Assembly: GCA_030704615.1 (NCBI GenBank)
Contig: CM060731.1
Coordinates: 75,702,001-75,766,000, forward strand
Direction: 5' to 3'
DNA length: 64,000 nucleotides
Origin: Takakia lepidozioides
Taxonomy: Eukaryota > Plantae > Bryophyta
Part shown: piece after piece, positions 1-64,000 of the stretch
Numbering within the stretch: the stretch's first letter is position 1
Layout of the letters: every line of letters begins with the position of its first letter
The notes under the pieces: model-generated
Told to the model about the DNA's origin: nothing
The model's input: only the letters and a program-made list of their open reading frames with translations
The model's database searches: none
Made by a program: the position numbers and the translations under genes

Positions 1-1129
1 GACCCAATTGTAGTGATTGGGGCGCACGGTTGGTTCAAGGTTATCTTCCTAGTCAAAGAGGGTTCCAGGTGAACCCTTGCTCAAGGTGATGCCAAAGCGG
101 CATCATGAGCGATCGCAAGCAATGTTGTTGCAGTAAGGCGATTCGATCCTCGGGGAGGATCGTTCCTTGGCCTTGAAGTAGGCCAAAAGAGTGCACTGGG
201 AGGAGCTGGAGAGGCTCCACCCTTGGCCGGGACTTGGAGGAAGTCGGCCGAACTAGCTAGTGGAGAGTAGAGTCAAGTGTGGGGTTTGGTTCTTTGCCAT
301 GGGACGCCATGGTACGGAAACAAACTCCTTGATGTGGGACGCCACAACTTGGATGTTCGTTTCTACAAAATGGACAAGTCGATGAGGACATCGACTCCCT
401 GTTGGTAGGGGTGTGTGTCGCGGCCCTTTGCCTTGAGGGCAGGGGGTCGGGACACATGAGGGGCTGCCCTGTGGGGGGGGCAGCGGCAGCGATAGGTATG
501 GGGGGCTGAAGCACCTTGAGTGCCCAAGGCACTCAGGGAAGCGGAGGCGCTCACTAGGTGGAGCCCCGCACACCGGGTTGCGGTGGGGGTGGCTCCACAA
601 GGGGTGGTGGTAGCTTAGTGGGACTTAGTGGGGGTGGCATAGGACTCACCATGGGGGCGGAGACCTCGTGGTGGGAGTCGTGGGGAGTCTTGGGACTCAT
701 CACGGTCCATAGGGGCCGTGGTGAGCGGGCCAAGACTCACCGCGACTCCCACCGGGAATCGAGGGTTTTCGTGGTGGTTCGCCATAAAATGGCATGGCTG
801 GTTGTGAAAACCCCCGGACAGCTACAGAAGTATATATAGGGAGTAGTAACCCCGAGAACGGTGCAAGCCCGTTGGTGACCAAAAACTAGTGAGTAAGCGA
901 GCGAGCCGGAAAGCGACCAAAGAGTGGGGAGCTGTTCCGGACTGCCATCTACCAAAGGGAATTCCACTAGGCCCAAATAGGTGGAGGGTCTTTGGGAAGC
1001 GAAGGGGACCGTTATGTCCCGGTGAGCAGCCGAAGCTCCAGTTGCCCGGCGGCCAGGTTGGGAGTCAGGCGCGCGCATCAAAGCGAGTAACTATGACTTG
1101 GGGGAGTTACCGAAGTGGTGCGCGCACGA

Positions 1130-1260
1130 GTTGGTGGGGCAGTGTTATATCCCATGGGCTTTATCCTGGACTTTGGGAGGAGTCACCATCCTACAGGCCT
1201 GGATGGCAGTCGGGGATGGTGTCGTGCACAGCTCTCTGTGACATTCATTGGGGGTCGGCT
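1130..1260 (+). pseudogene. C-terminal remnant of a retropepsin-like aspartic protease
   Basis: VGGAVLYPMGFILDF/WEESPSYRPGW resembles the (D)VLLG-x-x-x-L C-terminal retropepsin motif and lies just upstream of the rest of pol. The catalytic D(S/T)G is not in the window. Confidence 0.45.
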
Positions 1261-1574
1261 GCCCAGCGGGGCAGATGCCAACACTAGCCGCCTTTACAGC
1301 TGCAGTTAGTTGGCCTGGAGAGTTGCTGGAGGTATGCCCATGCAGAGGATGTGCCACCTCCAGCAGAGCATGACATGCATGGTACGCGGAGTTGCCTGCC
1401 ATGGTTGCTCACACTCCATTATGGGTACGAGCAAGGTTTGCAGCTGCTGATGGACGGGTACAACAAGCCTGGGTAGAGCCTTCGTACCGTCAAGAGAAGA
1501 GGAGAGTGCGGTAATTGCACCAGGACCCCTCAATTGTCGCCATTGGACCACACCTCTTGTGTGGCAGTGCCCGG

Positions 1575-2500
1575 ATGAAGGCATGCCTTCTGGACTTGTT
1601 TGGCGGATCAGCACTGGATTGGCTGCAGTACTGCAGCAGTGTACGAGTTCGACATTACCTGTATGTGGAGAGGATGACTGCACGACGCGTCTCACTGCCC
1701 ATGTTGCTCAGTTGGTACAGCAGTGATTTGTTGCAGTGTCTGCAGTTCGTGGATACCAACAAGCCTTGCCACAGACATTTCGTTGCTGGGGCGCAGGATT
1801 TGGAGCGGGTTGGCTCCATTGATCTGGTAGTGGCAGGTTGGCCCTGCCAAGGGCATTCATCAGCGGGCATGGCAATGGATTGCGAGACTCGAGGACGGGT
1901 CTGTTTTGGGAGATGGTGCGGTTTTGCGCCACTTGCAGCTTCATCAAGCTGTATCTCCACATACATCTTGGAGAATGTGCCACTGATGGGTGATTCTCGG
2001 GCCAGGGTGATGGCCAGTGCATCAAGTCCGGTCGTGGCTTGGTCAGCAGTGTTGCTGGATGCAGCTGCAGTGGGTCACGGGCTCATCGTCCACGATAATG
2101 GTGGACTAATGTGATGTCACCCGCACTGCTCAAGCATGCATTTGATGGGGTGCAGCGGCCAGCACACCTCACAGTGGATAGCATTTTGACACAGGGAGGC
2201 AGTCTCAACGTGTGAGACATGATGACCGTTCGCCTTTGGCAGTGGTCAACAGGGTGGTCAACCACGAGCAGCATACCTACACTGCTCAGCTTCCCAGGAT
2301 CCCATGCTTTTCGGATGGTGGACCTGGCCTCTTGTGGGATAGCCAGTTGCAACAATTAGTGGAGCCAATGCTGACGAGCGCGAGCGGGCAATGGGTTTTA
2401 CCACTGGTACCACGGCATCTCTTTCTGAGGCATCACGTCGTCAGGTGTTGGGGCAAGCAATGGATCTCAATTGCTTGACCTGGATTATCAGCTTGGCTAT
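1575..2500 (+). pseudogene. DNA (cytosine-5)-methyltransferase domain, DNMT3-like, inside the retrotransposon pol (frameshifted)
   Basis: Motifs in canonical order: I LLDLFGG (~1587-1607), II YLYVE, IV IDLVVAGWPCQGHSSAG (PC at 1842-1847), VI YILENV (1971-1979), VIII DAAAVGSRAHRPR*WWTN (~2058-2110), IX ERERAMGFTTGTT (~2376-2414), X RRQVLGQAMDLNCL (~2436-2477). Confidence 0.92.
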
Positions 2501-2869
2501 GGCCGAGCAGCGCAGAGTACGGAGTACACTTCCCTTCATGGTCTCCCTGCCTACCAAGACGGTACAGGCAGCGAGTGGGGGCGAGCAGGTGAGGACCACG
2601 AGGTGCAGGCCGCATCCATGGCACACGTGGGAGGTGCTCGAGGTTGAGAAGGAGTTGGCAGCCAAGGCAGCTGTGATGGATGAGGTTGGGGATTTCTCGG
2701 GTTGATGGGTCCTCAGGATGAGATGATGGGGCAGGATGAGGCCTTGTCATTGACTGAGCAGGGGTAGTACTGCTCAAGAGGTTGCAGCATAGCAACCACG
2801 GGACGCGTCCTCTACCTCTAAGCCCACTGGACTTAAGGTTGCAGTTACGGAGGACAATTGGGAGCCTGA

Positions 2870-4262
2870 CATTGGACCCATTGTCACCGGAGGAGAGAGA
2901 CGACGTATACGGTGGTTCCTGAGGGCTTACAGGAATTGCTTTGCCTTCAGTTTGAAGGACTTAGGAGCACTGAAGGGTCAAGATTCGCATTGAATTGGCT
3001 ACTGACACGCCAATCTTTCGGAGACCCTATAGATACAGTGACATGGAGAGGTCCTTGATTCAGATGAGAACTTTGGGAGGCTGGTTTGGTGGAGCTATCT
3101 GGGGAGAGTATGCTTCAGCCACAGTGATGCCAGCCAAGAAGGATGTCTATGGCAATTGGACGGAGAGACGTATGTGCGGTGATTACCGGCCTGTAAATCG
3201 TCAGACCAAGTCCGATAGGTATGCTATGCCGACACCAGAGGAGATCTTTGATGCCATTGGCATGCCAAGGTCTTTAGCACATTGGATTTACGATCCGGAT
3301 ATCACCAGTTGCCGATCAAGGAGGCGGATAAGCAAAGACGCATTCTGGGGGATCAATGAGCACGGGAAGATTGCCTATACCAGTGGCGGTTCTTACCATT
3401 TGGGCTTAAAAACGCTCCTGCTGAGTTTCAAAGAGTCATGGACAGATTCTAGCAGGGGTGGAGTTTGCTCGGTGCTACATAGATGACATCATCATCTTTA
3501 GTGCTACGGTGGAGAGCATGAGAGACACCTTCAGGGGTATTTGAGCGCTTGAGGGCGCACGGATTGAAGTTACATCCGGGAAGTGCAAGTTTTTCCACAA
3601 CCAGATTGAGTATCTGGGTCACATGATATATCCTGGAGGATTGGGGGTACAGCAGACTAAGGTAGAGTCCATTGCACAGGTTCCATGCCCCACGGATGTG
3701 AGCCGAGTTCGAGCTTTCATGGGGTTAGCAAACTATTATAGACGGTTTGTTAAGGGATTTAGTGCCATTGCAAAGGCTCTAACCAAGCTGACCAAGGTGG
3801 ACCAGGAGTGGCAGTGGGAAGATGAGCAAGAACAAGCTTTTCAAGAGCTCAAGGCGAGGTTGACCTCGGCGCCCATCTTGACGACCTATCAGGGGGCGTC
3901 CTTTCAGCTGCATACATTGGAGCATGCTGGGGCTTGGAGCGGTGCTCACACAGGTGGATGATGAGGGAAGAGAGTTCGTAGTGGCTTATGCTAGCCGCTC
4001 GAACAACGCTGCAGAGTCTAAGTATAGCTCATATGAGGAGAATGCTTAGCTGCAGTGTGGGCCGTGGCACACTTCAGGTGCTATCTATACGGCAATCTCT
4101 TCACCCTTGTCACGGATCACCAACCACTCAAGTGGTTGATGGAGTCAGACAAGCTTACGGGGAAGCTTGCACGGTGGGCACTCATCCTTCAAGAGTATGA
4201 CTTTCAGGTGTGCATCGACCGGGTTTGGTCAATCGCAATGCAGATGGGTTGAGTCGCAATCC
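2870..4262 (+). pseudogene. Reverse transcriptase + RNase H of gypsy pol (frameshifted)
   Basis: PIFRRPYRYS, RMCGDYRPVN, LDLRSGYHQ, LPFGLKNAP, CYIDDII (~3473-3493), KCKF..YLGH, AFMGLANYYRRFV, AYASR, TDHQPL, RWALILQEYDF, NADGLSR. Confidence 0.95.
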
Positions 4263-4599
4263 ATGCACGAGCCAGCAGGATGACACTGGAGCTCGGTGGC
4301 ATGGTGAGACGGATGTGGAGATGGTGCCCAGATGGCATGCATCTGCATTTCTGTGTATCTTGGCAGCGGAAGGCCAGGTTGGACTTGCAACAGGGATGAT
4401 TGTAGATCAAGTGTCTGAGGACCCTGAGGCCAGCAATGCAAGTGGCGCCAAAGATATACATGAGGATTCAGCTGTGTTGGACTATCTTCGCACTGGAGAC
4501 ACGGCAGCCACTGTGACTGCTAAGGAGAGGGATCGGATCCTACAACGAGCCAAGAGGTTCAAGTGGGAGGGGACACACCTGCTCCGAGTGTGGGAAGAT

Positions 4600-5893
4600 G
4601 GTTGAGTGAGGATTGTGCCTCACCCAACATAGCGGGCACGGTTAGTGCGAAATGCCTATGAGGAGTTGGGGCATTTTGGGGTGCGACGCACTCATAGTCT
4701 ACTGCAAGGGCAGTATTGGTGGCGTGGTATGCACACAGAGGTGCAACAATTTGTGGCTAGGTGCATGGTGTGTGACAGGGTGCATGCTTCATTCAACGCC
4801 CCTACTCCACAATTGCACCCTCTTCCGATCATGGGATTGGGCTACAGGTGGAGTCTTGACTTCGCAGGTCCGTTGCCACTGACCATGCGCCATAACAAGT
4901 ACGTGTTGGTGATGGTGGAGCACTTCTCCAAGTGGATTGAGTTGGTTCCATTGCCTGATAAGGCTAGTGAGGGAGCTCCATATGCATTCTTGGATTGTGT
5001 GCTTAGCCGATTCGGTGCTCCAGCTGAGGTACTCACGGACCAAGGGAGAGTTCTTGGGGGAGTTTCAGGCTTTGTGTGACAAGGCCTTGATAGACCACCG
5101 CACCACTTCTCGGGATCATCCTGAGGCCGATGGCTTGGCAGAGAGAGTTGTTCAGACAATAAAGAGGGGTTTGCGCAAGTATGGCTTGCAGAAGGGAACC
5201 TAGGAGATTGGGACCTTCAGTTATCCTGGTTAGCTATGGGCTACAGGTTCAGCAAGCAAGCATCACTTGCCTCCTTCTCACCATACTTTCTTCTCTTTGG
5301 CCGAGAGCTGGATTTGCCTACATCCATTCGCAGAGAAGCTGCTACAGTTCTTAATCTTGACGATCCGGACGTGTGGGCACGTGCATGTGAGCAGCGTGCA
5401 GTTATTCTAGAAATTCATGCCCATGGCTTTCGAGAACCTTGCCATTGCACAACACCGTGATACGTTGAGGTATGCTACCATACGTGGTGGGGGCTATCGT
5501 CCCGGGGTCAGGAGATTCAACCCTGGTGACTATGTCTATCTGCAGCAGACTGCTCCTACAACCTTGGATGTAATTGCAGGACGTGTTATTTTGAGGGTTC
5601 GAGAGGTCTTGCCCTCAGGCGTCTTGGTCTTGGAGGGTCGGGATGGCATAACTTGGAAGGACCATGTGCGTAATTGTGCGCCATGTCACCTTCCGAATGT
5701 CGATGGCATGATTGACCCAAGCCTAGCAGTGGTATCTGCAAGTTTGAGGTGCATGTTGTGTGGGTCTGCTGGAGGGGCAGCCACCATGCTGGTGTGTGAT
5801 CGATGCTCTAGAGGTTGGCATATGGGATGCTTGACTCCACCTCTTGAGATGGTTCCGGATGGGGATTGGTTATGTCCACATTGCATTGGATAG
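4600..5893 (+). pseudogene. Integrase with C-terminal PHD finger
   Basis: Zn-binding ...LGHFG...YWW...CMVC, core WSLDFAGP / VLTDQG / ADGLAER, then CMLC-x11-CDRC-x4-H-x2-C-LTPPL..VPDGDWLCPHC (C4HC3 PHD, ~5750-5885), ending at TAG 5893. Confidence 0.93.
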
Positions 5894-6153
5894 TGGGAGT
5901 GGATACAACCATGGAAGGCTAACAAGAAATGCAAGGCCAAGCTACTAGGAGACCTTGAACACACGAGATCTTGGCTCAAGTTCACAGATTGCAAGACGGC
6001 AACTAACGATGGGGCTACTCTTGTACCCGGTCTCTTGGTCTATAGAGTTTGAGTACAATAGGGACAGTGATAGAGGACTTAGTACGGCTGTGGCTATTAC
6101 ATCTTGTAGCTATCTGGAGGTAGAGGGACCTATCCACCAGCTAGGGGGGCGAT

Positions 6154-6685
6154 TGTGGCAGACTACTTTATTGTGCATATATGTGTGGTGTGGTTTGGAC
6201 AACAATGTAGTTGTGTAGCGATACGTATGCGCACAACAGCTATCAAGTTAAATAAGCACAGTGTGAAACTAACTAGAATAAAGCTAGTTATTTGTATTTA
6301 ACACTTGGATTTAGGTCAAGTGTTAAATCAGGTGTCAAGTTTAGTTTGACACCTGAACCGTCTTATCTTCACGAGAGCGTCAGTCGCGCAGCTCATCTCT
6401 CTCGAGTTGAGCCTGCACGACCGAGCTCCTTCACCGTTTAGAAGCTGAGTGTGCTTATGATGGGAGGATAGGTTGTTGTGGGGTGGAGTCCCCATAGCTT
6501 GGGGTGCCCCTGGCTCGACTTCTATTTTAAAGAGTGATGAGTGATGCTGTTGGTTTTCATGTTTCTTGTGTCAACAGTGTGTTATTAGCTTTCTTATCAT
6601 TGTGGCAGACTACTTTATTGTGCATATATGTGTGGTGTGGTTTGGACAGCGATGTAGTTGTGTAGCGATACGTATGCGTACGACA
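6154..6685 (+). repeat. 3' LTR (532 bp) of the DNMT-gypsy element, with an 85-bp direct repeat at both ends
   Basis: Starts TG just after the PPT and ends CA where unrelated MULE-like sequence resumes. 6154-6238 and 6601-6685 differ at 4 positions. Confidence 0.75.
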
Positions 6686-6879
6686 GGAGATTCGGCGCCA
6701 TTTTCTCAGACATCGGACTTGCGGTGCTCGACGAGACCTCCTCGGGCAACATCACGGGACCACGAGGGAGCGTGCAAATATTCTTGTCAGCTCGCCATGA
6801 ATCGTCTTCTCCGCCAGGTGCCTCGTCAAGTCTTCGTCTCACTGGACAGGTGTGAACATCTCTTTTCAAGTGTTGGCCA

Positions 6880-7940
6880 CTTCAAAGCAATGGCGTGCCC
6901 CGAAGGCCCTCTCGCAAGGCTGCCGCCCACTTGCGAGGATTCTTCGATCTGGAGGCAGTCTGCATCAGCATTTCCTGCCTGTCCGGCCCCAAGCCCCACT
7001 GTTTCCCTTTCAAAAACTCATTGTACCTGCATTGTTGCATAATTGACCTGACAATGTCCTCCGTTGTGGCAGTGAGGATGTCCACCAGATGCGCCGCAGA
7101 GGAGGCACGCAGGAAGAATGTACTAATTCGGCCATGTTTGTTGTCGGCATGTCGGTGTCAGAGTCGAGACACATTTCCTGTACATGCACATGTTTAGGTT
7201 ACAAGCAAATTACAAATAATGAGTAGCTAGCATAATATTCAACGGGACGCAAATTTGTCCAACTCACCTCCCGCATATAGTCGCCGAACTGGAGGAAACG
7301 ATAATGCCACCATGCTAGCCAACCAACCATTGCTCCCTCGTCTGATTTCTTTACAGCACCTGACGTTGTCCACCAAGCCCGTATACATGCAAACTATGTC
7401 TCTGCATCATCCAAGGTGGGAGCACACTTCCACGCAAGACACATGGAACGGTGCTCCTCTCTGAAATCTGGCGCCACGAGCCTGGTTGTGTACTGCGACA
7501 AGCTCTGCAAAAAATGGAACCCACAAGATCTCTCCTTGCTTTTCATCGGAACATTGGGGTCTTCCCCATACACCCTTCGGATGGCAGCCCAATTTGCTTG
7601 TGCGTTGTCCGCCATGAAACCACTAAAATTGGGAGGGGGAAATCCTGCCCTGGCCATCTGATCGTTTATTCCCTGCCAAAGAAGCATCTCCGATTGTGTG
7701 TCCTCTCCTTTCATCTCACAAATAACAATTGTCATTAGCATCCTGCAGTGGGTGTCGTAGACATGTGCACCCATTGTCACTCACTGGTGATTTGTAATTC
7801 GCTTGATATGGTCGAACATGACCAAACTGTTTGACAAGTCCCCACTCGTCATCCAGTGGACCAGTTCGACGCCGCTGCCAGGCCCACACGTTGACATTTT
7901 GAATACGAAACATCGATCTGCGTCAGTCCCTTGTCTGAGA
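6880..7940 (-). pseudogene. Mutator-like (MULE) DDE transposase fragment with an intron
   Basis: FVFKMS..FDH..., FSGFMADNAQANWAAI...ERSCGFHFLQ (D and CxxH), then a GTGAGT...TACAG intron (~7268-7178) followed by MPTTNMAE (third catalytic E). In-frame stops are present. Confidence 0.7.
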
Positions 7941-8640
7941 CAGAGAACATCCCTCGGATGGAAAAACGGCGCCGAATCTCCAATGAGGCCATTCGGATGA
8001 AGTTGTCTCGGGGGTAGAGGCCGACACCTGGCCTACAGAGAATATCCCCCGGATGGCAAAACGGCGCCGAATTTCCATCCGAGGCCGTTCGGATGAAGTT
8101 GTCTCGGGGGGAGAGGCCGACACCTGGCCGACAGAGAACATCCATCGCATGGAAAAACGGCGCCGAATTTCCATACGAGGCCCGTTGGATGAAGTCGTCT
8201 CGGGGGGAGCGGCCGACACCTGGCCGACAGAGAACATCCCCCGGATGGAAAAACGGCGCCGAATTTCCATCCGAGGCCGTTCGGATGAAGTCGTCTCGGG
8301 TAAAGAGGCGGACACCTGGCCGATAGAGAAGATCCCCCGGATGGAAAAACGGCGCCGAATTTCCATTCGAGGCCCGTCGGATGAAGTCGTCTCGGGGGGA
8401 GAGGCCGACACCTGGCCGACAGAGAACATCCCCCGGATGGAAAAACGGCGCCGAATTTTAGGACGAGGCCCGTTGGATGAAGTCGTCTCGGGGGGAGAGG
8501 CCGACATCTAGCCGAGAGAACATCCCTCGAATGGAAAACGGCGCCGTATTTCCATCCAAGGCCGCACGGATGGAGTCGTCTCGGGGGGAGTGGCCGAAAG
8601 AGATCATCTGCAGGATGGAGAAACGGCGCCGAATATCCAT
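7940..8640. repeat. Tandem array, 96-bp unit, ~7 copies, palindromic core
   Basis: CGGCGCC at 7967, 8062, 8158, 8254, 8350, 8446, 8539 and 8624. Core CGGATGGAAA-AA-CGGCGCCG-AA-TTTCCATCCG. Confidence 0.95.
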
Positions 8641-8779
8641 CAATTGACGCCCGTATCGACCCTTCATCAACAATTTTGATTCGTTTTTCGCGTTTTTTTG
8701 TCTAATCAGTCACTCAACTTAGAGTTTTTCGCCTGCGGTCCACTTTTTGGCACGCTATGCCCACCAATGTCGTCCGGTA

Positions 8780-9070
8780 GAGACAAATTCGGCGCCGGAT
8801 TTCCATCCATGAGGTGGACCGATTTACTTGCACGATGGAAATTCGGCGCCGGTTTTCCATCCTGCAGCGCTCCGGTTTACCTGCAGGATGGAAATTCGGC
8901 ACCGGTTTTCCATCCTGCAGCGCTCCGGTTTACCTGCAGGATGGAAATTCGGCACCGGTTTTCCATCCGGCTGCTTCTGGATGAGAACGTCTCGGGCGGA
9001 GGGAGGGCCACGGTGCGTCCCACTTCATCCGCTGAATGGAAATTCGGCGTCGTTTTTTTCCATCCAGCGG
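8780..9070. repeat. Tandem array, 53-bp unit, same palindromic core in the opposite orientation
   Basis: GATGGAAATTCGGC at 8834, 8887 and 8940, with arms CTGCAGGATGGAAA...TTTCCATCCTGCAG. Confidence 0.9.
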
Positions 9071-9399
9071 GCTGTTGATGAAGTCTCGGGGGAAGGGTGG
9101 GCCAGGTGGCGCCTGTGGGCGACCTCCATACCTACATTTAAGGGCGCAGTTGCGCATTAAATGTCCTCCGCCGTCTATTTTGAACCGGACGTTCCACAAC
9201 CGCGCTTGCTTCCCGGATACGCCTTCGACACCTGATGTGACGGGTGGATGAAGTTCCATTCGAGGCATGTACGCCCGCATTCTGCGGGAGATTTTTTCTT
9301 TTACTTGGACGTATGCCGCGTGGAGAAGGGCGTGGCTCTCTTGAGAGAAACCCCACATCCAGATCGCGTCGCAAACTGAAGCCTTTGTACTACGGGCGG

Positions 9400-11758
9400 C
9401 AATGCGGCAATGCCGACCAGCCGAACGGCGACAAAGCAACAACGCGCCTTCTGTACAGGTACATACGCGTTGCCTTTCTTTGATCCGGGCCATTGTAATC
9501 CCTACATTTCCAGGATGTAAGTTGCCTTATGTGGCGCATAAAAATTAGTTGTGAAGCCCCTAGAAAAATGGCGCCGAATTTCCTGTTTCCGGCCATGGGG
9601 CGGATGGCTAAGCCCGGGGGTGGCTGGCACAGTTTGGAAATTCGGCGCCATTTTTCCAGTTCCGGGCCCAGTCAATTCTGGGACTTAGCCATTTTCGGAC
9701 CCTGTACTGGAAAAATGGCGCCATTTTTCCAGTACAGGGTCCGAAAATGTCTAAGTCCCTGGGGCGGATGGCACATATTCTGGAAATTCGGTGCCATTTT
9801 TCCAGTTCCGGGCCCAGTCAGATCTGGGACTTAGCCATTTTCGGACCCTGTACTGGAAAAATGGCGCCATTTTTCCAGTACAGGGTCCGAAAATGGTTAA
9901 GTCCCTGGGGCGGATGGCACATATTTTGGAAATCCGGTGCCATTTTTCCAGTTCCGGGCCCAGTCAGTTCTGGGACTTAGCCATTTTCGGACCCTGTACT
10001 GGAAAAATGGCGGCATTTTTCCAGTAGGGTCCGAAAATGGCTAAGTCCCTGGGGCGGATGGCACATATTCTGGAAATTCGGTGCCATTTTTCCAGTTCCG
10101 GGCCCAGTCAGATCTGGGACTTAACCATTTTCGGACCCTATACTGGAAAAATGGCGCCATTTTTCCAATACAGGGTCCGAAAATGGTTAAGTCCCTGGGG
10201 CGGATGGCACATATTCTGGAAATCCGGCGCCATTTTTCCAGTTCCGGGCCCAGTCAGTTCTGGGACTTAGCCATTTTCGGACCCTGTACTGGAAAAATGG
10301 CGCCATTTTTTCAGTACAGGGTCCGAAAATGGCCAAGTGCCTGGGGCGGATGGCACATATTCTGGAAATCCGGCGCCATTTTTCCAGTTCCGGGCCCAGT
10401 CAGTTCTGGGACTTAGCCATTTTCGGACCCTATACTGGAAAAATGGCGCCATTTTTCCAGTACAGGTCCGAAAATGGCTAAGTCCCTGGGGCGGATGGCA
10501 CATATTCTGGAAATCCGGCGCCATTTTTCCAGTTCCGGGCCCAGTCAGTTCTGGGACTTAGCCATTTTCGGACCCTGTACTAGAAAAATGGCGCCATTTT
10601 TCCAGTACAGGGTCCAAAAATGGCTAAGTCCCTGGGGCGGATGGCACATATTCTGGAAATCCGGCGCCATTTTTCCAGTTCCGGGCTCAGTCAGATCTGG
10701 GACTTAGCCATTTTCGGACCCAGTCTGGAAAAATGGACATGATTCTGTCTGTGTTTTTTCAATGCAGGTACTGTAAGTTCTCCTTGTTGGAGAAAGGTCA
10801 TATGTCCTTCCAGCCGCCATTGTTCCTCGAATGGAGGAACCCTGGAGCTGACTCCATGTACACTGACGTTATCGTGAAGGAGTGGCATCTGGAGCATTTG
10901 CGTGACTGCCCTTGGTATGTGGACCTTCCGCCCGGCTCCCTCGACTCATCCGAGTTCCAATTGAAGCTGGATGCGGAGGCCCGACCAAACCGAGCTCCGC
11001 TGCCTCCGCTGGGTCCAAAGGAGGCGAAAGCGCTTGTCAAGTCCAGGAAAGCGGCAGAGCTTGCTTAGGCAGGTATTCAGGAGAAATTGAATGAGAAGAA
11101 TAAAGGACAAATGAAAAGGACACGGAAACAGGGGAGTAAAGTAACCCCCAAAAAACAGAAAACCACCGGGGCACCAGAGGAGGCGTAGGAGGGGCCCCAA
11201 GGGAGTGACTCCGATGACGATTTTGTGCAAGGTCCTGCGACTGCTGCTGCTACTACCAAGTCACCGGTCGTCCGGGTTCCCACTCAGTTCGGATTGGGAC
11301 TGGCTCTGCCAAGAAGTTGGCATTTGAGGGCGAGCCTACACGGCGGTATTCGGCGGTGACGTTTCCACAAAGGCCAAAGTTAGAATCCCCAACTATCATC
11401 CAATGCGCCAATGAGAGCTTTCTTGATACTCTGGCTGCCAGGGCAAAGAAGGTGGCACACAGCAAGTCTCTGGAGGAGCTGAAGGGGAAAGCCAAGAAGA
11501 GGGCTGCTGCTACAGAGCCTAAAGACACCGCTGGTTTGGAAGCCATGATGGAATTCTTCACGGCTGTGAGCACGGATTGCAAGAGCACTCGGGGGGGGGG
11601 GGGGTTGAGGTGGAGAGAACCTGCGATATGATTCTCCTCAATATTCCAGATGGGGAGCTGTTGGAGGGCCTGGATGGTGTGCCCACCTGGAACAGGTTTA
11701 CGGAGGACTACTGGAGAGCCGGGTTTGGGCTGGCGGGGATGCTCCTGGATGACGGTGG
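9400..11758 (+). pseudogene. Decayed accessory gene, probably of the MULE-like element, split by an intron holding the 146-bp array and cut by an LTR at 11759
   Basis: Donor GTAAGT at 9517 and acceptor TGCAG at 10767 are phase-compatible (..PYISR-M-YCKFSLLEKG..). The reading continues through K-rich and SDSDDDF segments to CDMILLNIPDG..LLDDGG, with stops and frameshifts. Confidence 0.5.
9630..10735. repeat. Tandem array, ~146-bp unit, ~7.5 copies, each with an 80-bp palindrome
   Basis: TACT(G/A)GAAAA at 9705, 9851, 9997, 10141, 10287, 10433 and 10578. The consensus GGGACTTAGCCATTTTCGGACCCTGTACTGGAAAAATGGC|GCCATTTTTCCAGTACAGGGTCCGAAAATGGCTAAGTCCC is its own reverse complement. Confidence 0.95.
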
Positions 11759-12557
11759 TGTCACCCGGCTTTTACTCACCCATCCCTTCGCTATCCGAGG
11801 GGGAAACTCCAAGATAGAAGAGTTGGATATCTCTAAGCATTCAGCCCGCGTGAAACAATCAGTCATGACCTGCAGCTAGTGAATCATTGTTGGTTTTCCA
11901 ATTACATTCCTTATCAGTTTATATTCCCTGTTTATCTTGACCAGGTATCTTTTTAAGCGTCAGATTGCTTCTTTGGGCCCCCCTGATTTCATTCATACAC
12001 AACTTCACTCAAGTCTCTCAACACAAGGTGTTTGTATCGGATGAGAATCAGATTAATCATAATCGGATACATGCTGATGTCCTAACTTCTCTAATCTATC
12101 CCTCTAAGTAATCCTACATTTCGTACTAACTCTGTCCTATAGTATCTCCTTCCTCCTCGCCAGCTTCCCTTCCTCCGATCTCAGTCCGCCCTCAGGAGTG
12201 ATCTCCGTCCCAAAAGTCCCCCATCCCGTCTCCGCTACCCGCTTTATCTCCTTACCCGCTGTTCTAACCGTTTTCCTTCACTAACCGTCCTCCGTGAATT
12301 ACATGTTCCCCGACAAATGTTGTTCCCCACAGTCGTTCCCTGTCATGATAACCGTTCCCTACGACTGTGACAGCTGTGTCAGACCGTGACGGCTGTATCG
12401 GGCTGTGTCGGGCTGTGACTGGCTGTGACGGGCTGTGTATGGCTGTGACGGTCTATCTCAAAAAATTAAGGGTACCCCTCAGAACCCATAGAAGTGTCTA
12501 AGTCCCAGACTCCACAGAACCCATAAAAATGCCTAAGTCCCAGACTGCCTCCTAACA
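11759..12557 (-). repeat. 3' LTR (799 bp) of the second gypsy element
   Basis: TG...CA termini (+ strand TGTCA at 11759, TAACA ending 12557) next to the PPT. Internal GGCTGTG short repeats at 12360-12450. Confidence 0.8.
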
Positions 12558-12589
12558 TTACCCCTTCCCCTCTCAAAAAGCCGTGTCCT

Positions 12590-15500
12590 CACAGTTTACT
12601 GCTTAGGATCAGTAAATCTTTGTGAACGTGGTCCTGTCTGTTTGTGAGAGTGCCTTGGAGGGCTCTCTGTACGTGCCCGAGTTCTATGACTGCTTGCTGG
12701 AGATGCTTGAGCTGTACTTGAACCTGATTTGTTGCCCTTTGACTGAACCGGCTGTAATGGCTCTGGTGTGGGAGATCCCCGTCGTTTCTTGTCGTGCAGT
12801 GCTTGATCATATTCCTCCCATATGTCAAGAGTTTGTTCTGAAGATTCAACTGTTGTGTCCGAATCTGTTTCAGTCCTGCAGTTTTTTGGTTTTCTTGCTT
12901 TTCTTGGTTTCTCTGGAATGAAAATTGGCACAGTGTGGCCCCACCATGTCAGGAACCTTAAGCTTCACAACGTTGTGTAACCTGTTGAAAGCAAGTTTAT
13001 TGAACTTCAACAATTCCTTCTCAGTATAGGTGAGAGGTGTGCCAGTAACTTTGGAGCAGTATAGGTATTGCCAAGCTGCCTGCTCCTTATTAAAAATGTC
13101 GTCAATATGCCGTTTTTCGTTGCTCAAGTTGTTCCAGGCCATGTTAAACCATGAACGGAGTTGTAAATCCCTCTGTAACATGATTTTCACATCATATAAA
13201 TACGTATGATGCGGCACCACCGGTAAGGTCCAATGATCTGTAGTGGAATAAGTCCGAAATCTGGACTGCATCTTCTGCTGCTCAATGTGGTAACGTGCAA
13301 TGAAACAAGTAGTATAATAAATTCCACAGCCCATGACCAAACTCGCTACTTCCTTTGTTTTGGTGTGAATGTGCCCATGAACAACCTGGAAAGCAATTAA
13401 CTCCTTCAACATGGTGCCTGCCTCAGACCAGTACCTTGAAAAATGATGATCCTCAATGAGCTGATTCATTGCCAGAATCTTAGTCCGAGTGGCCACTGGC
13501 AACCAAATGCGCATTATTTGGTAGTAGTGCGGTAAAGATTGTGGAGGACCAAATTGATTCCAAGCCAAATCCAAGCTATCTGGAATTTCATTGAAGGGCA
13601 TGATCATTGCTCGGTTGTACTCCCGTGCAGCATGAGTCTTGGGTGGGTTGAAAGCAGCATTTCCCCATGTACAGCCACCTGCTGTGAAACTGGTTCTTTT
13701 GGTGTTTCCACCACTGGCATCCCCTGCACTTCTTGTGAAGAAGACTGGAAAACTAGAGTTCTGGCCCTCAAATACGCCTTCATGAGATGTTCTTCAGGAA
13801 CCATGAGCCTTTGGTCTATGTTTGAACTCAAGTCCTCCACTTGAGTCTGCAGTGTATCCACATCCTCTTGGAGCTCTCCTATTCTACTATAGACATTGTC
13901 TATAGTAGTGGTGGCAATATTCTGCACTTGCAGCCTCAGGTCATTCATCTCCCCCTGGGTGAGCTTTCTCGGTGCTTTCCCTTCCACTGGCCCTTGTGCT
14001 AACCATACTTTTAAAAGTTGGTCATCCACTCTGTCCTGTGTAACACCTCTGAGACTCTGCTCCTCCTTGAGTCTGTAGGCATCTAACTGCTGTTGCAATC
14101 CTTGCATGCGCTTCTCATGAGGTTCAACTAAATTGGCATAAGCTGCAGCCAGATTATTGGCTTCCCTCGCTGCCTTGTTAGCTACAGAGAGTTGATTCCT
14201 ATTCGCCATAAGGGTCTGTTGTAACTCCACAATGTACTTCTCCTGGTTAGCCTCAACCTGTTTGTATTGTTGTAAAGCACCCTCATTGTGACATATTGTA
14301 TCTTTGAGGTCCACAATGAATTTGGCTTGCTCCACTACCTACCTCCGTTTCTGCCCTTACACATCGCTCCCTCTGCTGGTTGGCTTCTGTTGTGGCTTGC
14401 TCTAGAACATTTGTGAGGGTGGCACATTGCACCGTCATCCTTTGATGTACTACCAACTTCTGCATGTTGTTCCTTTAGTCCTTGCATCTCATCCTCATGC
14501 TTGTTCTGCAATTGGAATAATTGCTGCTTGTGTATCTCGTGCAGATGGTCTTGCTCCAGACCCCCCTCAATCAGTTGCTGCTTAGCAATTTGCAGAGCAT
14601 CCTTTGTTTCCCTCAACTCCTGTTGCAACTGCAGATGCACTTCCATCTCAACTTTGTTAACACACTCGGTTGCCAACCGATTTTCGAACTCTCTTCTGAG
14701 TTCCTCCTTCAGAACTTCCAACTGAGTCACTGGAACATGTGACTTCATGTAAGTTCCCAACAAATTGAGGGTTCGGCTTATGGAGTTCATCAGCATAGCC
14801 TGTTGAGGCCCATCATGGTTAACATGCTGCTGTTCACCCCCCTCATCCATAGGATGATGCCTCACAAACCACTCAGGCCACTGCTCCACCAGATCCTCCT
14901 TCTCAACTTCCTCATTTCTCCCAGATGCTGCTGTGTCCTGATGTTCCTCTTCTGGAACTTGTGGCGCTGGTGGGGGTATTACCTGCACATCAGGAAGTTC
15001 ACTAGACAGATTTTGGACCTCTGGCTCCACTCTCTCTCTGAGAAAACTAGAGTCTTCATAGAGAAGATCACCTCTCTCAATCTCTGCCACCACTTGCTCT
15101 GTAGTTGGAATATCTAACCCTTATGTTTCCAAATCTATTATTTGTGGAGGAAACCGCATGGACCACTTGTGGTAACTCTCTGGCAAGCCGTTCACCTGGC
15201 TGTGATGGCTGTGATACTGAATTGACTTCCTGTTCCCTCTCCACAGGTTGTGCTGTTTGTAACCCTTGATCTCTGTGCTGCTGTATCCTCTCTTGCACAA
15301 GAGCTTGAGTAACTTCTTCCTCCGGCTGCCTTGTAGCCAATGGTTCGGCTTCCAACGTGATCCCTTTCCTCTGTCTTTTGGGCTGTTGATGCTCTGCCAA
15401 TCCCCTTCACCCTGTGAAGAACCTTGCTCTTCTATGGTAGTGGTTGTTATTTCAAACACTCCCATTTCCTTCCTTTCTCTCGCATCAAGTACGCATGAGT

Positions 15501-16725
15501 CTAGGATGATTTGTGCAATGACTGGCCCAGATACTATGATAGGAGATTTAGCGGCAGTTCCCTGCAATCTTTTCATCTCCTCTACCTGTCCGTTGTACAT
15601 GATGTTCTCCCATGCTACCTCTTCTCCTCTCAGGCCTTTGAGTATTTCCTCTGTGAAGGATCTGCTCAAATACTGCTGGTTCTGTTTCATGGCAAACAGA
15701 ACGTTCAATATCTAGCCTACTTCCCTGAGCCCTGGGTACACCGCTTTGGTACAAGCATAGCCTTGAGTTTTAAAGAAACTCCCTTCTTCAAACAAATCTT
15801 TCATCTGCAATCTAGCCCTGTGCTCGTCCACATGAACCTGACCTGCTGGCAATGAAAACAGTTGCTGTAGGTATAAGGGAGTAAGTTCTAATTCAACTCC
15901 CTTCACCGTTGTGGCTCCTGTCTTTGGGTCAAAGTTCTGCAAGAATTCTAACATGTACTTCCGATGGTGCAATGTCCAATCCTTGTTTTGCAATCCTTCT
16001 AATCGCAGTTCCTTCAGTAACTTCACCGCGTATGGCGTTGCAATCGTCTATTTCTGCAGGATTGTGGTGCTTTTCACCTTGATGTCCTCCATCCCTCTTA
16101 CTCTCTTCATTTTAGAGAACCCGTAAGGCTGTGGCTGTAACAACTGAAGTAATGCCTGCAGAGCACAAAGCACAAACGTATGATTGCCACAAAATGCTAT
16201 GGGTAGTGTCCTGTAAACCTGCGGGGCTTGCATGCATTGATCAAGAGAAAAGTTACTCTCCGTTGTTCTGTTTCCTCGCCACTGCGTGAGTAGTATCGCG
16301 AGCGTATAATCCGCTAGTTCCCTCATAGCTTCAAAACTATCGCATTGATTGTCTGTCCCGTCGAGACGCCCATTACTTGGAACGACGCCGACTCTTGCGC
16401 TCAGAACCTTTTCACTTTCTTGAAGTTGCTCCTGCTTCATGATTGGCTGTAACCGCTGTGACTGGATTTTAAAATTAATTTTCTTTAGTGGATTTTCCCT
16501 GCTGGCCTGTCCACTAGGATAACACACGTGACAAGAAATTCGTTTTTCTGTACTCGCCGTATGTTCCGTTACCCTTCTTGCGTATGCATTAATGGGCCCG
16601 CCATCCATCCTCTTTGACGTAGTAGGTAGGTACTTTGACGGCCACTCCTGTCCTTTTTCTTGATGACACTTGTTCTTGCAGCTCCTTCTCAGCTGTGCGT
16701 CACGGCTTGACTTCCATGCGTCCAC
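12590..16725 (-). pseudogene. Extra sense-strand ORF(s) between integrase and 3' LTR (Athila-accessory-like N-terminus, long coiled coil, unknown C-terminal domain)
   Basis: Chain of abutting ORFs (16048-16725, 15712-16026, 15121-15708, 15077-15400, 14335-15093, 13604-14335, 12870-13607) broken by single stops or frameshifts. Contains LEFLQNFDP..VKGVELELTPLYLQQLFSLP and Q/E/L heptad-rich segments. Confidence 0.65.
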
Positions 16726-17683
16726 TTTTTAACTGTCTTCCGCCCTTTCTTCCGCCGGCCATTTCCCTGATGTTATCCTTTGTCCACCTGTCACTAATCC
16801 TATGGACTGTGTAATTCTGATTGGCTGTGTGAGGCTATGACAGGCTGTGCCGCCCTGTGCTAGGCTGTGCGCGACTGTGTGACACTGTGTTGGGATGTGA
16901 TAGGCTGTGTGACCCTGTGTTGGGCTGTGATAGGCTGTGTGACCCTCTGTGATAGCTATTTAAACATCTGTGTTTTCCGCTCCTCACCGGTTTAACGACA
17001 AGTATTCTATGCTCCGTTGGTGTTACTGGAACAACCTGTATTTGCTCCTGTGGTTCTATATGCAAATCGTGCCTTAATGGCTTGTCATGGATACCACTGT
17101 ATCCTTTGAACTTGTTGGCATTGACCATGCCCAGCATTTCTTTGTTAATGGTTTGTAACATGGCCGTGTTGTTATCATACATCTTTTGTATGACATAAGG
17201 TCCTTTCCATGGCGATTTAAGCTTAGAAGCCTTAATCTTTCCCTTCTTCTGCAACCACAAAACCAAATCTCCTGTTTTGAAAGTCTTCATCTTCCCTTCA
17301 TCAAACTGATCCTTCCTTTTCATCTGTATTCTCGTCATGTTGTCAGCTGCATCAGCTCGTACTTCCTCCATATGGTATAATTCATGTTTCCTGACCTTAA
17401 TTGAATCTTCCAATTCCATTCTTCTTCCCCATTCAGTTCTCATAGTAGGTAATAAAAACTCCACTGGAAGTAAAGCTTCCATACCATAAACTAATTGGAA
17501 TGGTGTATACTTAGTGGTGACTTTATATGAAGTCCTGTATGACCACAAAGCTGTCAGTAGCTTTGTATCCCAGTCTGTTCTGTTTGCATTGACTATTTTA
17601 GCCAAGATGGTACATAGTATTTTGTTGGTAGCCTCTGCCTGTCCATTACCTTGTGGGTAATAGGTTGTACTTTTCCTATGCAC

Positions 17684-19260
17684 ATCGCATCATGGCCCAC
17701 TTTCCTCCAACCTGACTGTCAAAGTCGTTGGACCGTAAAATGTTACCATCTTTGGAGAACTCCCCGAAAAAACAGTATCTCCAGGTGAGACCTCTCCACT
17801 TCCTTATGTATGCCTCTAAAGACATTTGGGGAGGGGAAACAATCGAAATGTTCAGGTCCTTCAAAGTCTGTTCCAGCACAATGACGGCGCGCTTTTCGAG
17901 CTGCAAATTGTATATTTGTCAGTATTGCAAATAAGGTACTCATCACATAATTGAAGAAAAGAAAACGGCTTATTTGAATACACACCTGACTCCAAAATGT
18001 AGCCTTGTGGAGCCAGTTATCAAACACCAAATCACTGATTCCTTCCACCTTTGTGCCAGGCTGTATGGTGCTCTTTGGGAACTGAATCAAGTCCTTTACT
18101 GTCTGATCTGAGTTCCATATCTTCAGCCACCTTATTTTTGTTTGTGGGTCGACCATGGATATGGCCAACCGGTGCAATTTCTCCTACTGCATCTCCGGAT
18201 GCACATGCTTGTCATAGTGAGATTTGATCTACTAAAGGAACTCAGAACCAAGTCCAGGATCTACTATTCTAAGCTGCTTTCCGAAGGCGGACATCAATTT
18301 GGTTCTTCGCATTTCAAACTCCTTCTTTATTGCTGTTTCCACACCCTTTGATGTCCTTAGTTCCTCTGGTGTAGTGTGGTAATATTCGGATTTTCCCTTC
18401 TCAGCTGCCTCTGCCAGTTCTTGCTGCATTGATTCAAATAGTGATTAGCACCGAAGGGACTACAAATATGTATTCGAAAAGTAAACTGAGTACAGACTCG
18501 GGCTTACCGCATACATGTACTCCAGAAATGCCTCTCGAGTCAAAGAATACCAAGTGCCTGCAGCTCTTCCTGTTTCGCACTTCTTGATTATATTGGGTGG
18601 GAGTATTGTCCGAAAATCATCCAGCTGCATCAGACCAATCCTCTGAATTCGAAATAGTGTGTGGACCAAGCTTGTTGTCACATGCGATTTCTCTGTCGAT
18701 CTGCAAAAAATATGCAAACATTGCACTCCTTAACTCTGTTTTTTGAGGATTAACAAGACACTACAGAGGGAATGAAATCTCTAGGATGACTTACTTGTTA
18801 ACGTCGTGCATAGCTGTAAGAAGCCTAGCGATGTCGTTTCCAGGATCCAAAACCATTGCCTCCACAGCAACATGCTTGTCTTTGTCTTTTGCATGGTGTT
18901 TCTGGATGTATCCCATCCATGCCAGCACAGATGGATGTCCAGACGCCCTCCAGATACGAGCATGTCCCTTATAACCTCCTGGGAGTTTACCTTCTGGAAT
19001 GACATGAGTTCTTTCACCTTGTCAAGGTAGTGCACTTCAGATTCATCTGCTTCATCTGTATTCTCTGAGCTTTTTCCAGACTCCTCCCCATCTCCAGATC
19101 CTTTCCCCTCTGATCCTGTAGGCTTGGACCTCACAGTTTTCTGCACGATGCCATTCAAATCTGACTGAGTAATTTGCAAATAGTGAACGGCGGTAACGAC
19201 CATCACTCTGTCTCGAAGAAACTCACAAGGAATGGTGTGAAACAAATTCAGAACCATCTA
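17684..19260 (-). pseudogene. Intron-containing gene fragment of unknown product, probably TE-borne
   Basis: Protein-like frames joined by plausible splice sites (minus-strand donors near 18794, 18508 and 17985; acceptors near 18701 and 17901): ..AWMGYIQKHH..VLDPGNDIARLLTAMHDVN / STEKSHVTTSLVHTLFRIQ / ..KATFWSQ / LEKRAVIV..WRYCFF. It abuts the broken integrase. Confidence 0.45.
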
Positions 19261-20483
19261 CACAAGCAAAGCTGATCATGCCAAATTCAAAACAAAAACG
19301 AGAGCGATAGTGAACGGCGTTAACGACAATCACAAAAGATAAGGACCTGCCGGATCGGTGTTCTGTAATGACATATATGTGTAAGTGATTGGCGGCAACG
19401 ACATTCAGTATAGTTTAGGGCGGACAATAAGTGCAGATTATTCAGATTGACTCCATTGTGATTACCGTTGCAAGCATTCACGGTTTCCTGTCTATGTCGA
19501 GAGTACTTTCCAATCCATACTCTACCTAAATCGAATGGCGTTAACGACGCTCGCAATTCAGCAGACTTCAATCACATGTTCATGCTTAAGAAGGGAAGAG
19601 GAAGGACTGCTTGAAAGACAATCAGACAGACTGTTTGATCTGAACAACGGTGATTGACGGTACCGTCAGTCACCCACTCATTGTGCGGTAAACCCTTAAC
19701 AGAGGAGTAGAAATCAAATCACCATTGTTTCGTGATGATGGTCGGTAGCGACAATCCCTTTCTGGGACATTGAACTCAATCTCTATGCAGATCTTCAACA
19801 ATGAAATGTAAGTTACAAAAAACTTACTGGCGCCTTCTTAGGTTTTGAAATTGGATCCCCTTCTGCAGCTTTCCTCTTCCCTCTCACATGGGTAGCATCA
19901 ACTATGCAATGTGGTATGTGGACAACCATGATTTGAAATGTGTAATTCACATCTTCGTCGGCGGTGCAATGATATGGCCTCCAACTATACGGAGTGAGCT
20001 CTAAGTGGCAACTTTTAAAAGCACATTTGTCATTGCACTGTTCGAAGTCTACATGTCTTGCTGTCGCTATGCACTACAATCATCTTTTGAAGATGATCCT
20101 AACTCTCATTGTTATTTGAGGAGGGAGGAAGGTCTTCCCGTGGCAGCCTTTATGGCGCACACTTTGTGAGGATATTTTCTCGTCCTCGTAATTGTAAAAG
20201 TGAAACAAGCATTTGTAATTGCACAATGTTGGATGCTACAATTGTAGGCCTCATGGTAGTCTTGATTCTATTTAGGCAAGATTCCCTGCATTAATTCCAC
20301 GGTCATAGGACCATCCTCGGTTATAGGCGGCGCATGTCAATGCTGACGTGGCAGATGACGGACAATGCCACGTCATCATTTGTCGCCACATCAGCATGCT
20401 GACATGACGCTCACGCCCCGTCACTCCTGCGTGAGCGTACGCTCGCGCAACGCTCACGCGCAACGCTCACGCCATTGCGTCGT

Positions 20484-23105
20484 TGTATTATGGTAAGTCT
20501 TGGATGGCCTGACAATATGAATTGCAGGACCTAGTTTATGTCTTCTTCCATATTGGTTTGTCTGGTCATAATCTCATCGGTCGACTCCACATGAATTTAG
20601 CGTGTGTACACGCACAATGCCTCTGGGGATCTGCCCGGTCTGCCATTTTGAGCTGCTAGGTCTCTTCGCCACCTCATTCAGATGTCATGGTTTTAGTCAT
20701 GGTTTAACTAGGACATTTTAGATATTTATATTTATATTTATATTTTGTGTGTTGGGACTTCATTTGGTCTCACATGCCAAGTGAGGTATCAAGCCTCACT
20801 TGAGACATGGAGATAGGTTTTCCCCTTATGAGTGTCGAGGAGGCTCATCTTCTTGTAGTTGAGCCTCCATGAGCCTCTCCCACCTCCATAGCTCTAGGTA
20901 TTGAGAGGGAGTGTGTTGAGGGCTTTGTAGGGTGGATTCCTTTAGCAAAGGTGCCCTTGGCTTTGGCCTACAGAGAGGGTGAAAGACTATGGAGAAGAGA
21001 AACTAAAGCAATTCCTAACCCTAGAATGCTCTCATCCCACCACTCTCCCTCCTGTCTCTATCCACTCGCTTGTATGGCCGTGGCAAGTATCCTTCAATAT
21101 CCCTCAATCAATCCTTTAAGAGCTCTTCAACATTGTCCACCAAAGCTCCTTGAAGGGTCCTCCAAGGACCCCAAAGATCCTCCAAACACTCCTCCAAGGA
21201 CCCCAAAGATCCTCCAAATACTCCTCCAAGGGCCCTCAAATATCTTCCAAACAATCCTCCAAAGGCCCTTAAATTTCACTAAGTCCTTTCACTGTTGATA
21301 CCTTAACAGAGGTATAGTCTGAGGTTGCTAGGGTCCCTTATGTTGATGATACCTTTACAGAGGTATAGTCTGAAAATGAGGGTTCTGTTTGGTATACTAA
21401 CAGAGGTATAGTCTGAGCTGATTAGGGTCCACATATGGTGATACCTCAACAGAGGTATAGTAAAAGGGACAAGCTCATGTTTGGTATACTAACAGAGGTA
21501 TAGTCTGAGCTGATTAGGGTTCACATATGGTGATACCTCAATAGAGGTATAGTAAAATAGACAAGCTCCTGTTTGGTATACTAACAGAGGTATAGTCTCA
21601 CATTAGGGTTCACATATGGTGATACCTCAACAGAGGTATAGTCAAAGGGACAAGCTCCTGTTTGGTATACTAACAGAGGTATAGTCTGAGCATACACTAC
21701 TAGGGTTTGTAATGAAGAGCTAGAATGCAAGTCCTTGACTTCTATGCTTCTACTCAAGCAAAAATATGGTCTCTAGGTGGTCATAAGAGGCATCTTCTTG
21801 CTCTCTTCCACCCCAATGTGCAACCAAGAGTGGTCCAACTCAACTTGCAAGTCATTGTCCACCAAATCAATCCCCTTCTAGTCCTTGGGATTTGATTGCA
21901 AACTACCATATCTCCATTGCCGAGCAATCATGCATTTTGTCTCCTCATCACTTGACAATTGCTCCAAATCAACACAAATTATCTCAATGTGTAGGAGCAA
22001 TGCTTGTCACTTACAATAATGCTCCCAAGCAATCCGCCTTGGATCCCACTCTCACGCCATATGCCTCATTTGGGGTCTTGCACCAATCCATCATCCATGT
22101 GCTCCCCATGGTCATTTGAATGCATGTTTCATGACCTCTTGGCCTATGTGTTGCTCTCCTTCATCATAACATGAATCAACACCTCTCCACTCCACACACA
22201 AATGGATCTCAAAGGCCTTCACCTCTTGCTAGTTCAAGAGCCCTTCTCAAACTTGAACTTACAACTCAAGCGAGCATGCTCCACACATGCACCACTTGCT
22301 TGGTCAACTATCCACCACAAAGCTCGCACTACCAAGAGCATGAATAGCCAATTATTGCCTCCCCTCTTGTCACATTACATAGTTAGGGTGAAGCTATGCA
22401 TACATTGAATGATGATTTCCCTTCAAGGATTTCCCACCACATGTTCTCCAAGCCCTTCTAATGGCACCCTAAGCTTGGCTCCACACCACCATGATTGGAA
22501 GATTTCTTCACATGCTCCCTTTCAAACCTCTTGAGCTTCTTAGTGCTCTCCAAGTGCTTGCCCTTGTTGTCTTCAAACCCAAGCATATATAGCTCCTTGG
22601 CTTCTCTTCCACAACATCCACACTTTGAACTTGCTTAACCCTAGCTTGATAGTGAAATGAGCACTAACAAGCCTTTAGTCACTCTCCACAAGCCATGGCG
22701 CACACCATCGACTCCATAATGCATACAAAGGATTCTCAAACCCTAGAATCCATGCTTCCACACACACAAGACTTCCTCCTTACAATCCTTGCAAAATCTT
22801 GTGACTCAAGAGCTTTCTTCTCAAGCTCTCCAACTCCTTGGTGCATGCAATACTCGAGCACCTTTCCTTGCAACCCCTTGCAAGCCTTGTGATACAAGAG
22901 CTAAATTCTCCTAGCTCTCAACCTCTTTAAAATACAAGTGAAAAACTAATCCTTACACTCCGCACTCACAAGCATAAGGTCATCTTCTTGTAGTGATAAG
23001 AGATGAGAAATGAGAGAAGTAAAAGACAATGAAAGCTCTCAAAGCATGAAGCAATCACATGAAGAACAAGCCCTAGTCCTTCCAAGTGAAATCCACTCTA
23101 TCACA
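20484..23105. mobile_element. Possible long solo LTR or non-coding TE segment
   Basis: TGT...ACA ends, no coherent ORF, internal tandem repeats. No TSD found. Confidence 0.35.
21295..21690. repeat. Higher-order tandem repeat: 9 copies of AGAGGTATAGT at ~45-bp spacing with alternating spacers
   Basis: Alternating GATACCTCAACAGAGGTATAGT and GTATACTAACAGAGGTATAGT units, giving a dimer of ~90 bp. Confidence 0.9.
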
Positions 23106-23159
23106 TAAACTAAACCTTTCCGTAGGTGGAGGCAAGAGTCAGTCCGGGTTTGGGTTGGG

Positions 23160-25230
23160 GTGTCCTTGCAGGAGCGACACTCTGGAGTGTTTTCCAAAAA
23201 CTCGAATTGGCAGAAGGACAAGCTCTTCTGTCCCTTCTGTGAAGAGGTAATCAAGGACAAAATCCAACTAAATTGGCATTGTGTTGACACGGGTTGCAAG
23301 GATACTGTTGCAATGATTCCACGGGATTTCAAGCCTTGGCTGATACTGAAAGAAATGTCGATTGTCAAAGAGGCCACAATGCGCTTGCGCGGATCAGTGC
23401 TTGACCCCCGCACTTTGGAATTAGACGAAGTGCGCGCACGGTATGGCGTCCATTGTAGTGGCCCGTCAATGGAGGATTTGCAAGTGCAGGGAACGCTGGA
23501 CGCTCCCAGAAAACGTAAACTGAGTGATGGGGCCCAAAAAAAGGAGAGGCAAAAAAAGGAGAAGGCTGCAAGGTCTGCTCGCGAGGCAAGGGCAAAATCC
23601 ACGCAACAGACTGAACCCCGTCCTGGGCGGCAGACCCACACCATCAGTACTGATACTGAAAGTGAATCTGCTCAGGGCCTGGAAGGGGTGACAAGTCCAG
23701 TGGACATTGACTTGCCTGACCAGACTCGGTAGCAGACTCACACAAATATCGCGACCCATGCCATCGGTTTAGGGTCAAAACCAAAAACTCAACAGAGCAC
23801 TGAAGGGCCAGTCTGCCCTGGCACATTGCGCCTCGTTGACTTTGGGCTTTTCCCACCAGAGTGCCCACCAATTGGGGATCTAGACTTCTTCCGTTATTTC
23901 TACAGAGTTGCCCAGTCAGGTCTGCTACGCACATTAATCCGACAGGCGGAACAGAACTGGTTGAACAGCTTTGAAGATGAAGATGAAGATGATGAAGTAG
24001 AGGAGGTAATGGTCAGTCTGACCGCCCAGTCTGTTCTCTGTGCTGTTTGAGTCCATCATCGGGGTCACGTTGCCTATTCAGTCTGGTCAGTCCCCTGTGT
24101 TCTCTCCTCAGTCCGCTGGCTCAGTCCGCTCGTCAGTTAGTCTGTTTTATATCGCTGCATTACTTACTGAGTCCGTTTGTCAGTCCGCTGGTCCAGTCCA
24201 CTGGTATAGTCTACTAGTTGCCTCCACCCTACGTACGCATGTTACAGTCTGCTGGTCTGTGAGTCCAGTCCGCTGCATGAGGTGAATATAGAGTCCACGT
24301 CCATGTTCCTGACTTCGAAGTTCTCTGCCGTGTACCAGAATGAACGTGTTTCTATTCGTAGGGCCATTCAGGCTTGGCGGAAACCTAGCAATGATGCTCC
24401 TTTACAAGCGACTGTAGTGCGTGCGGAAGTGGACCACGTGCGAGAGTACATATTATTGAAGTATCCTGGGTCATCTGCTGCTATAGCGGCATTACATATT
24501 GAAGACGCGTGGGGGGGGAATGCGTCTGGGACAACCGAGTCTGCCATCCCATTCAGCAGGCCATCATCCAGCAGACTCCAAGAGAGCAGACTCCCAACGA
24601 GCAGCCTATCATCCTGCAGACTCCTCTCCAGGAGCCCATCATGCAACCCATGCCAATGGGAAGTCCTGTCATCCAACAGACTGCGGACCAACAGACTGAC
24701 AGACTGCCTTTCTTTCACATAGCACGGCGCTTTTTGCAGTTTGGCGATCGCCATCACCGGTAATTCGCCCCGGAGCAGAAGACCTCACACTTCCCCGGCT
24801 TAGGGTGGGAGAAATTAATCCCCATTTGGATTGGCATAATGAGCTCTACCGGATCGTTGCGGACCGCCGGTGGTCATTTGTACCCTTTCATTATTCCATG
24901 GAGTTTTCTATTGAGGAAGCCAACCATGTTCTAGAAGCCGCCTCTGCTGTTGCCATTGAAGCCACAAGCGACCAAAATGCGCCGCCTCTACTTGTGCAGC
25001 TGATTCTCATGGATGACCCACGGCCTGAAGACCTCAGACATATGCCTATGGCACATCCAATTTTTGGGGTGCGAAGAAAGCACTTGTTCGGATTGACCGA
25101 GGAGGACTTTGAGCGCATGGTAGCTTCCTTCCTACAACATAGATGGATGCAATTTGGCAATTTCCGCTCATACAACAAGTTACACAGATCCTGGATCCCT
25201 GTGCTGATAAGGAGTTCTTCCTACTCTTGA
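23160..25230 (+). other. Unidentified ORF fragments (CPFC-x12-H-x5-C Zn-finger-like, basic patch, acidic patch), probably a TE accessory region
   Basis: ORFs 23160-23732, 23826-24050, 24282-24763 and 24805-25230. No family recognised. Confidence 0.3.
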
Positions 25231-25777
25231 TCTATAGCGCAATCAAGCAATGAGGAAAACCTGTTTCAGCTGGGTAGTGGTGTGTATTCATCGGGTTATC
25301 GTTTATGATGTGGGGTGAAATTACCTTCAGCTAAGGAGTTCGGTGCTGGATGTACACCCCAACTAGGATTGAGGTTGAGGGCAGTGGTTGTTGGGCTGAA
25401 AATGAATAAGTGTGCATGATCAGTACGACTGCTTACTTAGTTTTTCCGGCAACACAAGATTTTGTGAATGCACAGTAACGAAGCTGATGACACAAGGTAT
25501 CTGATATGTGAAATTTCCTCCTTTCAGTGTCCAGTGCAGAATGAGTGGGATGGTGATTATAGCGACAGATGCAGATGACACCGGTGCATGCTTCTGATCT
25601 TAAAGATTTCTCACCAATGGTGCGACCCGCTTGTTGAAGGAGGCTATTGCGCAAGGTGGCCTGTATCTGTATCTGGTGAAGGATAGGCAAGACATAAGTA
25701 TGGGGCACGACGCTTTGCCAGGGCTTTCACCTGCACATCGTCGCTCCCAGAACCCTTCATCCCCGTTTTCAGCAGTC

Positions 25778-26872
25778 ATGCCACGGAAACAGATGACACG
25801 CGATGAGCCCGACCTTGGGTGGCGCACTCTGGTTCGCCGCCATAAGTTTCTCCTCTTCATACTGGGAATCTTGACTCTCCTTTGCACTGTATATCTTTAC
25901 TTCGCCGTGACTCTGGGCACTGGAGAGAAGTGTGCTGGTTTGAGGGGTACACAACGTGCTCTCTGCGTAGCGGCGTCCAAGCCTGGGGGAGTGGGTGGGT
26001 TGCATGGGAAGCATCGCGGTATTGCTCGCAGGCTCATTCTGGAGGAGGAAGTTGGTACGTTATATATCATGCATTCTCAAGGACGGGACCAGTCTCTATG
26101 CCATCTGACGTGTTTTCATAGGCTGGATGGTTGTAAAGGATATATTGTTCCTTGCATCTTTCACAGTAGTTTCATTTCTCAGCAAGGATTGTCAAGAGAA
26201 GTAGCTCTTATGGTCTCCCTAGGTTCAAAGTTTTTTCAGACCTAGCCACCAGAAAATGTCAAGGCTTTTCACATTCGCGCATTGGATCAGACACACCTGT
26301 GAATTATGTATCTAACAGCCCTATGCTTTTAGGGTTTTCAGAAGCAAATGGCGGAGAGCAGGTTTTAGAGAAGCCTTCTACGATAACAGCATCATTGGAC
26401 AACTCAAAGGACCCCACCAGTAGTTCCGCCCATGAGCTGCATGTGTCTCTGACTGAGGATATTGAGCTCTGGAGGAAGAGAATTGCAACGTACAGGGAGC
26501 TGCTGAAACTAAAACTAAACTCGGTCAGAAAGGTGAAGAATGTACTTGACATGAATACATATTTGGGAAGGTTTGAAATGTATTCTGGATTTTGGACTGC
26601 ATTCAGTGCCAGTGGTTCAATTCTGCTGTATGGACAATGATCAGTCTAAAGGTGTTTGAGTAGTAGGTAGAGGGAGTGTGAGTGTGACCAGACCTAGCCT
26701 GATTTCATTGATGTGTGTTTTGGTACACAATATCGTTAGAGAGGAACTTCACAAGCAGAGGATGTTGAAATGGTGAGGTGTGGTAAACAGCACAAATTTG
26801 TGTTTCTGTTGCTCAATTTGTTCTTCGTTGTTCAGGTTAAGCTTCCGAGCCCTGTGCATATCCCCAAATTGA
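25778..26872 (+). CDS. Small single-pass membrane protein (conserved plant LCTVYLYFAVTLG family) with a PMT/DUF248-like C-terminal fragment; 3 exons
   Basis: Exons 25778-26054, 26333-26570 and 26836-26872 with phase-matched GT-AG introns. RRHKFLL..LLCTVYLYFAVTLG..CAGLRGTQRALC, then EDIELWRKRIATY..VKNVLDMNTYLG. Confidence 0.75.
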
Positions 26873-28341
26873 GATGATTTCTGGAGATGCATTCCAACAA
26901 CGGAGTGAGGGGTGGAGTACTTGGCTGCATGGACGGGAGTGAAGGCTAATGTTTGCTACATTCGTCTTTCCAGTTCTGCAGCAGTGATGGCAAGGAAGCA
27001 GAGAGGGTGCTGGCTGTGAACGTACCGACCAATGCTCCCAATTGCCAGGTTATATAGTCATTCAAAAAGGGAGGTGAGAGACAATAGCTGAGGAATTTGG
27101 ATATGGCCCCTTTCTGTGGCTGGAGGTTCAGAATTTTTGCAGTTTTGCAAAAAAGTGCTTGGGACCATTAGGGGTTAACATTGTGTTGTGAATCAAAAGT
27201 CCCAGACAATCAACTGCATCATGCGAGGCAGTGACAAGCTGCCACCACCCTCCATCAATCTCATCAGCTGGTACATAAGGCCTTCATCCTGGTAGGGAGA
27301 AACTTTGAAAAAAAAGTGAACCAAGAGGAAATCCTGATGGCAGCTTCTTCTCAAGCGCACAGGCTGGTGATGTCAAGGTGGAGATTTTGCAAGTCGCACA
27401 GCTCTCTGATTGTCCCAGCAGCTTTAGCTGCTTAATGAAGAAGTTCACCTTAAAATCTGATAGGGTCCAGTGTCGCCAATTTCCTGTTCATCTTTGTCAA
27501 GATGACCAACTTCTACTGCTATGTCCAGCCCTTTCTGCTAGATACTTCTTTTCTAAGCAGTCACATACTGTGAAATATGGGATGAAAAGACCAACTGAGA
27601 TGCGCAGACACAGGTCTTGAAGGACATTCCTAGATTCCAACATTGTAACAGGACATGATTAATCCGGAGATGATGAGATTCTGGGTCAATACGGCCTGCA
27701 ACTGCATACTGTGTAATTAGAAGTAGCCTACTCGCCTGCACAAATTGAGATCACTGGATTTTGCAACTAAACTTCCCTCATCATGCCTGACCAAAGTTTG
27801 ATTCCAACATTCTTTTCCTACAACCTTTTAACATCCCAACCTAGCTCTGCATGCAACCTATTGCTATAGGGGAAAAACAACGGTACCAGCAACACCAGGA
27901 CAACGACCCATGAAAGCTTGAAATGTGTAGGTATGTCTGGTTGAGGTTTTGGGTTGGTCACTAGAATTTAAGCAAAAGTTCCACCTTCCAGCAGGTGCTT
28001 CATTGTTCCAGGGTTTGTAATCCAAATGCAGCTCAAGCTTCAATAGTAAGTGCAAAGTGGACAGACCTGCATAAAACCCACATGCCTAGCTCACATGTTC
28101 AACAAGGACATCAGTAGGTGACCGAGGCTCCCCCGAGAAATTCTTTTGTTGGTCGTCCAGTTTACAGGATCTTCACTAAAGATCTTAAAAGATCAGCTGC
28201 ATTGAAATGTCTTTTGAGATGATATCCATCAGCTCGATACTAATACACTCTGAAACTTCAACACTACTACTACTGACTGCAGAGAAATAAACCCTACAGC
28301 AACAAACACTTGCGCATCCATCACAGCAAGCAGGTATAGAC

Positions 28342-29160
28342 CAGTGTTGGGCGGTTCTTGCATTTGTGAAGGAACCTTCGGTTCCGGTTCCACAATTATT
28401 TCAAGAGACGGTTCCAGATCCGGTTCTGGTTTTTTTTTATTGAGCCGGTTCCGGTCCGGTTCCGGATCCAACTTTTAAACATGGGGGCGGTTCCGGTTAC
28501 CGGTTAGTTGCTGATTAAAACCATCGGTTCCGGTTAGGTTCCGGTTCTATTTTTAAAATATATTTGTTTAATTTAATTAAATTTTAAAATATTTTATCAG
28601 TCCGGTAGATTAAATAGCAGTGTATTCACATATTTGAACTAAAATCCAACGATTTTGTTAGTTTTCACTAACACAAAAAAAAAACAAAAATACTCTAAAT
28701 AAACTGGTAGAAGAAAATGGGTAAAATTTTATGGGTTGAAAGTACTATTCAGCTACCTGGCAAGTATTGGCATCTTCAAACATTGTATTAATGAACTTAG
28801 CCAGGATAACATGGAGCTGGAGGTTGAACCCAAGGTTATGGCGCTGAAGCATTGAACATAGAATCTCGTGGCCTTCAAGCATTGAACCCAGGTGCTCAAG
28901 AGCTTGAGAGCATTAAAGAAGTTTTGCCCTGGGCCCACCAGCTCTCTAGTGGGTTCAAGAACCGGAACATGTGTTTTTATCCCTGTGCGCCCGGTTCTCC
29001 GGTTCTCACACCCAGCAGGAACCGCCGGTTCGGTTCTGCACCGATCCCCATTGGCAGGTTCCGGTTCCGGGTCAGGTTCTCTAGGAATGGGCCCAGTTCC
29101 GGTTAACCTGAACCTGAACCGGCGGTTAACCTGGTCCCGGCCGGTAACCCCCCAACACTG
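28342..29160. mobile_element. Non-autonomous hAT element (MITE), 819 bp
   Basis: TIRs CAGTGTTGGG...CCCAACACTG, perfect 8-bp TSD GTATAGAC (28334-28341 and 29161-29168), and many subterminal GGTTCC/GAACC repeats. Confidence 0.95.
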
Positions 29161-29164
29161 GTAT

Positions 29165-29385
29165 AGACTCATAAGTTGTTTGCCGTAGCCTTGTGGCCAT
29201 TGACCCTACGCCCAGTTTGAGGGGAACACAAAGGGACAGAAACTACCTTTGTCAGGGCTGACGCCGGTAGTATGACTTACCTTGAAACATGCAATTGATC
29301 TGAGTCTCTCGAAATCCCTTCACACAAACATCAATCTGCTGTGTGCGATTTTCCCAATAACTAGACACCAAAAGGGCCTGGGCCT
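29165..29385. repeat. Dispersed ~200-bp repeat, copy 1 (others at ~34805-35025 and ~38545-38715)
   Basis: Shared blocks ACTCATA..TTGTTTGC, GGTAGT(A/G)TGACTTACCTTG and ..TGCTG.GTG in all three copies. Confidence 0.8.
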
Positions 29386-30539
29386 TTGGCTCAGCCACAA
29401 GAATTTCAACGTTGCTATACAGAAGTATAGGAACAACTCCCTTGGAGGAATTGAAGAGGTTGTCTCTCTGGTGCGCAAGCAGGTATAGAGAAGGATATGA
29501 GTAACGACGATATTGCTGGGTTTATCACATGCTCTTCTCACGGGGCTGTTGCCAAGGTAGGGCCGCGGAACCAAGGCACCCCACTCTAGCTCTTCGTAGC
29601 TCTACTGCTCCAATTCTGCAGATTCTGCAGACAATGTTGCCATGGACAAAGCTCCAAAGCCGCCTCTACCCCCGCCAGGCCTGCCACATAGAAAGCTGCT
29701 CCTGCTACAACTCGACCCGCACCATTGTCCCCTTCTTCTTACCCTCTCATCAGCACACTAAACATGGAAAAAAAACTTGAAGAAAACTACAAACGGTTGG
29801 ATGGAGGGGTATGACTGCCGTTACCCTTATCCATGAGATTCGACACTATGAACTACCCCTAACTGCCCACGGCAAGCAGAGCACTTCTGCGCTCATGGGC
29901 ATCCTCAGTAGAGAAGTTTGACATCGCACATTGAGAAACTGTTTGCTTGAGTCACATTGATGAGTCTCCCTGGAACCAAGCATTTAGGGTTTCCAAGACA
30001 TTTGAGAAGGGGGAGTGGGATCTGTACAGAGCTCTGATCCTTTTCAGTGCTAGATCTATGCCATTTTTATTATATCAGAAGACTCTGGACAATGTGTATA
30101 ACATCCGAATTCATTCAATCCCAGGGAATTCACTATGCTCAAGTGGTTGTGCCTGCTACGAGCTTGAAAGATCCCATTGAGCTAGGCCATGATTAGTGTG
30201 ATTAAAGCTTGAATAATGTACATAGAAAGGAAGGAAAACTGTCAAATTTTACAGCTTGCCTGTCGAAGATCAGTCAAGCACAATCAAAACTTATGAATTG
30301 AGGACTTGAGTTGTCGCTATAGCAGTTCCAAATAATGTATCTTCCAGCTTGCGCATTCACGGTGGACTTTGTTGACCTTGCACAGACTGGGCTGGACGAA
30401 TTGCCGGTTGATTCCTTTTCTTCATGTTCCCTCCTCCCAACTCTTAGACTTTCTTCAGTATATTTCAGTAGACATCTAACCTAGGGTGTTAGTTCTAATT
30501 TAATGTGCCATACGACCCCACTCTCTCATATGAACACTT

Positions 30540-32100
30540 ACGTACTATTATTGTCTTGAGCACGAATCGCTTCCTTGTCCACCTCCTCGGCCTTCAACCT
30601 AATTTGTTCCAGCCCTCTATCAGGTTGAGTTTTATCTTCTGAACGACTTGCACATAGACTTTGTTCTTTTCTGCCTGTTCCGCTATCTTCTTACGAATCC
30701 AGATCAGTTGACTAGCAACTTTCAATTGCCAGACACGGATTTGGCAACAGGAGACAGACAGCTACCGCAGCAGTGGGCCTGCAGGACCGATGCAATTGCA
30801 TGAATTCGAAGAATTTCGCTAAAATTTCCTCGAGAATTAAGCTTTTTTCGGTGCTCAAGGATGGTATAAGGTGCTCATAAGCCTCACTCAAGCTTGTGGA
30901 ACCTGGAGAGAATGTCGATGTAGGTTTGCTGCAACTGGCTCCGTAATGTCTAAGGTTCTCTCTTGAAACATGGAGGTTATCTAGACGTTTACGCAGAATG
31001 AGAGGTTTATCTTGAATGTTGTCTTGAGTACAGAAGAACCGCTCGGGATGTGCCCCCAACCATTCCATAGATATGATAGAGGAAGAGGAGCACAACAAGG
31101 CCAAGGCACCAATATAGTCGGACATAGATTAGTAATGTTCCGACGAGAGAAAAGGAGGCTAAAACCAAGACCTTGTTATAGGCAGGGCGCACGGAACGTG
31201 CACAAGGTGATCTGCGACTGCGAGTGCAGGGATTGGCAAATTGATAGTAGCACAACGTTGTGCAGACCAACAGCAGTGCCACACATGCTGTCTTCCTCAT
31301 CACAATCTCCAATGCTGGCATGCCTTGCAACCTCTAACGTCCCTGTAAGAACCCACAAACATGTTGACCAAACCCTTTTGGAAAGTGCCAGCTTTTAGAA
31401 GGAGAAGACAAGGAGATTCTAGGGACAGTACACTGCAAGTTGTGATGAGGTGGGAAGTCCTTTGTAGCAGCATCCTGAAACGGTCGCTGCTCACATCTTC
31501 TATGTTTACGTAGACTTCGTTCGGTGACAGTTGTGAGAACTGCTGTCATTTACACAGGTGGTTCACAGATCAATAGAAGGAACCCAGACCATTTCTCTCT
31601 CTGAAACCTCTCTCCCCATATTTCTTGCTCTGCTCCAATGGTGCGCTGTACTATCGGTGAGAAACAACTCCGTGATATTAAACCTGTACTCCCACTGCAA
31701 TTCAACATCAAGCCCACAAACTAGTGGTGTTCTCTGTTTGTTCTTTCTCACATTCTACAAAGGGCATCCACACTTGATAGAAAAGGAAATGGTGGAGCAC
31801 GGTTCTGTTTGAGACGAACCAAATATCTCATGCAGCTTTTGTGATTGAGGGTTTGGGACCGCCACTCTTGCCCTTTCGACATACATCTGAAGAACATTGG
31901 ATCCTACAGACACGAGAAAAGGGGCGTTCGTGCCTTTTCAAATATTGAAGAACATCTTTCGTGTCTTTCCTTTCATGTCCGACCGTGCCCTTTCGGTAAC
32001 GATTCTCACTCCCTTCCACAAGCTCTTTTGAGCCTCCAAAGTCACAACATCCATTGTTTCTCAAGAGCCCACCCCCTACCAGAAACAGCACAAGGGGCTC
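30540..32100 (-). pseudogene. Possible heavily decayed TMC-like paralog
   Basis: Weak but collinear echoes of the + strand TMC gene: LHEIFGSS, DCDEEDSMC, SMEWLGA, SCSKPTSTFSPGSTS, ASVL, and a helical tail. Many frameshifts. Confidence 0.3.
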
Positions 32101-32929
32101 TTATTGCAGCACTAAGTCCGACTCTACTCTCTTCATCTGTTTGCAAAGCGCAATAACCTCTGCCTTGAACTCCATGTGAACTGGGGTGGTTGATGCTTCA
32201 TAACATAGTTTAGAAAGGGGACTTGCTGGCTATCAAATGTATCATTTCCTATGAAGAGTTAACAATAACCTCAGAATCGACTTTGTATATTCTCCACAAC
32301 AGTCTAAGGTGCCAGATTGTCAGGTTCAATCCATGGGCACAATGTGATGGAATTTTGAGCACTGCCCCACAAGCCCTGACATCTACAGTGATGACCAGAT
32401 TTCAGTTGGAGATTTATGAGAGAGGTAAGAGAAGTATAAACTAAAGCAACCAAAGGGGTCCAACTAGTTCAGCAGTAGCCTTATTGGTCACAGTTGAATC
32501 AGACACTCATTGCTGTCAGCATGTGATGATAAAGGTACACAACGTTCAATTCATATGACCAAGCGCTTAGGGCAGAAGAGTGCTTAACCCACCAACAACC
32601 AAAGCGGCTGGCTGTATCATCGCAGTAAGACGTTAGGCATTCTGATCTCTATACTGAATGGCTCTACCAAGGGGTGAGCAGGACACTAGTATTTCTAGTA
32701 TCTTCGGAAATCATAGAGGGATGATCTGGAGTTTATTCTAACAATGTGCTCAAGGATATAATGGCAATTGAGTGTCCTCCTCCCATGGCACATATGCAAA
32801 ACTGTATGCCGAGTACGTTGTTGCAAGGTCAGGCAGTACCACCAACCCTTTGGATTTGGCATACGATCAAATGATGAAAAGGTGAATCTGACAGCTCAAT
32901 TACTTGTTTGGGCCTCTCTCACCCTCTCT

Positions 32930-33400
32930 CCTCGGGGCGTTGGGAATGAGGGCTACACATTCTTTCTTGTATCCTGCTTTCTGTTGTGCCAGAAACTCTT
33001 TGAACTTTCCGGGGATGCTATGAAATTTCCTTTCTTGCTCTCTCTCCATGGCTTCCCTACTGCCACAGAATACGGAGAGTGAGGAAACTTTGTCCAAGTA
33101 TGAAAGGAATTGATGCATCAGACGGGAGCTGATGGAACTTCACGTCAGGCGAACCTGGAAACCGCCAATCTTACACAAAACTGCAGTTCTATTGGGAGAG
33201 TCTTGGTTCCGCGATGATAGAACTTTGCAGCCGAACTACCTGTCTGCAGCTCTATCTCCCTCCCTTTTAAGGTCATTGGGAAGGTTTATGGTGGGCTCCT
33301 ACAGTCTGCAGATAGAGACTGGACAACCTACAGCATGAGGACCGCCTGTGCTCCGCTCGCGCTGGGGATAGCGCGAGATCAAAAGTGAAGATCATATGCA
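32930..33400 (+). mobile_element. Degenerate 3' fragment of a non-LTR retrotransposon (RTE-X/CR1-like ORF2 C-terminus)
   Basis: LQPNYLS..LLRSLGRFMVGSYSLQIETG followed by RLC..EDH matches the RFRxGSHxLxIETG + Zn-knuckle tail of such LINEs. Confidence 0.5.
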
Positions 33401-34066
33401 ACTTAAGCCGCCGCACCTTCTCGTCCGCTGGTCAAGTCCCGTGGATCTCATTATAGAAAGGACAGTGAAGGAAAGCAACAGAAGGTAAATCAAAAGTGAA
33501 GAATGTTCTTCACTTGTGATTTACTTCCTGTTGCCTTCTTTCACTGTTTTTTCTATTATGAGATCCACGGAGATACTAATGTCTATTTGGAGATATCAAT
33601 CTCTCACATATGTGTTCACGAGGATCAGAAATGCTTAGCAGTATATCTGCATGAGGCGTTCAGTGTTTTCGGGCTAATTGTAGAGTGCCCCACTCTCTTT
33701 CTTGTTTCATGCTTTACCTCGTCCCAATAGCTCTTTAAGCTTCCTGGGGACTTTATAAAGTATGATTTCATTTCATTTCATTGCTTCGAATTCTCTCCTC
33801 CCCTCCTTATATAAGAGACTGTCAATAGAGCCTCCCCTTCTTCCTTACTTGTCTCATATGTTCCTTAGTGTCTCTGGCCTCCCGTGGATAGGAGTTCTTT
33901 CTTTCTCTTTCTTTAAATGTGAGTCTTACCCTCCTGCACTCACTCCTTGTACATAGATTTGTTCTATAGTTTCTCAGTCTGTTCCTTTATTGAAGATCGT
34001 GTAAGATAGTCCCGTGATGCGAACAAAAGCATGTCATAGGTCTGAAAGGCACTGAGAAAGGGAAGA

Positions 34067-37000
34067 ATGGCATCACCAAATGGGATAATGAAGGAGGGAG
34101 GTGGCGACAAGCGCAAAAGCAACAATCCAGTCATACCATTGGGATCAGTAGTACTTCAAACGAACCCGTTGTCGTTGTTGTCTGCTACTGCAATGTCATC
34201 CGAATTACCATCACCAGCATCTCCTTTATCTTCGTCGTTGTCGTCTCCATCATCGTCATCATCCTCATCATCACCAACATCACTGCAAGCCTCTTCACTA
34301 CATGTTGAAGAAGCAAAAATGCCCATGCTTGCATCAATGGCCATGCTGGAATCTGCTGTCAGTGCTGCCAACGTTGCCAAGGAGAGGGGTGCAAGCCTTA
34401 GTGTGAATGCAGAATTACCTAATGATTTTCTGCAGCAGCGCAAAGCAGCAGCAGCCAAGCAGCGCCTAAAAATAGAAGTGCGACAGAAGCAGGTGGGGCG
34501 CTACCTGCCCTCAGTTACTCAGGATGCGGCCACCCTCAATCGACATCGTACTCAGGTTTTGTTCCTCTCTCCTCCTGCAGACCCTCATAACCAAGATCTT
34601 CTTTTCTGGCCCTTTGCTGCACCACGCGCTGCCACGCTACCGCTCTCGTTCCCAGTGGCCGAAAACATGGGAAGGGCCTTGGGGTCGAGCCTTCCCCTTT
34701 GTAAAGAATTGGGTATCTGCCTTCCTTGCCCTTGCATCAGAGGTTTCGATGAAGTGGTCATTGTCACCTTGTCCCTGTGCTCCGGTATCCTAGATGGCTA
34801 GAAAGAATGTACTCATAAGACATTGTTTGCTGTAGCCTTGTGGCCATAGACCCCACGCCCAGTTTGGCCTGAACAAAAGGGAATAGATGCTACCTTTGTG
34901 AGGGCCTCACTCTGGTAGTGTGACTTACCTTGGTAAAGACAATTAGTTCGGGTTTTCCAGATATCCTCTAGAAAGCATTAACTTGCTGTGTGTGAGCTGC
35001 CCAGCAATTAGACAACAGGGCCAGGGCAATTCACCTCCACCTTTTGTATACGTACTCATACATCAAAGCATCAAATGAAGGAGGGCGTTTGCATTGGTTA
35101 GTTTCCAACCACAGTTGAAGACTTTTTATTGTTTTTTTGATGGGTCAGAATATCTTGCACTAAGCTATAGGATGAAGAGAGTGGCTTGGTGGATGCTACT
35201 GACCCAGGTGGTAAGTGCCATGGCAAAGGCCAAGGAACGTATTGCTACATTGGGGACTGAGAAGGACATAATCCAACAAAATTTTGGCACAGGCTGGGTT
35301 GCAGACTTGAGGCGTTGGCTATACAATCGAAGCCAACAAAATACCAGTGGCACTATCATCAAGGTCAATCAAGCTTCCTCAATCATATCCCATGTCAATT
35401 GACCCAGAGAAAGTTTGCACACATATGCTGTCCCCAGCTGCAAGATTGTAACAAAGAGGAGCAGCAGTTGTTCAGAAAGTGTTCATGGATTGCAATAAAC
35501 TGTCCTGGCCATTGTGTCAACCCTGTAGGTAGCTTACTCTTGTACATTTCAAAAATTTGATCATGTGATAGACTTGTCAGAACTTCAAGCAGCCTCTGTG
35601 TTGTATAGTTCTCTGTTGGTTAGATAAACATAATTGATTGTCCAATAAGCTTTCAAAAGGTAACCTGGTCTTCAGCACGCGAGGGGTATGGTTACCCAAG
35701 ATTGCGTGGGGTTAGGGTGATGTGTCGCTTACCAGTCGGTAGGTCGATTATCGGTTCTCCAAGGTGGGAAGATCTGGGAGCAGACCATTTCTGCATGTAG
35801 CAGGGATGGGCAACTTACCCTGGAGCATTTGTACACATCACTCACTAGACAAGAACCTTTGGAACACTCTTCTTCCTCTTCTTACTATTTGAAGGGTAAT
35901 GAGCTTTGATCTAGATAGTTTTTGGAATGTGGGGGTGGATTGCAGGGCACTGTTTTGGTGCCACTGTGGCTGGAGAAAATGAAGGCGATTGAGTGCAATT
36001 TTGGATCATCCATGATGCTCACATTTGCATTTCTGCGATGGGTGCTTTTGCTCAATGCTCTGCTCTCCATGTTGTGGACAGGAGCAATCTTGGTTCCTTT
36101 CTTTGTCAACCCACCTAATACGTTCAGCTGGTCTCAATTTCGACATTCTTTTCAGCACTCTAACTTCATACGGGCCATGCAGGTCTGTGTTACTCATTGC
36201 TCTGTAGAATTCTTCAATCTGATGGACTTGGCATATATCTCCAGATCTGGCAGACAATTTGAAATATCTGTGTCTATTTCCCTGCTGCTGGTTTCTGTTT
36301 GCATGTCTCTTCTGGAAGTTCTTCGTAATCTCTGCAGTAAACTTTATTCATGTTTCTTTGGGATGGGTGTAGGGTATTGGACTGGAGAGGACATGGATAT
36401 ATTACGGAGGCTTTTTATACACAGATGGAGACCAGACAGGATGGTACAATATCCAATACATCTACCCATTGGCCATTGTCGCTACCATTTTCATCAGCTT
36501 GGTGGCTGTCCTTGGCAGGTAGCCTCCTCTGCCCTTCTGAATAGTCTGTATGATGTCATAGCTTAGCATAAATAAGCCCAGCTATGCCATCCAAACCTGG
36601 TTGTGCGGCACTTGACCAGCCAATAGATCTCACACATAGCTCTCCATGTACGCTACTTTCACAATGAACTTCTGCTCCAGGTCAAACCTCATCAAATCCT
36701 TGAAGATTGTGTGCTACTCCAATGGGAACACAATCTAGAGGACATTGGGATTTAGGCAAGCTCTGATAGTCAATGGTCCCTTCTAAACTGTCCTGCTATT
36801 AAACATACACAAATATTAAGGATGTATGGATGGCAACCGGGGTGCAGGATAGCAGGAAGGATATGGGCCAGTGGGTCTGATGTATCGGTGGGCTCGTACA
36901 ATGTCACATACCCGTTTTCTAAACTCGTGCTTGCCTCTTGGGACTTCCATATAACCTCTTTTGAAGTATGACTCTTTTGTCAGATCCTTTCACTATATTG

Positions 37001-40000
37001 ATCAGATCACTAAGGCTGTGAAATCCTGAAAACGTTGTCCAGTGTTCTCGCAAACATTGTTTGTATGCTGAATTTGCAAGGCTGTCAATCTGAAGTGGCC
37101 ATTGGCATTGACTGATTGGAGGCATTCATCATCACCTAGCATGGACTACACCAGCAGGTTTACACGCTAGCGACCCAACTAGTGGTTGGCCCATTAGAGG
37201 AGCAGGCTGGCTTGATGGGCAATGGCATGAAAGTAGAGAAACCAACTAAAGTAGAGTTGTTAGCAACGTTACTCTCTCCCAAAAGCCCAGGAGTAATTTG
37301 ACGAGTGGGAGCAGGCAGCAGTGATGCTTCGTAGGGGCATACGCATGCAGCTGCGAGAGTTGATTGCTGACTCTATTGCCTTAGAGATGCAAACCAGTGG
37401 AAGCCACCGTCTCTCGATTCAGGTCCATCCCCACATACTTCTGGGTTCTTCGTAGAGTAGTGGTGGTGTGTCATATAAGGGTCTGATGGTGCAGATGTGC
37501 AGCTTGATGCATGTGGAGAGGTGTGTGAGAACATATGTAAATTGGGTTCTAGAGATTGCACTAGGAGTCATTTCATACTTATGAAAAGCTTACAATACGC
37601 AAGGACTTACAACGTAGCCTTACACCCAAAAACTCCTATCTCAATGGTGGGATAAATGCACTAGGGTAAAACTGAAGACCTGTGCAGATGGAGAAGTTAT
37701 CGTAGACCTTCTGCCAAACCATCTGCCAGTGCGAGTCAGTCTTCACAATACAAGAGCCTATGACCCTGTTACCAGTAGCCTGTGCTGCTAGAGTGGACAT
37801 AGTCTTGCAGTGAAAGAAGAATGATGACAGCAAGATTGGATGATGCAGAGATTCATTGCATTGTTTGTGTTGTGGCCGCTGCTGATGACAACAACAGTAG
37901 CGGCTGTGTTCACACTTGCCAGCAAGGAAGACGAGATCAACAACAAACTTGGTCTCCCTGCTGCCCTTGTTCCCTTTATCTTCACATCTGCTCTTGTTTG
38001 ATGCCTGGCACTTACCCCAAATTCAGCTGTACAGTGCCTTTAGGACAGCTTTATCTATATGCAGATGCATGCTTGTGTGTGTCTGTTTTTGGGCTACATG
38101 TGTGTAAGAGGGGGAGGGACAGAAGCATGAGCTAAAGACAATTTGAAACAGACTTAAGCATCACAAGGACACATTGTTGTATTGGGGTTGAACCAATCAT
38201 AAATTGGTCGGTGGAGGGTTTGTGGATAAGCAGGAAAGTATGCACCTCCCGCGTTTTTGGCAGTGATCAACATTATTGGTCCTTGGCTTGTGCGTGTCCT
38301 GGTAGCTATGGAGGAGTGGCGCCCCTCCACCTACGAGAAGGTCGTCCTGATGAAGCTCTTCTTCCTCCGCATTCTGAATCTGACCACTTTCTTCTACAGG
38401 TGTCCGAAAACTCCTTGCACTTTTCTAGCTTCCATAATCATCAAAGTATACTTTCCACCATGTTGCAAGCAAATCCTAATTTACATTCCATAACTTTATC
38501 AAGCATTGTGAACTGCTGGATCCGATGCAATGGGTTCTGTCAGAGAATGTACTCATATGGTGTTGTTTGCCGTACCAGTCTGAGCGGGACACAAAGGTAC
38601 AGAGGCTGGTAGTATGACTTACCTTGGAATAGACAATTGATCCGAGTTGTCCAGATATCCCCTAGAAATCCCTTCACACAAACATCAATCTGCTGGGTGT
38701 GATTTGCCCAATAGGTTCTGTCAGAGAGATGGCTATTGCGCTTCCTTCTGTAAGTAGTGCAAGCCACTGCGAGGTAGGCAGTCTTTGGAAAGTGATGCTT
38801 GTTGCAAATAGAATGTAAGGCACAAGTGGTGATGGACAGATTGTACACAGTACTCTTCTCTGCACATTGGGTGAGGCAAGGGCGAGAAGCAATGGAGGTA
38901 TGTAAGACCCAGAATGATTGCAATGACAGCTTCACGTGCTGCACCGAGACTGAAATGGGCGAGTGGAAGCTGTGTTCTGTTGACGAGGTGACCCAACTTT
39001 TGATTTGCCTTTGTGAGCTGAAGCAAGACATATTTTGTGGGTTAGGAGTAAAAGCAACTTGAATTTCACAACATTAGCGAGAACACATGAAGTTTCTGGC
39101 TACAAAAGTACCGTTGCTTCCTCATATTTTCAAAGTCAATTTAGTGGGTTCTGAGAGCTGTTCAGGTTGCTTTAAATAGCATGAGCATTAATTAGATGAT
39201 TATTATGAAGTGCAGAGCTTTTCCAGTCGCTTTGGTTAAATAGGTCCCTGACGTGCTTCTCATTCTTTGTGACATCTTTCAAGTTTGTGCCAAGGGTTTT
39301 CCATTTTAATTCATCGTGTTTTTTTCACCATTTCACTGCTCATACCGTTTCTGCGCTGAGTCTTTTTATACTCTTCCGGAAAGAAGAGAGAAGTTAATGC
39401 TGCACCCAAATTGTTACAAAGTGTCTTAGAAGCTAGTCACTGCTGTTCAAGAAGTGATTGAAATGTCTTGTACTCTTCGGTGGGCTCTCTAAAACAAGGC
39501 TGCATTCATTTTTCTATTTTTTCTTTGTTTGTTCATCGTTCTCTAAAAGTTTTTTCTACTACCTCATGATATGTTGTCGTACTCTTCTTGCAAAGAGCTG
39601 CTTTTTTTTTCCGCCTTGGATAAGGTCTTTCTTTCTCTGTGATTTGGTTACCATTCAGACTTAAGTTTCGAGTTTTACTTTTCACGTCATGGATATAGCT
39701 TTGGCCATGTCCTGTTTTTTCTGTGATATGAGGTGTTACCGAGTTGGCTATGTACTCGTAGCCATGACTAGCTAAGGGTGGGAGTTGTAGACGCTTCTTT
39801 GTATGCCAAGCATGTCCTTTTTTGGTCATATTAGGTGTTGCTGAGTTGACTACGTACTCGTAGCCATGACTAGCTAAGTGGGGGGGGGGGGGAGGTTGTA
39901 GACACTCCTTTGTGTGCCAGGTTGTACCGACAACTGGGTGGGTGCACAACTGTTACGCATGATGTTTGTTACTACGATATTCAACATCTCATATGAGCTT

Positions 40001-41750
40001 ATTTGGGGCTTTGGTTACCTCTTGATCACCCGTGTATGTATCTTTCACGTCTAACATAAGATGATAACCTAAAAGATTCCATCTTCGGCTTCCATATGTG
40101 TATGTGCTGCAATATTGTTGGCTTGTGTCTAGAGGAAGTTCTTTAATGATCAAGTAGAGGTTAGTGTGGTTAAATGCATATGTGCAGGTGAAGAGACAGC
40201 TTTATGTGGAGGATTTTATGGTTGAAATTGTCTATATGCAAGCATTGGTGTGGGTGGGCTCCTGCTATAGCCCTCTGGCCTCCACTCTTGGCTTCTTTTC
40301 CAACTTGGTGACTTTCCTTGGCTATGAGGTAACTTGATCACCTACGTTTGCATTCACACTAGTACTGTATATTCAACATGTCTGTGTACCAACCACTTAG
40401 ACAAGCAAAAGATCTTGATTTCGTGATATTCTCTCAAGCCATATCTACATTTTCCTCCACATAGCCTTGCTTTGGTTGGAGCGAGGTTGAAAATGGTTAT
40501 AGGCTAGATGTTTTGGGAGGGTACCCCTAGAGAAGATTTCAAAGATTAGAACTAAATTATGTGAAAGGTAAGTTCCACAAAGGAGCAAGCGTTCAACAAT
40601 GGTAGTTCGCCCTTCATACCTCTCTCCCTTTTCTTACCTTTTCCTCATAAATCTCTATGTAGACAGCTAGATGATTGAGTTCCCTTGCATGAGCATAACC
40701 TTTCATGGGAAGTGAAGATGCTGCACGGCGACAAGAAATGAGATTACATGTGCTCTATGAAATGGAAATTGGAGAAGCGAAAGTACTGGTGATGGGTGCA
40801 GGTTGCTTTGTGGCAAACATGTGACCCTGTAGCAAAGCTCTACAGCGCCTCGCGGACCTCAAATTTGTTGTATGCCTTGCTTTTGGTCACTATCACACTC
40901 TGCCTCATTCCTATCGTCCTCTCCCTCACCATGCCTAGTGGTGGCATTTGTGGGCCCATCACAGACAACCAGTCCATGTATGAAGTACTCGTGATGTATT
41001 ACGTAGAGGTCTATACTCGACTACCTCTTAGATCTGGCATTTCCAATCTCCGCTTGTATCTTTTCATTCATATCATGAGAGTATGTAGGTCATTTCTTAC
41101 AATCCCCGAATGCAGTTGAGGTGGTCTGTTTAATGAATGGCGAAAGTATATGGCGTTAGAAGATTATGAGGCATGAAGGATATACTAGATTAAAAGTAGT
41201 AAAGCTCACTTGAGGATCACTGATAGCTCAGGAAGACAAACACAGATTGACCACATGGCGTGATGCATGCAGAGAGCACCATCTTGGCTGAAGATCACTG
41301 TACAAAGTGTCCTACACCCCGTGCTTCTGGGTGTTTTGATATTGATGCTCAGTTTTGGTGTGATTATGCTGCGGGCCAAGGTTGCACAATTCAGCAAATT
41401 TCTGGAACTCACTAACCGTGAACTTCACATGTCAAGGAGCATCAATGTGGAAAAAGTCAATTACATACAGATGCAGGATACATGTAGGGCACTTCACTTG
41501 CCTCCTCCTGATTCTGTTGCACCTGTGTTTGTGGCATTGATTTTGTATGTATTGATCTCTAGAATCTGAGTGTAGGTTGGTTGCCTGTATCTAAATATTT
41601 AGAGCATGTATAGGGCTGCATTGACATGGACTTTCAGATGAGAGATGTGTGTTGATTGTGTTTTTGGACCTCCTGCAGAGTTTGGAGTGGAACGAAACTT
41701 GCTTAGAAGCCTCTCCTGCCGCCGCTGGCACTTCTAATGTTGCCAACTAA
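34067..41750 (+). CDS. Transmembrane channel-like (TMC family) protein, multi-exon
   Basis: LWLEKMKAIECNFGSS..FLRWVLLLN (~35965-36055), GIGLERTWIYYGG (~36372), AMEEWRP..LMKLFFLRILNL (~38305-38385), EIVYMQALVWVGSCYSPL (~40225-40278), CDPVAKLYSASR and PSGGICGP (40820-40957). Most junctions are phase-matched. The region 36850-37300 and the last exon are unresolved. Confidence 0.85.
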
Positions 41751-42194
41751 GGAATCCAGAGTATATGCAGCTGATGCAGAGAACCTACCCACTGCTTCAA
41801 TTCTTGTGACAACAGAATCTTGAGCTTTCTAGTGAAGACCTTAAACCTGCTGCAATTGGATCAAGCATCTAGCTGCCTACTGACAATATTGTGAACAAGG
41901 GAAGTATTTCTCTTCAGGAATGTATCAAAATATGAGTACTGCTTGCAGGAAGACAAGACCTTGCGAATGTACGCAGGGTGGTGGCAACATGTAGCTGTTA
42001 AACTGTAGGTGATGCTCCCTGGCTGCACTACAAGGAAAATGTCACTGGGCTCTAGAGCGACATCAGGTAATGCTGTCAAAAGGTGGGCTGCCACATATAG
42101 TAGTTCAAACTTTGCTCTTTGCTTACACAAGTAAGGATGAATAGCCACCTTGTAGCTCTTATGTGTTCAAAGCACTTTTCTTGTGCTGCTTGTT

Positions 42195-42600
42195 TCACCA
42201 GTTTTCCACCCAAGAGAACATCCATTCTTGGAAGTGGTGAAAGCGGCCCGCATCCGGTGCAACAACTGCTTGCCTGACAGTCTTCAACATGAACATGATA
42301 GGCAGTGTCCAATCACCACACACCCAAAGGTTCTTGATGAGGTGGACAGGCACCCCAGGGGCTTGGCGATGAGCCCAAAATCAAAGGCTGGCTTCTCACT
42401 GTGGTGGCCAAGAAAATTTTCCTTTTGCTCCTCCTCCACATCATACAATACTCAGTGTGGGTCAGACAAGTACCCTGCCTTATTCATCAGCCCAGCCAAT
42501 CTTTGCAGCTCAGCATGGATTTCCTTGATTTGTGGATACAGTTTTTCTACAACAACCATATGCACCCAGTTGTCCACCTCAATGCAGCTGCAACCTGCCT
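42195..42600 (-). pseudogene. Decayed E+/DYW deaminase domain, out of frame with the PPR ORF
   Basis: AGCSCIEV..KAGYLSDPH*VLYDVEEEQKE..HHSEK..FGLI / IKNLWVCGD / DAGRFHHF / ENW*, with one stop and at least 3 frameshifts. Confidence 0.9.
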
Positions 42601-45600
42601 CCTCTGTTATCCATCGCTTCTCTCATGTTTGCTTTATCATCCCACCTGCCAGCTGCAGTATGTATGTTTGATAGTAGAACATAAGCTGCAGCATTCTGTG
42701 TATCACATTTAAGAATATATTTTGCCACGCGTTCTGCTAACTTGACATCAGAATGAATTCTGCAAGCACCAAGCAATGCCCCCCACACCGAAGCATCTGG
42801 GTTGATTGGCATTTTCTTGATGAAATCCTCTGCCTCGTCCAATCTCCCTGCCCGTCCAAGAAGGTCCACCATGCAGCCAAAATGCTCCACTGTAGGAGTG
42901 AGGCCATGATCTCGACTCATGGAATCAAAGTAGTGATGACATTCCTCCACTAAGCCCACATGGCTGCAAGCAGAGAAAAGGGATATGAAGGTAATGCTGT
43001 CTGGCTTCAAGCCTGCCTGTTGCATCTGTTCAAAAAGTTGCAGGGACTCCCTACCACATCCATGCTGAGAATATCCTGCCATCATTGCGTTCCATGAGAC
43101 CACATCTTGTTGAGCCATATTGTCAAATACTTGGCGGGCATCCTTCACACTCCCACATTTTGCATACATATCAACAAGGGTATTCTCCAGAATAATATCT
43201 GGCCCAGTTCCAGCTTTGACAATGTCTGCATGGACTTTTTTGCCCTTTTCCAAGGCTCCTAGGCAGGCACAAGCATTGACAGCACAAATAAATGTGACCT
43301 TGTCGCACGTCACCCCTTCCCATTGCATTTGCTCATAGATCTCAAAAGCCTCCCTACCACACCCATGCTGGACATATCCTGCAATCATCGCACTCCATGA
43401 CACCACATTTCGTTGAGCCATGTTGTCAAAAACCTGATGGGCATCCTTCATGCTCCCACATTTGGCATACATGTCAACAAGGGCAGTCTCAAGAATTGTA
43501 TCTCCATCAATTCCAGCTTTAATGATGTCAGCATGGACCTTTTCCCCCTGTTCCAAGACTCCTAGACTGGCACAAGCGTACAGTGCACAAGTGAAAGTGA
43601 CCCTGTTGGGCGTCACCCCTTCTTGTTGCATTTGCTCATAGATCTTGAAAGCCTCCACCTCACATCCATGCTGAGCATATCCTGTGATCATTGCACTCCA
43701 CGAGACCACATTTCGTTCAGCCATACTGTCAAACACTTGATGGGCATCATTCATGCTCCCACATTTGGCATACATGTCAACAAGGGCAGTCTCCAAATTA
43801 AGATAAGACTCAATTCCAGCTTCGATAATGTCAGCATGGACTTCTTTGCCCTTTTCCAGGTCAGTTAGGCTAGCACACGCATTGATAACAGAAATGAATG
43901 TGACCCTGTCCGGCCTTACCCCTTCCTGTTGCATTTGCGCATAGATCTCGAAAGCCTCCCTACCACACCCATGCTGAGAATATCCTCCAATTATAGTGTT
44001 CCATGATATCACACTTCGTTGTGCCATCTTGTCGAACACTTGACGGGCATCCTTCATACTCCCACATTTGGCATACATGTTAACAAGGGCAGTGTCCAGA
44101 AGAATGTCTGGTGCAATTTCAGCTTTGATAATGTCAGCATGGATCTCTTTGCCCTTTTCTAGGGTTCCAAGGCTAGCACATGCATTGAGAATGCAAGTGA
44201 AGGTGACCCTGTCCGGTGTCAACCCTTCCTGTTGAACTTGCTCATAGGTCTCAAAAGCCTCCCTAATACATCCATGCTGAGCATATCCTGCAATCATGGT
44301 ATTCCATGAGACTACACTTTGTTGAGCCATAGTGTCGAACACTTGACGTGCATCCTTTATACTCCCACATTTGGTATACATATTAGCAAGGGCAGTGTCC
44401 AGAATAGTATCCGACACAATTCCAGCTTTGATGATGTCTGCATGAACCTCTTTGCCCTTTCCCAGGGCTCCTAGGCTGGCACACGCATTGAGAATGCAAG
44501 TGAATGTGACTTTGTCAGGTGTCACTCCTTCCTGTTGCATTTGCTTATAGATCTCAAAAGCCTCCCTAACACACCCATGCTTGGCATATCCTGCCATCAT
44601 TATAGTCCACGTAAACAAAGTTCGTTCATGCATTTTGTCAAACACTTGGCGTGCATCTACCAAGCTGCCGCACTTGACATACATGTTGACCAAGGTATTG
44701 AGTAAAAACATGTTTGGCTTGAATCCAGTTTCGATGATGTGGGTGTGCACCTGCCTTCCCTGTGTTAGATTCTTCATGCTGATGCACTCTTGCAAGAGAC
44801 AGACACAAGTCTTGAAGTCTGCCTGAATGCCTGGCTGGTTCAGAACGTGCAATGCCTGTTTCAATTGTCCTGCCTCACATAGTGTCCTCACTTCCGCACA
44901 AGTGCAAGAAGAACTCTTGTTGACTGCCTCTTTTTGTCCGCTGTGAAAAGCAGTAGTGATAGTGTAGGTGCTGCCCCTGTTGTCAGTCTGATGTCCAACA
45001 AACAACTGGGACTGATTCAAACCTGCCTTTCTGCATGGTCAAAACTCTCTGTTACAACCTGTAGATTCAAACTCAAATTGTACATCTTAAAGCTGGTAGA
45101 ACTTCACAGAAAGATGAATCCGTGGGGATAACGTTCTTGCTATATACAAACAATGTTCCAGGAATTTGAAGTCCTCATCAAAACAGTACCGGCTGTATTC
45201 TCTGCCTGGAGCTCCATTGTTTACATCGATATTAGAACCAACACCAGATAGTGCTCGACCTTTTATCATGGCACCTAGCTCTGCCTTCATCCGAGGAGGG
45301 TTCAACCAACTGTCAAGCCAAAGGACCTCCTTTGTGCACTTATGTCTGAAGTTCGGTGATCTTGGACTTCTCTGTGAAAATCACAAATGGCCAGCTGAGC
45401 AGCCATATCTTCAAGCACGGCCTAGGGTAGAGCGCAAAGACTTTTCAATAATGGGAACACCCATGGATAACCGGCTATCCTGTCTTAGTAATATGGAAAA
45501 GAAATTACTCATGCCAAGATAGGTTTGCTTTTGCTGCTTTCTCACGATGAAGAGCAGGACTGTAGAAGGCAACTGAATATACAACACAGTGCAACAAAAT

Positions 45601-45735
45601 AGCAAGCTTTGATCATAAGCCATCCTTACAAAAGGTTTTGCATCCTAAATGAAAACAGCCTCACCTTATCAAACCTGTTGTCCCACCATTGTAAAGGATC
45701 TGAGACGAATTCCTGCCGCAGCTGTTCCGGTTGCT
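42579..45735 (-). CDS. PLS-class PPR protein (L-S-(P-L-S)x5-P2-L2-S2-E1-E2), organellar RNA-editing-factor type, with an upstream OSB-type PDF motif
   Basis: Open 813-codon frame of PPR repeats (MYAKCGS..ARQVFD, VVSW..MIAGY, VTF..ACAS, CMVDLLGRAG, WGALLGAC, YVLLSN). Upstream exons 45665-~45735 and 45190-45371 splice in phase to 45030. The start codon is not resolved. Confidence 0.92.
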
Positions 45736-47540
45736 TGGTCAGTGTGCAGCTCCTTACCGGCCGAGTATAATTCAGTGCTAGTGTAGCTTACCAGAAAACT
45801 AAGCTCTCTCTTCTCTCTCCATCTTTCTGTCAAGGTGTATGGCATTGGTTGTTAGAGCAGCAGTGCTGGAGTCCCCAATGTGCATATTACCATGATGTCG
45901 CCAAGCCTTACATCAACCCTCAGCTCCCTGTAATCAAATTGTCATCGGCCCTGCACGAACGCTATTGCTTTTTCAGGATGAGGTTCCATACCCTTGTCTG
46001 TATCCCAATTCAGGAATACTGAAGGCAGGACAAGGGCGTTGACTGCACTCCTTCATGATCGTAAAGTGGCTTCCTCGACCAAAACGGTTGTGGTTTTTGC
46101 TTGGATGGGTCAACAGTATGCAGCGAGAGACCCATAAGTTACGTTAAGACATGCAAAGTCCAAGGAGCCTGGCTTAAACCCATAAAGTGCAAGGATCTCG
46201 GCCCCGACATTGCCAAAGTGAAAGCCAATTCCAGCTCCAAAGCCTGAACTTTTGATCTCCTGTTTGATGTAAGGCATCTCGCTCGTTCACCGCAAAGAGG
46301 ACACAGGGATTGTCTATGGCGTCTCCCTCCACGCTCAGATGAGCGCCAGAGCAGACAGTCATCCTGTGCCAGTAAGAAGAAAATGAGGGGGCGAGAAGAA
46401 AGACATGCGCATTTTACATGCATCCTGACAATGGAATCTTATCTAAGAACAGCATGAGCAATCACAGCTGGAATTTGCAAACGAGACTTGTCCCATAGTT
46501 CTTAAAAGACAGATACCTACTGAGGGCCTAAGTTTTGCGAAGGCATTGCAACTTATCATTGCAACTTATTGCTAGACAGTGGCTCGATGTTGAGCCTTTT
46601 TGGCAATGCACCCAGTCCAAAGAATTTTGTTTCAAGCTGGCCCCTTTTGGCTTGGGGGCATGCCATGGGCCGAATCTCGCCATCGGTCACCTTCTCATTC
46701 AGTACCTTACATGTGATGCCCTGGCTAATGGATTGGTTCTTGGGTGCAAAGTCCAACATGCATGTTAGTGCTGTTTTCCATGCAATACCGGTACTTGGTG
46801 GAGAGTTATTAGAGCCGTTTAGGACTTCAGTATATAGTGAGCTCTTAAGAAGTTGGAACTAGGAAGATAAACCTTTTCGAGAGTAAGCTTTCCCTACTTG
46901 ATCCACGTTAACAAACACATGCAAGATAAACCTTTTCGAGAGTAAGCTTTCCCTACTTGATCCACGTTAACAAACCAAGACTAAATTCTAGTGTCGACAG
47001 AAGGTCGGAAGCTAGTTTAGCGTAGAACAGGAATAGGATGCCATATTGCCTCATCATCATCACCACGTCATCTTCACCAGTCATCGTCACAACGTTTCGT
47101 AGCCATTGTCGTCAATTTGTTTGGAACATGCCCGGACTGCCTAAAAATAACCGGAAAATAACCGGGAGGTGTGTTGCAGCGCGGGGAAGGGATGAGGATG
47201 CCCCTATGTGCTTGAGGACTTGGTTTTATCTTGGTCTTAGCAAGCCGTGTTTCAATCTATGCCCGCTCAGTTGCACTGTGGTGGTTCTCACAGACCAATC
47301 CGACATGACCTGACTATATACACAATGAGCACACACAAGGTCATTTTGGGTTGATGGTCAGTCAAATCCTCCATAGGTCATAACACAAGGTCAAAGACAA
47401 TGTGGTGAGGGCACCTTCTTCTTTCAGCCCGTTTGCCCTCTCATCAGACTGGGCCCTGTGATGCATATTGAATTTTGTAAGTTAGGCTTGTTGGGTGGAT
47501 CTGTGGTGGTTTGGAGTGACTTTGACAAGTTACTGCCGAT

Positions 47541-49515
47541 GTGGCAGCAGGAAAGTATCCAAAAACAGATAACAGAGATGAGGAGAAGCTTTGGAATGAA
47601 CATTTTTCCGACCCCAATCAATGGTGGGACAATGGGGACAAAAAGGTGAATGCCTGTTGGACTGCAGAGAGAAGCAGGTGCAATTCAGAACAATTGATAG
47701 AACAAGGGACTGCTCACGAAGGCACCTTCTTCAATACATTTCAGCTTATTTTTCCCTGTTATCAGAGTCGTCCCTAAGTTTTCATGTTGAATTCTGGAAG
47801 TTAGCTCATTGGTGGATCTATGGTGGTTTTGGAGTGATTTAACATGTTGCTGCCAATGTGGCAACAGGAAGGAAAATATCGAAAAACAGATAACAGAGAT
47901 GAGGAGAAGCTCTGGAATGAAAACATTTCCGATCCCAGTCAATGGTGGAACAATCGAGGCAAAAAGGTGAATGTCTGTTGGAAGCATACGCAAGTCAGCA
48001 TAGGAACTAGTGTGATAAGTAGGGCTAGGGTGTTGGTTGGACCAATTCTAGGTTGTCATTGTCAGTTGCTAGCAGCAAGGCAAGGATGTATGCATGATTT
48101 GTACAGAGGAATGGATAGCTGAAGGAGCAGGGATAGAACGTCATTCTTCTTCAAAAATAAAATAGGTGCTCCCGCGGGGGATTTCGAATGTCGAATGAAA
48201 TTCTTTGACAAATTTTCATCAATGTATTCGCGTAAAGCAGTCAGCTCCGTCTGAGATAAATTGTAGATTGGGCCGAATGGTGGTTGAGCTCCTTCTTGCA
48301 ACTCAATTGCAAAATCATAAGGTCGATGTTTTGGCAACACGTCTGCATTTTTCTTCTCGAAGACATCCTTGAAATCTTGATATTGAGTGGGTAATGTCGA
48401 AGTACCTTGGTTTATTGTGGTTTTTGATCGGAGTCGCATAAAGTGCAAATGTCGCGTCTTTCTTCGTAGCTCTCATGAAGGCTCTAGCTCCAAGAAACAT
48501 GGATTGAATACCTCCAGATTCGTCCAAGAGGGATTTTAAGCTCCATATTACCTATGATTCCCTGTGGAAGGACAGGTGCAAGAAACATATGGTCAACTGG
48601 AAGCCGCAGCAACAACGACACAATTGATAAAATCAGGCATTGCTAAAATCAGGCACCTTCCTCAACACATTTCATCCTGTTTTTTCCTCTTATCAAAATC
48701 GGCCCTAAATTTTCATGTTGAATTCTGCAAGTTAGCTGGTTGAGGGAACCTTTGATAGTTTGGAGTGACTGACATAATACTGCCAATGTGACACAGGAAA
48801 GTATCTAGAAACAGGTAACAGAGACGAGGAGAAGCTATGGAATGAATACTTTTCTGACCCCAGTTAATGGTGGGACAATCGAGGCAGAAAGGCGAATGCC
48901 TGTTGGATTACAGAGAGTAGCAGATGCAATTAAGCATAGGAACTAGTGTGATAAGTTGAGTTCGGTGTTTCCTAGGACAAATCTAGGCTGTCATTGTCAG
49001 CTGCTAGCAACAAGGCAAGGATGTATGCATGATTTGTGCTGAGGCATGGATAGCTGATAGAGTGTGGGTCCAGATTCATTCAAGAGGGCCGGACTTCAAG
49101 CTCTAGATTACCTACGATTCCCTATGGATCAATAGCTACAAAAAACCTGCATGGGTAGATGGTCAACTAAAGGCAGCAGCACAGTTGATAAAATCAGGCA
49201 CCTCAACCATGACCACAGCTTTTGAAAGAGGATCAAGAGAGGGAGTCCACAATGCCTCTTCTGGCACTTCTGGGCATGTGAAGATGCTTTGTGCAGCAGA
49301 CTGACTGACAGAGGCTCTACAAACTTTAAACCAAGGAGGCATTTCAGCAGATTCAGATACTCTCTCGCTTAAGTGGAAGGTCTGGAAGCTGGAAAGTAGG
49401 TGCACACTGACATAAATCAAAGTGGATTCACGCCAAATGTTTTCTACTCAACACCCTTGTCAACATATATGTTGAGTGTGAGAGCATCATGGATGCTCAC
49501 CAAGTGTTCAACAGA
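47541..49515 (+). pseudogene. PDF-motif PPR pseudogene with a triplicated first exon
   Basis: Three copies of DEEKLWNE..SDP.QWW.N..KK|GT (donors at 47646, 47967 and 48892). Exon from 49074: IHSRGPDFKL*ITYDSLW..VKMLCAAD*LTEALQTLNQ..LNTLVNIYVEC..DAHQVFN. Confidence 0.85.
48135..48510 (-). mobile_element. Gypsy (Tcn1-like chromovirus) RT N-terminal fragment
   Basis: [71 protein letters not shown]. Confidence 0.85.
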
Positions 49516-49633
49516 CAGTGCAGGGACCATTGCAGGTGTGACTTGGGCTCTAACCTCACATTAGAACTCATGATTAAGGCTTGCACAGTGACTATCTTAT
49601 GCATTGATACTATCACACGAGGAACACAATTAT

Positions 49634-52600
49634 TCACTCTTTTATCACAAAAGTGAAACCACTCCCACAAAATACTCGAGGTTGGAGCTTGTGGTTTGAG
49701 CTACCCGTGTCACCGGAAACAGAGACCTCTGAAAGAAAACTGTGGTCTTCAATTGGTACATGTTGTGGAAGGTTCTGATCGTCAGTGGTGCCCAAACCGA
49801 GCTGCCCATGCTCTGCCCACCCCCAAACCATCACCGTGCCATCCTCTGCATTCAACCCCCATGATCTTAACATTACTAAACATCGCAGGCAGATAACATG
49901 AGCTCTACCTAATGATACCATCCACCTAGGAATTTTGAATAGCAACAAGTGTTGATCTTACCAAGTACAGCAGTTGAATGCTCTGCTCCAGCAGATACCC
50001 ACAATGCCCGCCTGCACCCTAGACTACCAACTTTTCGAAGCCCAGGCAATGAGACTTTTGAAATTAGCTGCACACCAACGTCTCTCCTCAGCTCACCCTT
50101 CCCTTCATCTTTGCCCACTGCCAAGGCCCTGCAAGATAAAGAAGCTTCCAGAAGGGCATGCTCATTGCTCTTCATGTTGCATATATGACCACTTTCTGCA
50201 TTTGCAACTGGGAAATGGGAGCCACCCCGGCTTTTCTCCAATGCATAGGATGTACTGCTGGCTACCATTTCAGACTGATTCTCTGCATCCTTAGAAGCTT
50301 CCTCACATGTTCTCCCAAATAGACTATGGGTACTGATCACATGGCTGTTACCAGAATCCTCATGACGGGTGGTGGACGTTTGTGATGCTCTCCATAAGCT
50401 GCTCTCTGTTTGGGGATCTGATGGCAGGTAGCAATCCGAATCCTGGGATCCCAACTGCCCGCAACGATTACTGCCCCATGCCCAGACCTGCTGTTCTTCT
50501 GCACTAGGTTGATCATACCGGAATTAGACAGTGGCACAATAACATTGTATCTCCACTAGTCCTCCTAGAATACTCTGGAAGTTCAAAAGTAGGGTAAACA
50601 TTATGAATAGTAATCTGACACATGCTATGTCCTCGAGTACTATATCCATCTATACTTGCAGGTGACCTGTCCTTTGAGAACAAAGTAGAAGCGTTCAGAC
50701 TGGTACCTTGCACAAAACTCAATTTGGATTATCAACAAATGATCCGTGAAGTTCAGTCACACCTGAAAGAGCCAGACCGTGGCTCCAACCAAGAGAGATT
50801 TGCCGTAACTGCAGACCTGAAGCTGCTGCAGAAGGAAGGAAAATATTGGGGCTACTGTTGAAACCCCTGCCCCAGATATACAAGTGACCTGTCCCTGCAA
50901 AGAAAAGAATGAGTTACAAAGAATGACTAAGTAGCCAAATCACTTTTGTGCATGCCTGCAAGTTTGCAACTTACCAGTCAGAGCAGCACTGTGATCTCCA
51001 TTTGCAGAAATGGTCACTATTCTCTGCATGTCCAACGCTGAGATGACCTGAGGGCGAGAAACTCGCCCAACCCCCTTGGTCCAGCTATCACTTCTCTCCC
51101 AAGGAGGAGTACCAAGCTGACCTCGTTTACTTGATCCAAATGCAAACACTCTTGCTGCCTCTGATGGCCCTGATGTAGCAGTCATAGCCAACAACCCTCT
51201 CACTTAGAGACCACCAGCCACTTTCCCACAGGAACTTGCAAATCATATATTATGAAGTGGATAAAGTTGATTGAAGTTCAGCAAAATTCTGTGGATGTAT
51301 CCATTGGCCACTGTTGACTATTTGATCAGAAGCTCATTTCGTCCGATTTGAAAGAGAACAATGGCAATTGCTTGTTGATAGGAGAATACCACTTGTAGTT
51401 TAGTTGTGTAGGTTGCTAAACAACAAACAACCTGACTGTAGCAGACTCTTCCCCATAGTCCAACCCCAGGGAAGAACCAAGGGTTCTTTCTTGCGTCGAC
51501 TTTGACAGACAAAATTTAACAACAGATTCTCACCTTGGACAAGGGCAAGAGTGTGGCGCATGCCACAGGCAGCCATGGAAACCCTGGCAAACGCCAGATG
51601 CTCAACTAGACAGGGCCGAAGGCGCACTCCAAAGTCATCAAGCCCAAGCTGCCCAAACTTCCCATCCCCGCATGTATAAAGTTCTCCACTCTCTACAAGG
51701 CACAAGACTTCCAATGTTATAGATCCTCCCTGGCTGTGTTCTGGTGTCTGCCGGTCTCTGCCTTGCTCCTATTCCACCCTCTCTCTGTCTGTTTATGTCT
51801 GTGCTTCTCCCTGTGCAAGGGGACATGGCCACTATGTTGGAAGGTTTCTTTCTCTCCTCCATGTATCCAGGGGAAACCTGCCAAAATCTACATACACACT
51901 GACCTGACCAAAATCTACTCCTATGTGCCACATGCAGCAGTGCAGCTGTTGTGTCCGGAAAATAATGAGACTTTACAAAAGAAGCCTATAGGTTACATAC
52001 CCCATGACTCTGACTTGGTGTCCTTCTGGCCTTCAAACTCAAGTTACAGTTGCAAGGATTTCTGAAATACTGCAGGACGCAAGAGCATTACGACGCCCTT
52101 GTAGAATTGAAGGAGGGAAAGCTGACCTGTAACAAAGGCTGTGTGGTTCCAGCCAGCAGCAACATTCTGGATTCGAAGACCCTGCAGTGGTTTGACAGGT
52201 CTTGGCAAGCTACTGCTTGCTTCATCACCATGACCAAGTGGCCCTGACTGACCACGTCCCCAGGTGCCCACTTCGCCTCCTTCTACATCAATCAACCACC
52301 GTGATCAACTGCAAATTTTGGCGGAGGAAACCCCCACGTTCAAACCATTCATGATCTCCGAAACCCACGTTGAAGGGGCCCATTCTTCAAAAAAGGAGGG
52401 CACCAAGGAAAGGGACAAGCCTAGTTGAACATATCAGCAACCTCTGAACTCATGGAAACTTAAAGCCCTTCCTCTAAGGTGACCAATTTGGCACCGCAAC
52501 GCATGCAGAGACCTTGCCACACATAACGCAAGGCCTGTCATCGGAATTTGCAGATGGCTGTTTGCCTCCATCCTTTCAGCTGAGCATTCTTCTACTCAGC

Positions 52601-52977
52601 CCTCCATCAACGAGGATCCTTTCTCCCAGGGTGCTGCTTGGCAGCGATAGCTGCACATTAGCAAAAATTGACCCGGGAAAATGACAAACTTTTCTCCTAA
52701 CAAAAATGGACGAGCTTCTTAAACCCTTCCTTCCAGAACAACTGTAGAATGATGTCCACTGAATGCCAACTTCAAACTATCATACCACAGTGGTTGCCTC
52801 GAATTCACAGTGCATACCAAGGACTGCCACAGCATGGGCGCCTCCACAAGCCATGTGGGTGATCGTTAGCCCGCATAATGCAGGCACACGCTGGGGTGCT
52901 AAAGTGTCACTCCAGGAACCAGAGCCCAGCTGCCCGTGCGTGCCCGCCCCCCAGCTCCATACTTCCGCCTCCCTCAT
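49634..52977 (-). CDS. RCC1/UVR8-like beta-propeller repeat protein, multi-exon
   Basis: VWSWGAGTHGQLG..ACGGAHA; TWGRGQSGPLG..AAGWNHT; TCGDGKFGQLG..ACGMRHT; FGSSKRGQLG..ANGDHS; SAGAEHS; VWGWAEHGQLG..FCGSGFT. Confidence 0.92.
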
Positions 52978-53422
52978 GACTACTGGTCAGATTGCTTTGC
53001 CCTCAGTTCCCAAATGCAACCGCTCGTCGAATTGAGACTGCATGTAATGTTTAGGAGCTGAATTAATACACAGGAGAGATCGCTTCCATAGGGGACTTCC
53101 TAAACCCGCGAAACGTGAGCGCGCGGATCTCTTGCTTGGCAGATAAACGTTCCTGGAGCCCTTCCTCACTTCCGTTTGGCACTCTCTGTCCTCACTACGG
53201 AAGCCACCGCAACAACGGACATAAGGGGAAACGATGATTGCAGAGGTCAACGAGAATCATCAGCACTTGCACTGAATCGAGGACCCTTCCCACTGTCCAG
53301 GAGAGGGATTAAACATTGCCGCAAAGAGGCACAAATGATGTGGATATGCTGATATTGTGATGGAGAGATGTTGTCAGGGATGATGTGCAGAAGTTGTGAA
53401 GCATTGTCAGTACGCAACCAAC

Positions 53423-56969
<3,547 letters not shown>

Positions 56970-58242
56970 TCATGTGTGGACTCTGGAGCCCCACTCTTCA
57001 GTTCAAAAATACCTAAACTTTGATGTATTCATTTGATCTGCCACAAAAGGGAGTATTTTTCCTTCAGAATTGATAAACATGTTGGTGAATTTAGGTCAGT
57101 TCCTTTATATGCTACGATCAACAAGAAAGGAATTGTACATCAAATTGTGTACTTCCCCATTGATATTAATTGAGGAGAGACATAGCTTTAACTACAAAGT
57201 CATAAACTGTTGCTGATGCCCCAGCCAGCAATATTTGTGCAATCTATTATGTGGAGCTTCCAGGTACGGTGATATACTTACAAAGCATGTGAGCAGAAGA
57301 GGATATACCAGAAATTCCTAGAATATTCTTGAAAAGATGCATTAGTGAGACTAAAATGTGCAATTTGTGCTCACGAGTAGACTTGTGCTTATGTGAGCAC
57401 AAACCACACGAAGAGAAATAGACATGGGAGAAATAGGCACAAAATCAGTCATGAATATGGACGGGCACCCTATTTCCGTGGTTTGTTTTTCTGTACACAC
57501 AAGCACATAACAATTCGTTAGCGAAATAAAACAATCTCACGTCATCTCTTATATGAAAAACCAAACACAACACATTTCGTTTCGCCACGAAACCATAGGA
57601 TAATGACCTACGCAGCGATTCCTGAAAATTTCGCCAACGAAACCTAACATTTTGCTAACGAAATCCAATATTTCGTTGGCGAAACCCATTATTTCGCTGG
57701 CAAAACTCAATACCTTGATTTTTGTCGCTATCGAAACCGTTGTTTGCCTCATTATATTAAATTGTTCAACTATTGTTTGGTATTTGTGTGTTTTGGATGG
57801 TGTTGGTTATTGTGACTTTGTTTCCCTAATGTGTTATTCTTTTGTAGGATACCAAAACTGTAGATATGTGGAACTTGGAGCTTGTAGATATACATTATGG
57901 GTGCCTATTCTGCACTAGGGTTTTGGATTTAGGAACATAAATTAGCATAGAAACCCTATAAATGCACCATGTCTCCATATCCGCCAATGGTTTAATTCAG
58001 TTTTGAAAACATATAACTCCTATTACCGTGGTTTAAAAACATAAAACCCCCATGACCGTGGGTTTGTGCTCCCACCGCTATCCTCACGTCCTACCAACCC
58101 CCACAAATGGGACACTGGACTTTGCTTTTTTGTGCTCCTTGAAGACATCACTTAGGTCTGATGGATAAGCAGAGAATCTGAAGGTGCTGCTTGTTGCTTG
58201 CATGCTTTTAGGTCTGTTGGTGAATCTGCTTATTCTGGGTAA

Positions 58243-58275
58243 TTATTTCGAGCGGCACGCTCGAAATAAACTAGT
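58243..58275 (+). mobile_element. Helitron-like 3' terminus (hairpin + CTAG|T)
   Basis: TTATTTCGAGCG-GCA-CGCTCGAAATAA perfect 12-bp stem followed by A-CTAG-T. Confidence 0.4.
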
Positions 58276-59704
58276 GTAGTAATGGATGACTAAGATGTGA
58301 TGTGCATAATAATACACACGACAATGTCAGCTTCCCATAAAACTTTAAAATGTCTTCAAAACTTTGTTATTTTAGATATTTTATTTTATTTATTTAATCA
58401 ATGTGTGGCACTGATCGATTTAATCTTATGAACATTTGATAGATGTTATTAACTTCCAACCGTTCCCGTACATTGAACGGTGGTTCTCATTTATAATCTT
58501 TTGTTAGTTTAAAGTTTCTATGTAAATGTGAATCTCGCAACAAGTGCTATTGCAACAATCAGCAACTACTATGACTATTCCATTATTCTTAGTGCATCGA
58601 TTGATGAGGGATTATGCAATCAATTTTATTGCTTCAAATTGGTTTACATGTCTAACTTACGTGTTCGTCTTCCTTTTTCTTTTTCTAGCTTCCACTACTA
58701 CTTCTTCTATAGTCTATAGATCCTAGTCTACTTCTTCCCCTTATATACAACTGCTCGTATCCATTGTACAAGTGTACATGCCTCCTCTTATAGTGGCCAA
58801 CAATAGGTCCACCACCAAACTCCTGCAAACCCTACACTAGCTATGAGATCACTTCCCGCTCTCAACATACGCAAAATTGAAGGTGGTTGGCTGGTCATCC
58901 AGTCAGTTTTTTCTAAAGAGCCCTCCTCCCAAAGGGGAGGAAGAGGCTCTCACTTACGATAACTTTGGTGGGGGTCTAATATATAGCCAAGAGTATCTTT
59001 TGCGTCATTGCAATTTTCATGGTAACTCAAGACATGTATTGGACGGATGATACTCTCGCCACTAGCGTCGGTGGCGCCAACAGTGTGAACGAGTAGGTTG
59101 ATTTGTCGAGGACGTGATTGCATTCTTTGGTTTACCAAATGCCCAATAAATCAAAGGTGAAAGCATCTCAAGCATAATTTTAAAGGATCTAAGAATCTAT
59201 TAGAAAATATTTAATGAACAAGTGTGATGAAGACATGGGTGGGGCCTATGCATACCACCAAATCATCTACAACCACTAGTGGTTGTTCATGGGAGTTATA
59301 CATTATTTGTTGAGGGTATGGATGATTTTGAGTTGTCGTCCAGGGTTGTGGATGATGTGTCGAGGGTTGTAGATTATCGTCTATTGATTACATGGGCATT
59401 TTATATTCCACATCCATACATTTTGGTTTCTCAATGGCCAAACTGATTTTGACCATTGGTTTCATGAACTGAGTTAAAAAGTGGGCCTGAAATTCTGGCG
59501 ATGACACCACATTTTGGTCCTCATTTTTAACATGGGCAAGTCGAAGAGCCAAATCTGAGCTCGCCAAATGGCTAAAATTCGCCAAAAAGAAAACGCTGCC
59601 TGAAACTAGAAACCCACAAAACTAAAATTACCAGCTCACAATTCTTTGTGACGAATGCCAAGAAACAATGATCATGGATAAAGAGATGATGAAATCCTGT
59701 ACAG

Positions 59705-62700
59705 TTTTTTTATTTTTTTATTTTTTATTTTTATTAAGAGAACAGGGGATTGGCCCTGGTTGGGAACTTTATTCCTGAGTTATTGAAGGGAAAAAAATTA
59801 AAACCCTTGAGGCTGCCATAAGGCATATCGCATGGGAGCCATGCATGATATTCGTCACCGAGGATTCTTCCCGGATATTCTGTAAGAAGATCCAGTGCTC
59901 TACTGGCGTGCTGCCTAAAATAAGTTGGCTTTTCTAAGCCCATGGGAGGGTGTGTGAACCCCTGGAAAAAACAGAAGACAAAGACTTGAGTCGTTCTGCC
60001 GACTGGAGGACTACCAGATAGTGCCAATAAATCTTCCTGTCCAAGACCAAGCAATGCTTAACCGCATGCAATGCTCTTCTGCATGCAAAGAAGAACAAGC
60101 TAAAAAAAGAGCCTTGCACATGTGCCTGTCTGGGGCTAAAATAAACGAAAAAAGTTAAGAGATAGATGGGGAGCCGAGAGGGTAGGGTAGGCCACGAAAC
60201 GGAACGCAGTGGAGATTGCGAAGGGGAACGGGGCGGTGGAGTTGATCAGGGGAGGAGGTGGAGAGAGGCAGCCGAGCCAGAATGAATCGTGAAGCTACCG
60301 ATGGAAGTGGAGCCGCATTGCAGAAGACGAACGGACATGTTTCCAGTTAATTTCGGATCTTTCAAATTCAGTGGAGACCGAAGAGGAGACCTCTGTGTCC
60401 TTCCCAACAGCAGGGGAGTTTGTCTGCCCATACACAGGTGAGGTCATCATAGCAGCGACAAAGGATCCCATCATTGCCCCAATTGGCACGGTAGGCAGAG
60501 ATGAGGGCAGGCAGACGCTGTGGTTTCTTGGCAGCCTCTGCACACAGTGAAGCCCAAGCTTTTTTAGCAGCAATCAACAGATCAAAGAAAACCAGAGATA
60601 AGATTGCTGACGCAGAGGTGTTCTCATAGTTGATTGCCAAGCACATCGACTTTTCCAAATGTTCCAGAGTACCGAGCTTCTAAGAGACTCAAAGATATGG
60701 CAGTCCGTGGCTTTGGATTTTTGGCTTTTGCAATAGTTGAGTAAGATTGCCATGGATCCAAAGTGCAATGCATCCCAAGAGCTATAGAAGCTTTGCACCA
60801 TCGGCCAGATGGTTGCCGGTGCCAGACAGTAGAGAAGGCAATGCTCCAGTGTTTCTATTGTCTGGTTTGTGCAACAGTGACACAGGAGCGCATCATTGAA
60901 ATTCAGAAGGCCCACCTTGAGAACCCTGTTTGCCACTTGCCATAAGACTGCACTAATTTTGGCTGGCTTTGTCTTTTCCCAGATGACCGCCCATATGCCC
61001 TTCCAGTTCTCCTAATTGAAATTTTCATGAGCCCATCTGCCTTCCCATTTTGAGATAAGAGGGCTTGCTCCGAGCATAGCTCTGTAGCCCATCTTGGCAG
61101 TGTATGAGAACATGGGGTGGAGCTCTTCCTGGAAAGCCCATTTCCATTCAGATGGGTCAAGTTGCAAGGTAGAAACGCCGGAATTCCCAAATAAGACGAA
61201 AGATCCCTTGCTAAGCCAAGTAAGGGTGTTTATCCCTCTGGGTGCAGTAGGATTGAATACTTTGTCCGGGGAGGTCCAATGGCAAATACGAACCAGGGTG
61301 GTATTGAAATTAGGGACTGTGACTGGGTCCTGACTGGAGAGACAAAGACGGCCTGAGAGGTCATTCGCTGTGAAGCAGAAGCCCTTGAACCATTGTTGAG
61401 AGACCTCGGAAACGTAGATGACTTGCAGAGAGGGAGGATTGTGCATAACCCATTGACCAGGATGAAGATCACCTTGCCCTGCTCTGAGAATTAGTTTCCA
61501 GGTGTCTGGGATGGAAAGGATGATTTGAGCAATCCCGGATCTAAGGCGGGTGGTCCCTAGAGTTTGCTGTAGCGATTGGGGGGAGCTGACCCATAGATTG
61601 TTGACTGTCGAGATACCTCTAGATTCCCAAGCTGCCCCATCTCTTTGCTGCTTGCCTTTCAAGAAGAGAGGGGTTCGGTTCATTAAGGAACAAGTGTTGT
61701 CGTAGTGTTTCCTGGAACGTAGATGGGTCCTGTTTCCTCAAGAATGGCCTAAGGGAATTCCAGGAGTTCCAGATTGAAGACCAAAGAGGGAGCCTGGAGA
61801 TTTGTGGTTGAAGCCTTGCAGTAGCCAGCGATTGGATGCAGGCCAGAGGACACGTTGCAGGGGAGAGGAGGAGGAAATGGTGGAAGAGACCATGAGCTTC
61901 CACCAGCCGCCCTCCGGCCCAATGAATCTGGGGATCCATTTTCCCAAAAGAGCCTTGATTTGCAATTCGGGATCCAGAACACCTAGGCCTCCCATTTTTT
62001 TTGGAAGACATATTTGGGCCCAGCATACTTGGGGCCTTTTATTCTGGGTGGAAGACTCCGCCCCTCAGATGAAGTTTCTGATTAATCTTTTGATTTCCTT
62101 GATGAGTTTCGACCCATGACTCCAAGTTGATGCAAAGTACCAGGTCCCTGCTAGCAAGATTTGGTTGGCAACTAATGCCCTACCTGTGATGGATAAGTCA
62201 CAGGACCCCCAGTAGGCTAGGTTGCGTTTGAGCTTCTAAATTGTGGTACCTATTCGCTGCACTTCAGATAGGTAGATTCTGAATGTGTGCCCTAGTAACG
62301 TGGTGGGCTCACCTTCTTTAAGCCACAGAAGCCCTAGATGTTGCCCCCAGGTTGGGTTGGCTCTTATGGCAGATTTAGAGATGTCTCCAAGAAGCATGGC
62401 TTTGGTTTTGGACCAGTTAACTCTAAATCCAGAGACACTGCAAGAAGTGAGAGAGTGTACATTCTGCCGCAGATAGGGAGGGATCGTCTGCCTGAAGCAG
62501 CAGAAATGTGTCATCTACAAACATGGAATCCTTTACCTATTTGTGGTGGTTATTTCTTGGGTTTTGCAGGTTGAGGCCTTTCACTTGAGTGTTATTGTCC
62601 AGCATGTGACCAAGGGTATCAGCTACAAATAGGAAGAGAAAGGGCGCTAGAGGGCACCCGTGTCTGACTGAGCGTTGTAACTTGAAGGGCTTGGACAGAT

Positions 62701-63520
62701 GCCCGTTGATCATGACTCTGCTGGTTGCTCCTTGAAGGAGAATCTGAACCCACTGGCAAAAGCCCAGTGGGATGCCTGATTTCCTTAGACCGCCATGAGA
62801 AAAGACCAGTCTACCTTATCGAAGGCCTTTTCAAAATCCAGGAGCCAGAGGGCAAGTGCCTGGCCAGATTTGCTTGCATAGTGGTTAGCCTCCTGAGCCA
62901 TGAGAACGTTGTCTAGGATGTATCTTCCCTTAACATAGCCTGCCTGACCAGACCTGATCATTGAAGGGAGAAGGGGCTGAATGCGGAGCGCAAGGGCCTT
63001 GGCAATGATCTTGTAAGCGACATTGAGCAGGGTGATGGGCCTATAGCCTTTATGGCATTGGCCATATCACAAAAGTCCTTGGAGATGGTCGACCAAAGAG
63101 ATTTGAAGAACTCTACTGGCATACCGTCGATCCCAGGGGCTTTGTTGTTGTTCAGGGCTTTGAGGGCATCCTCTAATTCTTCAGGGGTAAGACTTGCCTC
63201 CAAATCGAGCGCATCCTCTGCCTTCAGAGTTGTGGGGATGGTTTGAAGGCAAGCAACTAGCCTGTCTGGGTAGGCATGATCCTTTAAGTCTGCCTGAAAC
63301 AGAGAAGAGAAGTGATTGAAAGCAGTCGCGCACATTTGCTTGGGGTTGGAAGAAGTGTTACCAGGGAGATCCATATAGTCGGGAGATTGTCGACTGGATC
63401 TACGGAGCTTCACTTTTTGGAAGAAGTATTTGTTCATTTTTTCTCCCTTGGTTGACCAATTGATCCCTGCCTGCATTTTCATTTTGTTTTCTTGCTCTAT
63501 GTGGTAGCAGTCAAGGTTAT
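59705..63520 (-). mobile_element. L1-clade LINE, 5'-truncated and decayed (RT, zf-RVT, 3' UTR, A-rich tail)
   Basis: KAPGIDGMPVEFFK, RPITLLN, LDFEKAFDKV, GCPLAP, FVDD, GGLGV, CHCC..ETLEHCLLYC, WNIWKSR. (T)nA tract at 59705-59735 on the + strand. Confidence 0.92.
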
Positions 63521-64000
63521 GGCGTTACAGCTTTATTTACACGAAACATGAGGTATTTGAACATATGATAGAAAAACCCCAAATCCTGGGAAGGACAAAG
63601 AAGGGAGGAAAGGGAAGCAAGCTAAACTATTTAAACTATTTAAGCTATTTAAACTGATCAAACTGAGGTGGGTCACTCGGTATCTGTTCTACAAAGTTTT
63701 ACGAGTCAAATTGTGTGTGGGGTGATCGTGTGTGCTCAAGGAAGAGATGATCATGGTGCAACACCTGCATGGGTGGAATGTGCCATGTGTGTCTGCAGCT
63801 CCATGCCTCCTCAGGCTTCCCTCTTCTTCCATGCGTGAGTTTCCTTGCTGGGTTGTCTCTTTTTCAGAAGTATAAGACTGGCTAGCATATCTCTATCTTT
63901 ACCTGTCGATTCCTGTTCCTCACAGCCCTTCCCCATTGGCTAATGCAGTTTGACAAGCAAGCACTGGGGTTGGAATTAGAGTAAGGAAACTCAAACAAGT

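Follow-up and report, generated by a model that had tools for sequence, protein, structure and literature searches.

The closest described counterpart of the element analysed here is KnitGypsy-Dnmt3 of Klebsormidium nitens (de Mendoza et al. 2018; PMC5890265), whose DNA methyltransferase (DNMT) is placed there in the Pol frame. The Klebsormidium domain produced no methylation in yeast, a result that its authors term inconclusive; in the same account the DIRS-borne DNMT3 of SymbioDIRS-Dnmt3 methylates CG de novo in yeast, and self-pre-methylation by transposons is left open. SymbioDIRS-Dnmt3 and SymbioLINE-Dnmt are likewise retrotransposon-borne C5 methyltransferases, but they belong to other orders (tyrosine recombinase elements and LINEs) and to dinoflagellates, and are attributed there to independent acquisition (PMC5890265).

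As far as our searches show, Gypsy elements with their own DNMT are in print for algae only. No report of such an element in a land plant was found in the literature searched, which leaves most subscription journals outside its coverage, and the view of the original prediction that the family is undescribed in embryophytes stands within that scope; nor did the same literature yield the six Marchantia gene identifiers of the Gag-PR-DNMT models described below. The word Marchantia is absent from the searched supplements of PMC5890265 and PMC12344493, although figure supplements, outside the search, could contain such sequences. To the same extent, what is new here is a Gypsy-borne DNMT in land plants, encoded ahead of a conserved stop codon, the algal KnitGypsy-Dnmt3 being known already.

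The family found in the window (the whole stretch of 64,000 nucleotides analysed) resembles KnitGypsy-Dnmt3 in its Gypsy affiliation, its intronless and unpermuted DNMT3-type domain, its DIRS-like split repeats and the purifying selection acting on it. It differs in residing in a land plant and in having a stop codon that divides DNMT from reverse transcriptase (RT). Identity between the Klebsormidium and window RT-RNase H regions is just 47-52%; the window family works like KnitGypsy-Dnmt3, yet is classed as a sister lineage.

A broken Gypsy element with a DNMT3-type domain

Judged by its sequence, the window copy is a gag-deleted, broken member of a multicopy land-plant Ty3/Gypsy family, with the order RT, RNase H, integrase that defines Ty3/Gypsy elements (Table 1). 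Searches of single open frames against Pfam gave clear matches for RNase H, integrase and the PHD finger, and the RT was found by tblastn and alignment rather than by Pfam. The RT-RNase H region is 77-78% identical to that of Calypogeia P0210 and of loci L022 and L005. All 35 frameshifts of the copy are deletions of 1-2 bases and are probably assembly errors. The protease-like remnant proposed earlier is present, but as a C-terminal end only: apart from it, blastx of positions 1-1140 gave no protein match, and neither gag nor the active site of the protease is present. Divergence between the window and other copies sets in at position 1100; since other copies continue onward from the stretch with the hairpin, this stretch would be the leader.

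Table 1. Features of the element copy in the window.
Feature	Position	Strand	Basis or remarks
Presumed 5' leader, long hairpin	664..760	+	-79 kcal/mol, z -10.7, equalled by 0 of 200 shuffles
Aspartic protease, C-terminal remnant	1130..1215	+	tblastn with Marchantia and Calypogeia Gag-PR-DNMT proteins, alignment from 1130
DNMT3-type C5 cytosine methyltransferase domain, broken	1584..2520	+	16-17 frameshifts, 2 stops
Conserved amber stop TAG CAA CCA, type I readthrough context	2790..2798	+	terminates the Gag-PR-DNMT frame
Reverse transcriptase and RNase H, broken	2793..4300	+	profile matches (RNase H), tblastn and alignment (RT)
Integrase, H2C2 zinc finger and rve core, broken	4633..5460	+	PF17921 E 1.4e-14, PF00665 E 3.5e-9
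C-terminal PHD finger and stop	5750..5893	+	PF00628 E 2.4e-11
Polypurine tract, directly 5' of first B repeat	6143..6152	+	nucleotide-level conservation in 8 loci
Repeat B, first copy, TG...CA	6154..6238	+	88-bp direct repeat, 95% identity to 6599-6686
Presumed repeat A	6241..6598	+	inferred from B-A-B of full-length L041 and L026; 5' A outside the window
Repeat B, second copy; element 3' end (GACA)	6601..6685	+	direct repeat

Motifs of the DNMT were read from a frameshift-aware alignment in which an X was placed at every break. Motifs I, IV, VI, VIII, IX and X were all recovered in unpermuted order on one strand, collinear with intact relatives and free of introns, as had been predicted. Motif IV reads AGWPCQG (Cys codon at 1845-1847), motif VI ILENV (ENV at 1971-1979), motif VIII RAHRPR-stop-WWTN, motif IX ERERAMGF and motif X RRQVLGQAMD. 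The alignment scored 889, the highest score among 20 shuffles being 47, and shows 62-69% identity to five close intact relatives; PF00145 run on the single open frames gave a weak E-value of 0.008, which misses the cut-off. Among aligned DNMT rows having a residue at the position, the catalytic Cys is present in 65 of 65 and the Glu in 66 of 66, and these two residues together with both motif VIII Arg are conserved in 97-100% of rows.

The AlphaFold model of the intact relative P0008 (pLDDT 94) has as its best fold match in the PDB DNMT3A on CpG DNA (E 3.8e-18), and both sequence and fold searches of the PDB with P0008 place DNMT3A at the top, followed by DNMT3B/C. The catalytic domain of animal DNMT3A/B is thus the closest match, but identity is about 22%, and the element DNMT has neither PWWP nor ADD. 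Plant DRM2 matches just residues 44-170 of the P0008 query, as expected of a permuted enzyme. By sequence and predicted fold, the retrotransposon domain is a DNMT3-type C5 methyltransferase, as first proposed, with predicted activity.

Sequence comparisons show purifying selection on the DNMT between families: dN/dS is 0.17-0.20 for L022 against seven main-family loci, at dS values of 1.5-1.8 that lie near saturation. Among decayed copies of a single family, dN/dS ranges from 0.30 to 0.98, and between L022 and L054 it is 0.57 for the DNMT half and 0.16 for RT-RNase H; the window copy was left out of these comparisons.

Positions 42579-45038 of the window hold a PPR reading frame that stays open for 819 codons and includes an E motif. 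Of its 120 matches listed, those with a name all come from land plants (identities of 36-53%, highest to Diphasiastrum models among the matches listed), which indicates a land-plant host. The placement of the family in a land plant is thus supported. Related gene models occur in Marchantia, Calypogeia and Sphagnum.

The stop codon between DNMT and RT and its predicted consequences

According to the original prediction, the DNMT lies inside pol, within one open PR-DNMT-RT-RH-IN-PHD frame. Both parts of this claim are contradicted by an in-frame stop that separates the DNMT from RT-RH-IN-PHD. TAG or TAA occupies the same alignment column in 44 of 49 sequences, which belong mostly to one family and amount to about five independent lineages, and the stretch 2767-2798 shows no variant at a frequency of at least 5% in any of four runs, another species among them. 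Because this conserved stop divides DNMT from RT, the DNMT is assigned to the frame of Gag and protease. Gag-PR-DNMT frames from Marchantia, Calypogeia and metagenomes end shortly 3' of the DNMT. A TGA at 2703-2705, which closes the open frame of the window, was considered as the family stop and rejected, being misaligned with the conserved column.

The motif UAG CAR YYA marks type I stop-codon readthrough, as in tobacco mosaic virus (PMC3542737). It occurs exactly in the window, L022, L054, L055 and L052 (in the last as a TAG CAA CCA outside the alignment column), and the exact CARYYA in just 4 of the 49 aligned sequences; on the forward strand of the window, 3 of 2,696 stop triplets are followed by CARYYA. 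From this context, the stop is likely a readthrough motif of the viral type, with DNMT made at the Gag level and RT reached by readthrough. The LTR elements Tj1 and Tosmo (10.1101/2022.12.06.519325) and VdLTRE5 (PMC3441728) are described as gag-stop-pol elements and likewise carry a single in-frame stop 5' of RT. That of the fission yeast elements is reported between Gag and protease, whereas in the window family both protease and DNMT lie 5' of it.

As a whole, we favour, with some reserve, the explanation that the stop places the DNMT at the Gag level and that newly made cDNA of the element itself is the likely methylation target of the enzyme. There is a good probability that most ribosomes would halt at the amber codon, a minority reading on to add RT and integrase. 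Since the DNMT is encoded ahead of the conserved stop, the enzyme is likely as abundant as the capsid protein; the protease would probably release it, with many copies packed per particle. On balance, the DNMT would then methylate cDNA cytosines no later than integration, giving a new copy that already bears marks like those of host DNA. Integration itself would be steered via histone tails by the PHD finger, which is identified by Pfam.

The enzyme might instead act elsewhere, on host chromatin at the target, competing elements or RNA, or be a part of Gag that binds nucleic acid without catalysis. Such a role is unlikely, with some observations in its favour: Gag-level output exceeds the need of one cDNA, the Klebsormidium domain was inactive in yeast in the inconclusive assay cited above, and the element shows no extra CpG loss. 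The element has a CpG observed/expected ratio of 0.51, compared with 0.43-0.46 for its flanks, leaving no self-methylation scar, and CpG and CHG depletion in the window carries no element-specific signal. A mere binder is at odds with the conserved catalytic and motif VIII residues, and a second architecture, with RNase H on one side of the fused DNMT and integrase on the other, ties the enzyme to the cDNA complex.

Alternatively, ribosomes could re-initiate past the stop to make pol, or pol could come from an RNA that is spliced or subgenomic, the DNMT still being made at the Gag level; we regard this as quite improbable. In its favour, an ATG is the third codon past the stop in the main metagenome family, where the context CAA CCC is one base off the consensus (CAA CCC then ATG in 37 of 49 sequences), and the fourth past a second stop in L043. 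However, the window, L022 and L054 have no Met there: the 66 residues after the stop are free of Met in the window, as are those ahead of residue 48 in L022. These 66 residues align between families (24-39 identities over 49-63 columns) and the 40 residues preceding the stop do not. CAA plus two pyrimidines is retained after the stop in four lineages despite diverged flanks, and the stop is in frame with the downstream RT in 16 of 24 sequences, both of which argue against this alternative.

That the family encodes one open polyprotein and the stop reflects decay is very improbable. Single-frame PR-DNMT-RT arrangements do occur among more distant predicted proteins (P0035, P0207 and the Closterium models P0293 and P0311), in which the DNMT reads into RT without a stop, but the recurrence of the stop across sequences and its invariance across runs speak against decay.

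Relatives of the window family

Of 70 loci, 40 have RT after the DNMT and nine have the DNMT after RNase H; 12 end too early, and nine show neither arrangement in this comparison. The loci were chosen by their DNMT, and family members lacking it are uncounted. A single, isolated capture of a retrocopied host DNMT3, or chimerism of the assembly, has practically negligible probability: the copy in the window is heavily damaged and its assembly seemingly error-prone, but the same order recurs in those 40 loci, DNMT and RT trees agree, and a 5,009-base contig from another species covers window positions 1288-2695 and 2769-6158 in order, from DNMT to PHD. Summed contig depth is of similar order over DNMT and RT, a value that is not a copy number.

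The distances of DNMT and RT are concordant across 60 linked pairs (rho 0.66, 0 of 999 permutations). The DNMT tree has solely bacterial or phage-like outgroups; the RT tree comprises 158 rows after an 80% length filter that left out shorter rows, and is without a DNMT-less named Gypsy root. Three Klebsormidium RT proteins, which may come from DNMT-bearing copies, share a 109-row clade with the window (SH-aLRT 99). Viral contigs contributed 30 loci whose matches are all partial, spanning about 30-200 residues of the query; two of these loci served as outgroups. Tentatively, and as a joint reading that is possible rather than probable, these sequences may represent an old Gypsy clade that bears a functional DNMT3 throughout the green plants, placed behind RNase H in one branch and behind the protease in streptophytes; in land plants, a leaky amber codon would give a capsid-level methyltransferase and pre-methylated new copies.

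Land plants silence LTR elements by cytosine methylation. A selected DNMT3 in elements of liverworts, mosses and the window host bears on self-pre-methylation by transposons, and the conserved stop sharpens the question by predicting the enzyme at the Gag rather than the Pol level. Intact Gag-PR-DNMT frames of about 1,280 residues occur in Marchantia (P0006, P0171, P0178 and P0179), and the Marchantia polymorpha models with open frames of this kind, which include Mp_4g09160 and Mp_5g06330, are natural reagents in a tractable model plant. Such element models may also inflate plant methyltransferase gene counts.

Terminal repeats and priming

Full-length relatives carry split repeats in the order A-coding-B-A-B, of which the window retains B-A-B. 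The family does not show a pair of ordinary identical LTRs plus a tRNA primer site, and none of the six loci examined has TGG at the start of the sequence after the 5' A. In L041 the repeats lie at 1676-2017 (A), 10238-10350 (B), 10350-10691 (A) and 10693-10805 (B), and L026 is similar; target duplications of 4 bp are found in L041 and L032, with none evident in L026. The window has the polypurine tract and the 3' end of a TG...CA element, its 5' end being missing.

The sequence following the 5' repeat of L041 contains a 17-base complement to the presumed transcript start, and 0 of 1,000 shuffles reach even 12 bases. The same comparison gave 8-11 bases in five other loci, none in three and no boundary in two; the window, without a 5' repeat, has a best complement of nine bases. 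Pairing of the Tf1/sushi type is clear in L041 alone, and from this one complement, priming may be tRNA-independent, by self-priming.

Coding content and spread of the element

A literature search gave no land-plant report of a DNMT-bearing Gypsy element, in line with the original prediction that no embryophyte family had been described. Term and supplement searches of the accessible parts of PMC5890265 found no mention of Marchantia, and the available text of PMC10952607 does not mention DNMT-bearing elements. The claim of retrotransposon-borne DNMTs is repeated for streptophytes and dinoflagellates in the accessible part of PMC12344493. The six DNMT motifs follow one another in order along the + strand, between about 1584 and 2520. 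Their distribution across three reading frames means that Pfam detected motif IV alone (E 0.008). In a frameshift-aware alignment with an X at each break, the protease tail, linker, and DNMT aligned over 470-482 residues with 64% identity to intact relatives, and the DNMT alignment scored 889 versus a maximum of 47 in 20 shuffles. Aligned in the same frameshift-aware manner, the RT, RNase H, integrase, and PHD regions continue downstream of the DNMT to 5893, with 70-78% identity to four relatives. This copy has no gag, and the end alone of the protease is present.

A chimeric origin is contradicted by a single 5009-base contig from another organism, which spans 1288-2695 and 2769-6158 in order. 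Nor is this a one-off insertion: 81,138 contigs from one run match window positions 1-7200, and the family is therefore multicopy. Searching with the DNMT frame returned 20 longer proteins, with Marchantia polymorpha, Calypogeia fissa, and Sphagnum troendelagicum as named hosts, and in one protein cluster of 18 members, several carry Gag, zinc knuckle, protease, and DNMT in a single open frame of about 1280 aa. Among 78 related metagenome loci, 70 were classified by domain order: DNMT then RT in 40, RNase H before DNMT in nine, truncated too soon in 12, and neither by the test used in nine, including L060 and L067, where the integrase lies immediately downstream of the DNMT.

The window copy contains 35 frameshifts and five stops. 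All 35 frameshifts (1130-5893) are deletions of one or two bases, with no insertions, and 12 of the 12 indel rows listed (of 136) between other copies and the window are letters missing from the window. Eight decayed metagenome copies display the reverse pattern, with 0-2 frameshifts against 0-7 stops in the DNMT, and in pol 1-6 frameshifts against 5-14 stops. We infer from these sequence comparisons that the window frameshifts would be uncorrected long-read errors over modest true decay; the assembly seems unpolished in repeats.

A conserved stop between DNMT and RT

The original prediction placed the DNMT inside pol, in a single open frame with the RT; a conserved stop assigns it instead to the Gag-protease frame. 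The proteins of intact relatives terminate shortly past the DNMT, and from motif X to the RT start the frame is maintained in 16 of 24 sequences, with the stop at one shared place in those. Among 60 sequences examined, 49 were long enough to reach the stop column (window 2790-2792), and 44 of these carry TAG or TAA there, in the contexts TAG CAA CCC (25), TAA CAA CCC (12), TAG CAA CCA (2), TAG CAA CTA (2), and others (3). Four of the five sequences without a stop in the column (L017, L018, L020, and L024) have unrelated letters at that place, while the fifth, L052, has TAG CAA CCA close by. No variants of at least 5% were listed across 2767-2798 in four runs, one from another organism.

Tobacco mosaic virus has UAG CAR YYA as its type I readthrough motif (PMC3542737, accessible part); among the 2696 stop triplets on the + strand of the window, just 3 carry it. 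Between families, residues upstream of the stop are unalignable and downstream ones align, with no shared Met in the latter among the families compared; readthrough is therefore favored. The largest family counts against readthrough, since its stop context is one base off the type I motif and an ATG follows two codons further. The conserved amber codon is likely leaky and assigns the DNMT to the Gag-protease product. As far as the available text of 10.1101/2022.12.06.519325 and PMC3441728 describes, an in-frame stop in other LTR elements holds Gag-Pol below Gag and lies between Gag and protease, whereas in the present family it lies between DNMT and RT.

The DNMT-bearing Gypsy feature is real, and the element is a land-plant sister of KnitGypsy-Dnmt3, the Klebsormidium nitens element. 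The DNMT of the latter is located in the Pol frame, unlike the location in the Gag-protease frame here, and had no activity in yeast, a result that its authors consider inconclusive (accessible part of PMC5890265).

Phylogeny and the predicted enzyme

An RT-RNase H tree built from 158 rows (by a quick method, with SH-aLRT support and a midpoint root) unites the window element with Marchantia, Calypogeia, and the metagenome loci L022/L054 and L004/L005 in a clade of 12 rows (97). This clade is nested in a 109-row clade (99) that includes Closterium and Klebsormidium proteins and contains all elements with the DNMT ahead of the RT. Elements with the DNMT between RNase H and integrase, among them one Haematococcus RT, fall outside it. 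Of the best 150 representatives, 76 have the DNMT between RNase H and integrase and 18 have it before the RT, while in 56 the DNMT stands alone. A DNMT tree whose only outgroups are bacterial or phage-like recovers this land-plant-type group of 12 rows as well (99). Distances in the DNMT are concordant with those in the RT (rho 0.66, 60 pairs), and the split between the two architectures makes up much of this signal. Marchantia RTs join L004/L005 ahead of Calypogeia, at 75-76% identity. L004/L005 are likely a peat-moss family, judging by their likeness to the related protein P0009, and the grouping could stem from ancient paralogs or from horizontal transfer.

The second architecture, RT-RNase H-DNMT-integrase-PHD, occurs as one open frame in L057, L058, L060-L065, and L067, and in L064 a single frame of 3329 aa runs from Gag to PHD. 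These elements form a separate group in both trees, and their hosts are probably green algae. No description of this architecture was found in the accessible parts of the literature searched.

For P0008, an intact relative, DNMT3A was the first solved structure matched by sequence (E 6e-12), followed by DNMT3B, with weaker, partial matches to DRM2 and M.HhaI. Its predicted model has a pLDDT of 94, and all 32 fold-search matches listed are DNMT3 entries (best E 3.8e-18). The catalytic Cys is present in 65/65 rows, and the motif VI Glu in 66/66; of the two Arg of motif VIII, one is kept in 64/66 and the other in 65/66. The dN/dS is 0.17-0.20 for L022 against seven main-family loci, with dS near saturation, and 0.30-0.98 among decayed copies; between L022 and L054 it is 0.57 for the DNMT half and 0.16 for RT-RNase H. 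The element is no poorer in CpG than its own flanks. The predicted DNMT would most likely serve self-methylation of the cDNA.

Element ends and the rest of the window

The full-length relatives L041 and L026 have split direct repeats in the plan A-coding-B-A-B, identical to that of KnitGypsy-Dnmt3 (Fig. 4 legend, PMC5890265), and L041 and L032 have TG...CA ends with 4-bp target duplications. In L041, 17 bases just past the 5' A (2017-2033) are complementary to a stretch within A (1842-1858), which suggests Tf1-like self-priming; in other loci, the complement is 8-11 bases or none. The presumed leader holds a hairpin of very high stability at 664-760 (z -10.7), which could be a packaging or dimerization signal.

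Features of the window at and beyond the element's 3' end
Feature	Position	Strand	Remarks
Polypurine tract, B, A, B	6143-6685	+	retained; 5' A absent from window
Tandem array, 96 bp x 6.9 copies	7939-8597		right of element
Tandem array, 53 bp x 3.5 copies	8785-8968		right of element
Tandem array, 146 bp x 7.8 copies	9604-10736		right of element; unit partly palindromic
Integrase-like relic of another LTR element	17132-17674	-	tblastn E 2e-11
Exon with RCC1 repeat	49909-50523	-	

Long open frames at 12870-15711 (-) share the strand of the integrase-like relic. Frames at 61012-63524 (-) gave no Pfam match, and we take them to resemble a LINE relic. A PPR frame with an E motif (819 codons, 42579-45038, -) is open while the element at 1130-5893 is full of small deletions; the named matches listed for it carry land-plant names alone, and its product is presumably an organellar RNA editing factor.
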